This document shows positions 1 through 64,000 of a DNA stretch of 64,000 bases, one piece after another. The stretch is from NCBI GenBank assembly GCA_963741955.1, contig CAVUKB010000007.1, positions 288,001-352,000 of the forward strand, read 5' to 3'. The notes beneath the pieces are model-generated. The model had not been told where the DNA came from, did not search any database, and worked only from the letters and a program-made list of their open reading frames with translations. Position 1 is the first letter of the stretch. Each line of letters begins with the position of its first letter. Source of the stretch: an uncultured Acidobacteriota bacterium. GTDB taxonomy: Bacteria; Acidobacteriota; Thermoanaerobaculia; Gp7-AA8. The translations under genes were made by a program, and so were the position numbers.

Positions 1-2319
1 TTCCATGAAGGCGAGCGAATCTTCGACTCCTGCAGCGTCCGGTTCTTCGAGAGTCGACTCTTCGTCGACGGGGAACTCCTCGTCAGAGACCTCCGCCGCG
101 GAGGGAAACTCCAGGGATTCGCCTTCGAGCGTTTCCGGTTCGAACGCAGGCTCTTCGAGCGGTGAAGCTTCCTGTTCGAATGCGATCCCCTCGTCGCCGC
201 CGGTGGGAAACTCGAAAGCAGGACTTTCGTCGGAAAGGGCGGGCTCTGCGGCGAGCTCCTCCGGCTCTTCGAGCTCCTCGATGGGTTCGATCGGTTCGAT
301 GGGTTCTTCGATCGGTTCTGACGTCTCGGCGACTTCGTCGGCCGGCTCGGGGAGCTCGACGTCGAACTCGATCTCACTCCCGGGAATCTCGTCGAGCGAG
401 ATCTCCGGAACGAGATCCTCTTCGGGGACTGGTTCGACCGAAGCGGGAGTGATCGGGATGTCGTCGAACGAGAGCGCATCGAGGTCGAATTCGACTTCTT
501 CCGGTTTCTCTTCTTCCGCCTCTTCCGGAAGCTCGATCTCGCTCTCGATCGTCAGTTCTTCTTCGGGAGCGGGAGAGACGGCGTCCACCTCTTCGGGTTC
601 CGACACTTTCTTCGGAGCTGCCGACGTCCGGCCGAGAGCCGCGGCGTCTCCGAAGCCGCGATTGGAGAGCTCGTGCTGCATCGTGCCGATCGCGTCGGTG
701 TCGCCCGCCTGACGAAGGACCTCGAAATACGAGCGCGCCGTTTCACTGACCTTCGTCGGGTCGCCGTCGTCCATGTGAATGCGAAGAAGCTTCTCGAGCG
801 CAGGGGCGTACGACGGGACACGGTCGATGATCATGCGGAGGTGCTCGACCGCTTTTTCAGACAGCCCGTACTTTGCGAAGACCTCGGCCTCGGTGATGTG
901 CTCGGTGATGAAGTCGAGATCCTCGTCGACCTCTGCGGGTTCGGCAGAAGCAGACGGGGAGGTGGGACGAGAAGGCGGTGGTTCAGGGGTGACCGAGTCG
1001 AGATCGAGATCGAGCGCCGGCGTTTCGTCCAGGTCGAGTGAAAGCTCCGGACTTTCCATCATGGAGGGGCGCTGCTCGACTGGCGCGGGTGCCGGCTGTT
1101 CGACGGTTCTCGGACGCGGCGCCGCAGGGCGCGCCGGTTCGGGAGCGCCGCCGATCTGCTGACGCACGAACGCGAGTTTTTCCTGATGCTGGGCATTCTC
1201 CGGTTCGCGCCCGACCAGATCTTCGAGCACTCTCTCCGCGTCCGAGAAATCCCCACGGGTGATGTGTGCCTCCGCGAGGCTGTTCATCGAAGCGAGGATA
1301 TTGGTCTCTTCATTGAGCTGGCGGTAGACCGAGACCAGTTTCTCGAGAGTCGGAATGTGGACGGAGTCGACTCTGAGGATGCGGTTGAGAATGTCGACGG
1401 CCGACCGGTCGCCTCTCGCGGCCGCCCCGTCCGCGATCGGAAAGATCAGATCTGCGGCGCGATCCGGCTCCTGCCGCTTGAGGTACAGCTCGGCGAGCGG
1501 CTCGCTGATCGAAGCGTCGCCCGGATTCGCCTGGTGTGCCTTCTGGAGAACGGTCTGTGCGGCCTGGAGGTCGCCCTTCGCGAGCTGTGCGCGTCCCAGG
1601 ACCGCGAGGAGTTTCGGGTGATCGCGATTCTTCTCCAGAGCACTCTGGAGGATCTGGATGGCATTGTCGTAGTCGCGCGCCTCGAGGAGTGTGGAGACCA
1701 GCGACTCGACCAGATCGGTGTTCGACGGGTCGATCTTCAGCGCCTTCTTGAAGACCTGGACCGCTTCGTCGATCATTCCGCGTTTGAGAAGGATCTTGCC
1801 GAGCCGGTCGTATTCCTTCAGCGCTTCAGCGGTCTGACCGTTCTGCGAATAGAGGTCGGCGAGCTTGACGTGAACGTTCACCGAGTTCGGGTCGAGCTCG
1901 GAGATCTTCCGGTACGTGCCGAGTGCGCCCGCGGTGTCGCCGTGTTTGAGATGGTAGTCGGCGAGGACCTGGTACTGGCTCTTGGCCTCCATCGCCAGCC
2001 CCTGCTTGGCGTAGAGGTCGGCGAGTTTCCCGTAGACGTCGAGGCGCGAAGGGTCGAGCTTGTTGATCTTCTTGTAGATCGCGATGGCCTTGAGGAAGAA
2101 GCCATCCCGGGAGTAATGGTCGGCAATCCGCGCGAAGACGTTGACCGCCTCGTCATTGCGGTTGATCCGGACCCAGAGGTCGCCGATCCGGTTCAGCGTG
2201 TTGACGTCATTCGGGTTCTCGTCGAGCAGGCGCTCGTACTCGCGAATCGCCGCTTCGACTTTGCCCTTCGCCACCAGCTTCTCGGCATTGGCAATGACTT
2301 TGTCCCTTTGAGCTGCCAT
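1..2319 (-). CDS. Large TPR protein with long acidic Glu/Pro-rich region, SgmX-like (3' end beyond window)
   Basis: Not in ORF track because it has no stop in the window. Manual translation from ATG 2319: MAAQRDKVIANAEKLVAKGKVEAAIREYERLLDENPND...DGFFLKAIAIYKKINKLDP; TPR periodicity; starts 10 nt after the rnhB stop. Confidence 0.8.
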   Translation of the reverse strand, partial: MAAQRDKVIANAEKLVAKGKVEAAIREYERLLDENPNDVNTLNRIGDLWVRINRNDEAVNVFARIADHYSRDGFFLKAIAIYKKINKLDPSRLDVYGKLADLYAKQGLAMEAKSQYQVLADYHLKHGDTAGALGTYRKISELDPNSVNVHVKLADLYSQNGQTAEALKEYDRLGKILLKRGMIDEAVQVFKKALKIDPSNTDLVESLVSTLLEARDYDNAIQILQSALEKNRDHPKLLAVLGRAQLAKGDLQAAQTVLQKAHQANPGDASISEPLAELYLKRQEPDRAADLIFPIADGAAARGDRSAVDILNRILRVDSVHIPTLEKLVSVYRQLNEETNILASMNSLAEAHITRGDFSDAERVLEDLVGREPENAQHQEKLAFVRQQIGGAPEPARPAAPRPRTVEQPAPAPVEQRPSMMESPELSLDLDETPALDLDLDSVTPEPPPSRPTSPSASAEPAEVDEDLDFITEHITEAEVFAKYGLSEKAVEHLRMIIDRVPSYAPALEKLLRIHMDDGDPTKVSETARSYFEVLRQAGDTDAIGTMQHELSNRGFGDAAALGRTSAAPKKVSEPEEVDAVSPAPEEELTIESEIELPEEAEEEKPEEVEFDLDALSFDDIPITPASVEPVPEEDLVPEISLDEIPGSEIEFDVELPEPADEVAETSEPIEEPIEPIEPIEELEEPEELAAEPALSDESPAFEFPTGGDEGIAFEQEASPLEEPAFEPETLEGESLEFPSAAEVSDEEFPVDEESTLEEPDAAGVEDSLAFME

Positions 2320-2329
2320 TGTCCTCGCT

Positions 2330-2938
2330 TCAATCGAACAGAGAAGATGAATCGGGAGACTTCGTGAACGTACGTCGGTGGATAGGCGTCAGGCCATGAC
2401 GCCGGATCGCCTCCATGTGCGTCTCCGTCCCATACCCCCGGTTGTTGATGAAATCATACTGCGGGTAAAGTCCATGATACGACTCCATGAGGAGGTCGCG
2501 ATAGACCTTCGCCACGATCGAAGCGGCCGCGATCGAAACGCTCCGGCGGTCTCCATGGATCAACGGAAGCTGGGGCATGTGGAGAGTTTCGATGAAGACG
2601 GCATCGAGAAGCAACATCTCGGGGCGGCGGGTGAGGTTCTCCACCGCCTGACGCATCGCGAGTTTGCTCGCCTGGAGAATGTTCCAGCGGTCGATTGCTT
2701 CGGGTTCGACGACGCCGACGGCGGCCGCGCGTGCGCGGCCGAGGATCAATCGGCAGAGTGTCGCCCGGTCCGCCGGCGTCAGTTGCTTCGAGTCGTGAAC
2801 TCCGAGGACTGCGGCCTCGGGGTCGAGTATGACGGCAGCCGCGACGACCGGACCTGCGAGGCAGCCGCGACCGACTTCGTCCGTTCCTGCAATGAGGCGG
2901 AATCCGCGGAAACGCAACTCACGCTCCACGGATCCCAT
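2330..2938 (-). CDS. rnhB: Ribonuclease HII
   Basis: GTDEVGRGCLAGPVVAAAV, DSKQL, SIAAASIVAKVYRD, HRRTF motifs; canonical position after rplS; start uncertain. Confidence 0.95.
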   Translation of the reverse strand: MGSVERELRFRGFRLIAGTDEVGRGCLAGPVVAAAVILDPEAAVLGVHDSKQLTPADRATLCRLILGRARAAAVGVVEPEAIDRWNILQASKLAMRQAVENLTRRPEMLLLDAVFIETLHMPQLPLIHGDRRSVSIAAASIVAKVYRDLLMESYHGLYPQYDFINNRGYGTETHMEAIRRHGLTPIHRRTFTKSPDSSSLFD

Positions 2939-3008
2939 TTCGGCCAGGCGAGCCAGCTCGCTCAGGAGCGAGCCGTGCAGGCCGGCCGCAACGCGATTGT
3001 TCGCACTC

Positions 3009-3359
3009 TTACCGCGGGCGCCGCTCTTCGATCCTCGCTGCCTTCCCCCGGAGCGCGCGGAGGTAGTAGAGCTTCGCTCTCCGAACCCGACCATGCCGTT
3101 CCACCTCGATCCGATCAATCGTCGGCGAGTAGAGGGGAAACATCCGCTCGACCCCGACGCCTCCGGAGACCTTGCGGACGGTGAACATCTCCCGCGACCC
3201 GCCGCCGCGGCGCGAGATCACCACGCCCTGGAAGATCTGGATGCGCTCTTTCTCGCCTTCTCTGACCTTGACGTGAACCTTGATAGTGTCCCCGGGAGCG
3301 AATTGCGGGATCGACTTGTTCGTCTCTGCCGATTCGACCAATTTCATGATGTCAGCCAT
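3009..3359 (-). CDS. rplS: 50S ribosomal protein L19
   Basis: [26 protein letters not shown]...[12 protein letters not shown]; SD upstream. Confidence 0.98.
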
Positions 3360-3433
3360 GTTGACTACCTTCCTCGAAGTATTGCAGGAAACAGCGCAGA
3401 AGTTTCCTAGGATCGCTTATTTTGCAGTTCGAA

Positions 3434-4888
3434 TCAACGTCCGGGATCAGTGTCCGACTCCGGCTTTCCCTTTTCCTGGCGGATCTTCTCGAGCATCTCC
3501 CGCGCTTCTTCGTCCAGATCCGCCGTTTCGAGCAGATCCGGACGCTTCCGAAGAGTCGCCCGGAGCGCCTCTTCTTTTCGCCAGATTCGGATCTTTTCGA
3601 AGTGTCCGGAGAGGAGGACCTCGGGAACCGACCTCCCGCGCCACTCGGATGGCCGCGTATAGTGCGGGTGGTCGAGCAGCCCGTTATAAAACGAATCGGC
3701 CTCGACCGAATTCCTGTCTCCCACCACTCCTTCGATCATTCTTCCCGTGGCGTCGAGAACGAGCATCGCCGGGAGCTCACCCCCCGAGACGACGAAGTCA
3801 CCGACCGAGATCTCTTCGTCGACCAGTTCCTCCAGGACCCGCTCGTCGATCCCTTCGTACCGCCCACAGAGGAGGACCACCCATCCATGGCCGGCGAGGC
3901 GGGCCGCATCTTCCTGCCGGAAGAGCTTTCCCTGCGGAGAGAGCATCACTACGTGGGGGGCCTGGTTCGGAGGACCGGCCTCACGGATCGATTCGATGGA
4001 ACGGTAGATCGGCTCCGCGAGCATCACCATTCCCGCTCCGCCGCCATACGCTTCGTCGTCCGTGCTCCGGTGCCGGTCGGTCGTCGAGTCGCGCAGGTCG
4101 TGCACCTCGACCCGGAGGAGTCCCTGCCGGATCCCACGGCTGATGACACCCTCGGCGAGGAAAGAGTCGAACATCCGTGGGAAGATCGTGATCACGTCGA
4201 CACGCAGCGCAGTTTCGACTCCGGTCGGGGCAGACGGCTCCGTCTCCGATGTCGTACGGGCTCCGGCACTCTCTCCCGTGTAGCCGTCCAGGCGCTCCTC
4301 GACCTTCCCATCCTCATCACTCTCGGGTCGGTCGAGATCCTCGAGCCCTTCCGGGAGGTCGACTTCGATGAAACCCTCCTCCGGAGCGATGCGGGTGCAG
4401 ATCGCGGAGACGAACGGGATCTCGAGCGGCCTCCGGCCGGGGCGCCCGACCTGGAGTAGGATTCCGCCCCCTCCCTCCGTGGTGGCGGAGACGCTGCCGA
4501 GCACGGTTCCTTCGGAATCGCGCACCTCGAGCCCTTCGAGATCGTGAAGGAAGTACTCGCCCGGATCGAGCGGGCGCGCTTCTTCTTCGGGGATCTCGAC
4601 ACTCCAGTCGCGAAGCTCGCGGAGCTGCTCGGGCGAATCGATTCCCTCGAAGTGGACCAGCTCGCGATCTCCGTGAGGACGGGACGATGCGATCGATGCG
4701 GCGCGGAGGAGGTCCCGGTCGGGGGAAACGAGGAAAACCCGGCCGAGCTCACGGAACCGATCGGGTGAGTCGGTGAGAGGCTCGACGCTCGCTTCTCCGC
4801 GGACGCCGTGCGCGCGGCGGATCACTCCGAGCGCGATGAGCTCATCGGGATTCGGCAGGGACGGTGACTCACTCCGGCGTCGAGGCAT
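3434..4888 (-). CDS. rimM-trmD: RimM-TrmD fusion (16S rRNA processing factor plus tRNA m1G37 methyltransferase)
   Basis: N-half LGVIRRAHGVRGE...EYFLHDLEGLEV...EIPFV (RimM); about 40-aa linker; C-half RVDVITIFP, YGGGAGMVM, CGRYEGIDER, SVGDFVVSGGE, HYTRP (TrmD); single 484-aa ORF. Confidence 0.93.
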   Translation of the reverse strand: MPRRRSESPSLPNPDELIALGVIRRAHGVRGEASVEPLTDSPDRFRELGRVFLVSPDRDLLRAASIASSRPHGDRELVHFEGIDSPEQLRELRDWSVEIPEEEARPLDPGEYFLHDLEGLEVRDSEGTVLGSVSATTEGGGGILLQVGRPGRRPLEIPFVSAICTRIAPEEGFIEVDLPEGLEDLDRPESDEDGKVEERLDGYTGESAGARTTSETEPSAPTGVETALRVDVITIFPRMFDSFLAEGVISRGIRQGLLRVEVHDLRDSTTDRHRSTDDEAYGGGAGMVMLAEPIYRSIESIREAGPPNQAPHVVMLSPQGKLFRQEDAARLAGHGWVVLLCGRYEGIDERVLEELVDEEISVGDFVVSGGELPAMLVLDATGRMIEGVVGDRNSVEADSFYNGLLDHPHYTRPSEWRGRSVPEVLLSGHFEKIRIWRKEEALRATLRKRPDLLETADLDEEAREMLEKIRQEKGKPESDTDPGR

Positions 4889-4906
4889 GACAGGACTCCG
4901 GGAGGA

Positions 4907-5137
4907 TCAGTCGATGATTTCGAGCTGAAAGCGGCGGCCTTCGCGGGATCCGGCCGCGGAGAGGACGTTTCGAATCGCGCGGGCGGTGCGCCCCTGCCGT
5001 CCGATCACCTTACCCAGATCGTCGGCAGCGACGCGCAGCTCGAAGATCGTCGTCTGGCCCCGCTGGACCTCGTCGATCTCCACCTGGTCGGGATGGTCGA
5101 CCAGGGACCGCGCGATGAACTCCACCAACTGCTTCAT
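4907..5137 (-). CDS. khpA: KH-domain RNA-binding protein KhpA
   Basis: LVDHPDQV...DLGKVIGRQGRTARAIR; synteny between rpsP and rimM. Confidence 0.93.
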   Translation of the reverse strand: MKQLVEFIARSLVDHPDQVEIDEVQRGQTTIFELRVAADDLGKVIGRQGRTARAIRNVLSAAGSREGRRFQLEIID

Positions 5138-5143
5138 CGAGCG

Positions 5144-5374
5144 TCAGACCTTCTTGACGATCGACCGAACCGTGTCGGAAAGTTTTGCGCCCTTGTTCAC
5201 CCAGTAGTTGAGCCGATCCTTGTCGAGCTCGATCACTGCGGGGTTCTTCTTCGGGTCGTAGTAGCCGATCTGCTCCACGGTCGCGGCACTCGGGGTCCGC
5301 TGGGAATCCGAGACCACGATCCGGTAGAACGGCGAGTGCGTTGCGCCTTGCCGGCGCAAGCGGATCTTCAACAT
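5144..5374 (-). CDS. rpsP: 30S ribosomal protein S16
   Basis: MLKIRLRRQG...PFYRIVVSDS...IGYYDP...GAKLSDTV; ATG 5374 with AAGGAG SD. Confidence 0.97.
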   Translation of the reverse strand: MLKIRLRRQGATHSPFYRIVVSDSQRTPSAATVEQIGYYDPKKNPAVIELDKDRLNYWVNKGAKLSDTVRSIVKKV

Positions 5375-5451
5375 CGAGAGCTCCTTCTTTCGGACTTCAA
5401 ATTCGTCGGCGAGAGTACTGCGACTCCGCAATTTCGCAATTAACCCCGGCC

Positions 5452-6801
5452 CTAACGCAACAATTCCGGGGGGATATTCTTCGTCATCCGGGCGAACTTC
5501 CGGGGTCCCAGTCCCTTGGAGAACGTCTTCATCATCTTCTTCATTGCAAGATACTGCTTGAGCAGCACGTTCACCTGCTGCACCGTGGTGCCGGCTCCCC
5601 GGGCGATCCGCTTCTTGCGCGATCCATTCAGGAGCTGTGGGTACTCCCTCTCCCTGGCCGTCATGGAGCTGAGGATCGCCTCCATCCGGACGATGGCCTT
5701 CTCGTCGACGTCACCTTCGTTCATCTTGTTCAAGCCGCCGACGTTCGGAAGCATCCCCACCAGCTGGGAGAGAGGGCCCATCTTCCGGAGCTGCTGGAGC
5801 TGCATCCGGAGATCCTCGAGGGTGAACTTGTCCTTCGCAATCCGCCTGGCGAGCCGCTCGGCGTCTTTCTGATCGACTTCGGATTCGACCTTTTCGATCA
5901 GCGAGAGCATGTCACCCATCCCGAGAATTCGGGTGGCGACGCGGTCGGGATAGTAGAGGTCCAGATCGACGTACTTTTCACCGACACCGACGAGCTTGAT
6001 GGGCCGGTGGACGACCGACTTGATCGAGAGCGCGGCGCCTCCGCGGGCGTCGCCATCCATCTTGGTGAGGACGATTCCGGTCACGCCGAGCCGGTCGTCG
6101 AACTCTTTGGCCGACTTGACCGCGTCCTGTCCGGTCATCGCGTCGGCCACGAAGAGGATCTCCGACGGCTGGACCTGATCGCGGATCGACTGGAGCTCCT
6201 GCATCAGCTCCTCGTCGATGTGGAGACGTCCCGCGGTGTCGAGGATCACCGTGTCGTAGAGGAGCGTCCGAGCTTCCTTGATGGCGTCGGTCGCGATGCG
6301 CAAAGGATCGCGGTTCTCGCCGATCTCGAAGAACGGAGTCCTGGTGTCCTGCGCGACGATCCGGAGCTGGTCGATCGCTGCGGGGCGGTAGACGTCACAG
6401 GGGACGAGCAGTGGCCGCCGGCCGCGATTCTTCAGATGCAGAGCGAGCTTGCCCGACGTGGTCGTCTTGCCCGAGCCCTGAAGGCCGGCCATCATCACCA
6501 CGGCGGGTGTCCCGACCAGCGCAAGGCCCACCTGCTCCCCGCCGAGGAGCTCCTGGAGCTCGTCCCGGACGATCTTGAGGACCTGCTGGGAGGGAGAGAA
6601 CGCGGTCAGGACTTCCTGTCCGACTGCCTTTTCCCGCACTCTTCCGGTGAATTCCTTGACGACCTTGAAATGGACATCCGCCTCGAGGAGAGCCACGCGG
6701 ATCTCCTTGAGGGCATTGTCGATGTGCCATTCGTTGAGGACCGCCTCCCCCCGAAGGGTCTTGAAGGTACGGTCCATCCGTTCCTGTAGGTTTTCGAACA
6801 T
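5452..6801 (-). CDS. ffh: Signal recognition particle protein Ffh
   Basis: MFENLQERM, ALLEADV, GLQGSGKTT, DTAGR, TKMDGDARGGAALS, Met-rich M domain. Confidence 0.98.
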   Translation of the reverse strand: MFENLQERMDRTFKTLRGEAVLNEWHIDNALKEIRVALLEADVHFKVVKEFTGRVREKAVGQEVLTAFSPSQQVLKIVRDELQELLGGEQVGLALVGTPAVVMMAGLQGSGKTTTSGKLALHLKNRGRRPLLVPCDVYRPAAIDQLRIVAQDTRTPFFEIGENRDPLRIATDAIKEARTLLYDTVILDTAGRLHIDEELMQELQSIRDQVQPSEILFVADAMTGQDAVKSAKEFDDRLGVTGIVLTKMDGDARGGAALSIKSVVHRPIKLVGVGEKYVDLDLYYPDRVATRILGMGDMLSLIEKVESEVDQKDAERLARRIAKDKFTLEDLRMQLQQLRKMGPLSQLVGMLPNVGGLNKMNEGDVDEKAIVRMEAILSSMTAREREYPQLLNGSRKKRIARGAGTTVQQVNVLLKQYLAMKKMMKTFSKGLGPRKFARMTKNIPPELLR

Positions 6802-6963
6802 CGTCAGAGGAAAACGCCGGGGAGGCGAAAATAATCCGCCGATACGCGCAGGAGTCTGCGCGGACTTCTGGGCGGGCGCGGTAGTGTACGGGATGGAGGA
6901 ACGCGCGGTCAACGAGACGGCGGATACGATGCACGACCCCGCTGTCTCATCCCGTTCGCAGCC

Positions 6964-7548
6964 TTACTGCAGCAGTTCGACTTCCCAGTACGCCTCGTCG
7001 AGGAAATTCTTCCACGTCTCGGGGAGATGCCTCCCGGTGAGCTGCCGCAGCGGGTGCCAGCGCGGCTTCTCCGGTCGTTTGATCGGCTGAAGTCCGCACT
7101 CCGAAGGGAGTTTGTTCCCTTTTCGGACATTGCAGGGGAGGCACGCGCAGACCACGTTGTCCCACGTCGACTTCCCGCCGCGGGAGATCGGGACCACGTG
7201 GTCGAGAGAGAGCTCGGATGACGAAAAGCGCTTCCCGCAATACTGGCAGCGGTTTCCGTCCCGGAGGTAGATGTTTCCGCGGGAGAATTTCACTTCCTGG
7301 CGAGGCATCCGGTCGAAAGTGAGGAGCTGGATCACCTCGGGGACGACGATCTGCCGGGTCGGAGTGGTGACGTGCTGATGGTACGGCTGAGCGGGGATAT
7401 CCTGCCAGTTTTCGAAGTCGTACGTGGTGTAGTCGGGAGCGACCGCCCGCACGTGACCGGTGTAGAGAAGGGTCAGAGCCCGCCGGACAGAAGTGATCTG
7501 AATGGCCTGAAAAACGCGGTTCAGAACGAGTACGTGTCCGTCGAGCAT
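6964..7548 (-). CDS. HNH endonuclease (McrA-like, VLVLN family)
   Basis: VLVLN N-terminus; RDGNRCQYCG...DHVVPISRGGKSTWDNVVCACLPCNVRKG. Confidence 0.92.
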   Translation of the reverse strand: MLDGHVLVLNRVFQAIQITSVRRALTLLYTGHVRAVAPDYTTYDFENWQDIPAQPYHQHVTTPTRQIVVPEVIQLLTFDRMPRQEVKFSRGNIYLRDGNRCQYCGKRFSSSELSLDHVVPISRGGKSTWDNVVCACLPCNVRKGNKLPSECGLQPIKRPEKPRWHPLRQLTGRHLPETWKNFLDEAYWEVELLQ

Positions 7549-7853
7549 TGCACTTCCCTCAACACTCGACAGTGGCGACTCTGTTCCGAATGCCACCTGC
7601 TGCTGTTCTCAGCATGTCCAATGATAGCATCCCCCGGACGGGCCCGTCATGGGCCAATTGGTGCCAAGCACTTGAAAAAGCGGACGTTTTGGGCGATATT
7701 CTCAGTCTGGCTAATCAGGGATGAGTCGACGTGAGTCTCTGAACCCGGAGCGAGGACTCACTTTTCATGTTGTGTGAGCCGACTCGGGAATCATCAGCGA
7801 GTGCTGGTGATATTCACGAGCGGCGCTGTTCGGGGTGGTTTTGGGAGGAAAAC

Positions 7854-9347
7854 ATGCGCGTGTTCCGGTTGTTCCTGCTCGGTGCCCTTCTCTGCACGGC
7901 TGCGGCCGTACCGATGTTTGCAGATCATCTCGAGCCGAACTGTCCGCTCAGTTACATCGGGGGGACGAGTGCGGCCACGGCTTTCGGCCAATCGCCCCAC
8001 GCCGTGTTCCGTAACGGCTCGATGGTTTACTTCCTCCGCGGGCAGACTCTCACCACGTACTCCACGGACGACGTGGGCGAGATTCAGGTCGCTCGTCAGG
8101 ACTTCATGAGCGATCTCGCGGCGCGCGACCCGGACGGAGGGGTGGCCTTCAACAACGGCTTTCTCTTCGTCAGCAGCGACGCCGGCCTCGAGATTTACGA
8201 TCTCCGGAACGTTCGTGCGGGAGGAGCCCCTCCGGTTCTCGTTTCGCGCACTCCCGGATTGCATTACCGCCGGCTCGCGGTCTCGGGAAATCTTCTGGTC
8301 GGGCTCTACCCGATGACGGATATGCCGTGCCTTCCGCGGATTCCCGGCTCGAATACGAATCCCAACCCCGAGTGCACGAACTCGCTCGACATCTGGAGCA
8401 TCGCGGATATGACCGCGCCGGCTCTGATGTCGCAGATTCCGTCCACGTCGCCGTTCTACGGCTTCAATGACGTCGCGTGGGCCAACGGATATCTCTACGC
8501 CACGGGCGTCGGTGGAACCTGGGCATTCGACCTGAGCGACGCTTCGAAGCCGCGACTGGCCTATGGGAACGGCGTGGCCGGAACGTTCCTCGCCACGAAC
8601 GGAACGAATTTCCTCGCGATCGGGCAGGACAAACAGATCGGAGTTTTCCTCGTCGGACCGGCTTACCAGCTCGGCTACTTCGGTGTGTATCCGCTCCCTG
8701 CCGTCTTCGACCGGAGCAATGACATCGTCTTCCACCCCGAGGCTTACATCGACTCGCAGCGGCTGATCACGATGGTGGACGAGCGGGATCCCGCCACCGG
8801 TGACTCCGCTCGGACGCTCGCATTCGACGTCTTCGACTTTTCGATCCCCATCTGGGAAGGTCGGGAGCACGCGTACTACGAGAACGTCAGTCTGACTCAG
8901 CCCGACGAAAGGAAGTTCGATCCGATCGCGGTCGGCCCGTACGTCTACGTGATCGGTGAGATCAGCGGACTCCAGACCTGGGGTGCATGCGGCACGATGG
9001 CCGGAGCAATCGATTTCCGCAACCTCGGGCAATTCACCTGCGGCGGCTCCGAAGTCCACGGCTGGGTCACCTCGTCGAACAAGATCACGCAGGTCCAGCT
9101 GTATCTCGATTCGACACTTCTCGGCTCGGCTACCCTCGGCAGTGCGCGTCAGGACGTGAGCTCACGGACTCCGGCGACCGCCTGGAATCTCAGCGTGAAC
9201 CTCGACGACACGGCTCAGGGAGTGCACACTCTGCGTGCCGTCGGAACGGACGTGAATGGCAATACGCGCCAGTTTGCGAGTCGCGACGTCTACTTCTACG
9301 GCCCGGGACACAACTGCACCAGCCGGCGTCGTGGAACCAAGCGCTGA
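7854..9347 (+). CDS. Secreted beta-propeller (LVIVD-like) protein with C-terminal Ig-like domain and Arg-rich tail
   Basis: GGAGG SD, signal peptide MRVFRLFLLGALLCTAAAVPMFA, repeats like GLEIYDLRN / LDIWSIADM / TWAFDLSD, Ig-like GVHTLRAVGTDVNGN, ends SRRRGTKR. Confidence 0.75.
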   Translation: MRVFRLFLLGALLCTAAAVPMFADHLEPNCPLSYIGGTSAATAFGQSPHAVFRNGSMVYFLRGQTLTTYSTDDVGEIQVARQDFMSDLAARDPDGGVAFNNGFLFVSSDAGLEIYDLRNVRAGGAPPVLVSRTPGLHYRRLAVSGNLLVGLYPMTDMPCLPRIPGSNTNPNPECTNSLDIWSIADMTAPALMSQIPSTSPFYGFNDVAWANGYLYATGVGGTWAFDLSDASKPRLAYGNGVAGTFLATNGTNFLAIGQDKQIGVFLVGPAYQLGYFGVYPLPAVFDRSNDIVFHPEAYIDSQRLITMVDERDPATGDSARTLAFDVFDFSIPIWEGREHAYYENVSLTQPDERKFDPIAVGPYVYVIGEISGLQTWGACGTMAGAIDFRNLGQFTCGGSEVHGWVTSSNKITQVQLYLDSTLLGSATLGSARQDVSSRTPATAWNLSVNLDDTAQGVHTLRAVGTDVNGNTRQFASRDVYFYGPGHNCTSRRRGTKR

Positions 9348-9367
9348 TCCATCTTCATCGAAACGAG

Positions 9368-9393
9368 AAAGCCCCGCTTCGGCGGGGCTTTTC
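9368..9393. terminator. Bidirectional intrinsic terminator
   Basis: AAAGCCCCGC-TTCG-GCGGGGCTTT perfect stem between convergent genes. Confidence 0.9.
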
Positions 9394-9460
9394 TGTTTCC
9401 GGAGCTCGCAGCGACGCAGCTCGCGCGTCCCGCTCGAGTCCCCGATGTGTCACGCGCGAA

Positions 9461-10156
9461 TCAACTGATCTCGCGGATGATCCTTCGGGCTGCCTCCGTG
9501 GGGTCGGGACTCGCAGTGACGGGACGGCCCACGACGATCCAGTCCGCACCCGCGCGGATCGCATCCGCCGCAGAGAGCGTCCGTTTCTGATCGCCTGCCG
9601 CATCGGCCGAGGAACGGATCCCCGGGGTGACGATGCTGAACTCGGGACCGCACTCCGAGCGGATCAGCTCGATCTCCTGCGGCGACGCGACGACTCCACC
9701 GAGGCCTGCTTCCCGCGCCGCGCGCGCAAGCCGGCGCACGTAATCCTGGACCGAGAGAGGATTGCCTGTTCGGCGCAGATCCTCCTGGTCGAGACTGGTC
9801 AGCGCGGTGACGCCGAGCAGAAGCGGCGGTCGGGGAGTGCTGGCGGCAGCATCTGCGCAGGCCCGCATCATCTCGATCCCGCCTGCCGCGTGGAGCGTCA
9901 ACATCGACGCGCCGAGTCCCGCCGCTTCGGCCACCGCATATCTTGCGGTATTCGGGATGTCGTGGAATTTGAGATCGAGAAAGATCCGGAACCCTTCCGT
10001 GGTCAGCCGCCGGACCAGCTCCGGGCCGTTGGCGACAAACGCCTGCAGGCCGATCTTGAAAGCTCCGGCTTCATCCCGCAACGCGGCTGCAAGTGATTCG
10101 ATCTCCCGGGCGGACGAGCGGTCGAGCGCGACGATGAGGCGATCCTTCGGTGTCAT
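9461..10156 (-). CDS. pyrF: Orotidine-5'-phosphate decarboxylase
   Basis: RLIVALD, FLDLKFHDIPNT, LTLHAAGG, VTPGIR, DQKR, VVGRPVT. Confidence 0.97.
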   Translation of the reverse strand: MTPKDRLIVALDRSSAREIESLAAALRDEAGAFKIGLQAFVANGPELVRRLTTEGFRIFLDLKFHDIPNTARYAVAEAAGLGASMLTLHAAGGIEMMRACADAAASTPRPPLLLGVTALTSLDQEDLRRTGNPLSVQDYVRRLARAAREAGLGGVVASPQEIELIRSECGPEFSIVTPGIRSSADAAGDQKRTLSAADAIRAGADWIVVGRPVTASPDPTEAARRIIREIS

Positions 10157-10278
10157 GCGCCGAGCATGATAGCGCCGTCGCGACGGAATGCGCTGGTGTG
10201 GAGATGGGGCGTCTGGATCGGCCGATCTCCGTCGTGACAGAATGCCAGCAGAGAATTTGCACCCCAACGCAACCGGCG

Positions 10279-11994
10279 ATGACCGAAAAACGCGACGTTA
10301 CGCGCACCCTCGACGAGATTGCGAGCTATCTCGAGATCGACGAACCGAATCCGTTCAAGTCGATGGCCTTCCGGAAGGCGGCCCGAGCGATCGAGGATCT
10401 CGATACCGGGATCGATGAGCTGGTCCGCAGCGGCGAGATCCGGCGGACGGCGGGTGTCGGCAAAGTAATCGCTCCGATCGTGGTCGAGCTCGTGGAGAGC
10501 GGCCGCGCCTCATACCTCGAAGAGCTCCGTGCGAAGTACCCACCGGGTATTCTGGAGTTGATGCGCGTTCCGGGGCTCGGCGCGAAGAAGATCACTCTTC
10601 TCTACGCCGAGCTCGGCATCGCTTCGATCGACGATCTCGAAACCGCGGCGCGGGAAGGAAGGCTCCGCTCGATCCGTGGCTTCGGAGAGAAGACGGCGCA
10701 GAAGGTTCTCGACTCGATCGCGTCGATGCGCGAGCACGCCGGTCAGTTTCTCCTCGTCGCAGCGCTCGACTCGGCGGAGCTCCTCCTGCGGGCGCTCCGG
10801 CGGAATCTCGACGTCGCCGCCGCGGTGACCGGATCAGCCCGGCGGCGCCTCGAGGTCGTCGATCGGGTCGAGCTCGTCGTCGCGACCGAGACCCCCGAAG
10901 AGACGGCCGAGGCGATTCGAGGAATCGCGCTCCTCGAAGGTGTGGCGAGAGACGATCGGGCGGTACACGGAACCGTCCGCAGCATTCCGCTGACCGTCCA
11001 TCTCACCACTCCCGACCTCCTTCCATTGACACTCCTCTTCTCCACTGGAACCGGAGAGTTCGTCGACGCGCTGAGACGGCATGCGACGTCGGTGGGATTC
11101 GAGCTGACTCCTTCCGCTCTCCTTCGAGGAGCGGCGCGCGTCGAAGTCGACGACGAGGACGCCATCTTCCGGCGGCTCGAGCTCGAGCCGATTCCTCCCG
11201 AGCTTCGCGAGAGCGGTGCAGTGCTCGAGCGAGCGGAGATCGTCACGGATCTGGTCGACTACGACTCGATACGTGGCACGTTTCACGTTCACTCCACCTG
11301 GTCCGACGGCCGCAACACGCTTCGCGAAATGATCGGTGCAGCACGGGAGCTCGGCTTCTCCTACGTCGGTATCTCCGACCACTCGAAAGCCGCGGCATAC
11401 GCGGGAGGATTGACGGAAGACGATCTCGAGGCGCGCGACGCCGAGCTCGACGAGATCACGGCGGAGATGCCCGACATCCGTATCTTCCGCGGCACCGAAG
11501 CGGACATCCTGCAGGACGGGACGATCGACTACGATCCGGAGACTCTCGACCGGTTCGACTTCGTCGTCGCCTCGATTCATTCGCGATTCAGGATGAATCG
11601 CGAGGAGATGACGCAAAGAATCGTGCGTGCGCTGCACGACCCGCACGTGACGTTTCTCGGACATCTCACCGGCCGCCTCCTCCTCTCTCGCGCTCCGTAC
11701 GAGCTCGACTTCGACGCGGTCTTCCGCGCGGCTGCGGAAAACGGGGTGATGATCGAGATCAACGGGTCGCCGAAACGACTCGACGTCGACTGGCGCCATC
11801 TCGAGCGCGCGATGGAGCTCGGGGTGAGCTTCAGTATCCATCCCGATGCTCACTCGACGGCGGAGATGGCGAACGTGATCGCCGGGACGTGGGTGGCGCG
11901 GAAGGGAGGCGTGCCGCGTGAGCGGGTCTTCAATGCCCGCCCTCTCGCAGACGTCGAATCCCATCTCGCGTCGCGTCGCGCGCGAGCGCGCTGA
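10279..11994 (+). CDS. polX: DNA polymerase X family / PHP-domain protein
   Basis: NPFKSMAFRKAA, HhH VPGLGAKK and GFGEKTA, GSARR; PHP motifs HVHSTWSDG, SDHS, SIH, DAH. Confidence 0.92.
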   Translation: MTEKRDVTRTLDEIASYLEIDEPNPFKSMAFRKAARAIEDLDTGIDELVRSGEIRRTAGVGKVIAPIVVELVESGRASYLEELRAKYPPGILELMRVPGLGAKKITLLYAELGIASIDDLETAAREGRLRSIRGFGEKTAQKVLDSIASMREHAGQFLLVAALDSAELLLRALRRNLDVAAAVTGSARRRLEVVDRVELVVATETPEETAEAIRGIALLEGVARDDRAVHGTVRSIPLTVHLTTPDLLPLTLLFSTGTGEFVDALRRHATSVGFELTPSALLRGAARVEVDDEDAIFRRLELEPIPPELRESGAVLERAEIVTDLVDYDSIRGTFHVHSTWSDGRNTLREMIGAARELGFSYVGISDHSKAAAYAGGLTEDDLEARDAELDEITAEMPDIRIFRGTEADILQDGTIDYDPETLDRFDFVVASIHSRFRMNREEMTQRIVRALHDPHVTFLGHLTGRLLLSRAPYELDFDAVFRAAAENGVMIEINGSPKRLDVDWRHLERAMELGVSFSIHPDAHSTAEMANVIAGTWVARKGGVPRERVFNARPLADVESHLASRRARAR

Positions 11995-12142
11995 AAAGTG
12001 CGGGTCGTTCTTGCCTGATGATGAATTTGCGGGCCCGGGCCGACCTCCTGAACGCACGTTGGCCGGGTCCCGAATCGAGGGCGGGCGGCGCGACCTCGAT
12101 CCTTCCGAGATCAGGCCTGATGCCGACTCAGTGCGACAAGGC

Positions 12143-13743
12143 TCATGACGTCGGGGCGGTCCGATTCCAGATCGAGTCGAGCTCCTGGAGAAGCGCTTCG
12201 AGTGAATAGGGCTTCTTCAGAAGAACGACGCGGTTTGCGGGCGAGTCGAGCGGCCGGATGCGCTCCGCATCTACGTGCCCGGAGGAGAAGATGGTCGGAA
12301 CCGCGCCGTACCTCTCGACGATCCGTCCGTAGAGATCGATCCCGTCGATGTCGGGTAGACCGACGTCGATCACGAGCACCTCGGGAGTGACGTCTGCCAT
12401 GAGGGAGGTGGCTTCAGCGCCATCGCGAGCGAGAAACGTCTCGATTCCTTTTGCGTCGAGAAGTCCCTTCAGGCCGGTCGCGATCGCCTCCTCGTCTTCG
12501 ACCACGAGTACGCGCGATGGATAAGCGCCACGCGTCCCGGTCGAGCGCGTCGTTTCCTCCGGAGGCGGAGGGGCTGCCACAGGGAGGTAGATGTGAATCG
12601 TGGTCCCCTTGCCGGCGGTGCTGTCGACCTGAATCTGGCCGCCGTGGAGTGTGACGATCTGGTGTGCGATGGGGAGCCCCAGACCGGTTCCTTTCGGTTT
12701 GGTGGTGAAGAATGGCTCGAAGATTCTCGCCATGTTGGTCTCGGAGATACCCGGTCCATCATCCGAGATCTTGAAGTGTATGAGCTTGAAGCCGTCGCAG
12801 ACCCTTCCTGTCGGGAGGACCTCCCCCGCCACGCACGCTTCCGCGGAGACGAGAATGCTTCCCGGCTCCGAACCGATGGCATCGCGGGCGTTCAGGAGCA
12901 GATTAGTGACCACCTGTGTGATCTGATTTCGATCAGCGAGAATCCGATACGAATCGTCTGCAACGGAAGTCCGGAGGATGATCGAGGTCGGGAGGAGGCC
13001 TCGAACCTGCTCCGCACACTTGGCGATCAACGGCGCGACCTCGACCGGCGAGGTGACCGGCTCGCTCGGACGGGTAAAGCGAAGTGTCTCTTCCGTCACG
13101 CGGCGTCCGCGCTGGACAGCGCGGACGATGTGATGTGCCGCATCGAGAATCTTCTCGTCCTTCGAGAGGCGGAGAATGATCTCCGCGAAAGGCTGCACGC
13201 TCATCAGAACGTTGTTGAATTCATGAGACATGCTCGCTGTGACGCGTCCGAGGCTCGAGAGGCGTTGATTGCGGGAGATCTCATCCTGAAGGCGCTTCTT
13301 TTCCGTCGCGTCGGTGAAGGAGACCACGATTCCACGGAACTCGCCGGCGTCATCGAGAATGGGGGAGGCGAGGATTTCGACGGGGAACGTGCTGCCGTCG
13401 GCCCTGAGGAAGGATTGGTCGAGTATCTGGACCTGGGCATGATGCCGCGGCCTGCACGGCACTGACTCCGAGCTCCACGTCATCGTTACTGGTCAGGACC
13501 ACGAGAGGGATGTCCGGAAACCGGAATCGAATTCTGGCGACCGTGTCGAGTCCCTGGCTGTCCGGAAGACCCAGGTCGACCAGGACTGCGTCGAACCCTT
13601 CTGCGAGGCGGACGAGACCATCCGCCAGGGTGGTGGCACTCTCGATCTCCATGCGCGCGCGGCTCGCCGGCGAGCATCTCCCTCACCAGCCGCGCGTCGC
13701 CCGGACTGTCTTCGATCAGCAGCACCCTGTAGCCGAGTTTCAC
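12143..13743 (-). pseudogene. Disrupted hybrid sensor kinase (REC-PAS-HisKA-HATPase-REC)
   Basis: GTG 13743 gives KLGYRVLLIEDSPGDARLVREML; frame change in a GC run near 13655; REC continues as DAVLVDLGLPDSQG; joins out of frame near 13440 to a PAS remnant; kinase (HEFNN, NLLLNARDA, FEPFFTTK, GTGLGL) and C-terminal REC are intact. Confidence 0.75.
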
Positions 13744-14045
13744 GGACGCTCCTTCGGGGGAAGCTTCACGATCGTGAGCCAGAAGTCCTCGATCGAGCGG
13801 ACGACCTCGAGGAACTGTTTGAGGTCGATCGGTTTGGTGATGTAGCAGTTCGCGTGAAAGGTTGTAGGACCTGAGGATGTCTTCCTCGTCTTTGGAGATC
13901 GTGAGGATGACCACGGGAATGCGCTTGAGCTTGTCGTCCGACTTGATCTTCTCGAGCACTTCGCGCCCGTCCATCCGGGGGAGATCCAAGTCGAGCAGGA
14001 TCAGGTCCGGCGTCTTCTCGTTCTCGAATGGTCCCTGACGCAGCA
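13740..14045 (-). pseudogene. Truncated, frameshifted Rcp1-type single-domain response regulator
   Basis: [19 protein letters not shown]...IPVVILT...RSYNL, then +1 nt near 13858, then [33 protein letters not shown]; the N-terminal region is missing. Confidence 0.8.
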
Positions 14046-14049
14046 ACAC

Positions 14050-14262
14050 GGCTGTTCTGCAGGACCACGAACGCTCCGCGAAACCCACGACATCGTTGAT
14101 TGGCGCCGAGGGGCGCGGATCCTCTGATCCGCCGCGACGATCGCGTTCAGAGCGGATCGAGACGATCGGTGTGGCAGCAGCGGAGCTGTGCCGCAGGGCC
14201 AACGGACGCTCCGCGAAAACCGCGACCTCCCGCTTCATTGCGTACGACCCGATTCGCGTTCC
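14050..14262 (-). repeat. REPIN/MITE-like family A copy (inverted) plus partial duplicate
   Basis: Reverse complement contains GATCGTCTCGATCCG...GCGGCGGATCAGAGGATCCGCGCCCC, matching the copies at 15365-15664 and 42534-43177. Confidence 0.8.
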
Positions 14263-14277
14263 GCACTCCTCGCCCCG

Positions 14278-15291
14278 TCACTTCGACTTCGGCGAGCTCG
14301 GTCCGCTTCCGGCGCCGGACTCCCGGATCGCTGTCTCGATCGTTTGCAGTTCCTCGTCCGAGAGCTCGAGCGACGACGCCCCGATCCATCCATCGACCTG
14401 CTCCGGCGAGCGCGCGCCGACGATCGCGGCGGTGACACCGCTCCACGCGAGCGTCCACGCAACGGCGACAGCGCCGGTCCCGACTCCGTGCCGCTTCGCA
14501 ATCGGGATCAGCGCATCACGCAGCTGCAGATTCCGTTCGATCGCGGGGCGCTTGAACTCGTCCGATTTCCGCCGCCAATCGTCCGCGGGGAGCTGGGCGA
14601 CCCGGTCGAGAGTCCACTTCTCCGTCAGCAGTCCCGACTGCATCGGGCTGTAGACGATGACTCCGGTGCCGTGGTCTTCGCACCACCCCAGCTCTGCTGC
14701 CGCGGTTTCGCGCCGGATCAGCGAGAACGGCGGCTGGAGCGAATCGACATGGCGAATGGGCTCACACTTCTCGAGGAGCTCGACGTTGAAGTTCGACACT
14801 CCCGCCCATCGCACTTTTCCTTCTTCCACCAGACGGCTCATCTCACCCCACGAATCCTCGACCGGCGTCTCGGTCTCGTCGGGCCAGTGGAACTGATAGA
14901 GGTCGATGCGCTCGACTCCGAGCCTTCGCAGTGAGTTCTCGCACTCGCGTCGGATGTTCGCCGGCTGAAGATTCCTCTGTGGCGATTCCATTCGATTCTT
15001 CTCGTCCCAAACCAGGCCGCACTTCGTGAAGACGAGCGGCCGGTCATTCACCGGGATCTCGCGCAACAGCCGCCCGACGAGCTCCTCGGAGTGTCCGAGC
15101 CCGTACACTGCAGCCGTGTCGATCCAGGAGATCCCGCGCGAGAGAGCATGCTTCATCGCGGCGATGGCGGCGTGATCGTCCTGCGGGCCCCATCCGAAGG
15201 ACCACCCTCCGCCTCCGATCGCCCACGCGCCGAATCCGACTCGCGTGATCTCGGGTCCGTTCGTTCCCAGTTTCTTCATCGGCAGTGACAT
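14278..15291 (-). CDS. Aldo/keto reductase
   Basis: GFGAWAIGG, IDTAAVYG, TKCG, IDLYQFHWPD, GVSNF, YSPMQSGLL; GGAGG SD. Confidence 0.95.
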   Translation of the reverse strand: MSLPMKKLGTNGPEITRVGFGAWAIGGGGWSFGWGPQDDHAAIAAMKHALSRGISWIDTAAVYGLGHSEELVGRLLREIPVNDRPLVFTKCGLVWDEKNRMESPQRNLQPANIRRECENSLRRLGVERIDLYQFHWPDETETPVEDSWGEMSRLVEEGKVRWAGVSNFNVELLEKCEPIRHVDSLQPPFSLIRRETAAAELGWCEDHGTGVIVYSPMQSGLLTEKWTLDRVAQLPADDWRRKSDEFKRPAIERNLQLRDALIPIAKRHGVGTGAVAVAWTLAWSGVTAAIVGARSPEQVDGWIGASSLELSDEELQTIETAIRESGAGSGPSSPKSK

Positions 15292-15364
15292 CGTTTTCCT
15301 CCGAGCTGAGGTGGGCGACTTCAGGGAGACTCTATACCAGCTCATCGACGTACTGATGACCACG

Positions 15365-15664
15365 TCGGTGATTCTGGCGACCAGCTCCGCTTCTGCCACA
15401 GGGATCGCCTCGATCCGTTCGGAACGCGATTTTCGCGGCGGATCAGAGGATCCGCTCCCCTCGGCGAGATGTCCATGGGGTGCGGATCATCCGATCCGCC
15501 GCGAAAGTCATGTTGTACGCGATGAAGAGGGAAGTTGTGGCTGAACGCGGAGCGCCGGTGATTCTGGCGACTAGCTCCGCTTCTGCCGCCAGGATCGTCT
15601 CGATCCGTTCGGAACGCGATTTTCGCGGCGGATCAGAGGATCCGCTCCCCTCGGCGAGATGTCC
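15365..15664 (+). repeat. REPIN/MITE-like family A, one partial plus one full copy in tandem
   Basis: Full copy about 15477-15650 bounded by GGGGTGCGGATCATCCGATCCGC and GCGGATCAGAGGATCCGCTCCCC; the last ~110 bp are duplicated upstream. Confidence 0.85.
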
Positions 15665-15675
15665 CTCCCCAACCC

Positions 15676-15951
15676 TCAACTCACACCCTTCATCCTCCGT
15701 TCCGCTTCGGCGTGATCGGGTTGCAGTGCGAGCGCCCGCTCGTAGCTCCGCCGCGCTTCCGCGACGTCTCCCCGCAACTCCATCGCTTCGCCGCGCAAGA
15801 CCCACACATCGGGGGAATCAGGGAACTCGCTCGCAAGTCGTTCAATCTTCGCGAGTGTCTCACCGTCCGCGCTCCGCTTCAGATGGAGCTGCGCACGAAT
15901 CCCGCTGATCTCGTCGGGGACGCAGGCGGAGCGCCTGGAGTCTCGATTCAT
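15676..15951 (-). CDS. Small TPR protein
   Basis: FPDSPDVWVLRGEAMELRGDVAEARRSYERALALQPDHAEA TPR; TAGAAT 7 nt upstream of ATG. Confidence 0.75.
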   Translation of the reverse strand: MNRDSRRSACVPDEISGIRAQLHLKRSADGETLAKIERLASEFPDSPDVWVLRGEAMELRGDVAEARRSYERALALQPDHAEAERRMKGVS

Positions 15952-16097
15952 CCGTCAGATTCTAACGCTCGTCTCGCCCGGCTGCGCACAATCCGCCGGG
16001 TCACTCACCTGCCAGCCATTCCCATGCGTCGCGATATTTAGCGGCCGTTCCCCCGTTCATCTCTCCGACGTGCTACTCTCGGGTGACGGAGGACTAC

Positions 16098-16226
16098 ATG
16101 TCAGCGAAAAATGGAGAGAAAGCGCGCGCGGCTCAGGAGAGACGGCGCCGGACGGCGCAGCGCGTGAAGGCGCGTGCGGGTCGCGAAGCAGCGAAAGCAG
16201 CCGCGGAAGCCAAATCCGCAAAATAG
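16098..16226 (+). CDS. 42-aa basic small protein (not in ORF track)
   Basis: GGAGG SD 5 nt before ATG; MSAKNGEKARAAQERRRRTAQRVKARAGREAAKAAAEAKSAK; TG-c-TACTCT extended -10 at about 16071-16079. Confidence 0.65.
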   Translation: MSAKNGEKARAAQERRRRTAQRVKARAGREAAKAAAEAKSAK

Positions 16227-16396
16227 TAGTCGGCGCCTCGTCGCCAGGCTCTGGATCAGCAGCGGGATCGAAAGAGCCGCCTCACCATCTGCACCCATGA
16301 AAAACTGATCTGCGCGGAGAACCAGCGGTCGCGCTCACATCGCACCCGGCGCCGGCGAAGCGTTTCGCCTGTCGCCACTCGAGAAAGAGAGTCCGT

Positions 16397-16600
16397 ATGG
16401 GAAGTGCCCGACCGTCCGTCACAAAACGTCAGAGAGAACAGCTCAAGCGCGACCGGAAGCTCCGCAAGGAAGAAAAGCGCGCACAGCGGAAGAGCGGAGT
16501 GCCCGTCGAAGACGCGAGCGACGATTTCCAGTCGATACCTTCGGCCGATGAGACCCCGTCCGTTCCCACGGACGACATTCCATCCGGCACCGAGGCCTGA
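16397..16600 (+). CDS. Small protein, basic N-half and acidic C-half
   Basis: MGSARPSVTKRQREQLKRDRKLRKEEKRAQRK...; purine-rich leader. Confidence 0.7.
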   Translation: MGSARPSVTKRQREQLKRDRKLRKEEKRAQRKSGVPVEDASDDFQSIPSADETPSVPTDDIPSGTEA

Positions 16601-16719
16601 GCCGCCGCAGCACTCCGCTGCCGCGTGACTCATCGAGACGGTTGCCACTTCATCGAGATTCGCACGACGGAGGGTGATCGTTCCGAAGGGGTCGTCGACG
16701 ATCGTCGCAGACGCGGCGA

Positions 16720-17958
16720 TCACGCACCGGCGGCGAGCACCAGCCAACCCCAGGTCAGGATCAGCGTCACCACCGTCACCGGCAGCCCGGTGCGGAGATG
16801 GCGCTTCCAGTCGATCGCGATGCCGTGACGTGCCGCGAGGTCGATCACGATGATGTTCGCGATGCTGCCGACGATGGTCAGATTTCCCGCCAGAGTCGAC
16901 GCGAGCGCGAGGGCCGGACCCGATGCCGCTGCGTGTGCGTAGCGGAGGAGGAGCATCACCGCCGGGACGTTCGAGACCACGTTGCTCAGCGCCGCGGAGA
17001 ACCAGAACAGCGTACCCGGCGAGCCGAGATGAACTCCGCCTGAGCGCATCCACTCCACCGTCCACGCGGGCCACGGCGTCGCCTCGAGAGCACCGTTCGT
17101 CACGAAGAGACCGGCGAAGAGGACGAGCAGCGGCCAGTCGACGAGTCCGAGCGTCCGGCGTGAGTGCATCTCCCTGCTGGTCAGCAGCACGCCTGCGGCG
17201 CCGAGCGCGAGGAGCTCACGGGGAAGATCGGTTGCGAGAAAGAGCACCAGCAGAATTCCCGCGATGATCACTCCCTTCGTGGTCTGCCATTCGTTGAACG
17301 GCGGCACCTCTTCCGCGCGCTCCTCCGCCCTCTCCTCCGCGACCGTCTCCCGCGACGTCCATCGTCCCTTCGACTGGAGCGCGATGATTCCCCAGATCGC
17401 GACGAGCGAGAGGAGGACCGGCACGATGGCCATCCCGAGGTAGCCGCGGAACGAGAGGTGAAGCACCTGGCCGATCAGCATGTTCTGCGGATTCCCGATC
17501 AGGGTCGCAGCCGACCCAGCGTTCGCGGCGCACGCGGTCGCGAGAAGGAATGGCACCGGGTCGAGGCGTCGAGTGCGCGCCGCGTGGATCACCACCGGAG
17601 GGACGGCGAGGCAGACGATGTCGTTGCTGAAGACGGCAGAGAGGATCGCGACCACTCCGATCAGAGCAGCGAGAAAGAGGCGTGGTGATGCATCCAGTCT
17701 CGTGATCGAGGACGAGACGTACGCGTAGAACCCTCCGAGCCGCAGCTGCGCGCTGAGGATCATCAGGCCGAAGAGGAGAGTCATCGTCGGGACGTCGATC
17801 ATCGTCAGCGCGTCGCCGAGAGGGACCGCCCCGGTGGCGATGAGGATGATCGCGCCGAGGAGCGCGACTCCGGTGCGGTCGAGTTTCAGACGCGGAAGCC
17901 CGCCGAGGATCATCCCGGCGTAGACGAGCCCGAAGACGGCGAGGATCAGGCGAGGCAT
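16720..17958 (-). CDS. ArsB/NhaD/SLC13-type anion permease (YbiR-like)
   Basis: LDRTGVALLG, SAVFSND, ANAGSAATLIGNPQN, SNVVSNVPA, STLAGNLTIVGSIAN; many TM helices. Confidence 0.92.
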   Translation of the reverse strand: MPRLILAVFGLVYAGMILGGLPRLKLDRTGVALLGAIILIATGAVPLGDALTMIDVPTMTLLFGLMILSAQLRLGGFYAYVSSSITRLDASPRLFLAALIGVVAILSAVFSNDIVCLAVPPVVIHAARTRRLDPVPFLLATACAANAGSAATLIGNPQNMLIGQVLHLSFRGYLGMAIVPVLLSLVAIWGIIALQSKGRWTSRETVAEERAEERAEEVPPFNEWQTTKGVIIAGILLVLFLATDLPRELLALGAAGVLLTSREMHSRRTLGLVDWPLLVLFAGLFVTNGALEATPWPAWTVEWMRSGGVHLGSPGTLFWFSAALSNVVSNVPAVMLLLRYAHAAASGPALALASTLAGNLTIVGSIANIIVIDLAARHGIAIDWKRHLRTGLPVTVVTLILTWGWLVLAAGA

Positions 17959-18076
17959 CCGCGGAGATTGTAGATCGAAGAAGGAAGCAGCGACTCCTCG
18001 TCTCGAACGATGCAGGCCAGCCTCCCTGCCGCCGGTTCGGAGGCGGGTGACATCGGGGCCGAGCGCGAGCGTGATC

Positions 18077-18364
18077 CTAACCGGTTTTTCGGAGTGGCTT
18101 CGGCAGCCGTCCGATCCGGATGGTCGCGTCGTAAAGGTCGACCGCCTTCTGAGCGTTGAGCCAGAACTCCGGTGTCGTATTGAACGTCGCACCGAGCTTC
18201 AGTGCCATCTCGGCGCTCAGCGAGGTTCTGCCGTTCACCAGGCGGTTGATCACTTTGACATCCGTACCGAGATGGTTTGCCAAATCCCGCTGTGTCATGT
18301 GTAGCGGGTGAAGAAACTCTTCACGGAGTATCTCGCCGGGTCCGGTCGGTTTTCGCCGCTTCAT
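18077..18364 (-). CDS. higA: HigA antitoxin (XRE HTH)
   Basis: PGEILREEFL...TQRDLA...INRLVNG...EMALKLG..FNTTPEFWLNAQ. Confidence 0.95.
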   Translation of the reverse strand: MKRRKPTGPGEILREEFLHPLHMTQRDLANHLGTDVKVINRLVNGRTSLSAEMALKLGATFNTTPEFWLNAQKAVDLYDATIRIGRLPKPLRKTG

Positions 18365-18374
18365 GTTGGAATCC

Positions 18375-18665
18375 TCAATGGTAGTCGACGACGTCGACGT
18401 CTTCCGCCCCGAGATCGGACCAATGGAACACGATTCTCCACCGGTCGTTCACCCGGATGCTGTAGTAGCCCGTCCACTTTCCCGAAAGTGCTTCGAGACG
18501 ATTTCCGGGAGGTGACTTCAGATCGCGCAGTTCGCGCGCGTAGTGCATCATGTCGAGTTTCCGGGCAACAATCGAAGCAACCGACGACCAGCCGATCCCC
18601 TTCCCGAATCGGCCGTGAGCGAAGAACTCCTCGACCTCGTCACTCGCGAAACTCCTGATCGCCAC
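18375..18665 (-). CDS. higB: HigB toxin (RelE/ParE fold)
   Basis: IRSF...ARKLDMM...PPGNRLEALSG...YSIRVNDRWRIVFHW...VDYH; toxin-first order. Confidence 0.95.
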   Translation of the reverse strand: MAIRSFASDEVEEFFAHGRFGKGIGWSSVASIVARKLDMMHYARELRDLKSPPGNRLEALSGKWTGYYSIRVNDRWRIVFHWSDLGAEDVDVVDYH

Positions 18666-18670
18666 TGCAC

Positions 18671-18697
18671 CCAGTATACCTCATTGAGGTATACTGG
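18671..18697. promoter_or_regulatory. Perfect palindromic operator overlapping the higBA -10 box
   Basis: CCAGTATACCTCA-T-TGAGGTATACTGG (13-bp arms); minus-strand TATACT lies 7 nt before the GTG start. Confidence 0.85.
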
Positions 18698-18847
18698 CCC
18701 ATCGGTGGCATCGATCGATGCCGGAGGGTGTTCCCCCGTCCTGCGTGTGGGACCGGGGTGGAGCCGGGGATCGTGTGTGAACACGCAAGCGCGGGTGGCC
18801 GGCATCCCAGATCGCGCGGCGAGCTTCACGTCAGGATCCGTGACGCG

Positions 18848-19978
18848 CTACGGTTCGAACGCGGCGGCGCGGAACATCACTCGGCGGGTCATCGCGTCGG
18901 GAACGATGCGGAGGACGGCGTTGCGTACGGCGCAGCCGAATGGCGACGCGCTCTGCGCGATCCGTCCGAACTTCCGCGACTGATCGGTGATCCACCTCGT
19001 CCGCGGGAAGCGTGCGTCTTCGTACTTTCGCAACGCTTGGGAGAGAGCGCTCTCTCGCGCGAGAGAGCGCGCGAGGACCAGCGCGCTCTCGATGGCCATG
19101 CAGGCGCCCTGCCCGAGGTTCGGAGTGGTGGCGTGGATCGCGTCGCCGAGGAGCACCGTGCGGCCGGACGACCATCCGCGATGCGGCGGGAGATCCTGGA
19201 TGTCGTTGTAGAGTATGGCGTCGGAAGGGGTGCGCTCGATCAGTTCGCGTACGGGCGCGTGCCACGACGAGAACCGCCGAAGCAGCTCGCTCCGGCTTTC
19301 ATCGGCGGACGGCGTGCGGCCGGACGGGAGGTTCGCCGTCGCGAACCAGTAAATGCGGTTCGCGTCGATCGCGACGATCCCGAAGCGCTCGCCGCATCCC
19401 CACGATTCGCTGCTCCCTTCCTCCACCAGCTCGGGGGCTTCCGCGACGCCGCGCCACGCGACGTAGCCGGAATCGCGGATCGTGAGATCGGGACGGACCG
19501 CGTGGCGCACCGCGGAGTGGATACCGTCGGCGCCGATGACGAGATCGTCCGTCACACGGGTGCCGTCCTCGAACGTCACCTCTCCTTTCGAGGCGGCGAC
19601 GCTCGTGCAGGAGTGCCCGAGGTGGAGCGATGTGCGAGGAACGGCGGCGAAAAGGATCTCGTGGAGGTCGGCGCGATGGATGGCGATGGTCGGTTCGCCG
19701 AACGTGCGCTCGATCTCCCCGGGAGCGGAGCGGGCGAGGACGCGGCCGTCGGTCGTGCGGAGTCGAGCGCGCTCGATTTTCTGTCCGCGCGCGATGATCG
19801 CGTCGGCGAGACCGAGTCTGCGCAAAACGCGGATGGCGTTCGGCCAGAGCGTGACGCCGGCGCCGGCGCCGCGGATCTCCGCGGCACGCTCATAGATGTC
19901 GGACTCGATTCCCTCCTGCCTGAGCGCGATCGCGGCAGTGAATCCGCCGATCCCGGCGCCGATGATCGTCGCGTGCAT
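18848..19978 (-). CDS. FAD-dependent monooxygenase (salicylate hydroxylase-like)
   Basis: IIGAGIGG, IGADGIHSAVR, LLGDAIHATTPNLGQGACMAIE. Confidence 0.93.
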   Translation of the reverse strand: MHATIIGAGIGGFTAAIALRQEGIESDIYERAAEIRGAGAGVTLWPNAIRVLRRLGLADAIIARGQKIERARLRTTDGRVLARSAPGEIERTFGEPTIAIHRADLHEILFAAVPRTSLHLGHSCTSVAASKGEVTFEDGTRVTDDLVIGADGIHSAVRHAVRPDLTIRDSGYVAWRGVAEAPELVEEGSSESWGCGERFGIVAIDANRIYWFATANLPSGRTPSADESRSELLRRFSSWHAPVRELIERTPSDAILYNDIQDLPPHRGWSSGRTVLLGDAIHATTPNLGQGACMAIESALVLARSLARESALSQALRKYEDARFPRTRWITDQSRKFGRIAQSASPFGCAVRNAVLRIVPDAMTRRVMFRAAAFEP

Positions 19979-20481
19979 CACGGGAGATTGTAAGGGTGGA
20001 TTCCGGATTTCGGTTTCGGGCGGCGAACGAGAAGCGCGCGAGAGATGTTCTCGTTCGAGCTCCCGCCGCAGCCAGCCGAACCCGAAACAGAACGCCGGGC
20101 CGAAGGCGTCCCTGGCTGGAGCCGGGGGTTGCGTCCGCCGGGCCGCCACCCCGGAAGCGAAGACACGATCATGAATTGCGCGCACCGCGGCAGCGGTGCC
20201 GCATCCACGTCGCCCGGCTCTTCAGCACCCGGAATTACAGGTCAGTGAGCACTGAGTGAAGATCCCGCTCATTGTGCGCACGCCAGGTTGGCGTTTGCGC
20301 AACATGCGTACTCGGCGGCCGTTGCGCTCTGGAAGAGATTCCCACGAGAATCATGGCGACGGCGAGCATCACGGCGCCGGAAGGGCAACGTCGTGGAGCC
20401 GTGCGCGCGAGCACACGGACACCCGATCGACCCGACCCGACGCTCGAATCCGACATCCGACTTCCGAAATTCGAAATCAAT

Positions 20482-20526
20482 ACGACAACGCCCGCCGGAA
20501 GGCTGTTTCGGCGGGCGCTGTGTCGT
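20482..20526. terminator. GC-rich hairpin after the ECF operon
   Basis: ACGACA-ACGCCCGCCG...CGGCGGGCG-CTGTGTCGT inverted repeat about 20 nt past the last stop; poor U-tract. Confidence 0.5.
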
Positions 20527-20548
20527 GTGAAGGAGAGGAGAGAGTCGT

Positions 20549-21235
20549 TCAGTCAGTTCGGGTTGCGGTCAGGACGAGCATCAGGATCCGCCCGCTCTGC
20601 GGTGAGCGGGATGCGCCGAGCACCAGGGTCTGCCCGGTGCGGAGATTGAGGGACGTGGTCAGAAGGTTCTCGATCTCTTCGCCTTTCGGAGTCTGCTGCT
20701 TCCGTCCGAGCCGGAAATCGGAGACTTGGAGCGAATCGGTCGAAAGATCATACTCACCGATGGTGAAGTCGGCGCGGTAGCCGTCGATGTTCGCCAGCAC
20801 CGGATCGCCTTCTTTCCCTTCCGCATTCAGCTCGCCGATTTTCTCGAACGAGTTGAAGCGGAGGACGCCGGAGAGCTTGTCGGCGATCTCGCGCAGATCT
20901 TCCGGGACCGGCTTCGACGATGCAGCGCGCGATGCGAGAACCAGCTTCACGGAGATCCGGAAAGTCCGCGGTTTGGTGTCGAACTGTTCGATCAGTGCGG
21001 AGATTTTCTTCAGGTTCTCGGGAAAGTCGGTGACGACCAGCCGATTCGTGTTCGACTGGATCGAGATCGACCCTTCGCTGCTGAGAAGCGGCTTGACTGC
21101 GGCCGCCGCGTTCTCCGCCGACTTGTACTGGAACGGGAACGCCCGCACTTCGAGCTTCTGTCCCGCGGCCCACGCTCCGCCGGCCATCGCCGAGAGGAGG
21201 AAAATCATTCCGATGATGCGAGTCACATTTTTCAT
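20549..21235 (-). CDS. Short secretin-like protein (one NolW/N3-like domain plus reduced beta-region)
   Basis: Signal peptide; FQYKSAENAAAAVKPLLS...TNRLVVTDFPENLKKISALIEQFD; C-terminal TTSLNLRTGQTLVLG; ATGA-coupled to the upstream gene. Confidence 0.7.
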   Translation of the reverse strand: MKNVTRIIGMIFLLSAMAGGAWAAGQKLEVRAFPFQYKSAENAAAAVKPLLSSEGSISIQSNTNRLVVTDFPENLKKISALIEQFDTKPRTFRISVKLVLASRAASSKPVPEDLREIADKLSGVLRFNSFEKIGELNAEGKEGDPVLANIDGYRADFTIGEYDLSTDSLQVSDFRLGRKQQTPKGEEIENLLTTSLNLRTGQTLVLGASRSPQSGRILMLVLTATRTD

Positions 21236-21753
21236 AAGTCCGCCGGAAGCGAGTCGTCGAACACCATGACGACTTGGATGTCTGATGCGTTCTGGACCGG
21301 GACCTCGACGATGGTCGCGCTGCTCGAGCGGTAGTTCTCCACGACCGGACGGGTCATGACCGGTGTCACCGCGGAGGTGGTCTGATGGGCGGCGATCTGA
21401 ACGGCCGGCCCGGGAACGGCGTCCGAAGGACTCGGTGCGTACGTCAGCGACGCAGCCACGATTCCGACGAAGAGCGCGGCCGCCGCGGACCAACGCCACA
21501 CCGGCGCGATCCGCCGGCGACCCTGGAGCTTCCGTTCGGTCGAGCGGACGTGGACCTCGGACATCACGTCCGAGACGAACGCGTCGACGCCGCCCGGGGG
21601 GATCAGTTCGTCGCCGCCGAGTGAGCGGAAGAGATAATCGGGATCGATCGCCACGGCGAATTCCAGGCACTCGTTGCAGGCGCGCAGGTGCGCGAGCATC
21701 TCCGGCGTCTGTTCGAACTTGCGGCAGAGCTCACGGAAGGCTACACAGTTCAT
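21232..21753 (-). CDS. Putative Zn-finger (HxxxCxxC) membrane anti-sigma factor
   Basis: MNC...HLRACNEC, single TM WSAAAALFVGIVAASL; ATGA overlap with the sigma gene. Confidence 0.8.
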   Translation of the reverse strand: MNCVAFRELCRKFEQTPEMLAHLRACNECLEFAVAIDPDYLFRSLGGDELIPPGGVDAFVSDVMSEVHVRSTERKLQGRRRIAPVWRWSAAAALFVGIVAASLTYAPSPSDAVPGPAVQIAAHQTTSAVTPVMTRPVVENYRSSSATIVEVPVQNASDIQVVMVFDDSLPADL

Positions 21754-22370
21754 GATTCCTCCCTCCAGAGCTTGGCGTATTCGGGATAACGAACCCGGAG
21801 TTGCTGCTGCATCACTTTTCTCGCGTTGAAGAGATGGTTGCGGACGGTCGATTCGCGGCAACCGAGGACCCGGGAGATCTCCGCGGAGGAGATGTCCTCC
21901 ATCTCCTTCATGACGAAAATCGCCTTCTGCTTCGGTGAGAGCGACTGCGAGATCTCGTCGAACACCGCCTGCACTTCCTTCTTCTGAAAGCGGACGGTCT
22001 GGTCGGCGTCGGTCGCTGTCTTCACCAGACGGAGATTCGAGTTCACCGCGTTGTCGCGCGACTGGCGGCTGCGGAGGAAGTCGATCGCGACATTGGTCGC
22101 CATCCGGTAGAGCCAGGTGTCGAACGCGAAGGAGGGGTCGTACTTGTCCAGGTTTTCCCATAGCTTGATGAAGACGAGCTGGGCGATGTCCCGAGCGTCC
22201 TCGGCGTTGTTGACCACCCGAAAGCAGACTCCGTAGACCTTCGAGGTCCTGGTGCGGACGATCGCTTCGAACGCGGCGGTATCGCCGCTCCGGGCCGCCT
22301 CGATCAGCTGCCGGTCATCGGACTGGGTCATTTCGCCGGGACTTTCCATCAGTTTCAGATTCGAGCGCAT
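21750..22370 (-). CDS. ECF RNA polymerase sigma factor
   Basis: DDRQLIEAARSGDTAAFE, DARDIAQLVFIKLW, FDTWLYRMATN, region 4 EISRVLGCRESTVRNHLFNAR; start uncertain. Confidence 0.93.
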   Translation of the reverse strand: MRSNLKLMESPGEMTQSDDRQLIEAARSGDTAAFEAIVRTRTSKVYGVCFRVVNNAEDARDIAQLVFIKLWENLDKYDPSFAFDTWLYRMATNVAIDFLRSRQSRDNAVNSNLRLVKTATDADQTVRFQKKEVQAVFDEISQSLSPKQKAIFVMKEMEDISSAEISRVLGCRESTVRNHLFNARKVMQQQLRVRYPEYAKLWREES

Positions 22371-22564
22371 TCCAACCCGATATACGGGTGGACCCGAAAA
22401 AACGTCTATTCCGCCGGGGCCGGTCTTCCCGGGGTGCAGGAGACCGCCACCGAGATGCCGGACGGAAGCAGAACCGGATATTGGACGTGTTCCATCTTCC
22501 CACGGTTCTTGCGCCCGCACTCCGTCTGCGCCTAGAATCGCGTAAATCTCGGTTCGAGGGCAAG

Positions 22565-23851
22565 ATGCGCGTATTGGTGGTCGGTCAGGGAGGTCGGGAG
22601 CATGCCATCTGCTGGAAGCTCCGGCAGTCTCCCACGGTGAAGGAGCTCTATGCTGCTCCGGGCAATGCAGGAATCGCTTCGGTGGCGGACTGCGTCCCGA
22701 TCGGGGTGGCGGACATCATCGAGCTCGCCGACTTCGCCGAGAAACTGAAGATGGATCTGACGGTGGTCGGGCCGGAGCTTCCGCTCACGCTCGGGATCGT
22801 GGACGAATTCCGGAAACGCGGGCTCTGCATCATGGGGCCGACCCAGCGCGCGGCAGAGCTCGAAGGCTCGAAGGTCTTCTCCAAGGAGTTCATGAAGAAA
22901 TACGACATCCCGACCGCGGATGCCGTGATCTGCAACTCGGCGGACGAGGCGTCGCAGCACCTGAAAAAACGGAAATTTCCGTGCGTGCTCAAAGTCGACG
23001 GGCTCGCGGCCGGGAAGGGCGTGCTGGTGGCGTCGAACCGTGCCGAAGCAGACGAGTTCCTCAATCTCGTCTTCGCCGAGAGGAAATTCGGGAATGCCGC
23101 AGACCGAGTCCTGATCGAGGACTGCCTCACCGGTGAGGAAGTCTCGTTCATGGTGCTGACCGACGGGAAGAAGATCGTCCCGCTCGCTCCCGCGAAGGAC
23201 TACAAGAAAGCATTCGACGGCGACGAGGGACCGAACACGGGCGGGATGGGCTCTCACTCTCCGGCGGTGGTACTCCCCGCGGAAGCGGCTGCCGAGATCA
23301 TGCGGAAAATCGTGATCCCGACCATCCAGGGGATGGAAGCGGAAGGCCGGACCTACTCCGGATGTCTCTACGTCGGTCTGATGCTCACGCCCGACGGGCC
23401 GAAGGCGCTCGAGTACAACTGCCGGTTCGGCGATCCCGAAACGCAGTCGCAGATGTTGCGGTTGGAGGACGACCTGGCGGATGTGTTTCTCCGGGTCGCG
23501 AGAGGATCGCTCGGCGACACGAAGCTGACGTGGCGGAAAGAGGCGGCCGCGTGCGTGGTGCTGGCCGCCGAAGGCTATCCCGGCGACTACCGGAAAGGAG
23601 CGGAAGTGACGATCGATCCGATCGAAGACGACTCGGTCGTGATCTTCCATTCCGGGATCGTGAACGAGGACGGGAGGATGGTCACGGTAGGTGGTCGCGT
23701 GGCGAGCGTCTGCGCCCGCGCGGCGACGCTCACGGAAGCGCTCGGCAAGGCGTACGGAGCAATCTCCAGGATCCATTTTGAAGGGATGCGCTACCGCACC
23801 GACATCGGATATCGTGCACTCGAGCAGCGGAAAGCGGCTGCCTCGGAGTAA
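22565..23851 (+). CDS. purD: Phosphoribosylamine-glycine ligase
   Basis: MRVLVVGQGGREHA, APGNAG, VVGPE, DGLAAGKGV, GPNTGGMG, EYNCRFGDPETQ, YRTDIG. Confidence 0.98.
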   Translation: MRVLVVGQGGREHAICWKLRQSPTVKELYAAPGNAGIASVADCVPIGVADIIELADFAEKLKMDLTVVGPELPLTLGIVDEFRKRGLCIMGPTQRAAELEGSKVFSKEFMKKYDIPTADAVICNSADEASQHLKKRKFPCVLKVDGLAAGKGVLVASNRAEADEFLNLVFAERKFGNAADRVLIEDCLTGEEVSFMVLTDGKKIVPLAPAKDYKKAFDGDEGPNTGGMGSHSPAVVLPAEAAAEIMRKIVIPTIQGMEAEGRTYSGCLYVGLMLTPDGPKALEYNCRFGDPETQSQMLRLEDDLADVFLRVARGSLGDTKLTWRKEAAACVVLAAEGYPGDYRKGAEVTIDPIEDDSVVIFHSGIVNEDGRMVTVGGRVASVCARAATLTEALGKAYGAISRIHFEGMRYRTDIGYRALEQRKAAASE

Positions 23852-24038
23852 GACGTGGGTCGCGGCTTTCTGCCGTGACGGAACTTCTACGGACATCCCG
23901 GAGAGAACGGCAGGGGCGATCTGTCGTGAAGAATCGTTGCGACGGCGGCATCCGTTGCGCACGTAGCCCGGAGTTCTCACACCTCTTCGCAAACGAGACG
24001 GCGTGAGCAATCCAGACGAGATCAGCAGGAGGTCGAGA

Positions 24039-24548
24039 GTGGCAAAGCCTTGGGTTTGCATCGTGATGGGAAGTGATTCGGACGCGCCGGTGATGTCGAG
24101 GACCGCCGACGTGCTGGAAGAGCTCGGAGTTCCATTCGAGATGACGGTGACCTCGGCGCACCGGACGCCGGCGCGCACCGAGGAGATCATCCGCGGTGCA
24201 GAAGCGAATGGAGCCGCGGTTTTCGTGGCTGGCGCGGGAGGGGCAGCGCATCTGCCCGGAGTCGTCGCCGCGTTCACCACCAGGCCGGTGATCGGTGTGC
24301 CGCTGGTCTCGGGATCGCTGCAGGGACTCGATTCGCTGCTGGCGATCGTGCAGATGCCGGGAGGGATTCCGGTGGCGACGGTGGCGATCGGTCCGGCCGG
24401 GGCGAAGAACGCCGGGATTCTCGCGGCGGAGATGCTCGCGATCTCGGACGACACGCTGGCGAAAAGGCTGACCGACTGGCGGAGCGAGATGCGCGAGCAG
24501 GTGGAACAGAAGGCTGCGAAGGTGGAGCGGAAGACGACCGGGCGCTGA
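24039..24548 (+). CDS. purE: N5-CAIR mutase
   Basis: IVMGSDSD, SAHRTP, AGAGGAAHLPGV, VQMPGGIPVATV; AGGAGG SD before GTG. Confidence 0.97.
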   Translation: MAKPWVCIVMGSDSDAPVMSRTADVLEELGVPFEMTVTSAHRTPARTEEIIRGAEANGAAVFVAGAGGAAHLPGVVAAFTTRPVIGVPLVSGSLQGLDSLLAIVQMPGGIPVATVAIGPAGAKNAGILAAEMLAISDDTLAKRLTDWRSEMREQVEQKAAKVERKTTGR

Positions 24549-24736
24549 CGGTTGCCGCCCGGGAGACTGCGCGTCTGACCGCAGGCGTTCTCTCGATGCG
24601 CGTCGAACACGCTCCGCGTGGGGGATCGCAGATCCGCACTTCCGGTACGGTTCGAACACCGTCCAGGCCGCGGACTGCGGGCCAGAGCGGGCGACACTTC
24701 GGGAAGATTCTTCCCGTCCCCGCGTTTGCTGAAACG

Positions 24737-25699
24737 ATGGCGCACACACATTCGCACGCACTTCCGGACGGCGCAGACGTGAGCCGGAAGCTCGTGGTGT
24801 CGACCGTCGCGACGACGCTGTTCGTCGGTGCGGAGCTCGGGATCGGGATCTTCGCCAATTCGCTCGCGCTGATCGGCGATGCGTTTCACAACTTCACCGA
24901 CGCGCTCGCGCTTCTTCTCGCGCTCCTCGCCATCATTCTGCAGAAGCGGGCCCCGACGCGGTCGAAGTCGTTCGGGTATCAGCGAGCCGGGTTTCTCGCC
25001 GCATTCGTGAATGCGGGAACGCTCGTCGCGTTCACGGTTTTCATCCTGATCGAGGCGTGGCGGCGATTCCGCCAACCCGAGCCGGTGGACAGCTTCTGGA
25101 TGCTGGTCACCGCGGGAGTTGCAATCGTCCTGAACAGCGGCATCACTCTGTGGCTTCGCAGTGAGGGGAAGAAGGACATCAACATCCGCGGTGCGGCGAT
25201 CCACATGATGGGCGATGCCCTCTCGGCGGTGGGCATCGTGATCGCCGCGATCCTGATGCGGAGCACCGGCTCGACGATCTACGACCCGATCGTCTCGGTG
25301 ATCATCGGCGTGCTGATCCTCTGGAGCTCGTGGGGCGTGCTTCGTGAGACGGTCAATCTTCTGCTGGAGGGAGTGCCGAACGGAATCGATCCGGACGCGG
25401 TCGCCCAGGACATCGCCTCGATGGAGGGAATCCAGGGAGTGCACCACGTGCACATCTGGGCGATCGGTCCGTCCCGGCCGGCGCTCTCGTGTCACCTCCT
25501 TCTCGGAGACATCTCACTTCGCACCGCTGCGGTGATCCGGGAGAGACTGAACGAGATGCTCGCTGCGCGTTACGAGATCGAGCACACCACGTTTCAGTTC
25601 GAGCACGCCGGCTGCCCGGAAGACAACCCGTATTGTCTGATCTACGAGGACGAAGATCCGCAGCCGCCCGCGGAGACCCGCGGGATCAGCGGAACGTGA
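24737..25699 (+). CDS. Cation diffusion facilitator (CzcD/ZitB-like Zn/Co/Cd exporter)
   Basis: HTHSH, SLALIGDAFHNFTD, SFGYQR, IHMMGD, VHHVHIW, HTTFQFE. Confidence 0.95.
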   Translation: MAHTHSHALPDGADVSRKLVVSTVATTLFVGAELGIGIFANSLALIGDAFHNFTDALALLLALLAIILQKRAPTRSKSFGYQRAGFLAAFVNAGTLVAFTVFILIEAWRRFRQPEPVDSFWMLVTAGVAIVLNSGITLWLRSEGKKDINIRGAAIHMMGDALSAVGIVIAAILMRSTGSTIYDPIVSVIIGVLILWSSWGVLRETVNLLLEGVPNGIDPDAVAQDIASMEGIQGVHHVHIWAIGPSRPALSCHLLLGDISLRTAAVIRERLNEMLAARYEIEHTTFQFEHAGCPEDNPYCLIYEDEDPQPPAETRGISGT

Positions 25700-27470
25700 A
25701 TCCCTCCGGGTACGTGAATCCAACCGTCACTCTCTGGACTCCGTGCTGGAGGACCGTCGCGAGATCGGGGATGACGGCGAAGAACGGCCGGAGGTCGATC
25801 GCGTTTCCCACCAGTTGGGATCCGACGACCCGGCAGTAATCTCCTCGCCGCAGGATGTCCGTCGGCCGCCGATAGCGGACGCCGGGATACATGGTGGAGA
25901 TCTCGCCGCGGCTTTCGCGTGAGGGTTTCTGCATCCAGGTCTTGGTGTAGGAGTCGACTTCGAGCTCCTCGCTCCCGACCCTTCCCTGAGCGTCGTACGC
26001 GAAACCGACCGTGGCGCTCCATTCCGTCTTCGGAGAGCCCGCCGCCGGATAGCCGGTGTAGCCGCCGTGGAGCGCCACGCTCGCGAGCGAGTCTCCGTTC
26101 CACGTGAGATCGGCGGTCATCTCGATGGCGTCGCCGCATGCGGCGGTGTTGACGTAGGAGGAGCGGAGCTGGAGGATCCGTCCCTTCTCGTCGTAGGAGT
26201 ATCGATTCGTGTAGCGTTGTCCTTCGATGACCAGGTTCTCGCGGTCGAGCAGCCAGGTACCTCCGCTTCCGGGGTGCGCGACGAAATCGAGGATCTCACC
26301 GCTGCCGTGATCGAGGACGCTCTCGAGGTACTCGCCCTGCCGGAGCTCGACCTCGGTTGTGCCACTGCCTCGTGAAGCGAGAACGTCGCCGTCGTACGTC
26401 CATCCGTCCGCGATGCGCTGCTGCTGGATGGCGCGACGGCGGGGGGGGGTGTACTTGATGGCGTCGAGGAAGTTGCCGCCCTGAAGCTGGCAGGCGAGCT
26501 CCTCGTTCCGCGCCACGCGCCCGTCGCTGTAGAAACTGGTGCGCGTGGCGGATGCCCCGGTGCCGCATGCCCGGGTGTTGAAAAGAGACGAGGCGGTGAG
26601 GAAGGGGCCATGCCAGCAGTGCGGGCACCACATCGCACCGATCGGAAGCTTGTAGCCACAGAAGGGACAGACCATCTTCGTGCGCGAGTCGTCGAGCTCG
26701 CGCTCGAGGGCGAAGATCCGCTGGTCGACTTCGCTCTTGTCCGTGGCCGACGGGTCGGTCGCGAGATAACGCCGATAGCGTTCCGTCGCCTTCAGGAAAT
26801 CGCCTTCACGCTCGTAGGCGATGGCCTGGTTGTAAGAGATCGCAGGGTCATCCGGATGCTGCTGCTCGGCGCGCTGAAACACTTCGAGCGCCTGCTCGAC
26901 GTCGCCGTGCGCGAGGAGAAACCGCCCCCGGTTGAAGAGCTCGAGATAATCGTGATCGATCTGCTGTTTCTTCTGCAGTTCGCGCTGCCAGTCGAGCTCG
27001 AGCTGCAGCTTCTTCACGTTGTCGGCTTCCGCGCCCTGGGGAAAGATGGTCAGATAACGTTCGATGCGCACCTGAGCGTCGGCGATGCGGCCGAGCCGGG
27101 TGAGGGCGAGCGCCGAGTCGTAGAGGAGCGCCGGCTGGTCGGGGAGAATCTGATCGGCCTTCTCGAACTGTTCGAGTGCGGAAGCGTAGTCTCCGATCTC
27201 GAAGAACTTCTTTCCGAAGTAGACCGCGCGCTGGTATTCGTCGCGGATGTCGCTGGCGTTCTGCGCCGGGCCGGCCGCCGTCGCCGGAGGGGTCACCTGC
27301 GCCGGCTGGACCGCGTCGGTGGTCCGGGCGGGGACAGGTCTGCAGATCAGGAGCGCGAGGAGGATTCCAGCCGCGAGAGCGAGCTCGGAGCGGCTCGACG
27401 CGATCGCCCATCCTTTCCTGAAACCACATGCATCCCGAACATCGGCGGAGGGGGCGGCGTTTCGTGACAT
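25686..27470 (-). CDS. Exported TPR plus double CxxC Zn-ribbon plus YD/Rhs-like beta-domain protein
   Basis: Two TPR clusters, CPFCG...CPHC, YSYDEKGRI and FAYDAQGRV motifs; hydrophobic signal-like stretch; start uncertain. Confidence 0.7.
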   Translation of the reverse strand: MSRNAAPSADVRDACGFRKGWAIASSRSELALAAGILLALLICRPVPARTTDAVQPAQVTPPATAAGPAQNASDIRDEYQRAVYFGKKFFEIGDYASALEQFEKADQILPDQPALLYDSALALTRLGRIADAQVRIERYLTIFPQGAEADNVKKLQLELDWQRELQKKQQIDHDYLELFNRGRFLLAHGDVEQALEVFQRAEQQHPDDPAISYNQAIAYEREGDFLKATERYRRYLATDPSATDKSEVDQRIFALERELDDSRTKMVCPFCGYKLPIGAMWCPHCWHGPFLTASSLFNTRACGTGASATRTSFYSDGRVARNEELACQLQGGNFLDAIKYTPPRRRAIQQQRIADGWTYDGDVLASRGSGTTEVELRQGEYLESVLDHGSGEILDFVAHPGSGGTWLLDRENLVIEGQRYTNRYSYDEKGRILQLRSSYVNTAACGDAIEMTADLTWNGDSLASVALHGGYTGYPAAGSPKTEWSATVGFAYDAQGRVGSEELEVDSYTKTWMQKPSRESRGEISTMYPGVRYRRPTDILRRGDYCRVVGSQLVGNAIDLRPFFAVIPDLATVLQHGVQRVTVGFTYPEGFTFR

Positions 27471-27487
27471 CGGCACTCTCTTCCTGC

Positions 27488-28705
27488 TCACTTCTGGAGG
27501 CTCTCGTCGATCAGATTCGCGAGCCACGACTGCTGGCTCGCAGTGAGTGAAGGATTTCTCGCGAGCACCAGGTACATCGCGGCCTTGCGTTGCTCCGCGG
27601 TATATCGTCCGGTCGAATCGCGGAGTACGGCGATCGGATCGTCGGCGACGTTCGAGGGCCACTCGATCACGATGTCGTTCGCGTCCCCGACCGCCCAGTG
27701 GCTGGCGACGTCGGCGCCGAAGAGCGCTGACACCAGTTGGAGCCGCGACGTCTCGTCGCGTGCGGCACCCGACATCCGGGCGAGACGGCTTCGCGCTCCG
27801 GCGACGTCGGTGAGCGTTCGCAGATTGGAAAGAAGCTGGAGGCGTTGCATCGCTGCTTCGAGGATTTTTGCCTTCGACGTTGCCTCGGTCATCGCATTCG
27901 CCGCCTGGAGAATCCGTTGAACCCGCGAGGTCTCGAATTCGACGAACGGATCCGCATCCTCGTCCGGCGCACTCGAGGCTGCAACGCTTTCCTCAGGAGC
28001 CGCGGCAGCAGTGGCACGCGCAGTGAGGATCGCCTGAACTTCCTCTTCCGTCGGAATGGGGATCTCGAGAAGCGTGAGATCGGATCCTCCGGGAATGGTG
28101 CTCGTGGTCTCACTGCCGATCGCGGTCTCCTTGAGAGCCGATTCGCTCAGCGGCTGTGCGCCGGCCGGGGGGAGCGTATCCGGAAGCGGCGCGGTCATGG
28201 GCCAGATCTCCGTGCCGATGGTCGAGGCTTCACCGGCGAGCGCGCGGACCACGCTCGAATCGGAAGCGAGTCCCGCGTCGAGGAGATCCTCGCGAAGATC
28301 CGCCAGGAACTGCTGCCGCAATCGCACCTGAGCCATCCGATGTGCATCGTCGAGAAAGTACGGGTTCGCCTGCACCACGGTCATGTCGCAATGACACGGA
28401 CCGAAACGGTCGGGCTGAATGCGCGACTTCGGCTGCGTTTGTCTGATCGCGGCGATCGCGGCCTGGTTTTCCGCCATCTCCGCGGCTCTCGATTTCTCGC
28501 ACGCTGCCTGCGACGCGAATGCGTTCACCCCGAAGAGCTCGACCGGGCGGTTGCTCTCGGAGCTCCAGGCGAGGATGTGGTAGTGGGAGACAGGGCACCC
28601 TTCGGGAGGTGTGCCCCCCGCCGGACAGACCAGGGTCTGGGCAGCGGCCGCGGTGGCGAAGAGCAGAAGAGGGATGACCCCCGCAGCGCTTTTTCTGAAA
28701 GGCAT
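27488..28705 (-). CDS. Secreted hypothetical protein with Cys-rich N-terminal domain
   Basis: Signal peptide ending ATAAAAQ; CPAGGTPPEGC...GPCHCD; helical C-terminus; TATAAT upstream. Confidence 0.7.
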   Translation of the reverse strand: MPFRKSAAGVIPLLLFATAAAAQTLVCPAGGTPPEGCPVSHYHILAWSSESNRPVELFGVNAFASQAACEKSRAAEMAENQAAIAAIRQTQPKSRIQPDRFGPCHCDMTVVQANPYFLDDAHRMAQVRLRQQFLADLREDLLDAGLASDSSVVRALAGEASTIGTEIWPMTAPLPDTLPPAGAQPLSESALKETAIGSETTSTIPGGSDLTLLEIPIPTEEEVQAILTARATAAAAPEESVAASSAPDEDADPFVEFETSRVQRILQAANAMTEATSKAKILEAAMQRLQLLSNLRTLTDVAGARSRLARMSGAARDETSRLQLVSALFGADVASHWAVGDANDIVIEWPSNVADDPIAVLRDSTGRYTAEQRKAAMYLVLARNPSLTASQQSWLANLIDESLQK

Positions 28706-29007
28706 TCGAAGACCTCGGAGAGCGAGATGCATCGATTATAGCGCCGCGGCTTCGAGCGAGGCGGAGGAGAGCGATGTTCAGGGTCGGAGGTGGCGGAACG
28801 CCGCATCGCGGAGATGAGCGAGCAGGGAGCGTGGGGCGCCGCGGCTTCTGCCGCGACGGCAGGGCGGAAGCCGTGCCGGCTCCTCCTTGAACTCACGAAC
28901 GGATGCCGAGACTTCATCACGGCGGAAGCGGTGCCGTCCCGTTGCGGCACCGCTGAACGAACTCGCTCTCACTGCTCCAATTTCTGCCGACCGACGTTTC
29001 TACCGCG

Positions 29008-30270
29008 CTACACCTTCACGCCGCCCGCAGCGGGTACGACCGCGCGATTCCTTCCTTTCGCCTTCGCTTCGTAGAGCCGTTCGTCGGCAGCGGCGAAGAG
29101 GCGCTCCGGAGTGATGCCGTCGTCGGGAAAGATCGCGCCCCCGATGCTCACGGTGATCGGCGGCCGCTCGCCGATCGGAGGGATCGTTTCGATCGCGGTG
29201 CGCACGCGTTCGGCGAGCTGGGAAAGAGAGGAGCCGGTCGTCTCGGGAGTAATGATCGAGAACTCCTCGCCGCCGAACCGGGCCGGGTAGTCGCTGGTGC
29301 GCACGCATTCGCGGAGAGTCCGTCCGACCGCCTGCAGCGCTTCGTTCCCTGCGAGATGGCCGAAGCTGTCGTTGTAATTCTTGAAGTGATCGAGATCGAG
29401 GATGAGGATGCCGAATCCGTGCGGGTAGCGGTCTTCACGCTCGATCTCCCGCTCCATGGTGTGGAGAAACGCGCGGAAGTTCGGAAGAGCGGTCAGCTCG
29501 TCGGTGAGCGAGCGCTTCTCGAGCTCCGCGTTCGAGGCGACGAGCGAATCGGCCATCCGGTTGAACGCTGTGCCGAGCTGCGCGACTTCCGCATCGCCTC
29601 CGATCGGAGCCCGCACTTTCAACTCGCCAGCCGCCAGTCGCTCTGCCGCCTGGGAGAGACGCTCGATCGGGGTGACGACGTTGGTGAGGGTCCGCTTCGC
29701 GACGAGGAGGCTGACGATGGCGATGATCCAGGCGACGCCGAGTCCGGTCCACATCGCGTTCGTTCCTCCGCGCGAGAGGCGTGGCTTCTCCGTACGGATG
29801 TCCGATTCGTATCGATCGATCATTGCTCGCGCCGTGTCCACGACCTGCTCGGAGCGCGAGAGAACTTCGGCGCGAACCGTCGTGCGGTCCGCCTCCGACA
29901 TCTTGTTCCAATCCAGTCCTGCGCTCGAGACGAGCGCCTGGAGCGTGGCCATCTCGTCGTGAAGCTCCCGGCTTCCCTCGCCTCGAAGGGATTCGCGCTC
30001 GATGAGCTGCGCGACGCTGTTGTAGCGGATGGCGAGCTTCGAAGGGTCGAGCTCCGCGGCCTCGTTCCATTGATTGCGCCATGCGTTCTGAAAGCGGATC
30101 AACTCTTCGAGCGGCGCGACGGCTCCGGTCTGAATCTCCAGGATCCGGTCGAACTCGTGCTCGGCCGAACGTGCACGCCAGGTGAGGATGAAGACGGTGC
30201 CGATCAACAGCATCGCGTTGAGAAGCGTCAGCGCGTAAACCCGGTTGCGGAGTCGTGTTCTCGAGGCCAT
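29008..30270 (-). CDS. Membrane diguanylate cyclase (periplasmic helical bundle, HAMP, GGDEF)
   Basis: Two TMs, HAMP (PIERLSQAAERLAAG...AFNRMA), DLDHFKNYNDSFGH, RTSD I-site, RFGGEEF. Confidence 0.95.
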   Translation of the reverse strand: MASRTRLRNRVYALTLLNAMLLIGTVFILTWRARSAEHEFDRILEIQTGAVAPLEELIRFQNAWRNQWNEAAELDPSKLAIRYNSVAQLIERESLRGEGSRELHDEMATLQALVSSAGLDWNKMSEADRTTVRAEVLSRSEQVVDTARAMIDRYESDIRTEKPRLSRGGTNAMWTGLGVAWIIAIVSLLVAKRTLTNVVTPIERLSQAAERLAAGELKVRAPIGGDAEVAQLGTAFNRMADSLVASNAELEKRSLTDELTALPNFRAFLHTMEREIEREDRYPHGFGILILDLDHFKNYNDSFGHLAGNEALQAVGRTLRECVRTSDYPARFGGEEFSIITPETTGSSLSQLAERVRTAIETIPPIGERPPITVSIGGAIFPDDGITPERLFAAADERLYEAKAKGRNRAVVPAAGGVKV

Positions 30271-30289
30271 GTCGGTCCGTTCCGCCCTC

Positions 30290-32299
30290 TCACTCCCCAC
30301 CGGCAGCGGCGACGCCGTTCAGGGCGTGCATGCCGAGGTGACGCATCCGCTCGATCACGCGATGGACGGTGAGGATCACCTCCGCGTGACTCCAGGTGAG
30401 CGGCGAGACCGAAAGCGGCGAACCGGCGAACGGGTCGACCTGCTCGGGAAGCGTGCCGCTGGGCATGGCCCGATCGGTCGCCCAGTCGAGAAGATCGACC
30501 GCCTGCTGCAGCTCCTCGACGGTCCGGGCGATCTCCGCCTTCCAACGTGCAATCCAGAGTGTGCAGATGATCCATGGATTCCCGGGAGCGACCGCCGTGT
30601 CCCGAGTGACCTGATAGTAGTAGTCGTTCTCGTAGCGAGCGTAGCCTCCGATCGGCGTGTGCACGGCGAGACGGTCCATGACCCGATGCATCGTCGACAC
30701 GATACGCGGATCGTCGGGAGCGAACATGCCGAACATCCAGAGTCCGCAGACCGAGGAGTCGACCACCGGGTCGATGGAAATCGCTCCCTCCGGCGAGACG
30801 TTGACCATCCGGACGAACGAATCCGACGCCGGGTCGAAGAGAAATTTTCCCGCCGCTTCACGGATCTCGCTGGCTGCGGTCCGGTAGCGTTTCGTCAGCG
30901 TCGTTTCTCCGAACGCTTCCGTGAAATTCGCAGCGGCTTCGAGTCCCGCCCAGACCGCAGCGGTGGTGAAGGACATGATCCCGCGCCGCTCCTCCCACAG
31001 GTCGTACGACGGCGCCGGCAACCGGGTGTGCGATTCACGGAACCGAACCAGGAAGTCCGCGGAACGGGTGACCATCGCCCGGTAGAGTGGACGGATGAAT
31101 TCCACGTCGTGAAACTTCGCGAAGTGCCGCCACAGTGCCCAGAGGACCAGCGCCGTTTCGTCCTCCTGAATCGGCAGCGCACGCGATCCGTCGGAGCTCA
31201 TCCAGGGATGCCACGATGATCCGACCGATCCGTCCGGGTTGTACTTGTGGAGGAGATAACCGTCGTGGGTGTACAGGGGAAAGCAGAACTCGAAGAACTT
31301 CCTCGAGACGTCACTGTAGCCGGAGCCGTTCATCGCATCGGCGGCGATCGAGCCATCGCGTGGCCAGACGTAGCTGTACGTATCGCGGCTGAAGAGGATC
31401 GCATCCGAGTCGGTCGCCGCGATCACGGCCCCGTTGCCGTTGACCTGCGAGCGGAGGATCAGGAGCGAGCGCCGGTACAGATCCCGGACCGGATCGGAGA
31501 GAAGTTTCAGTCCGTGCGAGTCATCCTTGCGCGACCAGAGCCGCCAGTAATGCTCCGTCCTCTCCATGAAGCTGGCCGGTCCTCGCTCCCGCACCAGCGA
31601 CGCGAGCGAGGTCACCTCGGGGAACGATCGTCCGAACGCCCACCAGAACCAGACCGTCGCTTCGCCACCGGCGGTGAGTGTGGCCTCGATCATTCCGGTC
31701 GAATCGACGGAGCCCTGGGCGATCGGATTGCGGCTCAGCTCACCGTCCTCCGCATCGCGCCAGGTTCCCTGAAAGCCGCGCTGTTCCTTGACCCCCGTGG
31801 CGAAGGACGCCAGTCCGAAGCGGTCACCGGAGGCTCCGCTCATGAGAATGTAGCGCTGACCCTTGTACGCGATGAGAGAGCTCTGATCCGGATCGTAGAA
31901 GACGGTGTCGCCGATGGCGTTCTCGCCGAGGTGTCCATCGAGGTGGAGGAAGAGCCGGACCCGCCGGGGTTGATTGCGGAGGTCGCGCAGATCGACGCGG
32001 CGGATGAAGAGGTCGCGGTCGAAGTCGACCGTATCCCGGATCAGCGCGGCGATGCCGAGGGATGAGGAGGTCGCGGTGACACGGGTGACCAGCGTTTCCG
32101 GCTCGTATTCGCAGTGTTTGTTCCAGAGCGGCGATTCGATCCAGGCGAAGCGTCCGTCCGACCAGATGCCGAACCGGGAGGGATCGCCGGCGGTCTGGTT
32201 TTCCTCCCCGACGAACGGGTAGTAAACGTCCCGGATGTTGTAGTCGTGATCGAAATTGATCATCAGCGAGCCGTTGCTGATGGGCAGATCCCGAGCCAT
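30290..32299 (-). CDS. Glycoside hydrolase family 15 (glucoamylase/trehalase-like)
   Basis: GAVIAA, YSYVWPRDG, IQEDETA, YDLWEER, LPEQ, PLTWSHA. Confidence 0.93.
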   Translation of the reverse strand: MARDLPISNGSLMINFDHDYNIRDVYYPFVGEENQTAGDPSRFGIWSDGRFAWIESPLWNKHCEYEPETLVTRVTATSSSLGIAALIRDTVDFDRDLFIRRVDLRDLRNQPRRVRLFLHLDGHLGENAIGDTVFYDPDQSSLIAYKGQRYILMSGASGDRFGLASFATGVKEQRGFQGTWRDAEDGELSRNPIAQGSVDSTGMIEATLTAGGEATVWFWWAFGRSFPEVTSLASLVRERGPASFMERTEHYWRLWSRKDDSHGLKLLSDPVRDLYRRSLLILRSQVNGNGAVIAATDSDAILFSRDTYSYVWPRDGSIAADAMNGSGYSDVSRKFFEFCFPLYTHDGYLLHKYNPDGSVGSSWHPWMSSDGSRALPIQEDETALVLWALWRHFAKFHDVEFIRPLYRAMVTRSADFLVRFRESHTRLPAPSYDLWEERRGIMSFTTAAVWAGLEAAANFTEAFGETTLTKRYRTAASEIREAAGKFLFDPASDSFVRMVNVSPEGAISIDPVVDSSVCGLWMFGMFAPDDPRIVSTMHRVMDRLAVHTPIGGYARYENDYYYQVTRDTAVAPGNPWIICTLWIARWKAEIARTVEELQQAVDLLDWATDRAMPSGTLPEQVDPFAGSPLSVSPLTWSHAEVILTVHRVIERMRHLGMHALNGVAAAGGE

Positions 32300-32512
32300 C
32301 GATCCGGTCTCCCTCCTTTCGCTTCCGAAGCAGTTTCAAGGATACGCCGTTCGGGAATCCGCCGGGAACCTGATCGCAAAAGTGCGGGGAGCCGTTATGA
32401 TTCGATGCACGGGCGATAACTCCCGCCCCCTCTTTCTTTTGGCGCGGGGTTAGCAGGACCGGTCAGAACGGTTCCGGAACCGGCAAAGGCACGTGATTCG
32501 AGAATATTGGCG

Positions 32513-35500
32513 ATGATTTTCAACCGGAGCGGCGAGTCCGAGGTCCCGCGAGAGAACGAGCCGGGACGCTCTGCGTCCGACGGGCCTCTCCCCGGCCGTC
32601 GTCGGGGATGCCGGCGCGTTCTCCGAATCGTCGTCGGGGTGGCGCTCGTGGTCCTTCTTTTCCTGATCGGATTCTCGATCACCTTCGTCGGAACCGGGAA
32701 GTTCGGCCAGTACGTGGCGACCAAGATCGCGGCGAACCTCGAAGCGCATCTCGGGCGGAAGGTCCACATCGGGAGAGTGATCATCCTCCGGACCTATCCG
32801 ATCACGGTCATCCTCGAAGACATCACGCTCGCGAACGTTCCGGAAGGGGAAGCGAAGTACTTCGCGAAGATCGACCGGGCGGTGGTGAAAGCGGGGGTCA
32901 CGTCTTTCTACAAGCGGGTCTTCTCCCTCAACTCGATCGAAGTCGACCATCCGCAGATCAACCTGGAGATCTTCGGTCCGGAGAGTCCGATCCCGCACAA
33001 CTTCCCTCACTGGAAGGCGAACAAGCCGACCGGTAACCTGCAGATCGTCCGGGTCGAGGTGGACCGGATCACGGTGAAAGATGCGGAGTTCGCGTTCCTC
33101 GATCACCGTCATCAGATCACGGCTCACATGACGCGTCTCGCGTCCGTGATCACTCCCTCCGTCAACGAGCAGATCTACCAGGGGACGGCGGTCAGTCCGG
33201 CCGTGACGGTTCAGATCCAGGACTACGAGCCTTTGCATCTCGATTTCCGCGGCGGGTTCCGCTACGACCCCGGGACTCTGAAGCTGACCGGCCTGCGGCT
33301 CGACGGTGAAGACATTCACGTCGAAGCGGACGGGAAGGTCGAGCCGATCACCGAAGGGATCTACGACTTCGCAATCCGGGCGAATTTCGATCTGAAGAAG
33401 GTGAAGAAGACGTTCCTGGTCGACACCACACTCGACGGTCCGATGGCCATGACCGGACAGCTTCACGGCGACACGGGCACCTTCGTCTTCAAAGGAGGAT
33501 TCCGCTCTCCGAAGATCATCGCCGATCAGTACACCATGTCCGACCTTGCGGCGAAGTTCCAGGTGGACAACACCCACGCCGTCGTCGACGTCACGAAGGC
33601 GAGCTTCGAGGGGGGAGCGGTCACCGCTCACTACGTCCTGAACGATTTCAGCGAGCCGTATCCGATGGTGGTGGACCTGGGCTTCCGCGGCGTGTCGCTC
33701 GAACAGATGATCGGGACGTGGGGAGTGAGTCACATCGGCCTGGCCGGCGCGGCCACCGGAACCCTCCACTACACCTGGAACAAGAACGACCTTCTTGGCG
33801 GGCACGGAACCGGAATCGCACGGCTGAGCCCCAGCGCGCTCGCATCGAGCAGGGCGAAGTACCCGATACCCGTCTCCGGCACGACGAAGTTCGGCATCGA
33901 CAATGGGGTGATCCGATTCGCATCGGCGGACCTCGACCTGCCGAAGTCGAAGATTCACTTTGCCGGAACGCTCGCCATCAGCGATCTGAGGACGAACTTC
34001 ACATACTCGGTCCGGACCGGTGACTTCTCGGAGATCGACCGGATCGCATACAACCTCGCGCACGCAACCGGCAATCCGGATTTCACTCTGCTCGGGCTGG
34101 GAGGATCAGGGACGGCATCGGGAACGCTGAAAGGGAAGATCGACGAGCCGGTGGTCGCAGCGCACATCGAGGGGGCAGGTCTACAGTACAACCACGTCCT
34201 GATCGGCGAGACCGCGACCATCGATCTGACCTACGACGGACCGAAGGAGACGCTCGGCTTCCGCCCGGCGGTGTTCCGCCTTCCGAGCGCGTCGATGACC
34301 CTTCGCGGAACCCTCCATTTCCTGAAGGGGAAGGCCGGACCCGTCTTCGACCTCCAGGTCACTGCCGACAACTGGCCGGTAGAACGTGCTCTCGACGCGG
34401 TGGATATGCAGCAGTTCGCGATCAGTGGACGGGCGACTGGCGAGCTGACGGTGAAAGGGACGCCGGAGGACGGGACGGTGACGTTCTCGCCGGTGGCCAT
34501 CGCGCAGGAAACGGGACAGATCAACGTCACCGGAACCATCCACTGGCTGCCGGGAGAGAAGAACGTCGTGTTCAATCTCGACGTCGCAGCGGAGTCGTTC
34601 CCAGTGCAGGACCTCCTCACGTTCCTCGACATGTCCACAACGCAGATGAGTGGGCTGGTGACCGGCACGATGCATCTCGAAGGACCGCTCACCACGATCG
34701 AAGGAGCGGGCTCGCTCACGTTGCGTAACGGGAGCGTGTACGGACAGCCGATCGAAACGGCGACCGCCGACATCCTCTTCCGCAAAGGAGAGGTCCACGT
34801 CACGCATCTCGAGGTGACGTCGCCTGCAGGGCATGTTCTCGGTGAGGCCACCTACAACTTCGAGACCGGCAAGTTCGGCTACGTGATCAAGGAAGGGACG
34901 CTGCAGCTCGGGAATATCGCTCTTCCCGAGGCGCTGCAGGATCTCTTCGGCGGGACGCTCCACATCGTCTCCAGTGGTGCGGGAACGATGCAGAATCCGG
35001 AACTGGTGCTCGAGGCGACACTCGAGAGCGGTCAGATCAAGGGGGTCGAGTTTCCGCCCGGTGCACCGGCTCCGACGCTCTACCTCACCATCCGCAACGG
35101 TGAGATGAGCATCCGCGGGTCGGCGTTCGACGTTCTCTCCATCGAGGGGAGCGGCTCGGTCGCGCAGTCGGGGGCGCTCGACGGATCGGTCACCGTCAGG
35201 CTGACCGACATCGGGAAGTTTCTCTCCATCGTTTCGCCGTCGAGCGATATCGGGACGACCGGAAGCATGGTGGTGCAGCTCGATCTGGGAGGGAAGCTCG
35301 GAGCGCTCGAGACGATCAGGATCGAAGGGACCGTGCCGGAGCTCGATCTGCAGATCTCCGGACACCCGGTGACACCGGCGAGCCCGATCCGTTTCGCCTT
35401 GAACAACGGAGCGCTGCAGTTCGAGTCATTCCAGTTGAGAACGGACGGATCGACGTTCGACATCGCCGGAAGCGTAGGGCTGACCGGCGAGCAGAAGATC

Positions 35501-38500
35501 GATCTGAACATCGACGGCGCGGTGGAAGCCGCGCTGCTCCAGCTGTTCCTTCACGATCTCAAATCGGAGGGGCAGATCGGAATTCGGGCCCGGGTGGGGG
35601 GCACCGTGAGCACTCCGCGCCTGGAGGGAACCGCCGAGGTGAAGAACGGGCAGTTCCGTTTCGCCGGCTTCCCGCAGCTGATCGACAACGTCAACGCGGC
35701 CCTGGTGTTCCAGGGAGATCGTCTTCGGATCGATTCGTTCCAGGCCGTGGTCGGAGGCGGAACGGTGAACGCGGGCGGCTTCATCACTCTGAATGGCCTC
35801 ACCCCGAGTCGGGTACGGATCAATGCGACGGGAAAGAACGTCTCCATCCGCTACTTCGAAGGGCTCACCATCGACGGCGATTTCACCGGAAAGCTCGAGG
35901 GGGGTGTGGACCGGATGATCCTCGACGGCAACGTCACCGTCAACCGCGCCGTCTACTCGAAGGATTTCGATTTCGCGACCTCGATTCTCAACCTGATCCT
36001 GGAGCGGCGGGAGCTGATTCCGGCGCTGGCCGCGAGCTGGCAGGATCGGATCTCTCTCGACGTCAAGGTGAGCGCGGACGATACGCTCGCGGTCAAGAAC
36101 AACATCGCCGACATCACGGCGAGTGCGGAGTTCGACGTGATCGGGACTCTCGCCAATCCGGTGCTGATGGGACAGCTCACGATCGACGAGGGAGGGAAGG
36201 TCGACTTCCAGGACGTCCAGTATCGCGTGGTGCGCGGCACCATCAACTTTCAGAATCCTTTCCGGAACGACCCCTACTTCGACCTCACCGCGGAGGGGCG
36301 ACTCCAGGATTACCAGCTGACCATCAACGTCACCGGGACGCTCGATCACATCACCCCGACCATCACCAGCGATCCTCCGATTTCAGACCTGACCCTCCTT
36401 TCCCTTCTCGGACCCGGTCCGCTGACGACGGGCGCTGCGGGTGGGCCGCGGATCGGCACCTCCACTCTCGAGACGACCGGTTCCTCGCTGGTTGCGGAGA
36501 GTCTCGGTTCTCTGATCGGCCAGCGCATCCTCCCCTTCGCCGATGCATTCCGCTTCGAGCCCGGGCTGGTCGGCGATTCCGAGCAGAGGGTGACGTTCGA
36601 AAAGCAGATCTCGGACAACCTTCGGGTCATTCTGGTGTACTACCCCAAGGACCCCAACCGGCGGAACGCGGAGATCGTGGAGTGGCAGGTCAATCCCGAA
36701 TGGGTGATTCAGGCCACCGGAGTCGGAGGCGAGGCGAAGCAGAGTTACCTCCTGGAGGCGATCGACGCACGTTTCCGACGGCGGTACGAGGGGCACTTCG
36801 GCGTGAGCGGTGGGAAACCGGAACGGCCGCCGGCGGGGACGGCGACGATTGCGACTCCGGCCGGACCGGCAGCGGTACCGCACGAGCCGTTGCCGACGAA
36901 TCAGCCTCTCGCACCGGAGATCGCGTTCACCACTCCGACCGTCGAATCGATCAGTTTCCGGACCGACAGTCCGTTCGACGTCACGCCGCTCGCCGACGTG
37001 ATCTCCCTCTCGACCGGCAAGCCCCTCGACGTCCGCGACCTTCAGAGCTCGATCCAGGCTCTCTACGCGACGGGCAACTTCCGCGACATTCAGGTGGCGG
37101 CCGAGCAGCACGACGGAGCGATCGACGTCACGATCCTTCTCTCGCTCCACTACCTGATCTCGGACGTCGGCTTCGAAGGGTTGACCGAGTTCGAAGATCG
37201 GGCGAAGAAAGAGATGGTGACACGCGCCGGGTCGGTGCTCAGCCTCAATGCGGTCGACCGCAGCGCGGTCGCGATCCAGACCATGCTCGCCCGGCGCGGC
37301 TGGCTCGAGTCGACGGTCGACCCGGAGGTGCAGTATCAGCGCGAACAGAACCTGGCGAAGGTGATCTATCACGTCGCCATGGGACCTCGGGCAAAGGTCA
37401 CCGGGGTCGAGTTCACCGGCTCGCTCGCTCCCTTCGGCCGCGATCAGCTGATCGACCGGATGAAGGAACGTCCCGGATCGTGGTACTCGGCGTCAGCCGC
37501 GCGCAACGATGCCGACCGGATCCGGAACTTCCTGGTGCGGAAGGATTACCGGCGGGCGGACGTCCGTTACGTCGACGAGACCTACGACAGCAGCTCCGGC
37601 AGCGTGACGCTCCACTATCGGGTCGACGTCGGCCTGAAGGTCCGCGTGGCGGTCACCGGCGTCCCGCGCTCGGCCGTGCACCGGATGATCCCGTTCGGCC
37701 GGAACGAAGCGTATTCGCAGGACGCCATCGCCACCGCCACCGATGCGATCATCCGGCGCTATCAGCAGAAGGGATACTTCTTCGCCGCAGTCGACGTGAC
37801 GGAGAAGGAGAGCGGCGGCGAATGGGTGATCACATTCGATGTCGTTCCCGGCGAGACGTACCGCGTCGGGAGCGTCCGCTTCGAAGGGAACGAGACCGTT
37901 TCCGACAAGCAGCTCCGGAAGCTCGTCGCGACGAAGGCCGGCGGAGGGTTCCGTAGTTTCTTCGGTTCTCTTTTCGGCCGCGGCGGCCTCACTCAGGCAC
38001 AGCTCAACGAGGACCGCGATGCGATCGCCGCCTGGTACCGGCTCCACGGCTTCACCGAAGTGAGCGTCGGCCAGCCGGTGGCGAATCGCAAACCGGGGAA
38101 CCTGCTGGAGATCGTTTTCCCGATCACCGAAGGGCCGCAGACCATCGTCCGGAAGATCGAGATCGTCGGCAACGAGGGGATTCCCACCAGGCAGCTGCCC
38201 GCCCTGAGAATGAAGGAAGGGGATCCGCTCAATCCGCAACTCGTCACCGCGGACCTGATCGGGCTCCGATCGTTCTACAGCGAGAGAGGATATCCGGAGG
38301 TTCAGGTCACTCCTCACGTCGAGCCGAATTCCGCGAAGACTTCCGCCACTCTGACGTACCAGATCGCCGAAGGACCGAAGGTCGAGATCGGAGACGTCGC
38401 CGTTCGCGGAAATACGTATACGAGGACGGACGTGGTGCTGAAGAAGGCCGGTCTGAAGAAAGGCGAGCCATTCAGCTACCGGACCCTTCTCGAGGCGCAG

Positions 38501-39739
38501 CGCGAGCTCTACCGGATGGCGATCTTCGAAAGGGTCGAAGTCCAGCCCGAACACGGCGGGACGACTCCCTCGGAGCGCAACGTGACCATCGACGTCACGG
38601 AAGGGAAGGATCTGACCGTCGCCGGCGCACTCGGCTACTCCTCCTCCGAGAACGCGCCCCGCGTCACGGCCACTCTCTCCGACCGGAATCTGTTCGGCAC
38701 CGGCCGGTACGCCGCAATCGAGGCGCGCGTCTCTCAGCCGGAGAAGCGATACCTCATGACCTACACCGAGCCGTTCCCGTTCAACTACAACGTGCCGGCG
38801 CAGCTCACGGTCTTCCGTACCGACGAGAACCGTACCGTCGGTGGAACCGAGAATCTCTTCCACGTGGGGCGCTGGGGAACCTTCGTGGAGCTCGCGAAAG
38901 TCTTCCGCGAACAGACGCGGTGGTCGCTCCGCTACGAGTACAAGCTGGTCGATTTCACCTGCCGGGACGAGACGAACGAGCTGTGCCAGCTGGCGAAGCT
39001 CGGCATTCCGACCGCCGGAATTCCAGCCGAGGATCAGGGAACGCGGGTGTCCAGTCTGACCCCGACGTTCTTCTTCGACCAGAGAGACGACCCGGTCAAC
39101 CCGCACCGCGGCTTCTACGCCAGTGCGTCGCTGGAGTACGCGTTCCGCTTCCTCAATGCGGACGCGAGCTTCCTCAAGAGCCTCACCCAGGGAGCGTGGT
39201 ATCTCCCTCTGACCGACCGGTCGCAATTCGTCGTGGCGGGACGGATCGGAATGATCGAGCCGCTCGGAACCGAGCGTCAGCTCGAGAACCCGAGCATCGG
39301 ACCGCGCGTTCCGATCTCCGAGAAGTTCACCGCCGGAGGCGAGTCGTCCCACCGCGCGTTCGAGAGGAACGGACTCGGAGTGCTCTACCAGCTCTGTCCG
39401 GAGCCCACGAGCTGCTCCGGTTCGATTCCCGCCGGCGCGAGCCTGATAGGCGTCGGGAAGAACGTCTATCCGATCGGTGGAAACGCGCTGGTGGTGTTCA
39501 ACACCGAGTATCAGTTCCCGATCTTCGGAAATCTGCAGGGAGCCACGTTCCTCGACATCGGGCAGGTGTGGGGAACCATCCAGTCGATGAACGCGCGGGA
39601 TCTCCGCTACGGGGCGGGAGCGGGCCTCCGGTACGTCACCCCGCTCGGGCCGCTCCGTCTCGACGTCGGCTTCAAGTTCGACCGGAAGCCGTACGAGGAT
39701 CCATACGCGGTGTTCCTGACGCTCGGGTATCCGTTCTAG
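32513..39739 (+). CDS. TamB/AsmA-like protein fused to ~7 POTRA domains and an Omp85 beta-barrel
   Basis: N-terminal basic patch plus TM anchor; long beta-taco repeats; DUF490-like GTLANPVLMG...TSDPPISDLTLLSLL; Pro-rich linker; POTRA repeats (RFEGN, IVGN, VRGN, Y..GY); barrel with DRNLFGTG, DDPVNPHRG, GAGLRYVTPLGPLRLD, terminal LGYPF. Confidence 0.92.
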   Translation: MIFNRSGESEVPRENEPGRSASDGPLPGRRRGCRRVLRIVVGVALVVLLFLIGFSITFVGTGKFGQYVATKIAANLEAHLGRKVHIGRVIILRTYPITVILEDITLANVPEGEAKYFAKIDRAVVKAGVTSFYKRVFSLNSIEVDHPQINLEIFGPESPIPHNFPHWKANKPTGNLQIVRVEVDRITVKDAEFAFLDHRHQITAHMTRLASVITPSVNEQIYQGTAVSPAVTVQIQDYEPLHLDFRGGFRYDPGTLKLTGLRLDGEDIHVEADGKVEPITEGIYDFAIRANFDLKKVKKTFLVDTTLDGPMAMTGQLHGDTGTFVFKGGFRSPKIIADQYTMSDLAAKFQVDNTHAVVDVTKASFEGGAVTAHYVLNDFSEPYPMVVDLGFRGVSLEQMIGTWGVSHIGLAGAATGTLHYTWNKNDLLGGHGTGIARLSPSALASSRAKYPIPVSGTTKFGIDNGVIRFASADLDLPKSKIHFAGTLAISDLRTNFTYSVRTGDFSEIDRIAYNLAHATGNPDFTLLGLGGSGTASGTLKGKIDEPVVAAHIEGAGLQYNHVLIGETATIDLTYDGPKETLGFRPAVFRLPSASMTLRGTLHFLKGKAGPVFDLQVTADNWPVERALDAVDMQQFAISGRATGELTVKGTPEDGTVTFSPVAIAQETGQINVTGTIHWLPGEKNVVFNLDVAAESFPVQDLLTFLDMSTTQMSGLVTGTMHLEGPLTTIEGAGSLTLRNGSVYGQPIETATADILFRKGEVHVTHLEVTSPAGHVLGEATYNFETGKFGYVIKEGTLQLGNIALPEALQDLFGGTLHIVSSGAGTMQNPELVLEATLESGQIKGVEFPPGAPAPTLYLTIRNGEMSIRGSAFDVLSIEGSGSVAQSGALDGSVTVRLTDIGKFLSIVSPSSDIGTTGSMVVQLDLGGKLGALETIRIEGTVPELDLQISGHPVTPASPIRFALNNGALQFESFQLRTDGSTFDIAGSVGLTGEQKIDLNIDGAVEAALLQLFLHDLKSEGQIGIRARVGGTVSTPRLEGTAEVKNGQFRFAGFPQLIDNVNAALVFQGDRLRIDSFQAVVGGGTVNAGGFITLNGLTPSRVRINATGKNVSIRYFEGLTIDGDFTGKLEGGVDRMILDGNVTVNRAVYSKDFDFATSILNLILERRELIPALAASWQDRISLDVKVSADDTLAVKNNIADITASAEFDVIGTLANPVLMGQLTIDEGGKVDFQDVQYRVVRGTINFQNPFRNDPYFDLTAEGRLQDYQLTINVTGTLDHITPTITSDPPISDLTLLSLLGPGPLTTGAAGGPRIGTSTLETTGSSLVAESLGSLIGQRILPFADAFRFEPGLVGDSEQRVTFEKQISDNLRVILVYYPKDPNRRNAEIVEWQVNPEWVIQATGVGGEAKQSYLLEAIDARFRRRYEGHFGVSGGKPERPPAGTATIATPAGPAAVPHEPLPTNQPLAPEIAFTTPTVESISFRTDSPFDVTPLADVISLSTGKPLDVRDLQSSIQALYATGNFRDIQVAAEQHDGAIDVTILLSLHYLISDVGFEGLTEFEDRAKKEMVTRAGSVLSLNAVDRSAVAIQTMLARRGWLESTVDPEVQYQREQNLAKVIYHVAMGPRAKVTGVEFTGSLAPFGRDQLIDRMKERPGSWYSASAARNDADRIRNFLVRKDYRRADVRYVDETYDSSSGSVTLHYRVDVGLKVRVAVTGVPRSAVHRMIPFGRNEAYSQDAIATATDAIIRRYQQKGYFFAAVDVTEKESGGEWVITFDVVPGETYRVGSVRFEGNETVSDKQLRKLVATKAGGGFRSFFGSLFGRGGLTQAQLNEDRDAIAAWYRLHGFTEVSVGQPVANRKPGNLLEIVFPITEGPQTIVRKIEIVGNEGIPTRQLPALRMKEGDPLNPQLVTADLIGLRSFYSERGYPEVQVTPHVEPNSAKTSATLTYQIAEGPKVEIGDVAVRGNTYTRTDVVLKKAGLKKGEPFSYRTLLEAQRELYRMAIFERVEVQPEHGGTTPSERNVTIDVTEGKDLTVAGALGYSSSENAPRVTATLSDRNLFGTGRYAAIEARVSQPEKRYLMTYTEPFPFNYNVPAQLTVFRTDENRTVGGTENLFHVGRWGTFVELAKVFREQTRWSLRYEYKLVDFTCRDETNELCQLAKLGIPTAGIPAEDQGTRVSSLTPTFFFDQRDDPVNPHRGFYASASLEYAFRFLNADASFLKSLTQGAWYLPLTDRSQFVVAGRIGMIEPLGTERQLENPSIGPRVPISEKFTAGGESSHRAFERNGLGVLYQLCPEPTSCSGSIPAGASLIGVGKNVYPIGGNALVVFNTEYQFPIFGNLQGATFLDIGQVWGTIQSMNARDLRYGAGAGLRYVTPLGPLRLDVGFKFDRKPYEDPYAVFLTLGYPF

Positions 39740-40038
39740 AGAAGCCGAGGCTTGCAGAAGCCGAGGCTCGAGACTCGAGGCTGGAGGCTCGAGGGGAACC
39801 GCGGGGAGAGTCAACCGCTTCCGGAATGTTCATGCAAGAGAGGATTTCGGAGAATTAAATTCTGTCAATACGGCATTTCGATGAATAAAATGCGCCGAAA
39901 TCGATAATATACCGAATATTTCGGCGATGAGTGTGGCGAATATTTTGGGCGAGGAGTGCGTCGTCTCTGCGTCGGGGTCTCTGCTTCCCGAGCCTCGAAT
40001 CTCGAACCTCTAATCCCGGCCTCTGCGAGCCCCGGCTT

Positions 40039-40236
40039 CTAATCCTCGTGCAGTGACGGCTCGAGCTGCTCGGCGCCGTGCAGTCGCCCGGTCAGCTGTG
40101 CCGGATCGTGGATCAGGATCGGAAGGTGTTGAGAGCAGATCGAGTGCGTCTCGCCGCGGAACTCGAACGTGATCAGAGGGACCGACGTGGAGTCGCGGTC
40201 GCAGGCGATACAGGTACGGCTGGTTCGAAGTGTCAT
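40039..40236 (-). CDS. Small putative metal-binding protein (CxxC...CxxH)
   Basis: CIAC...ICSQHLPILIHDP; plausible codon usage. Confidence 0.7.
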   Translation of the reverse strand: MTLRTSRTCIACDRDSTSVPLITFEFRGETHSICSQHLPILIHDPAQLTGRLHGAEQLEPSLHED

Positions 40237-40418
40237 TCAGTGGGATCCTCGGCAACGAAGTAGCGGTCGTCCCGCGGGAGCATTGTGCGGGGTCGCTCGC
40301 CGCTGCGATGTGACGCGAGTCGCAGCTCCGGGTAGTCGGGCGCACAATCGCGGCCCGGTTCCGGCCTCGATCCTTCGCCCGACGGAACCGCTCTCGATTC
40401 CCGCAAGCTGGCGAGCTC

Positions 40419-41288
40419 TCATCCCCCCATCTTCATCAGTGCATTCATGTCGTCCTCGTCGAGCCGGATTCCTGCCGCTGCGGTGTTCTCCTCGAGATGT
40501 TTCACCTTCGAGGTTCCGGGAATCGGCAGCACCACCGGCGAGCGTGAGAGGAGCCACGCGAGTGCGATCTGCGAGGGTGCAGCGTCGTGTTTCTTCGCGA
40601 TCGAGTCGAGCTTTCCGTCCGTAGCCAGCTTTCCGGTCGCAAGAGGGAACCAGGGAATGAACCCGATGTTCTGCTGCTCACAGAACTCCAGAACTTCTTC
40701 CCACCGGCGATCGCCGAGGTTGTACTGGTTCTGCACCGTGGCGACGGGAAAGTATTCGGAGGCCTGGCGAATCTCGTCGACGCCCACCTCGGAGAGGCCG
40801 ATGTGACGGATTTTCCCCTCCGCCCTCAAGCGCACCAGCGTTTCGAACTGATCCTCGGCGGGAACCTTCGGATCGATCCGGTGGAGCTGATAGAGATCGA
40901 TTCTATCGAGGCGGAGCCGCTTGAGGCTCTCTTCGCAAGCGGATCGAAGATGCTCGGGACGGCCGTTCGGTTCCCATTTACCGGGACCGGGGCGCTCGAG
41001 CCCGGCCTTGGTAGCAATGACCAGGCCGTTCGGGTACGGATGGAGCGCTTCCGCGATCAGGCGTTCGCTCACCTCGGGGCCGTAAGAGTCGGCGGTGTCG
41101 ATGAAATCGATCCCGAGCTCGATCGCGCGCCGGAGGACGCGGATGCACTCGTCGTGGTCGGCCGGCGGTCCCCAGACCCCATCGCCCGTGATTCGCATCG
41201 CGCCGAACCCGAGGCGGTGGACCTGGATGTCGCCGCCGATTCGGAACGTGCCGCTGCCGGTCGCAATCGCTTCATTCGTTTCGGTCAT
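40419..41288 (-). CDS. Aldo/keto reductase (YdbC/pyridoxal reductase-like)
   Basis: [43 protein letters not shown]. Confidence 0.95.
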
Positions 41289-41397
41289 CTGAATCTCCTC
41301 GTCATCTGGAGTCGAACCATATCGTCGATTCAAATGCCGGTCCAGGTTGAGGGAGGCGGAATGACGGTCCGCTCTCGGCTATGATCACCTCACCGGC

Positions 41398-42474
41398 ATG
41401 AAACTCTCCGAGCTCGGATGGAGCGAATTTTTCGACGTGGCACTGGCACAGAGCCGGGGGAAAGGTCTGACCCCCGGGCGCGTCGTGTCGGAGCATCGCG
41501 GGGTGCTGAGGGTGGCGACGGAAAAGAGAGAGTGGAGAGCCCGACCGGCGGGACGGCTCCGCCGCGAGGCGGTGGGACGGGGCGATCTTCCCGCAGTCGG
41601 CGACTGGGTTCTTCTCGAGGCTCCCGCCAACGCGGACATCGCCCTGGTCCAGCAGGTGCTTCCACGACGGACGAAGTTTTCCAGGCGGGCCGCTGGCGAA
41701 CGGAATGAGGAACAGGTTCTCGCGGCGAACATCGATCTGGTCTGGATCGCCGCTTCGATCGCCGGCGAGGTCAACCTGCGAAGCATCGAGAGATATCTTT
41801 CGATCGCGTGGGAGAGCGGAGCGCAACCGGTGGTGGTGCTCACCAAAGCGGATCTCGCAGCTGATGCAGTGGCCGCAGTGAGCGCGGTCGAGTCGATCTC
41901 CCCCGGAATACCGGTGGTGGCGGTCAGCAGCGTGAGCGGCGAAGGAATCGCCGCGCTCGGTGATCTCCTGACGCCGGGAACCTCGATCGCGATCCTCGGT
42001 CCCTCCGGAGTGGGGAAGTCGAGCCTGATCAACCGCATCGCCGGCGAGGAACTGATGAAAGTCGGCGACGTGCGGGAGGACGATCAGAGAGGGCGGCACA
42101 CCACCACACACCGTCAGCTTCTGCGGATGCCGTCCGGCGCGCTGATCATCGATACACCCGGAATCCGTGAGATCCAGCTCTGGGAAACGGAGGAGGGAAT
42201 CGAAGAGACATTTTCCGAGATCGAGATCGCGGCGCGGCATTGCCGCTTCAGCGACTGCCGTCACGAGACCGAACCGGGATGTGGGGTCCGTGATGCGCTC
42301 GCTCGCGGAGAGCTCGACACGAAGCGGGTGGCGAGTTTCCGAAAGCTCCAGAGCGAGATCGAGTTTCAGGAGCAGAAGCACGATCCCCGAGTGCGGGCGG
42401 AGGCGAAACGTCGTATCCGGGAGATCATGCGAGCGTTCCGGAAGCCGGACAAGTTGCGGGACCGGCGGAAGTAG
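41398..42474 (+). CDS. rsgA: Ribosome small subunit-dependent GTPase A
   Basis: PAVGDWV, AANID, TKAD, GPSGVGKSSL, GRHTTT, DTPG, CRFSDCRHETEPGC. Confidence 0.97.
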   Translation: MKLSELGWSEFFDVALAQSRGKGLTPGRVVSEHRGVLRVATEKREWRARPAGRLRREAVGRGDLPAVGDWVLLEAPANADIALVQQVLPRRTKFSRRAAGERNEEQVLAANIDLVWIAASIAGEVNLRSIERYLSIAWESGAQPVVVLTKADLAADAVAAVSAVESISPGIPVVAVSSVSGEGIAALGDLLTPGTSIAILGPSGVGKSSLINRIAGEELMKVGDVREDDQRGRHTTTHRQLLRMPSGALIIDTPGIREIQLWETEEGIEETFSEIEIAARHCRFSDCRHETEPGCGVRDALARGELDTKRVASFRKLQSEIEFQEQKHDPRVRAEAKRRIREIMRAFRKPDKLRDRRK

Positions 42475-42479
42475 CGCGG

Positions 42480-43180
42480 TTCGCGCTCCCCGCGCGGCCG
42501 GTCTCTCCGGGGTGCGGTTCGTCCGATCTCTCTGGGGTGCGGATCATCCGATCCGCGGCGGAGATCGTGTTGTACGGGATGAAGAGCGTGCCTGTGGGTG
42601 AACGCGGAGCGTCGGTGGCCGGACCGGTGTGGATGGAAGAGGCTCTGCTTCAGCCGCAGGGACTGTCTCGATCCGATCTGAACGCGGTCGTCGCGGCGGA
42701 TCAGAGGATCCGCGCTCCCCGCGCGGCCTGTCTCCCGGGGTGCGGTTCGTCCGATCTCTCCGGGGTGCGGATCATCCGATCCGCGACGGAGATCGTGTTG
42801 TACGCGATGAAGAGCGAGCCTGTGGGTGAACGCGGAGCGTCGGTGGCCGGACCGGTGTGGATGGAAGAGGCTCCGCTTCAGCCGCAGGGACTGTCTCGAT
42901 CCGATCTGAACGCGGTCGTCGCGGCGGATCAGAGGATCCGCGCTCCCCGCGCGGCCGGTCTCTCCGGGGTGCGGTTCGTCCGATCTCTCTGGGGTGCGGA
43001 TCATCCGATCCGCGACGGAGATCGTGTTGTACGCGATGAAGAGCGTGCCTGTGGGTGAACGCGGAGCGTCGGTGGCCGGACCGGTGTGGATGGAAGCGGC
43101 TCCGCTTCAGCCGCAGGGATGGTCTCGATCCGTTCTGAACGCGGTCGTCGTGGCGGATCAGAGGATCCGCGCTCCCCGCG
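42480..43180 (+). repeat. Tandem trimer of REPIN/MITE-like family A (228-229 bp period)
   Basis: GGGGTGCGGATCATCCGATCCGC starts at 42534, 42762 and 42991; each unit ends GCGGATCAGAGGATCCGCGCTCCCC; units nearly identical. Confidence 0.92.
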
Positions 43181-43307
43181 CGACAGATCGATCCGGAGCG
43201 GACGATGCGGGTGGACGCGCCTCGGACGGGAAATTCGAGATGCTTTTGAGCCTCCGGCTGGGCATAATGTTGAACTGGCCCCGGCTAGATCGGGGAGAGA
43301 ATTCGTG

Positions 43308-44252
43308 ATGGCTTCGCTGCTGATCGCAATCGTCACGCTCCTCGTGATGCTCGTTCCGACGGTGTGGATCGTCGTGGCGCGGCCGGGAGGACGGACCGTC
43401 TGGGCCCCCCGCGTCCTTCTCGCCGCAGCTCTCGTGACACTCGGATTTCTACTGGGGAACTGGGCGGTCCTCGGGATCTGGACGCGCATCGGCCTCGCCG
43501 GCCTCTTCCTCGTGGCGGTGCTCGTCTCGTTCGTCCGGGCCCGGCGAGTGGGCCGCGATTCCGCCGGCGGCGGAAGGACGTCGTTCGCGATCACCATCAT
43601 TGCCGTCGTGATCCTCCTCGTCGATCTCGCCGCGATCGCTTCGCGGATACCTCCGGCGGGAGCGGTCGACCTCGCGTTCCCGTTCCACTCCGGTACGTTC
43701 GTGGTCACTCAGGGCGGCCGCGGGCCTCTGACCAACCCGTTCCACTTCTGGACCCCGGCCGAGCAATACGGGCTCGATCTGGTCAGAGTCGGAAAGCTCG
43801 GCGTGCGGGCGCGCGGGGTTGCGCCGAAGGAGCTGAAGGAGTACGCCACGTGGGGGGAGCCGGTCTTCAGCCCCTGTACCGGCCGGGTGGTTGACGAGGT
43901 CTCGCGCACCCCGGAGGCGGCGATCGGATCGCCCGACGCCTCGGTGCCTGCGGGTAACTACGTGATCCTCGACTGCAGCGGGACGAACGTCGTCCTGGCC
44001 CACCTGAAGCGCGGTGCCGTCTTCGTCCGCCCTGGCGACTCGGTGCTGGAAGGAGAGAGAATCGCGAAGGTCGGAAACTCCGGGTATACCAGCGAGCCGC
44101 AGTTGCACCTGAGCGCATCGCGGACGGAGGGGGGGCGCCAGGTTCCGGTCCCGGTCCGCTTCGAGGGGGCGTTCCTCACACAGAACGACGTCGTTCGGGT
44201 GGAGGGAGAATCGCAGCAGCCGGCCATTCCGGCCGCACAAGTTCCTCAGTAG
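43308..44252 (+). CDS. Membrane-anchored M23 family peptidase-like protein
   Basis: About four N-terminal TMs; QYGLD, GNYVIL, LAHLKRG, VGNSGYTSEPQLH. Confidence 0.85.
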   Translation: MASLLIAIVTLLVMLVPTVWIVVARPGGRTVWAPRVLLAAALVTLGFLLGNWAVLGIWTRIGLAGLFLVAVLVSFVRARRVGRDSAGGGRTSFAITIIAVVILLVDLAAIASRIPPAGAVDLAFPFHSGTFVVTQGGRGPLTNPFHFWTPAEQYGLDLVRVGKLGVRARGVAPKELKEYATWGEPVFSPCTGRVVDEVSRTPEAAIGSPDASVPAGNYVILDCSGTNVVLAHLKRGAVFVRPGDSVLEGERIAKVGNSGYTSEPQLHLSASRTEGGRQVPVPVRFEGAFLTQNDVVRVEGESQQPAIPAAQVPQ

Positions 44253-44482
44253 GGCTCGACGTCTTCGGCCGCTTTTCGTACCCGCTCGGACTCGAGCTCG
44301 GTCACCCGCGTTTTCAGGTCGATGATCTCGTTCGAGAGTCGAGTCAGGTCGTCCCGCAGCGCTTCGTGAGCGATGTCCCGGATCTTCGACTGCAGTTTCT
44401 GCATCTTGTCACGCTGGTATTGAGTGAGCTTGTCGACCGAGTCGCCGAAGATTTCACGGAGGGTCTGTTCGAGATCTGCCAT
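44246..44482 (-). CDS. Small coiled-coil protein (phasin/BMFP-like)
   Basis: GAGGTG SD; amphipathic helix; LKTRVTELE heptads. Confidence 0.7.
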   Translation of the reverse strand: MADLEQTLREIFGDSVDKLTQYQRDKMQKLQSKIRDIAHEALRDDLTRLSNEIIDLKTRVTELESERVRKAAEDVEPY

Positions 44483-44841
44483 TGGTCACCTCGCAGCGTA
44501 GTCAGTTCCGAAGCTCATCAGAATCGAGCAAGCGATGTGCCACGCAGGAGCCGGACGACGCGCTCACGACGAGCGCAGACCCCGCTCGTCCGGCACGAAT
44601 TCGATCCCGCGGTGGCCCGGCGGTCACGCCGCGTGCAGGACGTTCTTCGGCGCGGTGGCTGCGGTATCGCGGGCACGCGTCGCGCCCGCCTCGATTCTTG
44701 CGACTTGCAACGAGAAGTTGTTTGGCGAACGTGAACCCCAGGGTTCCGGCGCGGAGCGCCTCCACCCTGGGCTACTGTCGGTCGTGCCTACGGCACTGGG
44801 GGTGGAGCGAGTGCGAGGCGGGCGGCGGTTCGTGGGAGTGA

Positions 44842-44947
44842 GTCACCAAAGTTCTAGAGCACGGATCGTCGGGGCGAGTGGTGCAACCGGGACGTGCAGC
44901 GCGTGAAGACGGGCGATGGTCCTTGAAACTTCGGCCACGAGAGGTCG
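44842..44947 (+). repeat. Degenerate ~105-bp repeat family B, copy 1
   Basis: GTCACCAAAGTTCTAGAGCACG...CGTGCAGCGCGTGAAGA...ACTTCGGCCACGAGAGG; matches 45608-45710. Confidence 0.7.
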
Positions 44948-44960
44948 CCCAGGCCTTCGG

Positions 44961-45221
44961 TTACGTGAGAGGCGCGATTTTCGGCAGGGGCTCGAGCGCT
45001 TCTGCATTGCTCCACGCTTCTCGCAGTTCGTTGTGGTGCAGCGTCGCCCACTCGACGACGAGGCCGGCCGCCCGAGGCGGTAGTTTCCCCGCGAAGATCG
45101 CGAGAGTGTCGATCTCGAAAAGTGCCTCCTCGCCGCCGTACGATGCATGGAAATGAGGGGGAGGATGATCGTCGAGATACATCCGGATCACGATCCCGAA
45201 AAACCGGCTCAGCTCAGGCAT
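44961..45221 (-). CDS. DUF4160 protein (DhiT/HicA-like toxin candidate)
   Basis: MPELSRFFGIVIRMY..DHPPPHFHA.YG...GKLPPR...EWATLH..EL...W...KIAPL. Confidence 0.92.
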   Translation of the reverse strand: MPELSRFFGIVIRMYLDDHPPPHFHASYGGEEALFEIDTLAIFAGKLPPRAAGLVVEWATLHHNELREAWSNAEALEPLPKIAPLT

Positions 45222-45513
45222 GCCTTGCTTCGGTCGAACCGAGGTTCGGGAACAGCTGATCGGGAGTCTTCCCGGTCACCTGGAGGTAGAGCGAGTCGGC
45301 GCCCAAATCGACGCTCTCACTCCAGACGACCGCACGCCCCTCTTCGACCCGGGCTCGTTCGAAGGCTCCGGCTTCGAGCCAGAGAGAGAATACACCGCGA
45401 CCCGCGAGGTACGAAAGATCTGCGATGCCACGCGTACCGTCGCTGAACCGAACGCGAAGCCGGTAATCGGGGAGTGGCTCGATCTCGACGAGCTCGACCA
45501 GTGACCTGCTCAC
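45214..45513 (-). CDS. DUF2442 protein (DhiA-like antitoxin candidate)
   Basis: IEPLPDYRLRVRFSDGTRG..DL...GVF...VVWSESVDLGADSLY; overlaps the DUF4160 start; start GTG 45513 or ATG 45525. Confidence 0.88.
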   Translation of the reverse strand: MSRSLVELVEIEPLPDYRLRVRFSDGTRGIADLSYLAGRGVFSLWLEAGAFERARVEEGRAVVWSESVDLGADSLYLQVTGKTPDQLFPNLGSTEARHA

Positions 45514-45607
45514 GACGTCAATCATACTGCAGTCTGTGAACCGCCGACGGGAGGAGGGCGCGCTGAAAGGCCGCGCGAGTGAGAACGGGTATCGCTTCAT
45601 GGGCGGA

Positions 45608-45710
45608 GTCACCAGAGTTTTGGAGCACGAATGATCGGGTGATTGGTGCCACGCGTACGTGCAGCGCGCGAAGATGGGCGGGGTTCTCGAGACTTCGGCC
45701 ACGAGAGGGT
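45608..45710 (+). repeat. Degenerate ~105-bp repeat family B, copy 2
   Basis: GTCACCAGAGTTTTGGAGCACG...CGTGCAGCGCGCGAAGA...ACTTCGGCCACGAGAGG. Confidence 0.7.
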
Positions 45711-45795
45711 GGTCGCTGCGAGACGGATTCGGGTTCGGTCTACAATGGACGCAAATGGACGCAGCTTCTCCTCGCGCGGCGCAGAAGGAGGTCCC

Positions 45796-46128
45796 ATGCG
45801 CGCTCCGATCCGGTCGTTCTCCGACTTCTGGCCCCACTACGTCCGTGCGCACTCGAAACCGCGGACCAGGATCCTCCACGGCATCGGCTCCACGCTCGCA
45901 GTCGGTGCAGTGGCTCTCGCGCTCGCCAGCAGCCCATGGTGGCTTCTGCTCGCTCCGCTGGTCGGCTACGGCTTCGCGTGGTACGGCCACTTCTTCGTCG
46001 AAGGAAACCGGCCTGCGACGTTCGGACACCCGTTCTATTCACTCGCAGCCGACTACCGGATGCTCTTCCTGATGATGTCCGGACGGATGGACGACGAAGT
46101 GGAAAAGCATCTGATATCTGATATCTGA
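45796..46128 (+). CDS. DUF962 (Mpo1-like) membrane protein
   Basis: AAGGAGG SD; FSDFWPHYVRAHS..RILH..GS...GYGFAWYGHFFVEGNRPATFGHPFYSL. Confidence 0.92.
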   Translation: MRAPIRSFSDFWPHYVRAHSKPRTRILHGIGSTLAVGAVALALASSPWWLLLAPLVGYGFAWYGHFFVEGNRPATFGHPFYSLAADYRMLFLMMSGRMDDEVEKHLISDI

Positions 46129-46156
46129 TATCTGAAACCTTTATCTTCTATCTAGC

Positions 46157-48076
46157 CTGAAGTTCCCTGGGGCTATAGGCAAGGATCCGCTGTAAATTCA
46201 GGGAGATAGGCAGGAATATGCGTGCAGGCTTCTGTCTACAAGTGGATGGACTTGAGCAGATCGAAGGCGCGCTGTTGAGTTAGGCCTGGGGTGGTGACGA
46301 GGTCGAAGGTGGACTCGTCGTTGGATGCGCCCGGACGGCGAGCGGTGTTGCGGACGATGGTGCTCAGGTCTGCGAGCAGGGTCTGAAAGCTGTGGGCGGG
46401 AGTGCCGTCGTCGAGTACCTTCGAATGGATCTTATCGAGCGCTTTCGCTGATCGTTTTGCGGGAGCAACGGGATCACGGCTCGTTTTTGCCTGCTGGTCC
46501 TCGTCGGAGAAAAGCAGTGGGCGCCAGGCTTCCATCATGTGCCAGGCCACGTAGTAGGCCAGCATGCAGAGGAAGATGTGAGCCTTGACGCGCTCCTCGA
46601 GCCGGTGGCGGATGGGCCGCACCTGGAGATCGACAGTCTTCAGTGAGCGAAAGGCCCGCTCGACCTGACTGAGCAGCTTGTAACTGCGCACGACGTCGTC
46701 GGTGCCAAGAGTCTCGGCGGCCACGCTGGTCCTTACGACATAGAGCCCATCGAGGGAAGCCTCGCGCGCCACCTTGTCCGCGTCGATGTGGAAGTCAAGC
46801 CCGTCATCGCGAATGTCCAGGACAATGTGTTTGGCGACCTTGTACTTGTCGATCACCTTGCCGACGCGTACGCCAATGACGTCCTTTCCTTGGAGCTTGC
46901 CGTGCGAGACCATCCCTCGCACTTTCTCCAATTCCTTGAGCGTAGCCTCGAGGAGCGACTCGCGTTTGTGCGCGCGCAACCGGGCCAGATCCGCATTGCG
47001 ACAGGCCACCAGTCGCTCGCCCGGGAAATCGGGATGGGTCATCTCGAAAAGATTGCGCGTGTCGAACAGCCCGAGCTGGATATGACCGGCGTCAACGAGC
47101 TTTTGAATCGTCACGCTCCTGAGGGCCGTAATCCAATCAATGCCGTCTCGCTGACGGAGATCATCGATTTGCTTCTGCGAGATCATGCCGCGATCGCCAA
47201 CGAGAACAAACTTCTCGATCGTGAAGGTCTTCTGTAGTTTCTCGACCTGAGGCATCAATGTCCTGGGGTCACTGGTGTTGCCATCGAAGACACTCACTGC
47301 TACGGGGCACCCACGGCGGTCGGTCAGCAGTCCGTAGTTGACCTGAAGCTTGCCCTTCTTGCCATCCCGGTTGTGGCCGCGCATGGCGAGCGGGCAGCTC
47401 TCTCCCTCGAAATAGCTCGAGCTCAGGTCGTACAGGACCAGACCGCCCTTGGGCAGATGTCTCGCTGCGAGTTTCTTTTCGATTGCGTCTTGTCGGCCAA
47501 GCAGCCAATCGAGCGCGCCATAGAGGTCGTCTTCATCGGCATCGGTGACACCGAAGACTTCGGGAATCGTCGAGGTGTGCCATGACCGCACGGTGCTGAG
47601 CTTGCTGCGCGGGGCAAGGATACGAGCCGCCACCATGGCGAGGACCAGATCACGCTCGCGGCACGAGCGAGATGCAACGAGCGAAGCGAAGCCGAGTTGC
47701 TTGATTGCGATCTGGACGGCTTCGACATGACCGTGATGGACCGATCGAATGATCTCGAACAGCTCGGCGATCGGGGCGAGCCTCTCGCCCTTCAAGATTC
47801 TGCGAATCGCGTCGATCTGATCGGCCGGCAGGGCCGAGAGATTGGCCAGCGTGCGTTTTCGGACCTTGGCCCCCACCCGGTAGGACTCGCGCAGCAGGAC
47901 GGCCGGGGCCGAGTTGCGGTTCGGCACGATGTCGATGTGCATGGCCACAGTATGCCAGTACTATTCACACCTGTCAATGCAGTAATCACACTTACATGGC
48001 TACATTCTTGCATACAAATCGAGGTCATCTTCAAGAAAACACAGCACTTCTCTGCGAAAACCCCCGGGAACTTCAG
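46157..48076 (-). mobile_element. IS1634-family insertion sequence, 1,920 bp
   Basis: Terminal IRs CTGAAGTTCCC(T/G)GGGG; 6-bp direct repeat TCTAGC at 46151-46156 and 48077-48082; lower GC than the flanks. Confidence 0.93.
46236..47942 (-). CDS. IS1634-family DDE transposase
   Basis: LLRESYR..GAKVRKRTLANLS, VLYDLSSSYFEG, VGDRGM, YKLLSQVERAFRSLK, RPIRH, HIFLCMLAY; uninterrupted. Confidence 0.95.
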   Translation of the reverse strand: MHIDIVPNRNSAPAVLLRESYRVGAKVRKRTLANLSALPADQIDAIRRILKGERLAPIAELFEIIRSVHHGHVEAVQIAIKQLGFASLVASRSCRERDLVLAMVAARILAPRSKLSTVRSWHTSTIPEVFGVTDADEDDLYGALDWLLGRQDAIEKKLAARHLPKGGLVLYDLSSSYFEGESCPLAMRGHNRDGKKGKLQVNYGLLTDRRGCPVAVSVFDGNTSDPRTLMPQVEKLQKTFTIEKFVLVGDRGMISQKQIDDLRQRDGIDWITALRSVTIQKLVDAGHIQLGLFDTRNLFEMTHPDFPGERLVACRNADLARLRAHKRESLLEATLKELEKVRGMVSHGKLQGKDVIGVRVGKVIDKYKVAKHIVLDIRDDGLDFHIDADKVAREASLDGLYVVRTSVAAETLGTDDVVRSYKLLSQVERAFRSLKTVDLQVRPIRHRLEERVKAHIFLCMLAYYVAWHMMEAWRPLLFSDEDQQAKTSRDPVAPAKRSAKALDKIHSKVLDDGTPAHSFQTLLADLSTIVRNTARRPGASNDESTFDLVTTPGLTQQRAFDLLKSIHL

Positions 48077-48163
48077 TCTAGCTGGATGCTCTCTTATCAG
48101 GCACTAATTAGATAACAGATAATAGATAACAGATAACAGATAACAGATAATAGATAATAGATA

Positions 48164-50353
48164 TCAGATGCCTCCCTCTTTCGTGGTCGGCGGAACCTTC
48201 GGCACGTTACCCTCGCCGCCGACTCCGGGAGCCTTCGGTTCTGCTTCCCGGATCCTCTCCCCGGTCTCCTTGTTGAAAACCGCGTTGCGGAGGAACTGAT
48301 CGGTCGTCCATGGAGGCGCATCGCCGCCGAGGTACTTGTGGAACCACTCGAGATGGGCGGTGTAGTAGAGAGCCATCTCGTACCAGCTCGGCCAGTGCCC
48401 GGAGTTGGAGTAGACGATCAGTTTCGACGGCACGTGCATCTTCTGCAGCGCGGTGAACATCTGCAGACCCTGGGTATACGGGACGCGGTAGTCTCGCTCT
48501 CCGGTGATCACCATGCACGGAGTCTTGAAGTTCTTCACGAAGTTCGAAGGGGACCACTTCTCGTAGAGATCGGAATTCCAGGGTTGACCCTCGAGGTCCC
48601 ATTCCGGGAACCAGAGCTCTTCGGTGGCGCCGTAGAACGAGCGGAGATCGAAGAGCCCCATCATCGAGGCGATGGCTTTGAAGCGGTCCGTATGTCCCTC
48701 GAACCAATCCATCATGTAGCCACCGTACGACCATCCCATCGCTCCCATCCGGTTGCGGTCGACGTACGGGAGCTTCTCGAGGGCGTCGGTGACCTTCATC
48801 AGATCCTGGAACACCGCGCCGCCCCAGTCGCCGGAGATCTCGGCGGTGAAGTCCTGGCCGTAGCCGGTCGAGCCGTGCGGATTGCAGAACGCCACGACGT
48901 AACCCGCGCCGGGGTAGACCTGCCAGTCGCCGCGGAAGGAGTCGGCCCACTGCGACTGGGGGCCGCCGTGCACGTTGAAGATCAGCGGGTACTTCTTCGA
49001 CGGATCGAATCCATGAGGTTTGACGATGAAGACCTCGATCTTCGATCCGAGAGTGCCGTCGACCCACATCGTCTCGGCGGGACGGATGTCCACCTCGCTC
49101 TTCAGCGAGTCGTTCAGCTTCGTCAGTTGCTTCGCCGCTGCGGAGCCATCGCCGACTTTCGCGCTGTAGATCTCACCGGGGCTGCCGATCGCACGCGATG
49201 CGAAGAGGATGGTCTTCTCCGAAGGAGAGAACGAGAACGAATCGATCGTCGCGTGCTCGAGGACCTTCTCGATCTTTCCGCTCCCGAGGTCCAGACGGTA
49301 GATCGGATTGGTTCCTTCGACTTCGCCGGTGAAGTAGATCGACTTCGAGTCTCCACTCCATTCGAATTCGTCGATCCAGTTGCGGAACTCCTCGGTCATG
49401 TCGCGTGTGGTTCCGCTCTTCCGGTCGTAGAGCGCGATCCGGAAGAGGTCGGACTCGTAACCCGGCTGCTTCTGCATCCGGTAAGCGATCCACCGTCCGT
49501 CCGGGGAGTACTTCGGGCTGCCGTCGTAGGCGGGGTTCGACGAGGTGATGTCCCGCGCCGCGAAATTCTTGTCGCCGAGCGACACGAGATAGAGGTCGTT
49601 GTTCGTGGAGGATTCGGGATCCGGAACGCGCTTCGAGACGAACACCAGCTCCTTCGAATCGGGAGAGAAGTCGTACTGCACCGGACCGCCGAGCTGAAAC
49701 GTCGGCGAGTCCCATTTCCCCGGGGTCACGTCTCGAATTTCGCCGCCCGGGACCGAGACGACGAAGATGTGGGTCGCGGTGCCGTCCTTCCATGCGGTCC
49801 AGTGGCGGTAGAGGAGCGCGTCCGCGGTGTGCGCGTCGAGCGGCCCGTCGTGCCAGCGATCGGCGATCTTCTTGTTGCACGCGTCGTCGGCGCCGCATTC
49901 GGGGTAGACGTCGGTCGAGAAGGCGATCCACTTCCCGTCAGGCGACCAGACCGGGTCGGAGACACCGGTGGAGATGTTCGTGATCCGTTGCGCCTCCCCT
50001 CCGGCGACCGGCATCACGTAGAGGTTCGAATCTCCTTCGCGGGAGCTGACGAACGCAATCGAAGTTCCGTCGGGTGAGAAGACGGGCGAGCTCTCGCTCT
50101 TGTCGCTCCGGGTCAGCTGGCGCTCGTTCGAGCCGTCGGCGTTCATCATCCAGACGTGGCTCTGGTGCTTCGCCCGCGGCAGATCGCTCGTCGAGACGGT
50201 GTAGACGACCGTACGCCCGTCGGGCGAGACGTGAACGTCGCCCACTCCCTTCACCCGGTAGTAGTCCTCGAGCGTGAATGCTCTCTTCGCGGCAAACGAG
50301 GGAAGCGCGACGACGAGCAGGAGGAGCGCAACGAATGAGACTCTTCGATTCAT
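48164..50353 (-). CDS. Secreted S9 family peptidase (dipeptidyl aminopeptidase/acylaminoacyl peptidase)
   Basis: Signal peptide, PD40 repeats (SPDG), VHGGPQ, GWSYGG, GERDYRVP, GHW. Confidence 0.95.
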   Translation of the reverse strand: MNRRVSFVALLLLVVALPSFAAKRAFTLEDYYRVKGVGDVHVSPDGRTVVYTVSTSDLPRAKHQSHVWMMNADGSNERQLTRSDKSESSPVFSPDGTSIAFVSSREGDSNLYVMPVAGGEAQRITNISTGVSDPVWSPDGKWIAFSTDVYPECGADDACNKKIADRWHDGPLDAHTADALLYRHWTAWKDGTATHIFVVSVPGGEIRDVTPGKWDSPTFQLGGPVQYDFSPDSKELVFVSKRVPDPESSTNNDLYLVSLGDKNFAARDITSSNPAYDGSPKYSPDGRWIAYRMQKQPGYESDLFRIALYDRKSGTTRDMTEEFRNWIDEFEWSGDSKSIYFTGEVEGTNPIYRLDLGSGKIEKVLEHATIDSFSFSPSEKTILFASRAIGSPGEIYSAKVGDGSAAAKQLTKLNDSLKSEVDIRPAETMWVDGTLGSKIEVFIVKPHGFDPSKKYPLIFNVHGGPQSQWADSFRGDWQVYPGAGYVVAFCNPHGSTGYGQDFTAEISGDWGGAVFQDLMKVTDALEKLPYVDRNRMGAMGWSYGGYMMDWFEGHTDRFKAIASMMGLFDLRSFYGATEELWFPEWDLEGQPWNSDLYEKWSPSNFVKNFKTPCMVITGERDYRVPYTQGLQMFTALQKMHVPSKLIVYSNSGHWPSWYEMALYYTAHLEWFHKYLGGDAPPWTTDQFLRNAVFNKETGERIREAEPKAPGVGGEGNVPKVPPTTKEGGI

Positions 50354-50545
50354 GCATGACCTCGCAAGATGGAGTCGGCGGCCCGCAGACCTCCGGAGGA
50401 GGAGGATTTAATCACGGGAGGGACGCGGCGGCGAGGTCAACTGCGGATGGCGGAAGTAGGAAGGCAGAAGGCGGAAGTCGAAAGGCGGATGGCGAATCCG
50501 AAACTCGAAATTCGAAATCCCCCGGTGTTACACTCCCGGTCGCTG

Positions 50546-52210
50546 ATGAAATTTCGATCCGCTCTTCTCCTCGTCGCCCTCTCCTCGATCCTCTCCGCCT
50601 GCGCAACCGGTGCGAAAATGCAGACTCCTCAGACATTCGATCTCCTGATCACCAACGGACGCATCATCGATGGCACGGGAGCGCCGTGGTTTCGCGGTGA
50701 CGTCGGCATCACCGCCGACACCATCGTCGCGGTCGGCGATCTCTCGCATGCTCATGCCCGCCGCACCATCGACGCACATGGACAGATCGTCGCCCCGGGA
50801 TTCATCGATCTCCTCGGCCAGGACGATCACACCGTCCTGGTCGATCCCCGTCTGGAAGGAAAGATCCGCCAGGGCGTCACCACCGAGCTGACCGGTGAAG
50901 GTCATTCGCCGGGGCCGGTCACGGCGGCGCAGCAGGAAGCTCGTGCCGCGCGTGGCGGTCCGAGCTGGCGCACGCTCGGTGAGTACATGAACGTGGTGGA
51001 GAAGAATCGCTCCGCGATCAACATGGCGTTCCTGGTCGGACAGTCGAGCGCGCGCGAGATCGTGATGGGTGACGTCGACCGCGATCCCACGCCCGAAGAG
51101 CTTCGCCAGATGGAAGCGATCGTCGATCAGGCGATGCGCGAAGGAGCGATCGGACTCTCGTCCGCGCTGATCTACGTCCCGGCCGTCTTCTCGAAGACGG
51201 ACGAGCTGATCGCGCTCGCGCGCGTCGCGGCGAAACGCGGAGGCGTTTACTTCACGCACATCCGCAACGAGGCCGACACCATCGATGACGCGCTCGACGA
51301 GGCGTTCCGCATCGGACGGGAAGCCCGGATTCCGCTCAACATCTGGCACCTCAAGGTCGGTGGGAAACAGAACTGGGGGCGGATGCCGGAAGTCATCGCG
51401 AAGATCGAAGCGGCGCGCGAGAGTGGCCTCGACGTCTCTGCGAACGTCTACCCGTACATCGCCTCATCCACGGGGCTCTCCGCGCTGGCGCCGAATCAGG
51501 CGCTCGAGGGAGGCTACTCGAAGTTTCTCGAGCGGCTGAAGGATCCGGTGACGCGGGCGAAGATCGCGGACGAGATCCGCGAATCGGGCTTCTACCACCG
51601 GATCGATGGCGCGGTGGGAGTTCTGGTCACGCGCATCCCGAACTCGAAGTTCGCGCAATACGAGCGGAAACGTCTCAGCGAGATCGCGACGATGATGGGG
51701 CTCGACCCGATCGAGGCACTGCTCCGGATTTTCGAGCAAAGTCCGCGTTCCCCTCAGGCGATCTATTTCTCCATGAACGAGCAGGATCTTCGGTACGCGC
51801 TGCAGCAGCCGTTCGTGTCGGTCGGTTCCGATTCGGCGGCGATCGTCGGACCGATGATCAACGCCGGCGCGCATCCGCGCGCGTACGGAACATTCCCTCG
51901 TGTGGTCGGCCACTACGTGCGCGACGAGCATCTCTTCACGCTCGAAGAGGCGGTGCGTAAGGTGACATCGCAGGCGGCGGCGCGTGCGCTGCTGTTCGAC
52001 CGCGGCGTACTCCGTCCGGGGATGAAGGGAGACGTGGTGGTGTTCGATCCGGAGAAGATCCGGGATATTTCGACGTACGAAGACCCTCACCACATGTCTG
52101 AGGGAGTGATCGACGTGGTGGTGAACGGGGCTCCGGTTCTGCTCGACGGGACAATGACCGGAGAGCTTCCGGGTCGCGTGCTTCGCGGCCCCGGCTACGA
52201 AGCGAGATAG
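50546..52210 (+). CDS. N-acyl-D-amino-acid deacylase family amidohydrolase (lipoprotein)
   Basis: Lipobox LSAC; NGRIIDGTG, APGFID, QGVTTE, HIRNE, WHLK, GSD, HPRAYGTFPRV. Confidence 0.9.
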   Translation: MKFRSALLLVALSSILSACATGAKMQTPQTFDLLITNGRIIDGTGAPWFRGDVGITADTIVAVGDLSHAHARRTIDAHGQIVAPGFIDLLGQDDHTVLVDPRLEGKIRQGVTTELTGEGHSPGPVTAAQQEARAARGGPSWRTLGEYMNVVEKNRSAINMAFLVGQSSAREIVMGDVDRDPTPEELRQMEAIVDQAMREGAIGLSSALIYVPAVFSKTDELIALARVAAKRGGVYFTHIRNEADTIDDALDEAFRIGREARIPLNIWHLKVGGKQNWGRMPEVIAKIEAARESGLDVSANVYPYIASSTGLSALAPNQALEGGYSKFLERLKDPVTRAKIADEIRESGFYHRIDGAVGVLVTRIPNSKFAQYERKRLSEIATMMGLDPIEALLRIFEQSPRSPQAIYFSMNEQDLRYALQQPFVSVGSDSAAIVGPMINAGAHPRAYGTFPRVVGHYVRDEHLFTLEEAVRKVTSQAAARALLFDRGVLRPGMKGDVVVFDPEKIRDISTYEDPHHMSEGVIDVVVNGAPVLLDGTMTGELPGRVLRGPGYEAR

Positions 52211-52251
52211 CCCGGATTCATCACACCGTCTCGTCGGGAGGATCGGCAGGA

Positions 52252-53571
52252 ATGGCGGAACACTCGAGCAGTGCGAAACTGATTCGTGCCGTCGGATTCT
52301 GGGGGCTGGTCGCGTTCACCATCAACGCGGTGATCGGGAGCGGCGTGTACCTCCTGCCGTCCGAGACGTTCCGCCTTCTCGGTCCGTTCTCGCTGTGGGC
52401 CCCTCTCCTCTTCTCCATTCCGGTTTTCATTCTGGTGCTCTGCTTCGCCGAGGCGGCGAGTCACTTCGACAAACCGGGAGGGGCATACGTTTACTCTCGT
52501 GCGGCGTTCGGCGACTTCATCGGATTCGAGACCGGTTGGATGAACACCCTGGCGCGGCTCACGTCACTCGCGGCGCTGTCGAACGGACTGGTTCTTTCGA
52601 TCGCGAGGCTCGCACCGGGCGCGGCGGAAGGAGTGATGCGGACGTGGATCATCGTGGGGACGCTTCTCTTTTTCGGCGTCATCCATGCGCTGGGGATCAG
52701 ATTCGGTGCGGGAACGATCTACGGCCTGACGCTCGGGAAGCTGATCCCGCTGGTGATCTTCATCGCCGTGGCGGTCGCGGTGTTCCACTTCAATCCTCTT
52801 CCCGCCTCGGTGAAACTGCCGCCGATTCACGAGACGCAATGGAGCGAAGCGGCGCTGCTTCTCCTCTTCGCGTACGCGGGGTTCGAGAACGTCGCTGTCC
52901 CGGCGGGAGAGTTCAGGAATCCGAAGAGGGATCTCCCGTTCGCACTTCTGCTCGGGATCGTCGGGATCGCTCTCGTGTATTCGCTCGCGCAGCTCGGCGC
53001 GATGGCCTCGCTCCAGAGCCTCGACACCTCCACGCCGATCGCCGATGCGGCTGCGGTGGTGCTCGGGAAGTTCGGAGCGGTCCTGATCACCGTCGGCGCG
53101 ATCATCTCCATCGCCGGGACGAACGTCGGCACCGTGCTCGAGTCCTCGCGGATGGTCTACGCGCTCTCCGCGGACCGGAAGCCTTACAAGCTTCTCGCGT
53201 GGGTGCATCCGACGTTTCACACTCCGGTGGTCGCGATCGCGCTGATCATCGCGGCGGCGATTCCGATGGCACTGATGGGATCGTTCGTGCAGCTCGCGGC
53301 GCTCTCGGCCGTCGCACGCATGACGACGTATCTCTTCACCGCGGCGTCGCTTCCGCGACTGAAGAAAGGTGGATCGTTCTTTCTCGGCAACTGGGCCTGG
53401 GTGGTCGCGATTCTGGGGACGCTGATCTCGCTGCTGCTTTTCTTCACGCTCGAGGAGAAGCATTTCGTCCCGGCAATTCTCGCGTTGTTGACCGGTGCGG
53501 TGCTGTGGGTGGGGTCGCGAATCTTCGGGAAGATCGACGTCGAGGCCGAGGAGGCCTCGGCGGAAACGTAG
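52252..53571 (+). CDS. APC family amino acid permease
   Basis: INAVIGSGVY, GGAYVY, FAYAGFE, GEFRNPKR; about 12 TMs. Confidence 0.93.
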   Translation: MAEHSSSAKLIRAVGFWGLVAFTINAVIGSGVYLLPSETFRLLGPFSLWAPLLFSIPVFILVLCFAEAASHFDKPGGAYVYSRAAFGDFIGFETGWMNTLARLTSLAALSNGLVLSIARLAPGAAEGVMRTWIIVGTLLFFGVIHALGIRFGAGTIYGLTLGKLIPLVIFIAVAVAVFHFNPLPASVKLPPIHETQWSEAALLLLFAYAGFENVAVPAGEFRNPKRDLPFALLLGIVGIALVYSLAQLGAMASLQSLDTSTPIADAAAVVLGKFGAVLITVGAIISIAGTNVGTVLESSRMVYALSADRKPYKLLAWVHPTFHTPVVAIALIIAAAIPMALMGSFVQLAALSAVARMTTYLFTAASLPRLKKGGSFFLGNWAWVVAILGTLISLLLFFTLEEKHFVPAILALLTGAVLWVGSRIFGKIDVEAEEASAET

Positions 53572-53580
53572 GAGCGCCGA

Positions 53581-53742
53581 GGGGCGCCGGCTTCCAGCCG
53601 GCAGCGGTCAGGCCTCCGCGCCTGACCGCGAGGGAGCTCGGGAGAAGTGAGAGATCTCGCGCGGTGCAGGGACGCGGATTGAACGCACGAGGTGACGAGC
53701 GCGGGACGCTCGTCACGAGCCGGCAGGGATGCCGGCGGTCCA
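53581..53742 (+). repeat. REPIN-like element with nested hairpins (family C)
   Basis: GCCGGCTTCCAGCCGGC ... GCCGGCAGGGATGCCGGC ends; internal stems GCGGTCAGGC/GCCTGACCGC and GTGACGAGCG/CGCTCGTCAC. Confidence 0.7.
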
Positions 53743-53802
53743 TATCGGATCGTCACGAATTCGGCAGCGATGACGGCGGTCCGGAGAACGGGAGGAGAAT
53801 CG

Positions 53803-54756
53803 ATGAAGAAACTCAAGATCGTGATGATCGTCGCGCTCATCCTCACGATGGCGATCCCCGCGCTGGCGAACTTCCGCGAATTCGAGAAGATTCCGGTCGA
53901 TCCGCAGCTGCAGGCGGCCGTCGATGCGATCGCACGGCGGGCGACGACGGAATTCGCGGGCCAGAAGCTGACGCCGGAGGACTTCGCGATCTCGCTGGTC
54001 GATCTCACGGATCCCGCGCATCCGCGCCGGGCGAGCTTCCACGGAGACGTCCCGTTCTATCCGGCGAGCGTGGTGAAGCTCTTCTTCCTCGTCGACGCGT
54101 GGCATCAGATCGATGCCCGCACGCTGGTGCCGGACGAGGAGATGAAGCGCGGGCTGAGGGACATGATCGTCCAGTCGTCGAACGACGCGACGTCGTACGT
54201 CGTGGATCGCATCACGCGCACCACCAGCGGACCGAATCTCTACGGGAGAAAGTGGCGGATCTTCGAGGAAAGGCGGTTCGCTCCGACCCGCTGGTTCCGG
54301 GAGATGGGGTACGACGTGAGCGCGGCGATCAAGACGTTCTGCGAAGGACCGTACGGGCGCGAGGTCGAGCTGCTGGGACCGAACTACGAAAATCGGAATC
54401 ACGCCACTGCGGATGCGATCGCATCGCTGGAGACGTGGATCGCGCGAAAGGAAGCGGTGTCGCCGGAAGCGAGCGAAGCGATGCTCGCGCTGATGCACCG
54501 GACGGTTCCAGCGGACGATCCGGGCGTCACCGACGAGCAGGTGATCCATTTCCTCGGGCAGACGCTCCCGGCGGGGTCAGAGCTGTGGTCGAAAGCCGGA
54601 TGGACCAGCACGGTGTGGCACGATGCAGCGATCGTCCAGCTTCCGACGGGACAGCGTTACGTCGCGGTGGTGATGACGCGGAATGCGGTCGATGGTGACG
54701 GAATATTCGCGGCGCTGTCGGAGTGGATTCGCGGAGCGATCGTGACGGTGAAGTAG
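53803..54756 (+). CDS. Secreted serine hydrolase, class A beta-lactamase/PBP-A-like fold
   Basis: GGAGG SD, signal peptide; ASVVK, SSNDAT, SKAGW, HDAAIV. Confidence 0.88.
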   Translation: MKKLKIVMIVALILTMAIPALANFREFEKIPVDPQLQAAVDAIARRATTEFAGQKLTPEDFAISLVDLTDPAHPRRASFHGDVPFYPASVVKLFFLVDAWHQIDARTLVPDEEMKRGLRDMIVQSSNDATSYVVDRITRTTSGPNLYGRKWRIFEERRFAPTRWFREMGYDVSAAIKTFCEGPYGREVELLGPNYENRNHATADAIASLETWIARKEAVSPEASEAMLALMHRTVPADDPGVTDEQVIHFLGQTLPAGSELWSKAGWTSTVWHDAAIVQLPTGQRYVAVVMTRNAVDGDGIFAALSEWIRGAIVTVK

Positions 54757-54935
54757 GATTACGTCTGACGCAAAAGTGAGGCTTCGACCCCCATCGCGGA
54801 GTCGGGAAAATGCAACCGCGCTGATTCGGAATCGTATTTCGAAGACGGAAGCGGCAAAAAAATTGTGCTCCCCCGAACGGGGGAGTAGAATCCGCGGTAA
54901 CCGTTTACATCGAGTATCTCCGGAGGAAGAAAGAT

Positions 54936-57875
54936 ATGGCTGGTTCACGCATTCTACGTATCGCCGTCTTTTTCTGCCTGATCGGACTGGTCGGCTCGCT
55001 CGCGTTCGCGCAGCAGGTCGGCTCCATCAGCGGAAAAGTGACCACATCGTCGGGAGAGGTTCTCCCCGGCGTGACCGTCGAGGCACGATCGAACGTGCTT
55101 CCCCAGGCCCGGGTCACCACGACCGCGGCCAACGGGGTTTACAGGTTTCCGGCGCTGCCTCCAGGCAAGTACACCGTGCAGTTCTCTCTCGCCGGGATGC
55201 AGGCGCAGACCCGCGACGTGCAGGTCTACCTGAACATCGACTCCCCGGTCGACGTGCAGATGGGAATTGCGGGGGTGAGCGAGAGCATCACCGTCACTGC
55301 GCAGACCCCCTTCACCGACCCCACCACGACGGCGATCAAGAGCGCCATTCCGCAGGAAGCGATCGAGCGGCTCCCGGTCGGACAGGAGTACCGCGATCTG
55401 ATCAAGCTCGCCCCGGGCGTTCAGGTCAACGAGGCATCGGTCCGTGGACCGGCGGCCGGCGGAAGTGAACAGGACAACATCTATCAGTTCGACGGCGTGA
55501 ACGTGACGCTCCCTCTCTTCGGAACGCTCGCGGCGGAGCCGTCCTCCCAGGACATCGAGCAGATCACCGTCGTCAAAGGCGGCGCGAAGGCGGTCGATTT
55601 TAACCGTTCGGCCGGGTTCACCATCGACTCCGTCAGTAAGTCGGGAACGAGTGAATTCAAGGGCGACGTGAAGTACCAGTTCCAGAACGCCGGAATGACG
55701 GCGGATCAGGTCGGCACGTCGCTTTCCCAGTACGACCAGGACCGCGCCTGGGCCAGTCTCGGAATCGGCGGTCCGATCATGAAGGACCGCCTCTACTTCT
55801 ACGGGTCGTACTACCGTCCGACCATCGATCGGGCGAACAGCTCGAACCTCTACGGCGACGTGCCGAACTTCAAGAGTACTCGTGACGAGTACTTCGGGAA
55901 GCTGACCTACACGCCGACCAGCAAGATCCTTCTCAACGGAAGCTATCGCGACTCGAGCCGCACGGACGATAACGCCAGCATCGGTGGCGCGGAAGCTCCG
56001 AGTGCAGCCACGAACAACGAATCCAAACAGAAGATCGGGATTCTCGAGGCGTCGTGGGTGGTCACTGACCGCAGCTACGTCAGCGCAAAATACAATGACT
56101 ACGCGCTGAAGACGGCCGGCGTCCCGCAGACGGTTCTTTCCGTCGTTCCGAACCTGACCCCGGGAACCACCCTCGACATCGGGAACATGGCGCAGATGGG
56201 CTACTTCGAAGTTCCGTCACTCATCGAGGGGAACGACGCCTTCAACTCGTTCATCGCGCCATTCGTCGACCAATACGGGTTCATCCGCGATGGGACGAAA
56301 ACGGGCGGCGGCGCAGTCGGCGGCGCATTCCAGTTCGACATGGACAACTTCTACCGCAAGAGCTATCAGCTCGGTTACGACGTGACGCTGGGCCGGCAGT
56401 TCACCCACGACATCCACGTCGGGTGGCAGGGATTCAAAGACTCCGAGGACCTCGGCCGCTCTTCGAACGGCTGGGGCGACATCACCGTGATCGGCGGCCG
56501 TTCCAACTGCCCCGCGGACACCGGGTGCGAAGGTCAGCCGATCTACTTCCAGGCCGACGTGCAGCGGTCGAGCGAAGCCGCACTCGGCACGCAGGTCATC
56601 CATTCCGAGTATCAGTCGCAGAACGTCGAGCTCAACGACACCATGCGTACCGGCAACTGGTCGTTCAATGTCGGCGTACTCGCCAGCAACGACACCCTGT
56701 ACGGTCAGGGTCTTCGCGAAGATTCGTCGACCATCTCCGGATACGTTGCTGACCCGGGACACAAGTACAAGATGCACACCATCAAGTGGTCCGATCAGAT
56801 CCAGCCGCGTCTCGGCGTGACCTGGGCCTACAACGGGACCGATACCGCGTACGTCAGCTACGCCCGCTACAACCCGATCGCGAGCTCGCTCCCGCGCGCC
56901 GCATCGTGGGATCGCAACACGCTCGGTCTCGTCACCCGCGCCTACTTCGACCAGAATGGTGCTCTGATCGGCAGCGAACAGCTGGCGTCGAGCTCTGGAA
57001 AGCTGTTTCAGCAGGGGATCAAGCCGCGTTACACCGACGAGTACCTGATCGGTACCGGACGCCAGATCAACAGCCGCTGGAGCGCACGTGCCTATGCACG
57101 CTACCGCTACTCCTCGCGGTTCTGGGAAGACACCCCGAACAACGCGCGCCTCTATGCCAACGCGCCCGACTCGGTGCCGCATGAGCTCTACATCCCGAAT
57201 CTGAACGACATGCGCAATCAGATCGGGAGCGGCTCAAGCTACGTCATCGCGACCCTCGACGGTGCGTTCACCAAGTACTACGAAGCGACGTTCGAGTCGA
57301 ACCTCCAGGCGACCGAGAACCTCTACTTCCACGGCACCTACACCTGGAGCCACTACTACGGGAACTTCGACCAGGACGCGACCAGCACCACGTACGACTT
57401 CGCGACCTTCATCGGCTCGTCGAACATCGCCGATGGTCCCGGCCGCCAGGTGTGGGACAACAAGTACGGCAACCTTCACGCGGATCGCCGCAACCTCCTC
57501 AAGCTCGACGGCTACTACCGGCTTCCGTGGAATGCCACAGTGGGCGCCTTCACCTTCTATCAGTCGGGCGACCACTGGGAGGCGTGGAGCTACGAGCCGT
57601 ACAGCAGTCTCACCAGCTCGAGGAGTGACACCAACCGTTATGCCGAACCGGCAGGTTCTCGCACCAGCCCGGCGCATTACCAGCTGGATCTCGACTACAC
57701 GCAGAACATCCCGATTCACAACCTCAACCTCCAGCTGATCGGAGACGTCTTCAACCTATTCGACAAGCAGACGGGCTATTCGCCACAGCCCGCCGTGCAC
57801 AGTTCGTTGTTCGGCCAGCCGCGACTCCGTTTCGCGCCGCGGCGCTTCCAGCTGGCGGTTCGCCTGCAGTTCTAG
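54936..57875 (+). CDS. Oar-like TonB-dependent outer-membrane receptor with carboxypeptidase-regulatory-like N-domain
   Basis: GSISGKVT..GEVLPGVTVEA, plug DLIKLAPGV...DGVN, QPRLGVTW, DVFNLFD, terminal RRFQLAVRLQF. Confidence 0.93.
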   Translation: MAGSRILRIAVFFCLIGLVGSLAFAQQVGSISGKVTTSSGEVLPGVTVEARSNVLPQARVTTTAANGVYRFPALPPGKYTVQFSLAGMQAQTRDVQVYLNIDSPVDVQMGIAGVSESITVTAQTPFTDPTTTAIKSAIPQEAIERLPVGQEYRDLIKLAPGVQVNEASVRGPAAGGSEQDNIYQFDGVNVTLPLFGTLAAEPSSQDIEQITVVKGGAKAVDFNRSAGFTIDSVSKSGTSEFKGDVKYQFQNAGMTADQVGTSLSQYDQDRAWASLGIGGPIMKDRLYFYGSYYRPTIDRANSSNLYGDVPNFKSTRDEYFGKLTYTPTSKILLNGSYRDSSRTDDNASIGGAEAPSAATNNESKQKIGILEASWVVTDRSYVSAKYNDYALKTAGVPQTVLSVVPNLTPGTTLDIGNMAQMGYFEVPSLIEGNDAFNSFIAPFVDQYGFIRDGTKTGGGAVGGAFQFDMDNFYRKSYQLGYDVTLGRQFTHDIHVGWQGFKDSEDLGRSSNGWGDITVIGGRSNCPADTGCEGQPIYFQADVQRSSEAALGTQVIHSEYQSQNVELNDTMRTGNWSFNVGVLASNDTLYGQGLREDSSTISGYVADPGHKYKMHTIKWSDQIQPRLGVTWAYNGTDTAYVSYARYNPIASSLPRAASWDRNTLGLVTRAYFDQNGALIGSEQLASSSGKLFQQGIKPRYTDEYLIGTGRQINSRWSARAYARYRYSSRFWEDTPNNARLYANAPDSVPHELYIPNLNDMRNQIGSGSSYVIATLDGAFTKYYEATFESNLQATENLYFHGTYTWSHYYGNFDQDATSTTYDFATFIGSSNIADGPGRQVWDNKYGNLHADRRNLLKLDGYYRLPWNATVGAFTFYQSGDHWEAWSYEPYSSLTSSRSDTNRYAEPAGSRTSPAHYQLDLDYTQNIPIHNLNLQLIGDVFNLFDKQTGYSPQPAVHSSLFGQPRLRFAPRRFQLAVRLQF

Positions 57876-57897
57876 GCGAGGGCTTCACGCGTCACTC

Positions 57898-57930
57898 GAA
57901 AGGCCCGGGCTTGCCCGGGCCTTTCTGTTT
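57898..57930 (+). terminator. Intrinsic terminator (likely bidirectional)
   Basis: GAAAGGCCCGGGC-TT-GCCCGGGCCTTTC followed by TGTTT. Confidence 0.9.
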
Positions 57931-58095
57931 GAAGAGGAGTGCGAAATGCAGAGTCTGGAATGGAGTCTGTCGGATGCGTCGGGGCGGGTCACTTTGGGGT
58001 GAGGATCCCGCGCACCGGCGGTCGCGCCATTCACCGCACTCGCCGGTTTCGATCGGGACGCTGGCGGCTCCGCGGCGGACCGTCTGACCCCGTTC

Positions 58096-60135
58096 CTACT
58101 GAACCCGATCGAACAGGCGCTCGTTCGCGATCAATTGCTGCGTCATCGCATTCGCGTGCACCTTCGCGATGGCGATGCGCGACGCGGCGTCGGGCTCCTG
58201 CAGCAGGACGCTCACCTGGGCGCGTTTGAAGAGCGCCATCGGATATCCGGGATCGCTCGCGGTGACGCGATCGAGCGCGTCTCGGGCATCGGCGAGCCTG
58301 CGCGCATCGAGGTAAAGCACTCCGAGCTCGAGATCGTGTGCGAACCGGGAGCCTTCGGTCGTCCTCGCCCGCTCGAACGCATCGAGCGCCACCGGAGTAT
58401 TGCCGACGCGCATCGCGAGCTCGCCGAGGTGAACCAGCTCCGCGCCGTCGGGCGACTTCATGCCGAATGCGCGCTGGTAGAGATCGACGGCCTGATCGAG
58501 CTCCCCTTCACGCTCCCGTATCGCTGCGAGCCCTTCGATGGCGGGAAGGCGGTCGGGCGTCTTCGCCAGCACCTTCTCGAGCAGGGGTGCGGCACGGTCG
58601 GGCTGCCCGCCACGGAGATAGTGAAGTGCGAGATACATCTTCACGTCGAGCGAATCCGGCGCGATCGCTTCAGCTCGATGGAACGACGCGATCGCCGCCG
58701 CGTTGCGGCCGAGCGCCGACTCGGCGACTGCGAGCCGCAGCGTGACCATGAGATTGTTCGGATCCTGGCGGAGGATCTTCTCGAAGAGCGGCACCACCTC
58801 CGCGTAACTCGCACTCCCGAACAGCGCCGATGCTTCGTCGAGCTCTCCGAACATCCCGACCATGTCGATCGGGCGGGGAGCGTCTTTTCGCAGAGGCGGA
58901 CGCGCCTCCGACGCGATGTAGCCGAGACTCGCGAGCTGCTTGCGGTCTTCGTCACTCAGATCGGTGTTGCCGGCCGGCTGGTCCGGTGACGGAATCGGGT
59001 ACTCGCGGATCGCGGTGCGTACGTCGCGCGGAATGGCGGCGTCCGGCGCGAGGTCCTTCGTCTCCTTCGGATCCGCCACGACGTCGTAGATCTCGAGGGA
59101 GCCGGCTTCGATGTACTTGCGGTGTCCCTCCACCGCCATTACCTGCGGCTGCCATCCGTACTGGAGAAAAGGGGCCATCGCTTCGGCGATCACCACTTCC
59201 GGTTTCGTGTTCCGAAGGCTCTCGGACCGGTCGATTCCCGCGAAATCGAGGATCGTCTGGCAGATCCGTCGTGTGCTCACAGGAGTGTCGGAGACGGCGC
59301 TGCGGAACCCTGGCCCCGTGACGATCAGCGGCACGTGAATCGTCGTTTGATAGAGCAGATTTCCGTGCTGCGACTCCCCGTGGTCGCCGAGCCCTTCGCC
59401 GTGATCACCGACCACGATGACGCCGACCGGACCGTTCGCGCGCGAGCGGAACGCGGCGACGAGGCGTCCCATCTGCTGGTCCATTTCAGCGATCTCGCCG
59501 AGATACGGCCGGCCGGCGTAGCGGGATCGGAACGGCTCGGGAGGTTCGTACGGAAAATGAGGGTCGTAGTAATGAACCCAGACGAACAGCGGCAGCGCGG
59601 GTGACTGCGCGAGCCACCGCAGAGCGAGGTCGGTGGTCTCTTTCGAGCTTCGTTCGTTGCGGCCGCGGCCGAGTGTGTCGTCGTAGTGGTCGAATCCGCG
59701 GGCGAGACCGAACTGTCGCTCGAGCGGGAAGCCGGAGATGAACGCGGCGGTCGCGTACCCCGCCTGGTGGAGGCGCTCCGCCACGAGCGGTTCCTTCGAG
59801 GAGAGATATCGGGCGTTCTCGTGGAGTCCGTGCGCAGCCGGATAGAGTCCGGTCATCATCGACGTGTGAGAGGGAAGCGTCTCGGGCGCCGTGGCGTACG
59901 CCTGCCGGAATCGCATTCCTTCTGCGGCGAGAGAGTCGAACGCCGGGGTGTCGACGCCCTTCGCTTCGGGACCGATGGAATCCGCGCGGGTCGTGTCGAG
60001 AGTGACCAGAAGTATCGAAGGACGGACCGACGGGGGAGCCGGCGTCTTCGTCTCGGGCACGTTTCGCGAGCAGGCGGCGAGCGCTGCGATCGCGGCCGCT
60101 ACCAACGCGATTCGGAGTGAACGGGAGATCTTCAT
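58096..60135 (-). CDS. Sulfatase-like (alkaline phosphatase superfamily) lipoprotein with C-terminal TPRs
   Basis: Lipobox LAAC; VTLDTTRAD, APETLPSH, HYYDPHFPY, GDHGEGLGDHGE, LASLGY, TPR array. Confidence 0.92.
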   Translation of the reverse strand: MKISRSLRIALVAAAIAALAACSRNVPETKTPAPPSVRPSILLVTLDTTRADSIGPEAKGVDTPAFDSLAAEGMRFRQAYATAPETLPSHTSMMTGLYPAAHGLHENARYLSSKEPLVAERLHQAGYATAAFISGFPLERQFGLARGFDHYDDTLGRGRNERSSKETTDLALRWLAQSPALPLFVWVHYYDPHFPYEPPEPFRSRYAGRPYLGEIAEMDQQMGRLVAAFRSRANGPVGVIVVGDHGEGLGDHGESQHGNLLYQTTIHVPLIVTGPGFRSAVSDTPVSTRRICQTILDFAGIDRSESLRNTKPEVVIAEAMAPFLQYGWQPQVMAVEGHRKYIEAGSLEIYDVVADPKETKDLAPDAAIPRDVRTAIREYPIPSPDQPAGNTDLSDEDRKQLASLGYIASEARPPLRKDAPRPIDMVGMFGELDEASALFGSASYAEVVPLFEKILRQDPNNLMVTLRLAVAESALGRNAAAIASFHRAEAIAPDSLDVKMYLALHYLRGGQPDRAAPLLEKVLAKTPDRLPAIEGLAAIREREGELDQAVDLYQRAFGMKSPDGAELVHLGELAMRVGNTPVALDAFERARTTEGSRFAHDLELGVLYLDARRLADARDALDRVTASDPGYPMALFKRAQVSVLLQEPDAASRIAIAKVHANAMTQQLIANERLFDRVQ

Positions 60136-60219
60136 GGCGAAACGGGGATGGGTGGATTCTATCGAGCGAGGAAACGAATCGGTGCGGTTCGATATTGCGC
60201 GGATGGTGTGGATGTGAAA

Positions 60220-62015
60220 GTGGGTCGCGCAAAGTGGGTTGCGGGTGAGTGGGTCGCGCGTCCCGCGCGAGGCTCCCCGGCATCCGTGCCGGGGAGCGAT
60301 GGCGTCAACGCGGCGCAGGGCGTTCCTCTCGCGCGTCGAGGTGTTCGTGTCTCGATTCTCGGGAGGATGGGCGTGACTTGCACCGGGCAGGGCGGCGCGG
60401 GACGCCGCCCTGCATCGGACGAGACGTCCAACCCACAAGTGGGTCGCGCGCGAGTGGGTCGCGCGTCCCGCGCGAGGCTCCCCGGCATCCGTGCCGGGGA
60501 GCGATGGGGTCAACGCGGCGCAGGGCGCTTCTCTCGCGCGTCGAGGTGTTCGTGTCTCGATTCTCGGGAGGATGGTGGTGACTTGCACGGGACAGGGCGG
60601 CGCGGGACGCCGCCCTGCATCGGACGGGACGTCCAACCCACAAGCCGCTGCATCGGACGAGACGTCCAACCCACAAGTGGGTCGCGCGCGAGTGGGTCGC
60701 GCGTCCCGCGCGAGGCTCCCCGGCATCCGTGCCGGGGAGCGATGGGGTCAACGCGGCGCAGGGCGTTCCTCTCGCGCGTCGAGGTGTTCGTGTCTCGATT
60801 CTCGGGAGGATGGTGGTGACTTGCACGGGACAGGGCGGCGCGGGACGCCGCCCTGCATCGGACGAGACGTCCAACCCACAAAGTGGGTCGCGCGCGAGTG
60901 GGTCGCGCGTCCCGCGCGAGGCTCCCCGGCATCCGTGCCGGGGAGCGATGGCGTCAACGTGGCGCAGGGCGCTTCTCTCGCGCGTCGAGGTGTTCGTGTC
61001 TCGATTCTCGGGAGGATCGTCGTGACTTGCACGGGACAGGGCGGCGCGGGACGCCGCCCTGCATCGGACGAGACGTCCAACCCACAAGTGGGTCGCGCGC
61101 GAGTGGGTCGCGCGTCCCGCGCGAGGCTCCCCGGCATCCGTGCCGGGGAGCGATGGGGTCAACGCGGCGCAGGGCGCTTCTCTCGCGCGTCGAGGTGTTC
61201 GTGTCTCGATTTTCGGGAGGATGGGCGTGACTTGCACGGGACAGGGCGGCGCGGGACGCCGCCCTGCATCGGACGGGACGTCCAACCCACAAGTGGGTCG
61301 CGCGTCTCGCGCGAGGCTCCCCGGCATCCGTGCCGGGGAGCGATGGGGTGAACGCGGCGCAGGGCGCTTCTCTCGCGCGTCGAGGTGTTCGTGTTTCGAT
61401 TCTCGGGAGGATGGGCGTGACTTGCACGGGACAGGGCGGCGCGGGACGCCGCCCTGCATCGGACGGGACGTCCAACCCACAGGCCCCTGCATCGGACGAG
61501 ACGTCCAACCCACAAGTGGGTTGCGGGTCCCGCGCGAGGCTCCCCGGCATCCGTGCCGGGGAGCGATGGCGTCAACGCGGCGCAGGGCGTTCCTCTCGCG
61601 CGTCGAGGTGTTCGTGTCTCGATTCTCGGGAGGATGGTGGTGACTTGCACTGGGCAGGGCGGCGCGGGACGCCGCCCTGCATCGGACGAGACGTCCAACC
61701 CACAAAGTGGTTCGCGCGTCCCGCGCGAGGCTCCCCGGCATCCGTGCCGGGGAGCGATGGGGTCAACGCGGCGCGAGGCGCTTCTCTCGCGCGTCGAGGT
61801 GTTCGTGTTTCGATTCTCGGGAGGATGGGCGTGACTTGCACTGGACAGGGCGGCGCGGGACGCCGCCCTGCATCGGACGGGACGTCCAACCCACAGGCCC
61901 CTGCATCGGACGGGACGTCCAACCCACAGGCCCCTGCATCGGACGGGACGTCCAACCCACAAGTGGGTCGCGCGTCCCGCGCGAGGCTCCCCGGCATCCG
62001 TGCCGGGGAGCGATG
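60220..62015. repeat. Nine-unit tandem array of ~190-256 bp hairpin-rich REPIN-like units (family D)
   Basis: GCTCCCCGGCA-TCCG-TGCCGGGGAGC at 60272, 60477, 60715, 60921, 61126, 61316, 61539, 61730 and 61986; intervening sequence is near-identical. Confidence 0.95.
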
Positions 62016-62032
62016 CCATCGACGCGGCGCGA

Positions 62033-62587
62033 TCAGGAGCCGATCGAACCTTCCAATCCCTGGGCGATCGACAGATGCTTTTGAATTCCCTGATCGATCG
62101 CCTGCAGGAGATTGCGGAGCTTCGCATTCCGGGTCGCCGGAATCAACGTATCCTGCAGCAGCCGGTGGACGTAACCGTGGACCGCGGCCTCGGTCTGGAC
62201 GAATTTCCGGTCGAACGCTGCACCCTGATAGGTCTGAAGAGCCTGTACGGTCTGGTCGGCATTGTCGGAGAGCGTGCGGGCGGCGTCGGAATCGAGCGCG
62301 GTGACGTGGATCTGAGACAGTGTGCTGCTGATCTTGTCCGCCACATCGTGATGATCCGACAGCATGGTCTGGGCGAACTCCTTGACACCCGGGGTCGTCG
62401 CGCGGCTGCTCGCCAGCTCCGCCTGACGGATCGCCCCCTGGTTGATGGTGGAGATGATTCCGGCGATCTGGCCGTCCGTGAAGCCGGGCTGGACCGCTGG
62501 CTGCGTCGAAGCGCACCCGGCCAGGGTCGCGGCGAAGACCACCGCCCCGACCAATGTGATTCCGATTCGAATCGGAGAATGCTTCAT
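62033..62587 (-). CDS. DUF4142 lipoprotein
   Basis: AGGAGG SD; lipobox LAGC; TDGQIAGII..IN...AELA.....VKEFAQTMLSDH...GAAFDRKFV...H..IAQ. Confidence 0.9.
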   Translation of the reverse strand: MKHSPIRIGITLVGAVVFAATLAGCASTQPAVQPGFTDGQIAGIISTINQGAIRQAELASSRATTPGVKEFAQTMLSDHHDVADKISSTLSQIHVTALDSDAARTLSDNADQTVQALQTYQGAAFDRKFVQTEAAVHGYVHRLLQDTLIPATRNAKLRNLLQAIDQGIQKHLSIAQGLEGSIGS

Positions 62588-62742
62588 CTCGAGTCCTCCT
62601 TCTGAGACAAGACTGCGGGTTGCGCGAAGATCGCAGCAAAGTTCGAGCCCGGAGGCAAACGAGTCGGAGCTATCGTCACTCCGAAGAGCGGACGCCGGGA
62701 ATGTCTCCCCTTGCAGCACGCGACTCGCGGGAGGAGGTCGTA

Positions 62743-62862
62743 ATGAAGGGTCTGTCGCTCACCGTCATCCTGACGATCGTGGTGCTGCTGATCGGGTGGG
62801 ACTTCGGGCGTGGTGTCTTGCCTTCACTGACGGGCCGTGGGGACGGCCTGCGAGCCCGATGA
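62743..62862 (+). CDS. 39-aa single-TM small protein
   Basis: GAGGAGGT SD; MKGLSLTVILTIVVLLIGWDFGRG...; overlaps the ansA tail on the opposite strand. Confidence 0.5.
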   Translation: MKGLSLTVILTIVVLLIGWDFGRGVLPSLTGRGDGLRAR

Positions 62863-63882
62863 TGGGGGGCGCGGGGTCAGCTCTCCTCTCAGGTCCTCCT
62901 CCATCCGCGTCCGCACCTCATCCGGTGACGCTCCACCACTGAAGAGATAGTACAGCTTGGTCAGTGCGGCCTCGCTGGTCATGTCGAAGCCGCTGATGAC
63001 CCCCACTCTCGCGAGCGCTTTTCCGGTTGCGTAGTCTTCGAGATCGACACTTCCCTCCAGGCACTGCGTGCAATCCACTACGACCACGCCACGGCCGATC
63101 GACTCGCCGATGGCGGCGATGAGCTCGTGATCGCGCTCCGGAGCATTGCCGACACCGTAGGCCTCGAGGACCAGACCCTGAAGCGGAGGCTGGAGAATGT
63201 TCCGAAGCCATCGCGCGGAGATCCCAGGAAAAAGACGAAGGGCTCCCACGACCGGCTGACTCATCTCGCGTACCGTCAGCGGCCCGCCGGGGACAGGCGA
63301 GCGGATCAGTTCGCGTTTGATCTCGATCTCGACTCCCGCCGTTCCGAGCGGCGGATAGTTGGGCGAGGCGAATGCGTCGAATCCTCCCGCGCTGATCTTG
63401 ACCGAGCGGCAGCCGCGCAGGAGGCGGTTTCCGAAGAAGAGGCAGACTTCCGGAATCGGTTCGTTCGCCGCGATCAGGAGCGATGTGATGATGTTTTCCC
63501 GCGCGTCGTTCCGCACTTCGCAGAGAGGGATCTGAGAGCCGGTGAGGATCACGGGTTTGCGAAGTCCCTCCAGCATGAATGCGAGTGCCGACGCCGTGTA
63601 GGCCATGGTGTCCGTTCCGTGGAAGACGACGAATCCGTCGAACTCGTCGTAATGCGCGGCGATGTCGCGCGCGATCCTGAGCCAGTCCGAAGGCATCATG
63701 TTGGACGAGTCGAGCAGAGGCTCGTACTCGCGCAGCGTGTACTCGGGCATGAGCGGATGCTCGAGCTCGGGCATCGCCGCAAGCTGCTGCTCGAGAAAAC
63801 GGGGATCGGGAGCCCATCCGCTCTCGCTCTTTCTCATCCCGATCGTTCCGCCGGTGTATGCGATGTAGACGCGCCTGGTCAT
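62824..63882 (-). CDS. ansA: L-asparaginase type I
   Basis: AYTGGTIGM, LLDSSNM, HGTDTMAYTASAL, TGSQIPL, YGVGN, DMTSEAALTKL. Confidence 0.96.
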   Translation of the reverse strand: MTRRVYIAYTGGTIGMRKSESGWAPDPRFLEQQLAAMPELEHPLMPEYTLREYEPLLDSSNMMPSDWLRIARDIAAHYDEFDGFVVFHGTDTMAYTASALAFMLEGLRKPVILTGSQIPLCEVRNDARENIITSLLIAANEPIPEVCLFFGNRLLRGCRSVKISAGGFDAFASPNYPPLGTAGVEIEIKRELIRSPVPGGPLTVREMSQPVVGALRLFPGISARWLRNILQPPLQGLVLEAYGVGNAPERDHELIAAIGESIGRGVVVVDCTQCLEGSVDLEDYATGKALARVGVISGFDMTSEAALTKLYYLFSGGASPDEVRTRMEEDLRGELTPRPPSSGSQAVPTARQ

Positions 63883-64000
63883 CCCTCGAATCTTAGCAAG
63901 TTGCGGGTCGCGAGTTCCGAGTTCCGAGTTGCAACCGGCAACTGGCAACTTCCCCCCACCGGGCCGATGTTGGTAGTGGAGCGGTGAGCCCGGCAGGCAA

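Follow-up and report, generated by a model that had tools for sequence, protein, structure and literature searches.

A single reading frame joining a TamB bridge, seven POTRA domains and an Omp85 barrel in an Acidobacteriota lineage

Whether an inner-membrane TamB bridge and its outer-membrane Omp85 partner, which are two proteins in E. coli, can be built and can operate as one polypeptide is the question raised by a locus in an uncultured Acidobacteriota bacterium (hereafter the host). In the window analyzed here, the whole stretch of 64,000 nucleotides, the TamB-Omp85 fusion is a single open frame at 32513-39739 on the forward strand, free of stops and 2,408 codons long from the ATG; an alternative TTG start two codons 5′ of it would yield 2,410 amino acids (aa). 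TamB, POTRA and Omp85 families are likewise found in one chain in 119/119 other listed homologues.

Architecture of the fused chain

The chain opens with a basic patch, a single transmembrane helix (aa 32-59) and a following helix (aa 62-80), encoded at 32606-32752 on the forward strand, as are all parts described below, and assigned as a TamB-type inner-membrane signal-anchor from hydropathy and model helices. The only segment of transmembrane-grade hydrophobicity lies at aa 36-54 (KD19 2.91; next best 1.45), and one N-terminal hydrophobic segment with none later is the pattern in all 115 full-length homologues (115/115). A periplasm-spanning repeating β-groove with DUF490 helices follows (aa 84-1344, 32762-36544), the TamB bridge, delimited with AlphaFold, structural matches and the Pfam TamB family: Pfam places an AsmA/DUF748/YhdP-like region at aa 32-301 and TamB/DUF490 (PF04357) at aa 1076-1406 (E 1e-39). 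Six C-terminal TamB β-strands (aa 1345-1425, 36545-36799), defined by DSSP assignment of the model, conservation and the junctions of split relatives, end in the β-signal-like D-A-R-F-R-R-R-Y and then EGHF. Next comes a 47-aa Ala/Pro/Thr-rich linker (aa 1430-1476, 36800-36940), recognized by low pLDDT and by its length range in relatives, then seven POTRA domains (about aa 1476-2030, 36941-38602) and a 16-stranded Omp85 barrel (aa 2034-2404, 38612-39736) with the C-terminus LGYPF. Six stretches pass the Pfam POTRA model (PF07244), while our own POTRA profile and the AlphaFold model both give seven repeats; the barrel is identified by Pfam Omp85 (PF01103, aa 2059-2398, E 6e-51), the AlphaFold model and structure matches. 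The initial annotation, which had read from the sequence an uninterrupted ~2,408-aa frame with a basic patch and helix as its sole N-terminal anchor, TamB/AsmA-like repeats ending in a DUF490-like region, a Pro/Ala linker, seven POTRAs counted by eye and an Omp85 barrel ending LGYPF, is borne out part by part. The Omp85 partner is not TamA proper; it is a seven-POTRA second BamA-like copy.

Structural models were generated for two overlapping segments. The model of aa 30-1229 (mean pLDDT 89) contains the transmembrane helix, the second helix and a continuous β-repeat region, and that of aa 1210-2408 (mean pLDDT 82, pTM 0.70) contains the six strands at aa 1345-1425, a disordered linker (pLDDT below 50 for aa 1431-1459), seven POTRAs and 16 barrel strands; structural matches include the E. 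coli TAM chains 9xdd_B and 9xdc_A. The best fold match of the N-terminal model is TamB (9xdd_B, Z 10.8, rmsd 4.7, 178 aligned), with further matches to LPD-3 (9cap_A, Z 10.6) and Vps13 (6cbc_B, Z 8.8), matches that exceed those of unrelated barrels (Z 8-9) only modestly. Foldseek ranked ApoB100 first, together with many low-probability β-rich chains, which we take as shape matches; a sequence comparison of the DUF490 region with the PDB matched no TamB chain, the fold search alone finding TamB. The eukaryotic bridge-like lipid transfer proteins Vps13, LPD-3 and ATG2 share the N-terminal β-groove fold but have no Omp85 barrel and dock on separate membrane partners.

In the C-terminal model, strand 1 of closed, barrel-only BamA/TamA crystals (6qgy, 6qgw, 7r1v, 4n75, 6qgx, 4n74, 8us4) superposes on model residues 136-143, which are the first TamB C-terminal strand, while other barrel-only chains in the same alignment table align from the true barrel start; the top-ranked barrel matches include open or substrate-bound Omp85 states. 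These alignment ranges imply, indirectly, that the model places the TamB strands in the barrel wall beside strand 16, as a hybrid barrel would. A two-chain complex prediction of aa 1210-1434 with aa 1709-2408 scored 0.14 (mark 0.32) and is weighed on neither side.

Distribution and origin of the fusion

A protein search with aa 1300-2408, under a size limit of 1,324-4,214 aa, gave 360 matches, and the 119 listed homologues (query aside) all cover at least 96% of that region. Where NCBI names exist, they give Thermoanaerobaculia or Acidobacteriota as the source and BamA or TamB-domain protein as the product, so the fusion is hidden. Across the host order, 122/127 genomes have a match. The host family (class Thermoanaerobaculia by the homologue labels) contributes 119 genomes including the host, two of which end before the junction, and among the 117 scorable genomes the gene is fused in 112: 59 were inspected and 53 inferred from frame length, the latter (including the unpublished G347, G391 and G392) being counted as fused where an open frame of at least 1,652 aa surrounds DUF490. 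Two of the inspected contigs end in or just past the linker, and the G024 and G386 copies are frameshifted elsewhere in the gene. The initial annotation had allowed that relatives might all encode two genes; most do not. The five split genomes of the family are G001 and all four of genus g7, both sister families (three genomes) are wholly split, and the class members fetched outside the host order are each split or without a barrel in the stretch. In G027, three near-identical split tamB matches lie on contigs C1, C2 and C3.

That assembly or sequencing artificially joined two genes is so improbable as to be negligible, and it was ruled out by conservation of the fused frame: 59 inspected junctions in the host family and all 119 listed database homologues speak against it, as does the lack of a signal-peptide remnant at the host junction. 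The X1 contig (depth 11.8) spans 31500-39404 with zero differing letters and zero gaps, hence neither stop nor indel across the junction, where the initial annotation had suggested looking; this run is perhaps the source of the host assembly, so that its contig is not independent. That the sole covering contig may derive from the source sample, and that some relatives' copies carry frameshifts (G024, G025, G027, G386, G315), is what favors an artefact; runs X2 and X3 gave short scattered pieces only over the locus.

The junctions of split relatives indicate how the frames were joined. In 8/8 split order members examined, the stop of tamB overlaps a GTG by four bases, TamB ends in ...R-R-R-(Y/F)-x-(G/A)-x-W-stop, and the downstream frame opens with a signal-peptide-like stretch of 22-30 aa (max KD11 2.2-3.3) followed by POTRA1; TamB ends in split relatives at the same residue where the host linker begins. 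Fused proteins retain the junction Trp in 82/83 rows (Phe in the host protein) and the internal β-signal strand (R1422 in 49/49, an aromatic residue at 1425 in 49/49, an acidic residue at 1418 in 48/49). Beyond it, 49 fused linkers measure 40-60 aa (median 44) with a median max KD11 of 1.05 and a highest value of 2.18, and across 83 seven-POTRA rows, not all independent as some are the same or close proteins, the linker is 38-75 aa long (median 44), Ala/Pro/Thr-rich and unconserved in sequence. A fused frame that keeps the junction motif and continues into a weakly hydrophobic linker shows that joining the genes removed the overlap of stop and start and put a hydrophilic tether of 40-60 aa in the place of the signal peptide. 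The split sister lineages show the state before fusion.

The seven POTRAs are inherited, not new; a seven-POTRA BamA-like copy has already been described in Acidobacteria and in Bdellovibrio. The main text of Heinz et al. (2015, PMC4494059) reports that Acidobacteria carry a duplicated seven-POTRA BamA-like protein and proposes it as the origin of TamA/TAM. The acidobacterial TamB and BamA-like pair described there has the same partners and the same POTRA count as the host fusion, but as separate proteins, that main text making no mention of a fusion, whereas the host has one chain. The host fusion fits this duplicated TamB partner in its seven POTRAs, its junction to tamB and its coexistence with a canonical BamA, and it is nested among split class members. 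The Bdellovibrio operon Bd2494 (DUF490)-Bd2495 (seven-POTRA Omp85) shares the tamB-then-omp85 order and the POTRA number, but it consists of two unfused genes with a TPR gene upstream, according to the passages of PMC3983030 that concern it.

Fusions also occur elsewhere in the phylum, where a survey found a TamB match in 262/301 genomes; 28 of the best 150 of those matches listed lie in frames of at least 2,000 aa. Sixty loci were fetched, long frames first, so that their counts are not frequencies: 26 intact fusions from 15 other families, one frameshifted fusion, and 33 split or without a barrel in the stretch. By our own POTRA profile, the host-family fusions and most split downstream partners across the phylum have seven repeats, while the 26 other fusions have five (22 proteins), four (three proteins, families f31 and f50) or four with a gap (one), and their linkers to the start of the POTRA profile measure about 1-21 aa. 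Position-specific profiles identify the second repeat as P4 in 19/22 five-repeat proteins, the first as P4 in 3/3 four-repeat proteins and the last as P7 in 26/26; by these assignments the five- and four-POTRA fusions are without distal POTRAs 1-2 or 1-3 and keep P3-P7 or P4-P7. The family f22 genomes G046, G063 and G078 carry two divergent fused paralogues each, and in locus L069 (G291, frame 2500-10839) a five-POTRA fusion fills an open frame of 2,779 aa, whose part before DUF490 exceeds that of the family relative G185 by ~700 aa.

Phylogenies were built separately for DUF490 and the barrel and for a concatenation of 79 rows, in which the host family was reduced to 10 rows, four rows were omitted as long or distant, and the unpublished G030 stands among the split and outgroup rows. 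Seven-POTRA fusions nest among split pairs in a clade at class level (SH-aLRT 99), and in the same trees four-POTRA fusions nest in another split clade and five-POTRA fusions stand apart. A single clade of all 35 fused rows was rejected (p-AU 4e-42), as was one of the seven- and five-POTRA fusions (p-AU 7e-7), both tests using LG+G4 and a quick tree and the latter grouping having been picked after the tree was seen. At least three separate origins in Acidobacteriota would be the simpler reading; one ancient fusion followed by many fissions would require signal peptides and POTRAs to be regained repeatedly. Inside the host order, fused and split rows are intermingled in the gene tree (three changes), and monophyly of the fused rows is not rejected by the gene tree (p-AU 0.167) or the canonical BamA tree (p-AU 0.318). 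A word search found no report of independent fusion origins.

As to why the genes fused, a selectively neutral accident in a translationally coupled pair, tolerated as both ends share the same side of the membrane, is a serious if doubtful candidate: with the four-base overlap present in every split order member examined, small indels can join the frames, and one family contains both split and fused genes. Against neutrality stand the recurrent origin of fusions, with distal POTRAs lost in parallel, and near-fixation in the host family (112/117); these amount to at least a ratchet, yet are no proof of benefit. A neutral origin is compatible with the covalent lipid-bridge mechanism set out below.

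The barrel and its genomic context

Loop 6 of the host barrel reads HRAF (aa 2280-2283, 39350-39361), as initially noted, instead of (V/I)RG(F/Y), with an invariant Arg. The idea that HRAF marks a loss of insertase activity tied to the fusion was ruled out: H-R-A/G-F/Y also occurs in split class members, so the motif predates the fusion and is therefore not linked to it. Against NCBIfam models, the fused barrel scores 411 bits with BamA TIGR03303 (cut-off 297) and the fused frame 114 bits with TamA NF047950 (cut-off 625), falling below both the TamA and the TamB equivalog cut-offs. The family consensus has two conserved cysteines in each of two extracellular barrel loops (aa about 2145-2160 and 2290-2305), and these pairs are probably disulfides.

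The host genome (99.1% complete) encodes a separate five-POTRA bamA with a signal peptide and VRGF (G000, C7:716866 region), the canonical gene for which the initial annotation had advised a search, and a gene labelled skp-like from its sequence lies 3′ of it. BamA was found in 19/20 host-family genomes searched and in 17/18 of the fused ones. Canonical BamA shares with the fusion the Omp85 barrel fold and a POTRA arm, and the host barrel lies above its cut-off, but the signal peptide, five POTRAs and stand-alone state of BamA belong to the separate gene and not to the fusion; the barrels are of low identity (29% between the G010 fusion and the BamA barrel of the host genome).

A tethered assembly machine, in which the barrel serves as an additional BamA/TamA-like insertase for some outer-membrane proteins (OMPs) and TamB as its lever or conduit, is unlikely in our assessment. 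The barrel passes the BamA cut-off and keeps the loop-6 Arg, and these features, which seem compatible with insertase activity, count in part against a lipid-bridge reading; the FxDxG strand motif is, like that Arg, invariant, and older work gives TAM such a role, as summarized in parts of PMC13119328 and PMC10345924. Against it stand the presence of canonical BamA, the shedding of two to three distal POTRAs by independent fusions, and an argument made for E. coli in the portions of PMC13119328 covered here, by which a covalently held TamB β-signal would occupy strand 1, the substrate site.

With Pfam models for TamB, AsmA and DUF748 and our own profiles, the fused frame is the only match in the host genome, and YhdP and YdbH profiles matched nothing there; the YhdP profile missed even the fused frame in this genome search, so divergent AsmA-like genes may be missed. 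The fused protein is probably the main bridge-type lipid transporter of the cell. Two weak Omp85-family matches lie at G000 C4:291631-292032 (a 1,210-aa frame) and C1:420613-421461 (a 1,122-aa frame).

The neighbours of the fused gene are a divergently oriented GH15 gene and a convergent gene for an aldo-keto reductase, not envelope genes, and a promoter scan of its 5′ region found nothing above shuffles. A HAMP-GGDEF diguanylate cyclase gene (29008-30300, reverse strand) lies divergently upstream, the GH15 gene between them in the host; a diguanylate cyclase homologue is near tamB in 15/100 fetched loci, all from the host order, and GH15 in four. Two reverse-strand ORFs of 987 and 414 aa (22532-25495 and 27488-28732), without Pfam or NCBIfam match, sit among genes for a TPR protein, an ECF-type sigma factor and a secretin-N-domain protein. 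Directly past the stop, at 39740-40040, an A+T-rich spacer of ~200 bp lies between two imperfect inverted arms of 52 nt, 77% complementary and composed of short GAGGCTC-like repeats, an element that may be REP-like and related to the hairpin repeats of the host genome.

A probable covalently joined lipid bridge

E. coli TamA and TamB (PDB 9xdc/9xdd, 23sp) resemble the host protein in the inner-membrane-anchored β-groove, the DUF490 region, six C-terminal strands ending in a β-signal and an Omp85 partner, but they are two proteins in tamA-tamB order with three POTRAs and a signal peptide on TamA, whereas the host has one chain, tamB-omp85 order and seven POTRAs; the β-signal, free at the C-terminus of E. 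coli TamB, is kept internally and followed by linker and POTRAs. In E. coli cryo-EM structures, the last TamB strand and TamA strand 1 pair to form a hybrid barrel (PMC13119328, PMC12800296). The portions covered of the first paper describe this barrel as stable and argue that it blocks OMP folding, those of the second describe hybrid and non-hybrid states, and both favor lipid transport for TAM; the non-hybrid state counts against a permanent hybrid barrel in the host protein. The barrel strand-2 residue corresponding to the E. coli TamA K283-TamB D1252 pair is Arg in 25/49 rows, in a region where the seven-POTRA alignment is loose.

We consider it likely that the fusion is an intact, covalently joined TAM-type phospholipid bridge, its tethered barrel being inserted by BAM and serving as outer-membrane anchor. 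One reading frame contains the complete TamB and the seven-POTRA Omp85 that sister lineages encode separately, after tamB and with a signal peptide. The N-terminal helix would act as an uncleaved signal-anchor and stay in the inner membrane while Sec passes the rest of the chain into the periplasm, and the separate canonical BamA would insert the C-terminal barrel with the chain still tethered. The last strand of a barrel protein ends on the periplasmic side, and if the TamB strands close the barrel the tether can therefore run on to the POTRA arm. The six C-terminal TamB strands would fill the lateral gate of the barrel in cis, forming a hybrid barrel as in E. coli TamAB, and the β-groove would carry phospholipids between the membranes, the barrel acting mainly as outer-membrane anchor of the bridge and not as a general OMP insertase. 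From the modelled groove we infer that the fused protein binds and moves phospholipids, and the mature protein would be anchored in both membranes.

The linker, predicted to be unstructured and exposed, counts against an intact chain. Were the chain a polyprotein whose linker is cut by a periplasmic protease, releasing an ordinary TamB and Omp85, the fusion would couple only expression and export; cleavage would remove the problem of tethered insertion, and a disordered linker of unconserved sequence suits it. We regard this as quite improbable, given that the linker has no conserved cleavage motif or hydrophobic region, that it is never below 38 aa in the 83 seven-POTRA rows (not all independent), as if a spacer were required, and that other fusions combine ~3-20 aa linkers with loss of distal POTRAs, leaving a protease little room. 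For the covalent bridge in its fullest form, namely an uncleaved chain in both membranes with a permanent hybrid barrel in cis, built at least three times (with seven, five or four POTRAs) and turning a BamA paralogue into a lipid-bridge anchor, we judge the chances to be even.

All parts of the protein are known, which caps the surprise, and the single-chain TamB-Omp85 arrangement appears to be undescribed: no paper reporting it was found in the portions covered of the literature searched, including PMC4494059, PMC4104836, PMC10345924, PMC12800296 and PMC13119328, with subscription papers and supplements outside that scope. The role of TAM is debated between folding outer-membrane proteins and moving lipids, and over the permanence of the TamA-TamB hybrid barrel two cryo-EM studies from 2026 reach opposing conclusions, stable in one and transient in the other. 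Both debates are directly touched by a natural covalent version, in which the TamB β-signal sits beside its own barrel in what is apparently the only bridge-type protein of the cell; it also lends itself to determining a full-length trans-envelope structure from a single chain. The series from split seven-POTRA pairs through seven-POTRA fusions with long tethers to five- and four-POTRA fusions with short ones tells which POTRAs can be spared under covalent docking, and it constrains the geometry of the bridge. If uncleaved, the protein is also an example from nature of a barrel that is inserted with its chain still held in the inner membrane, and the proposed mechanism, if true, would mean that BAM can insert a barrel so tethered.
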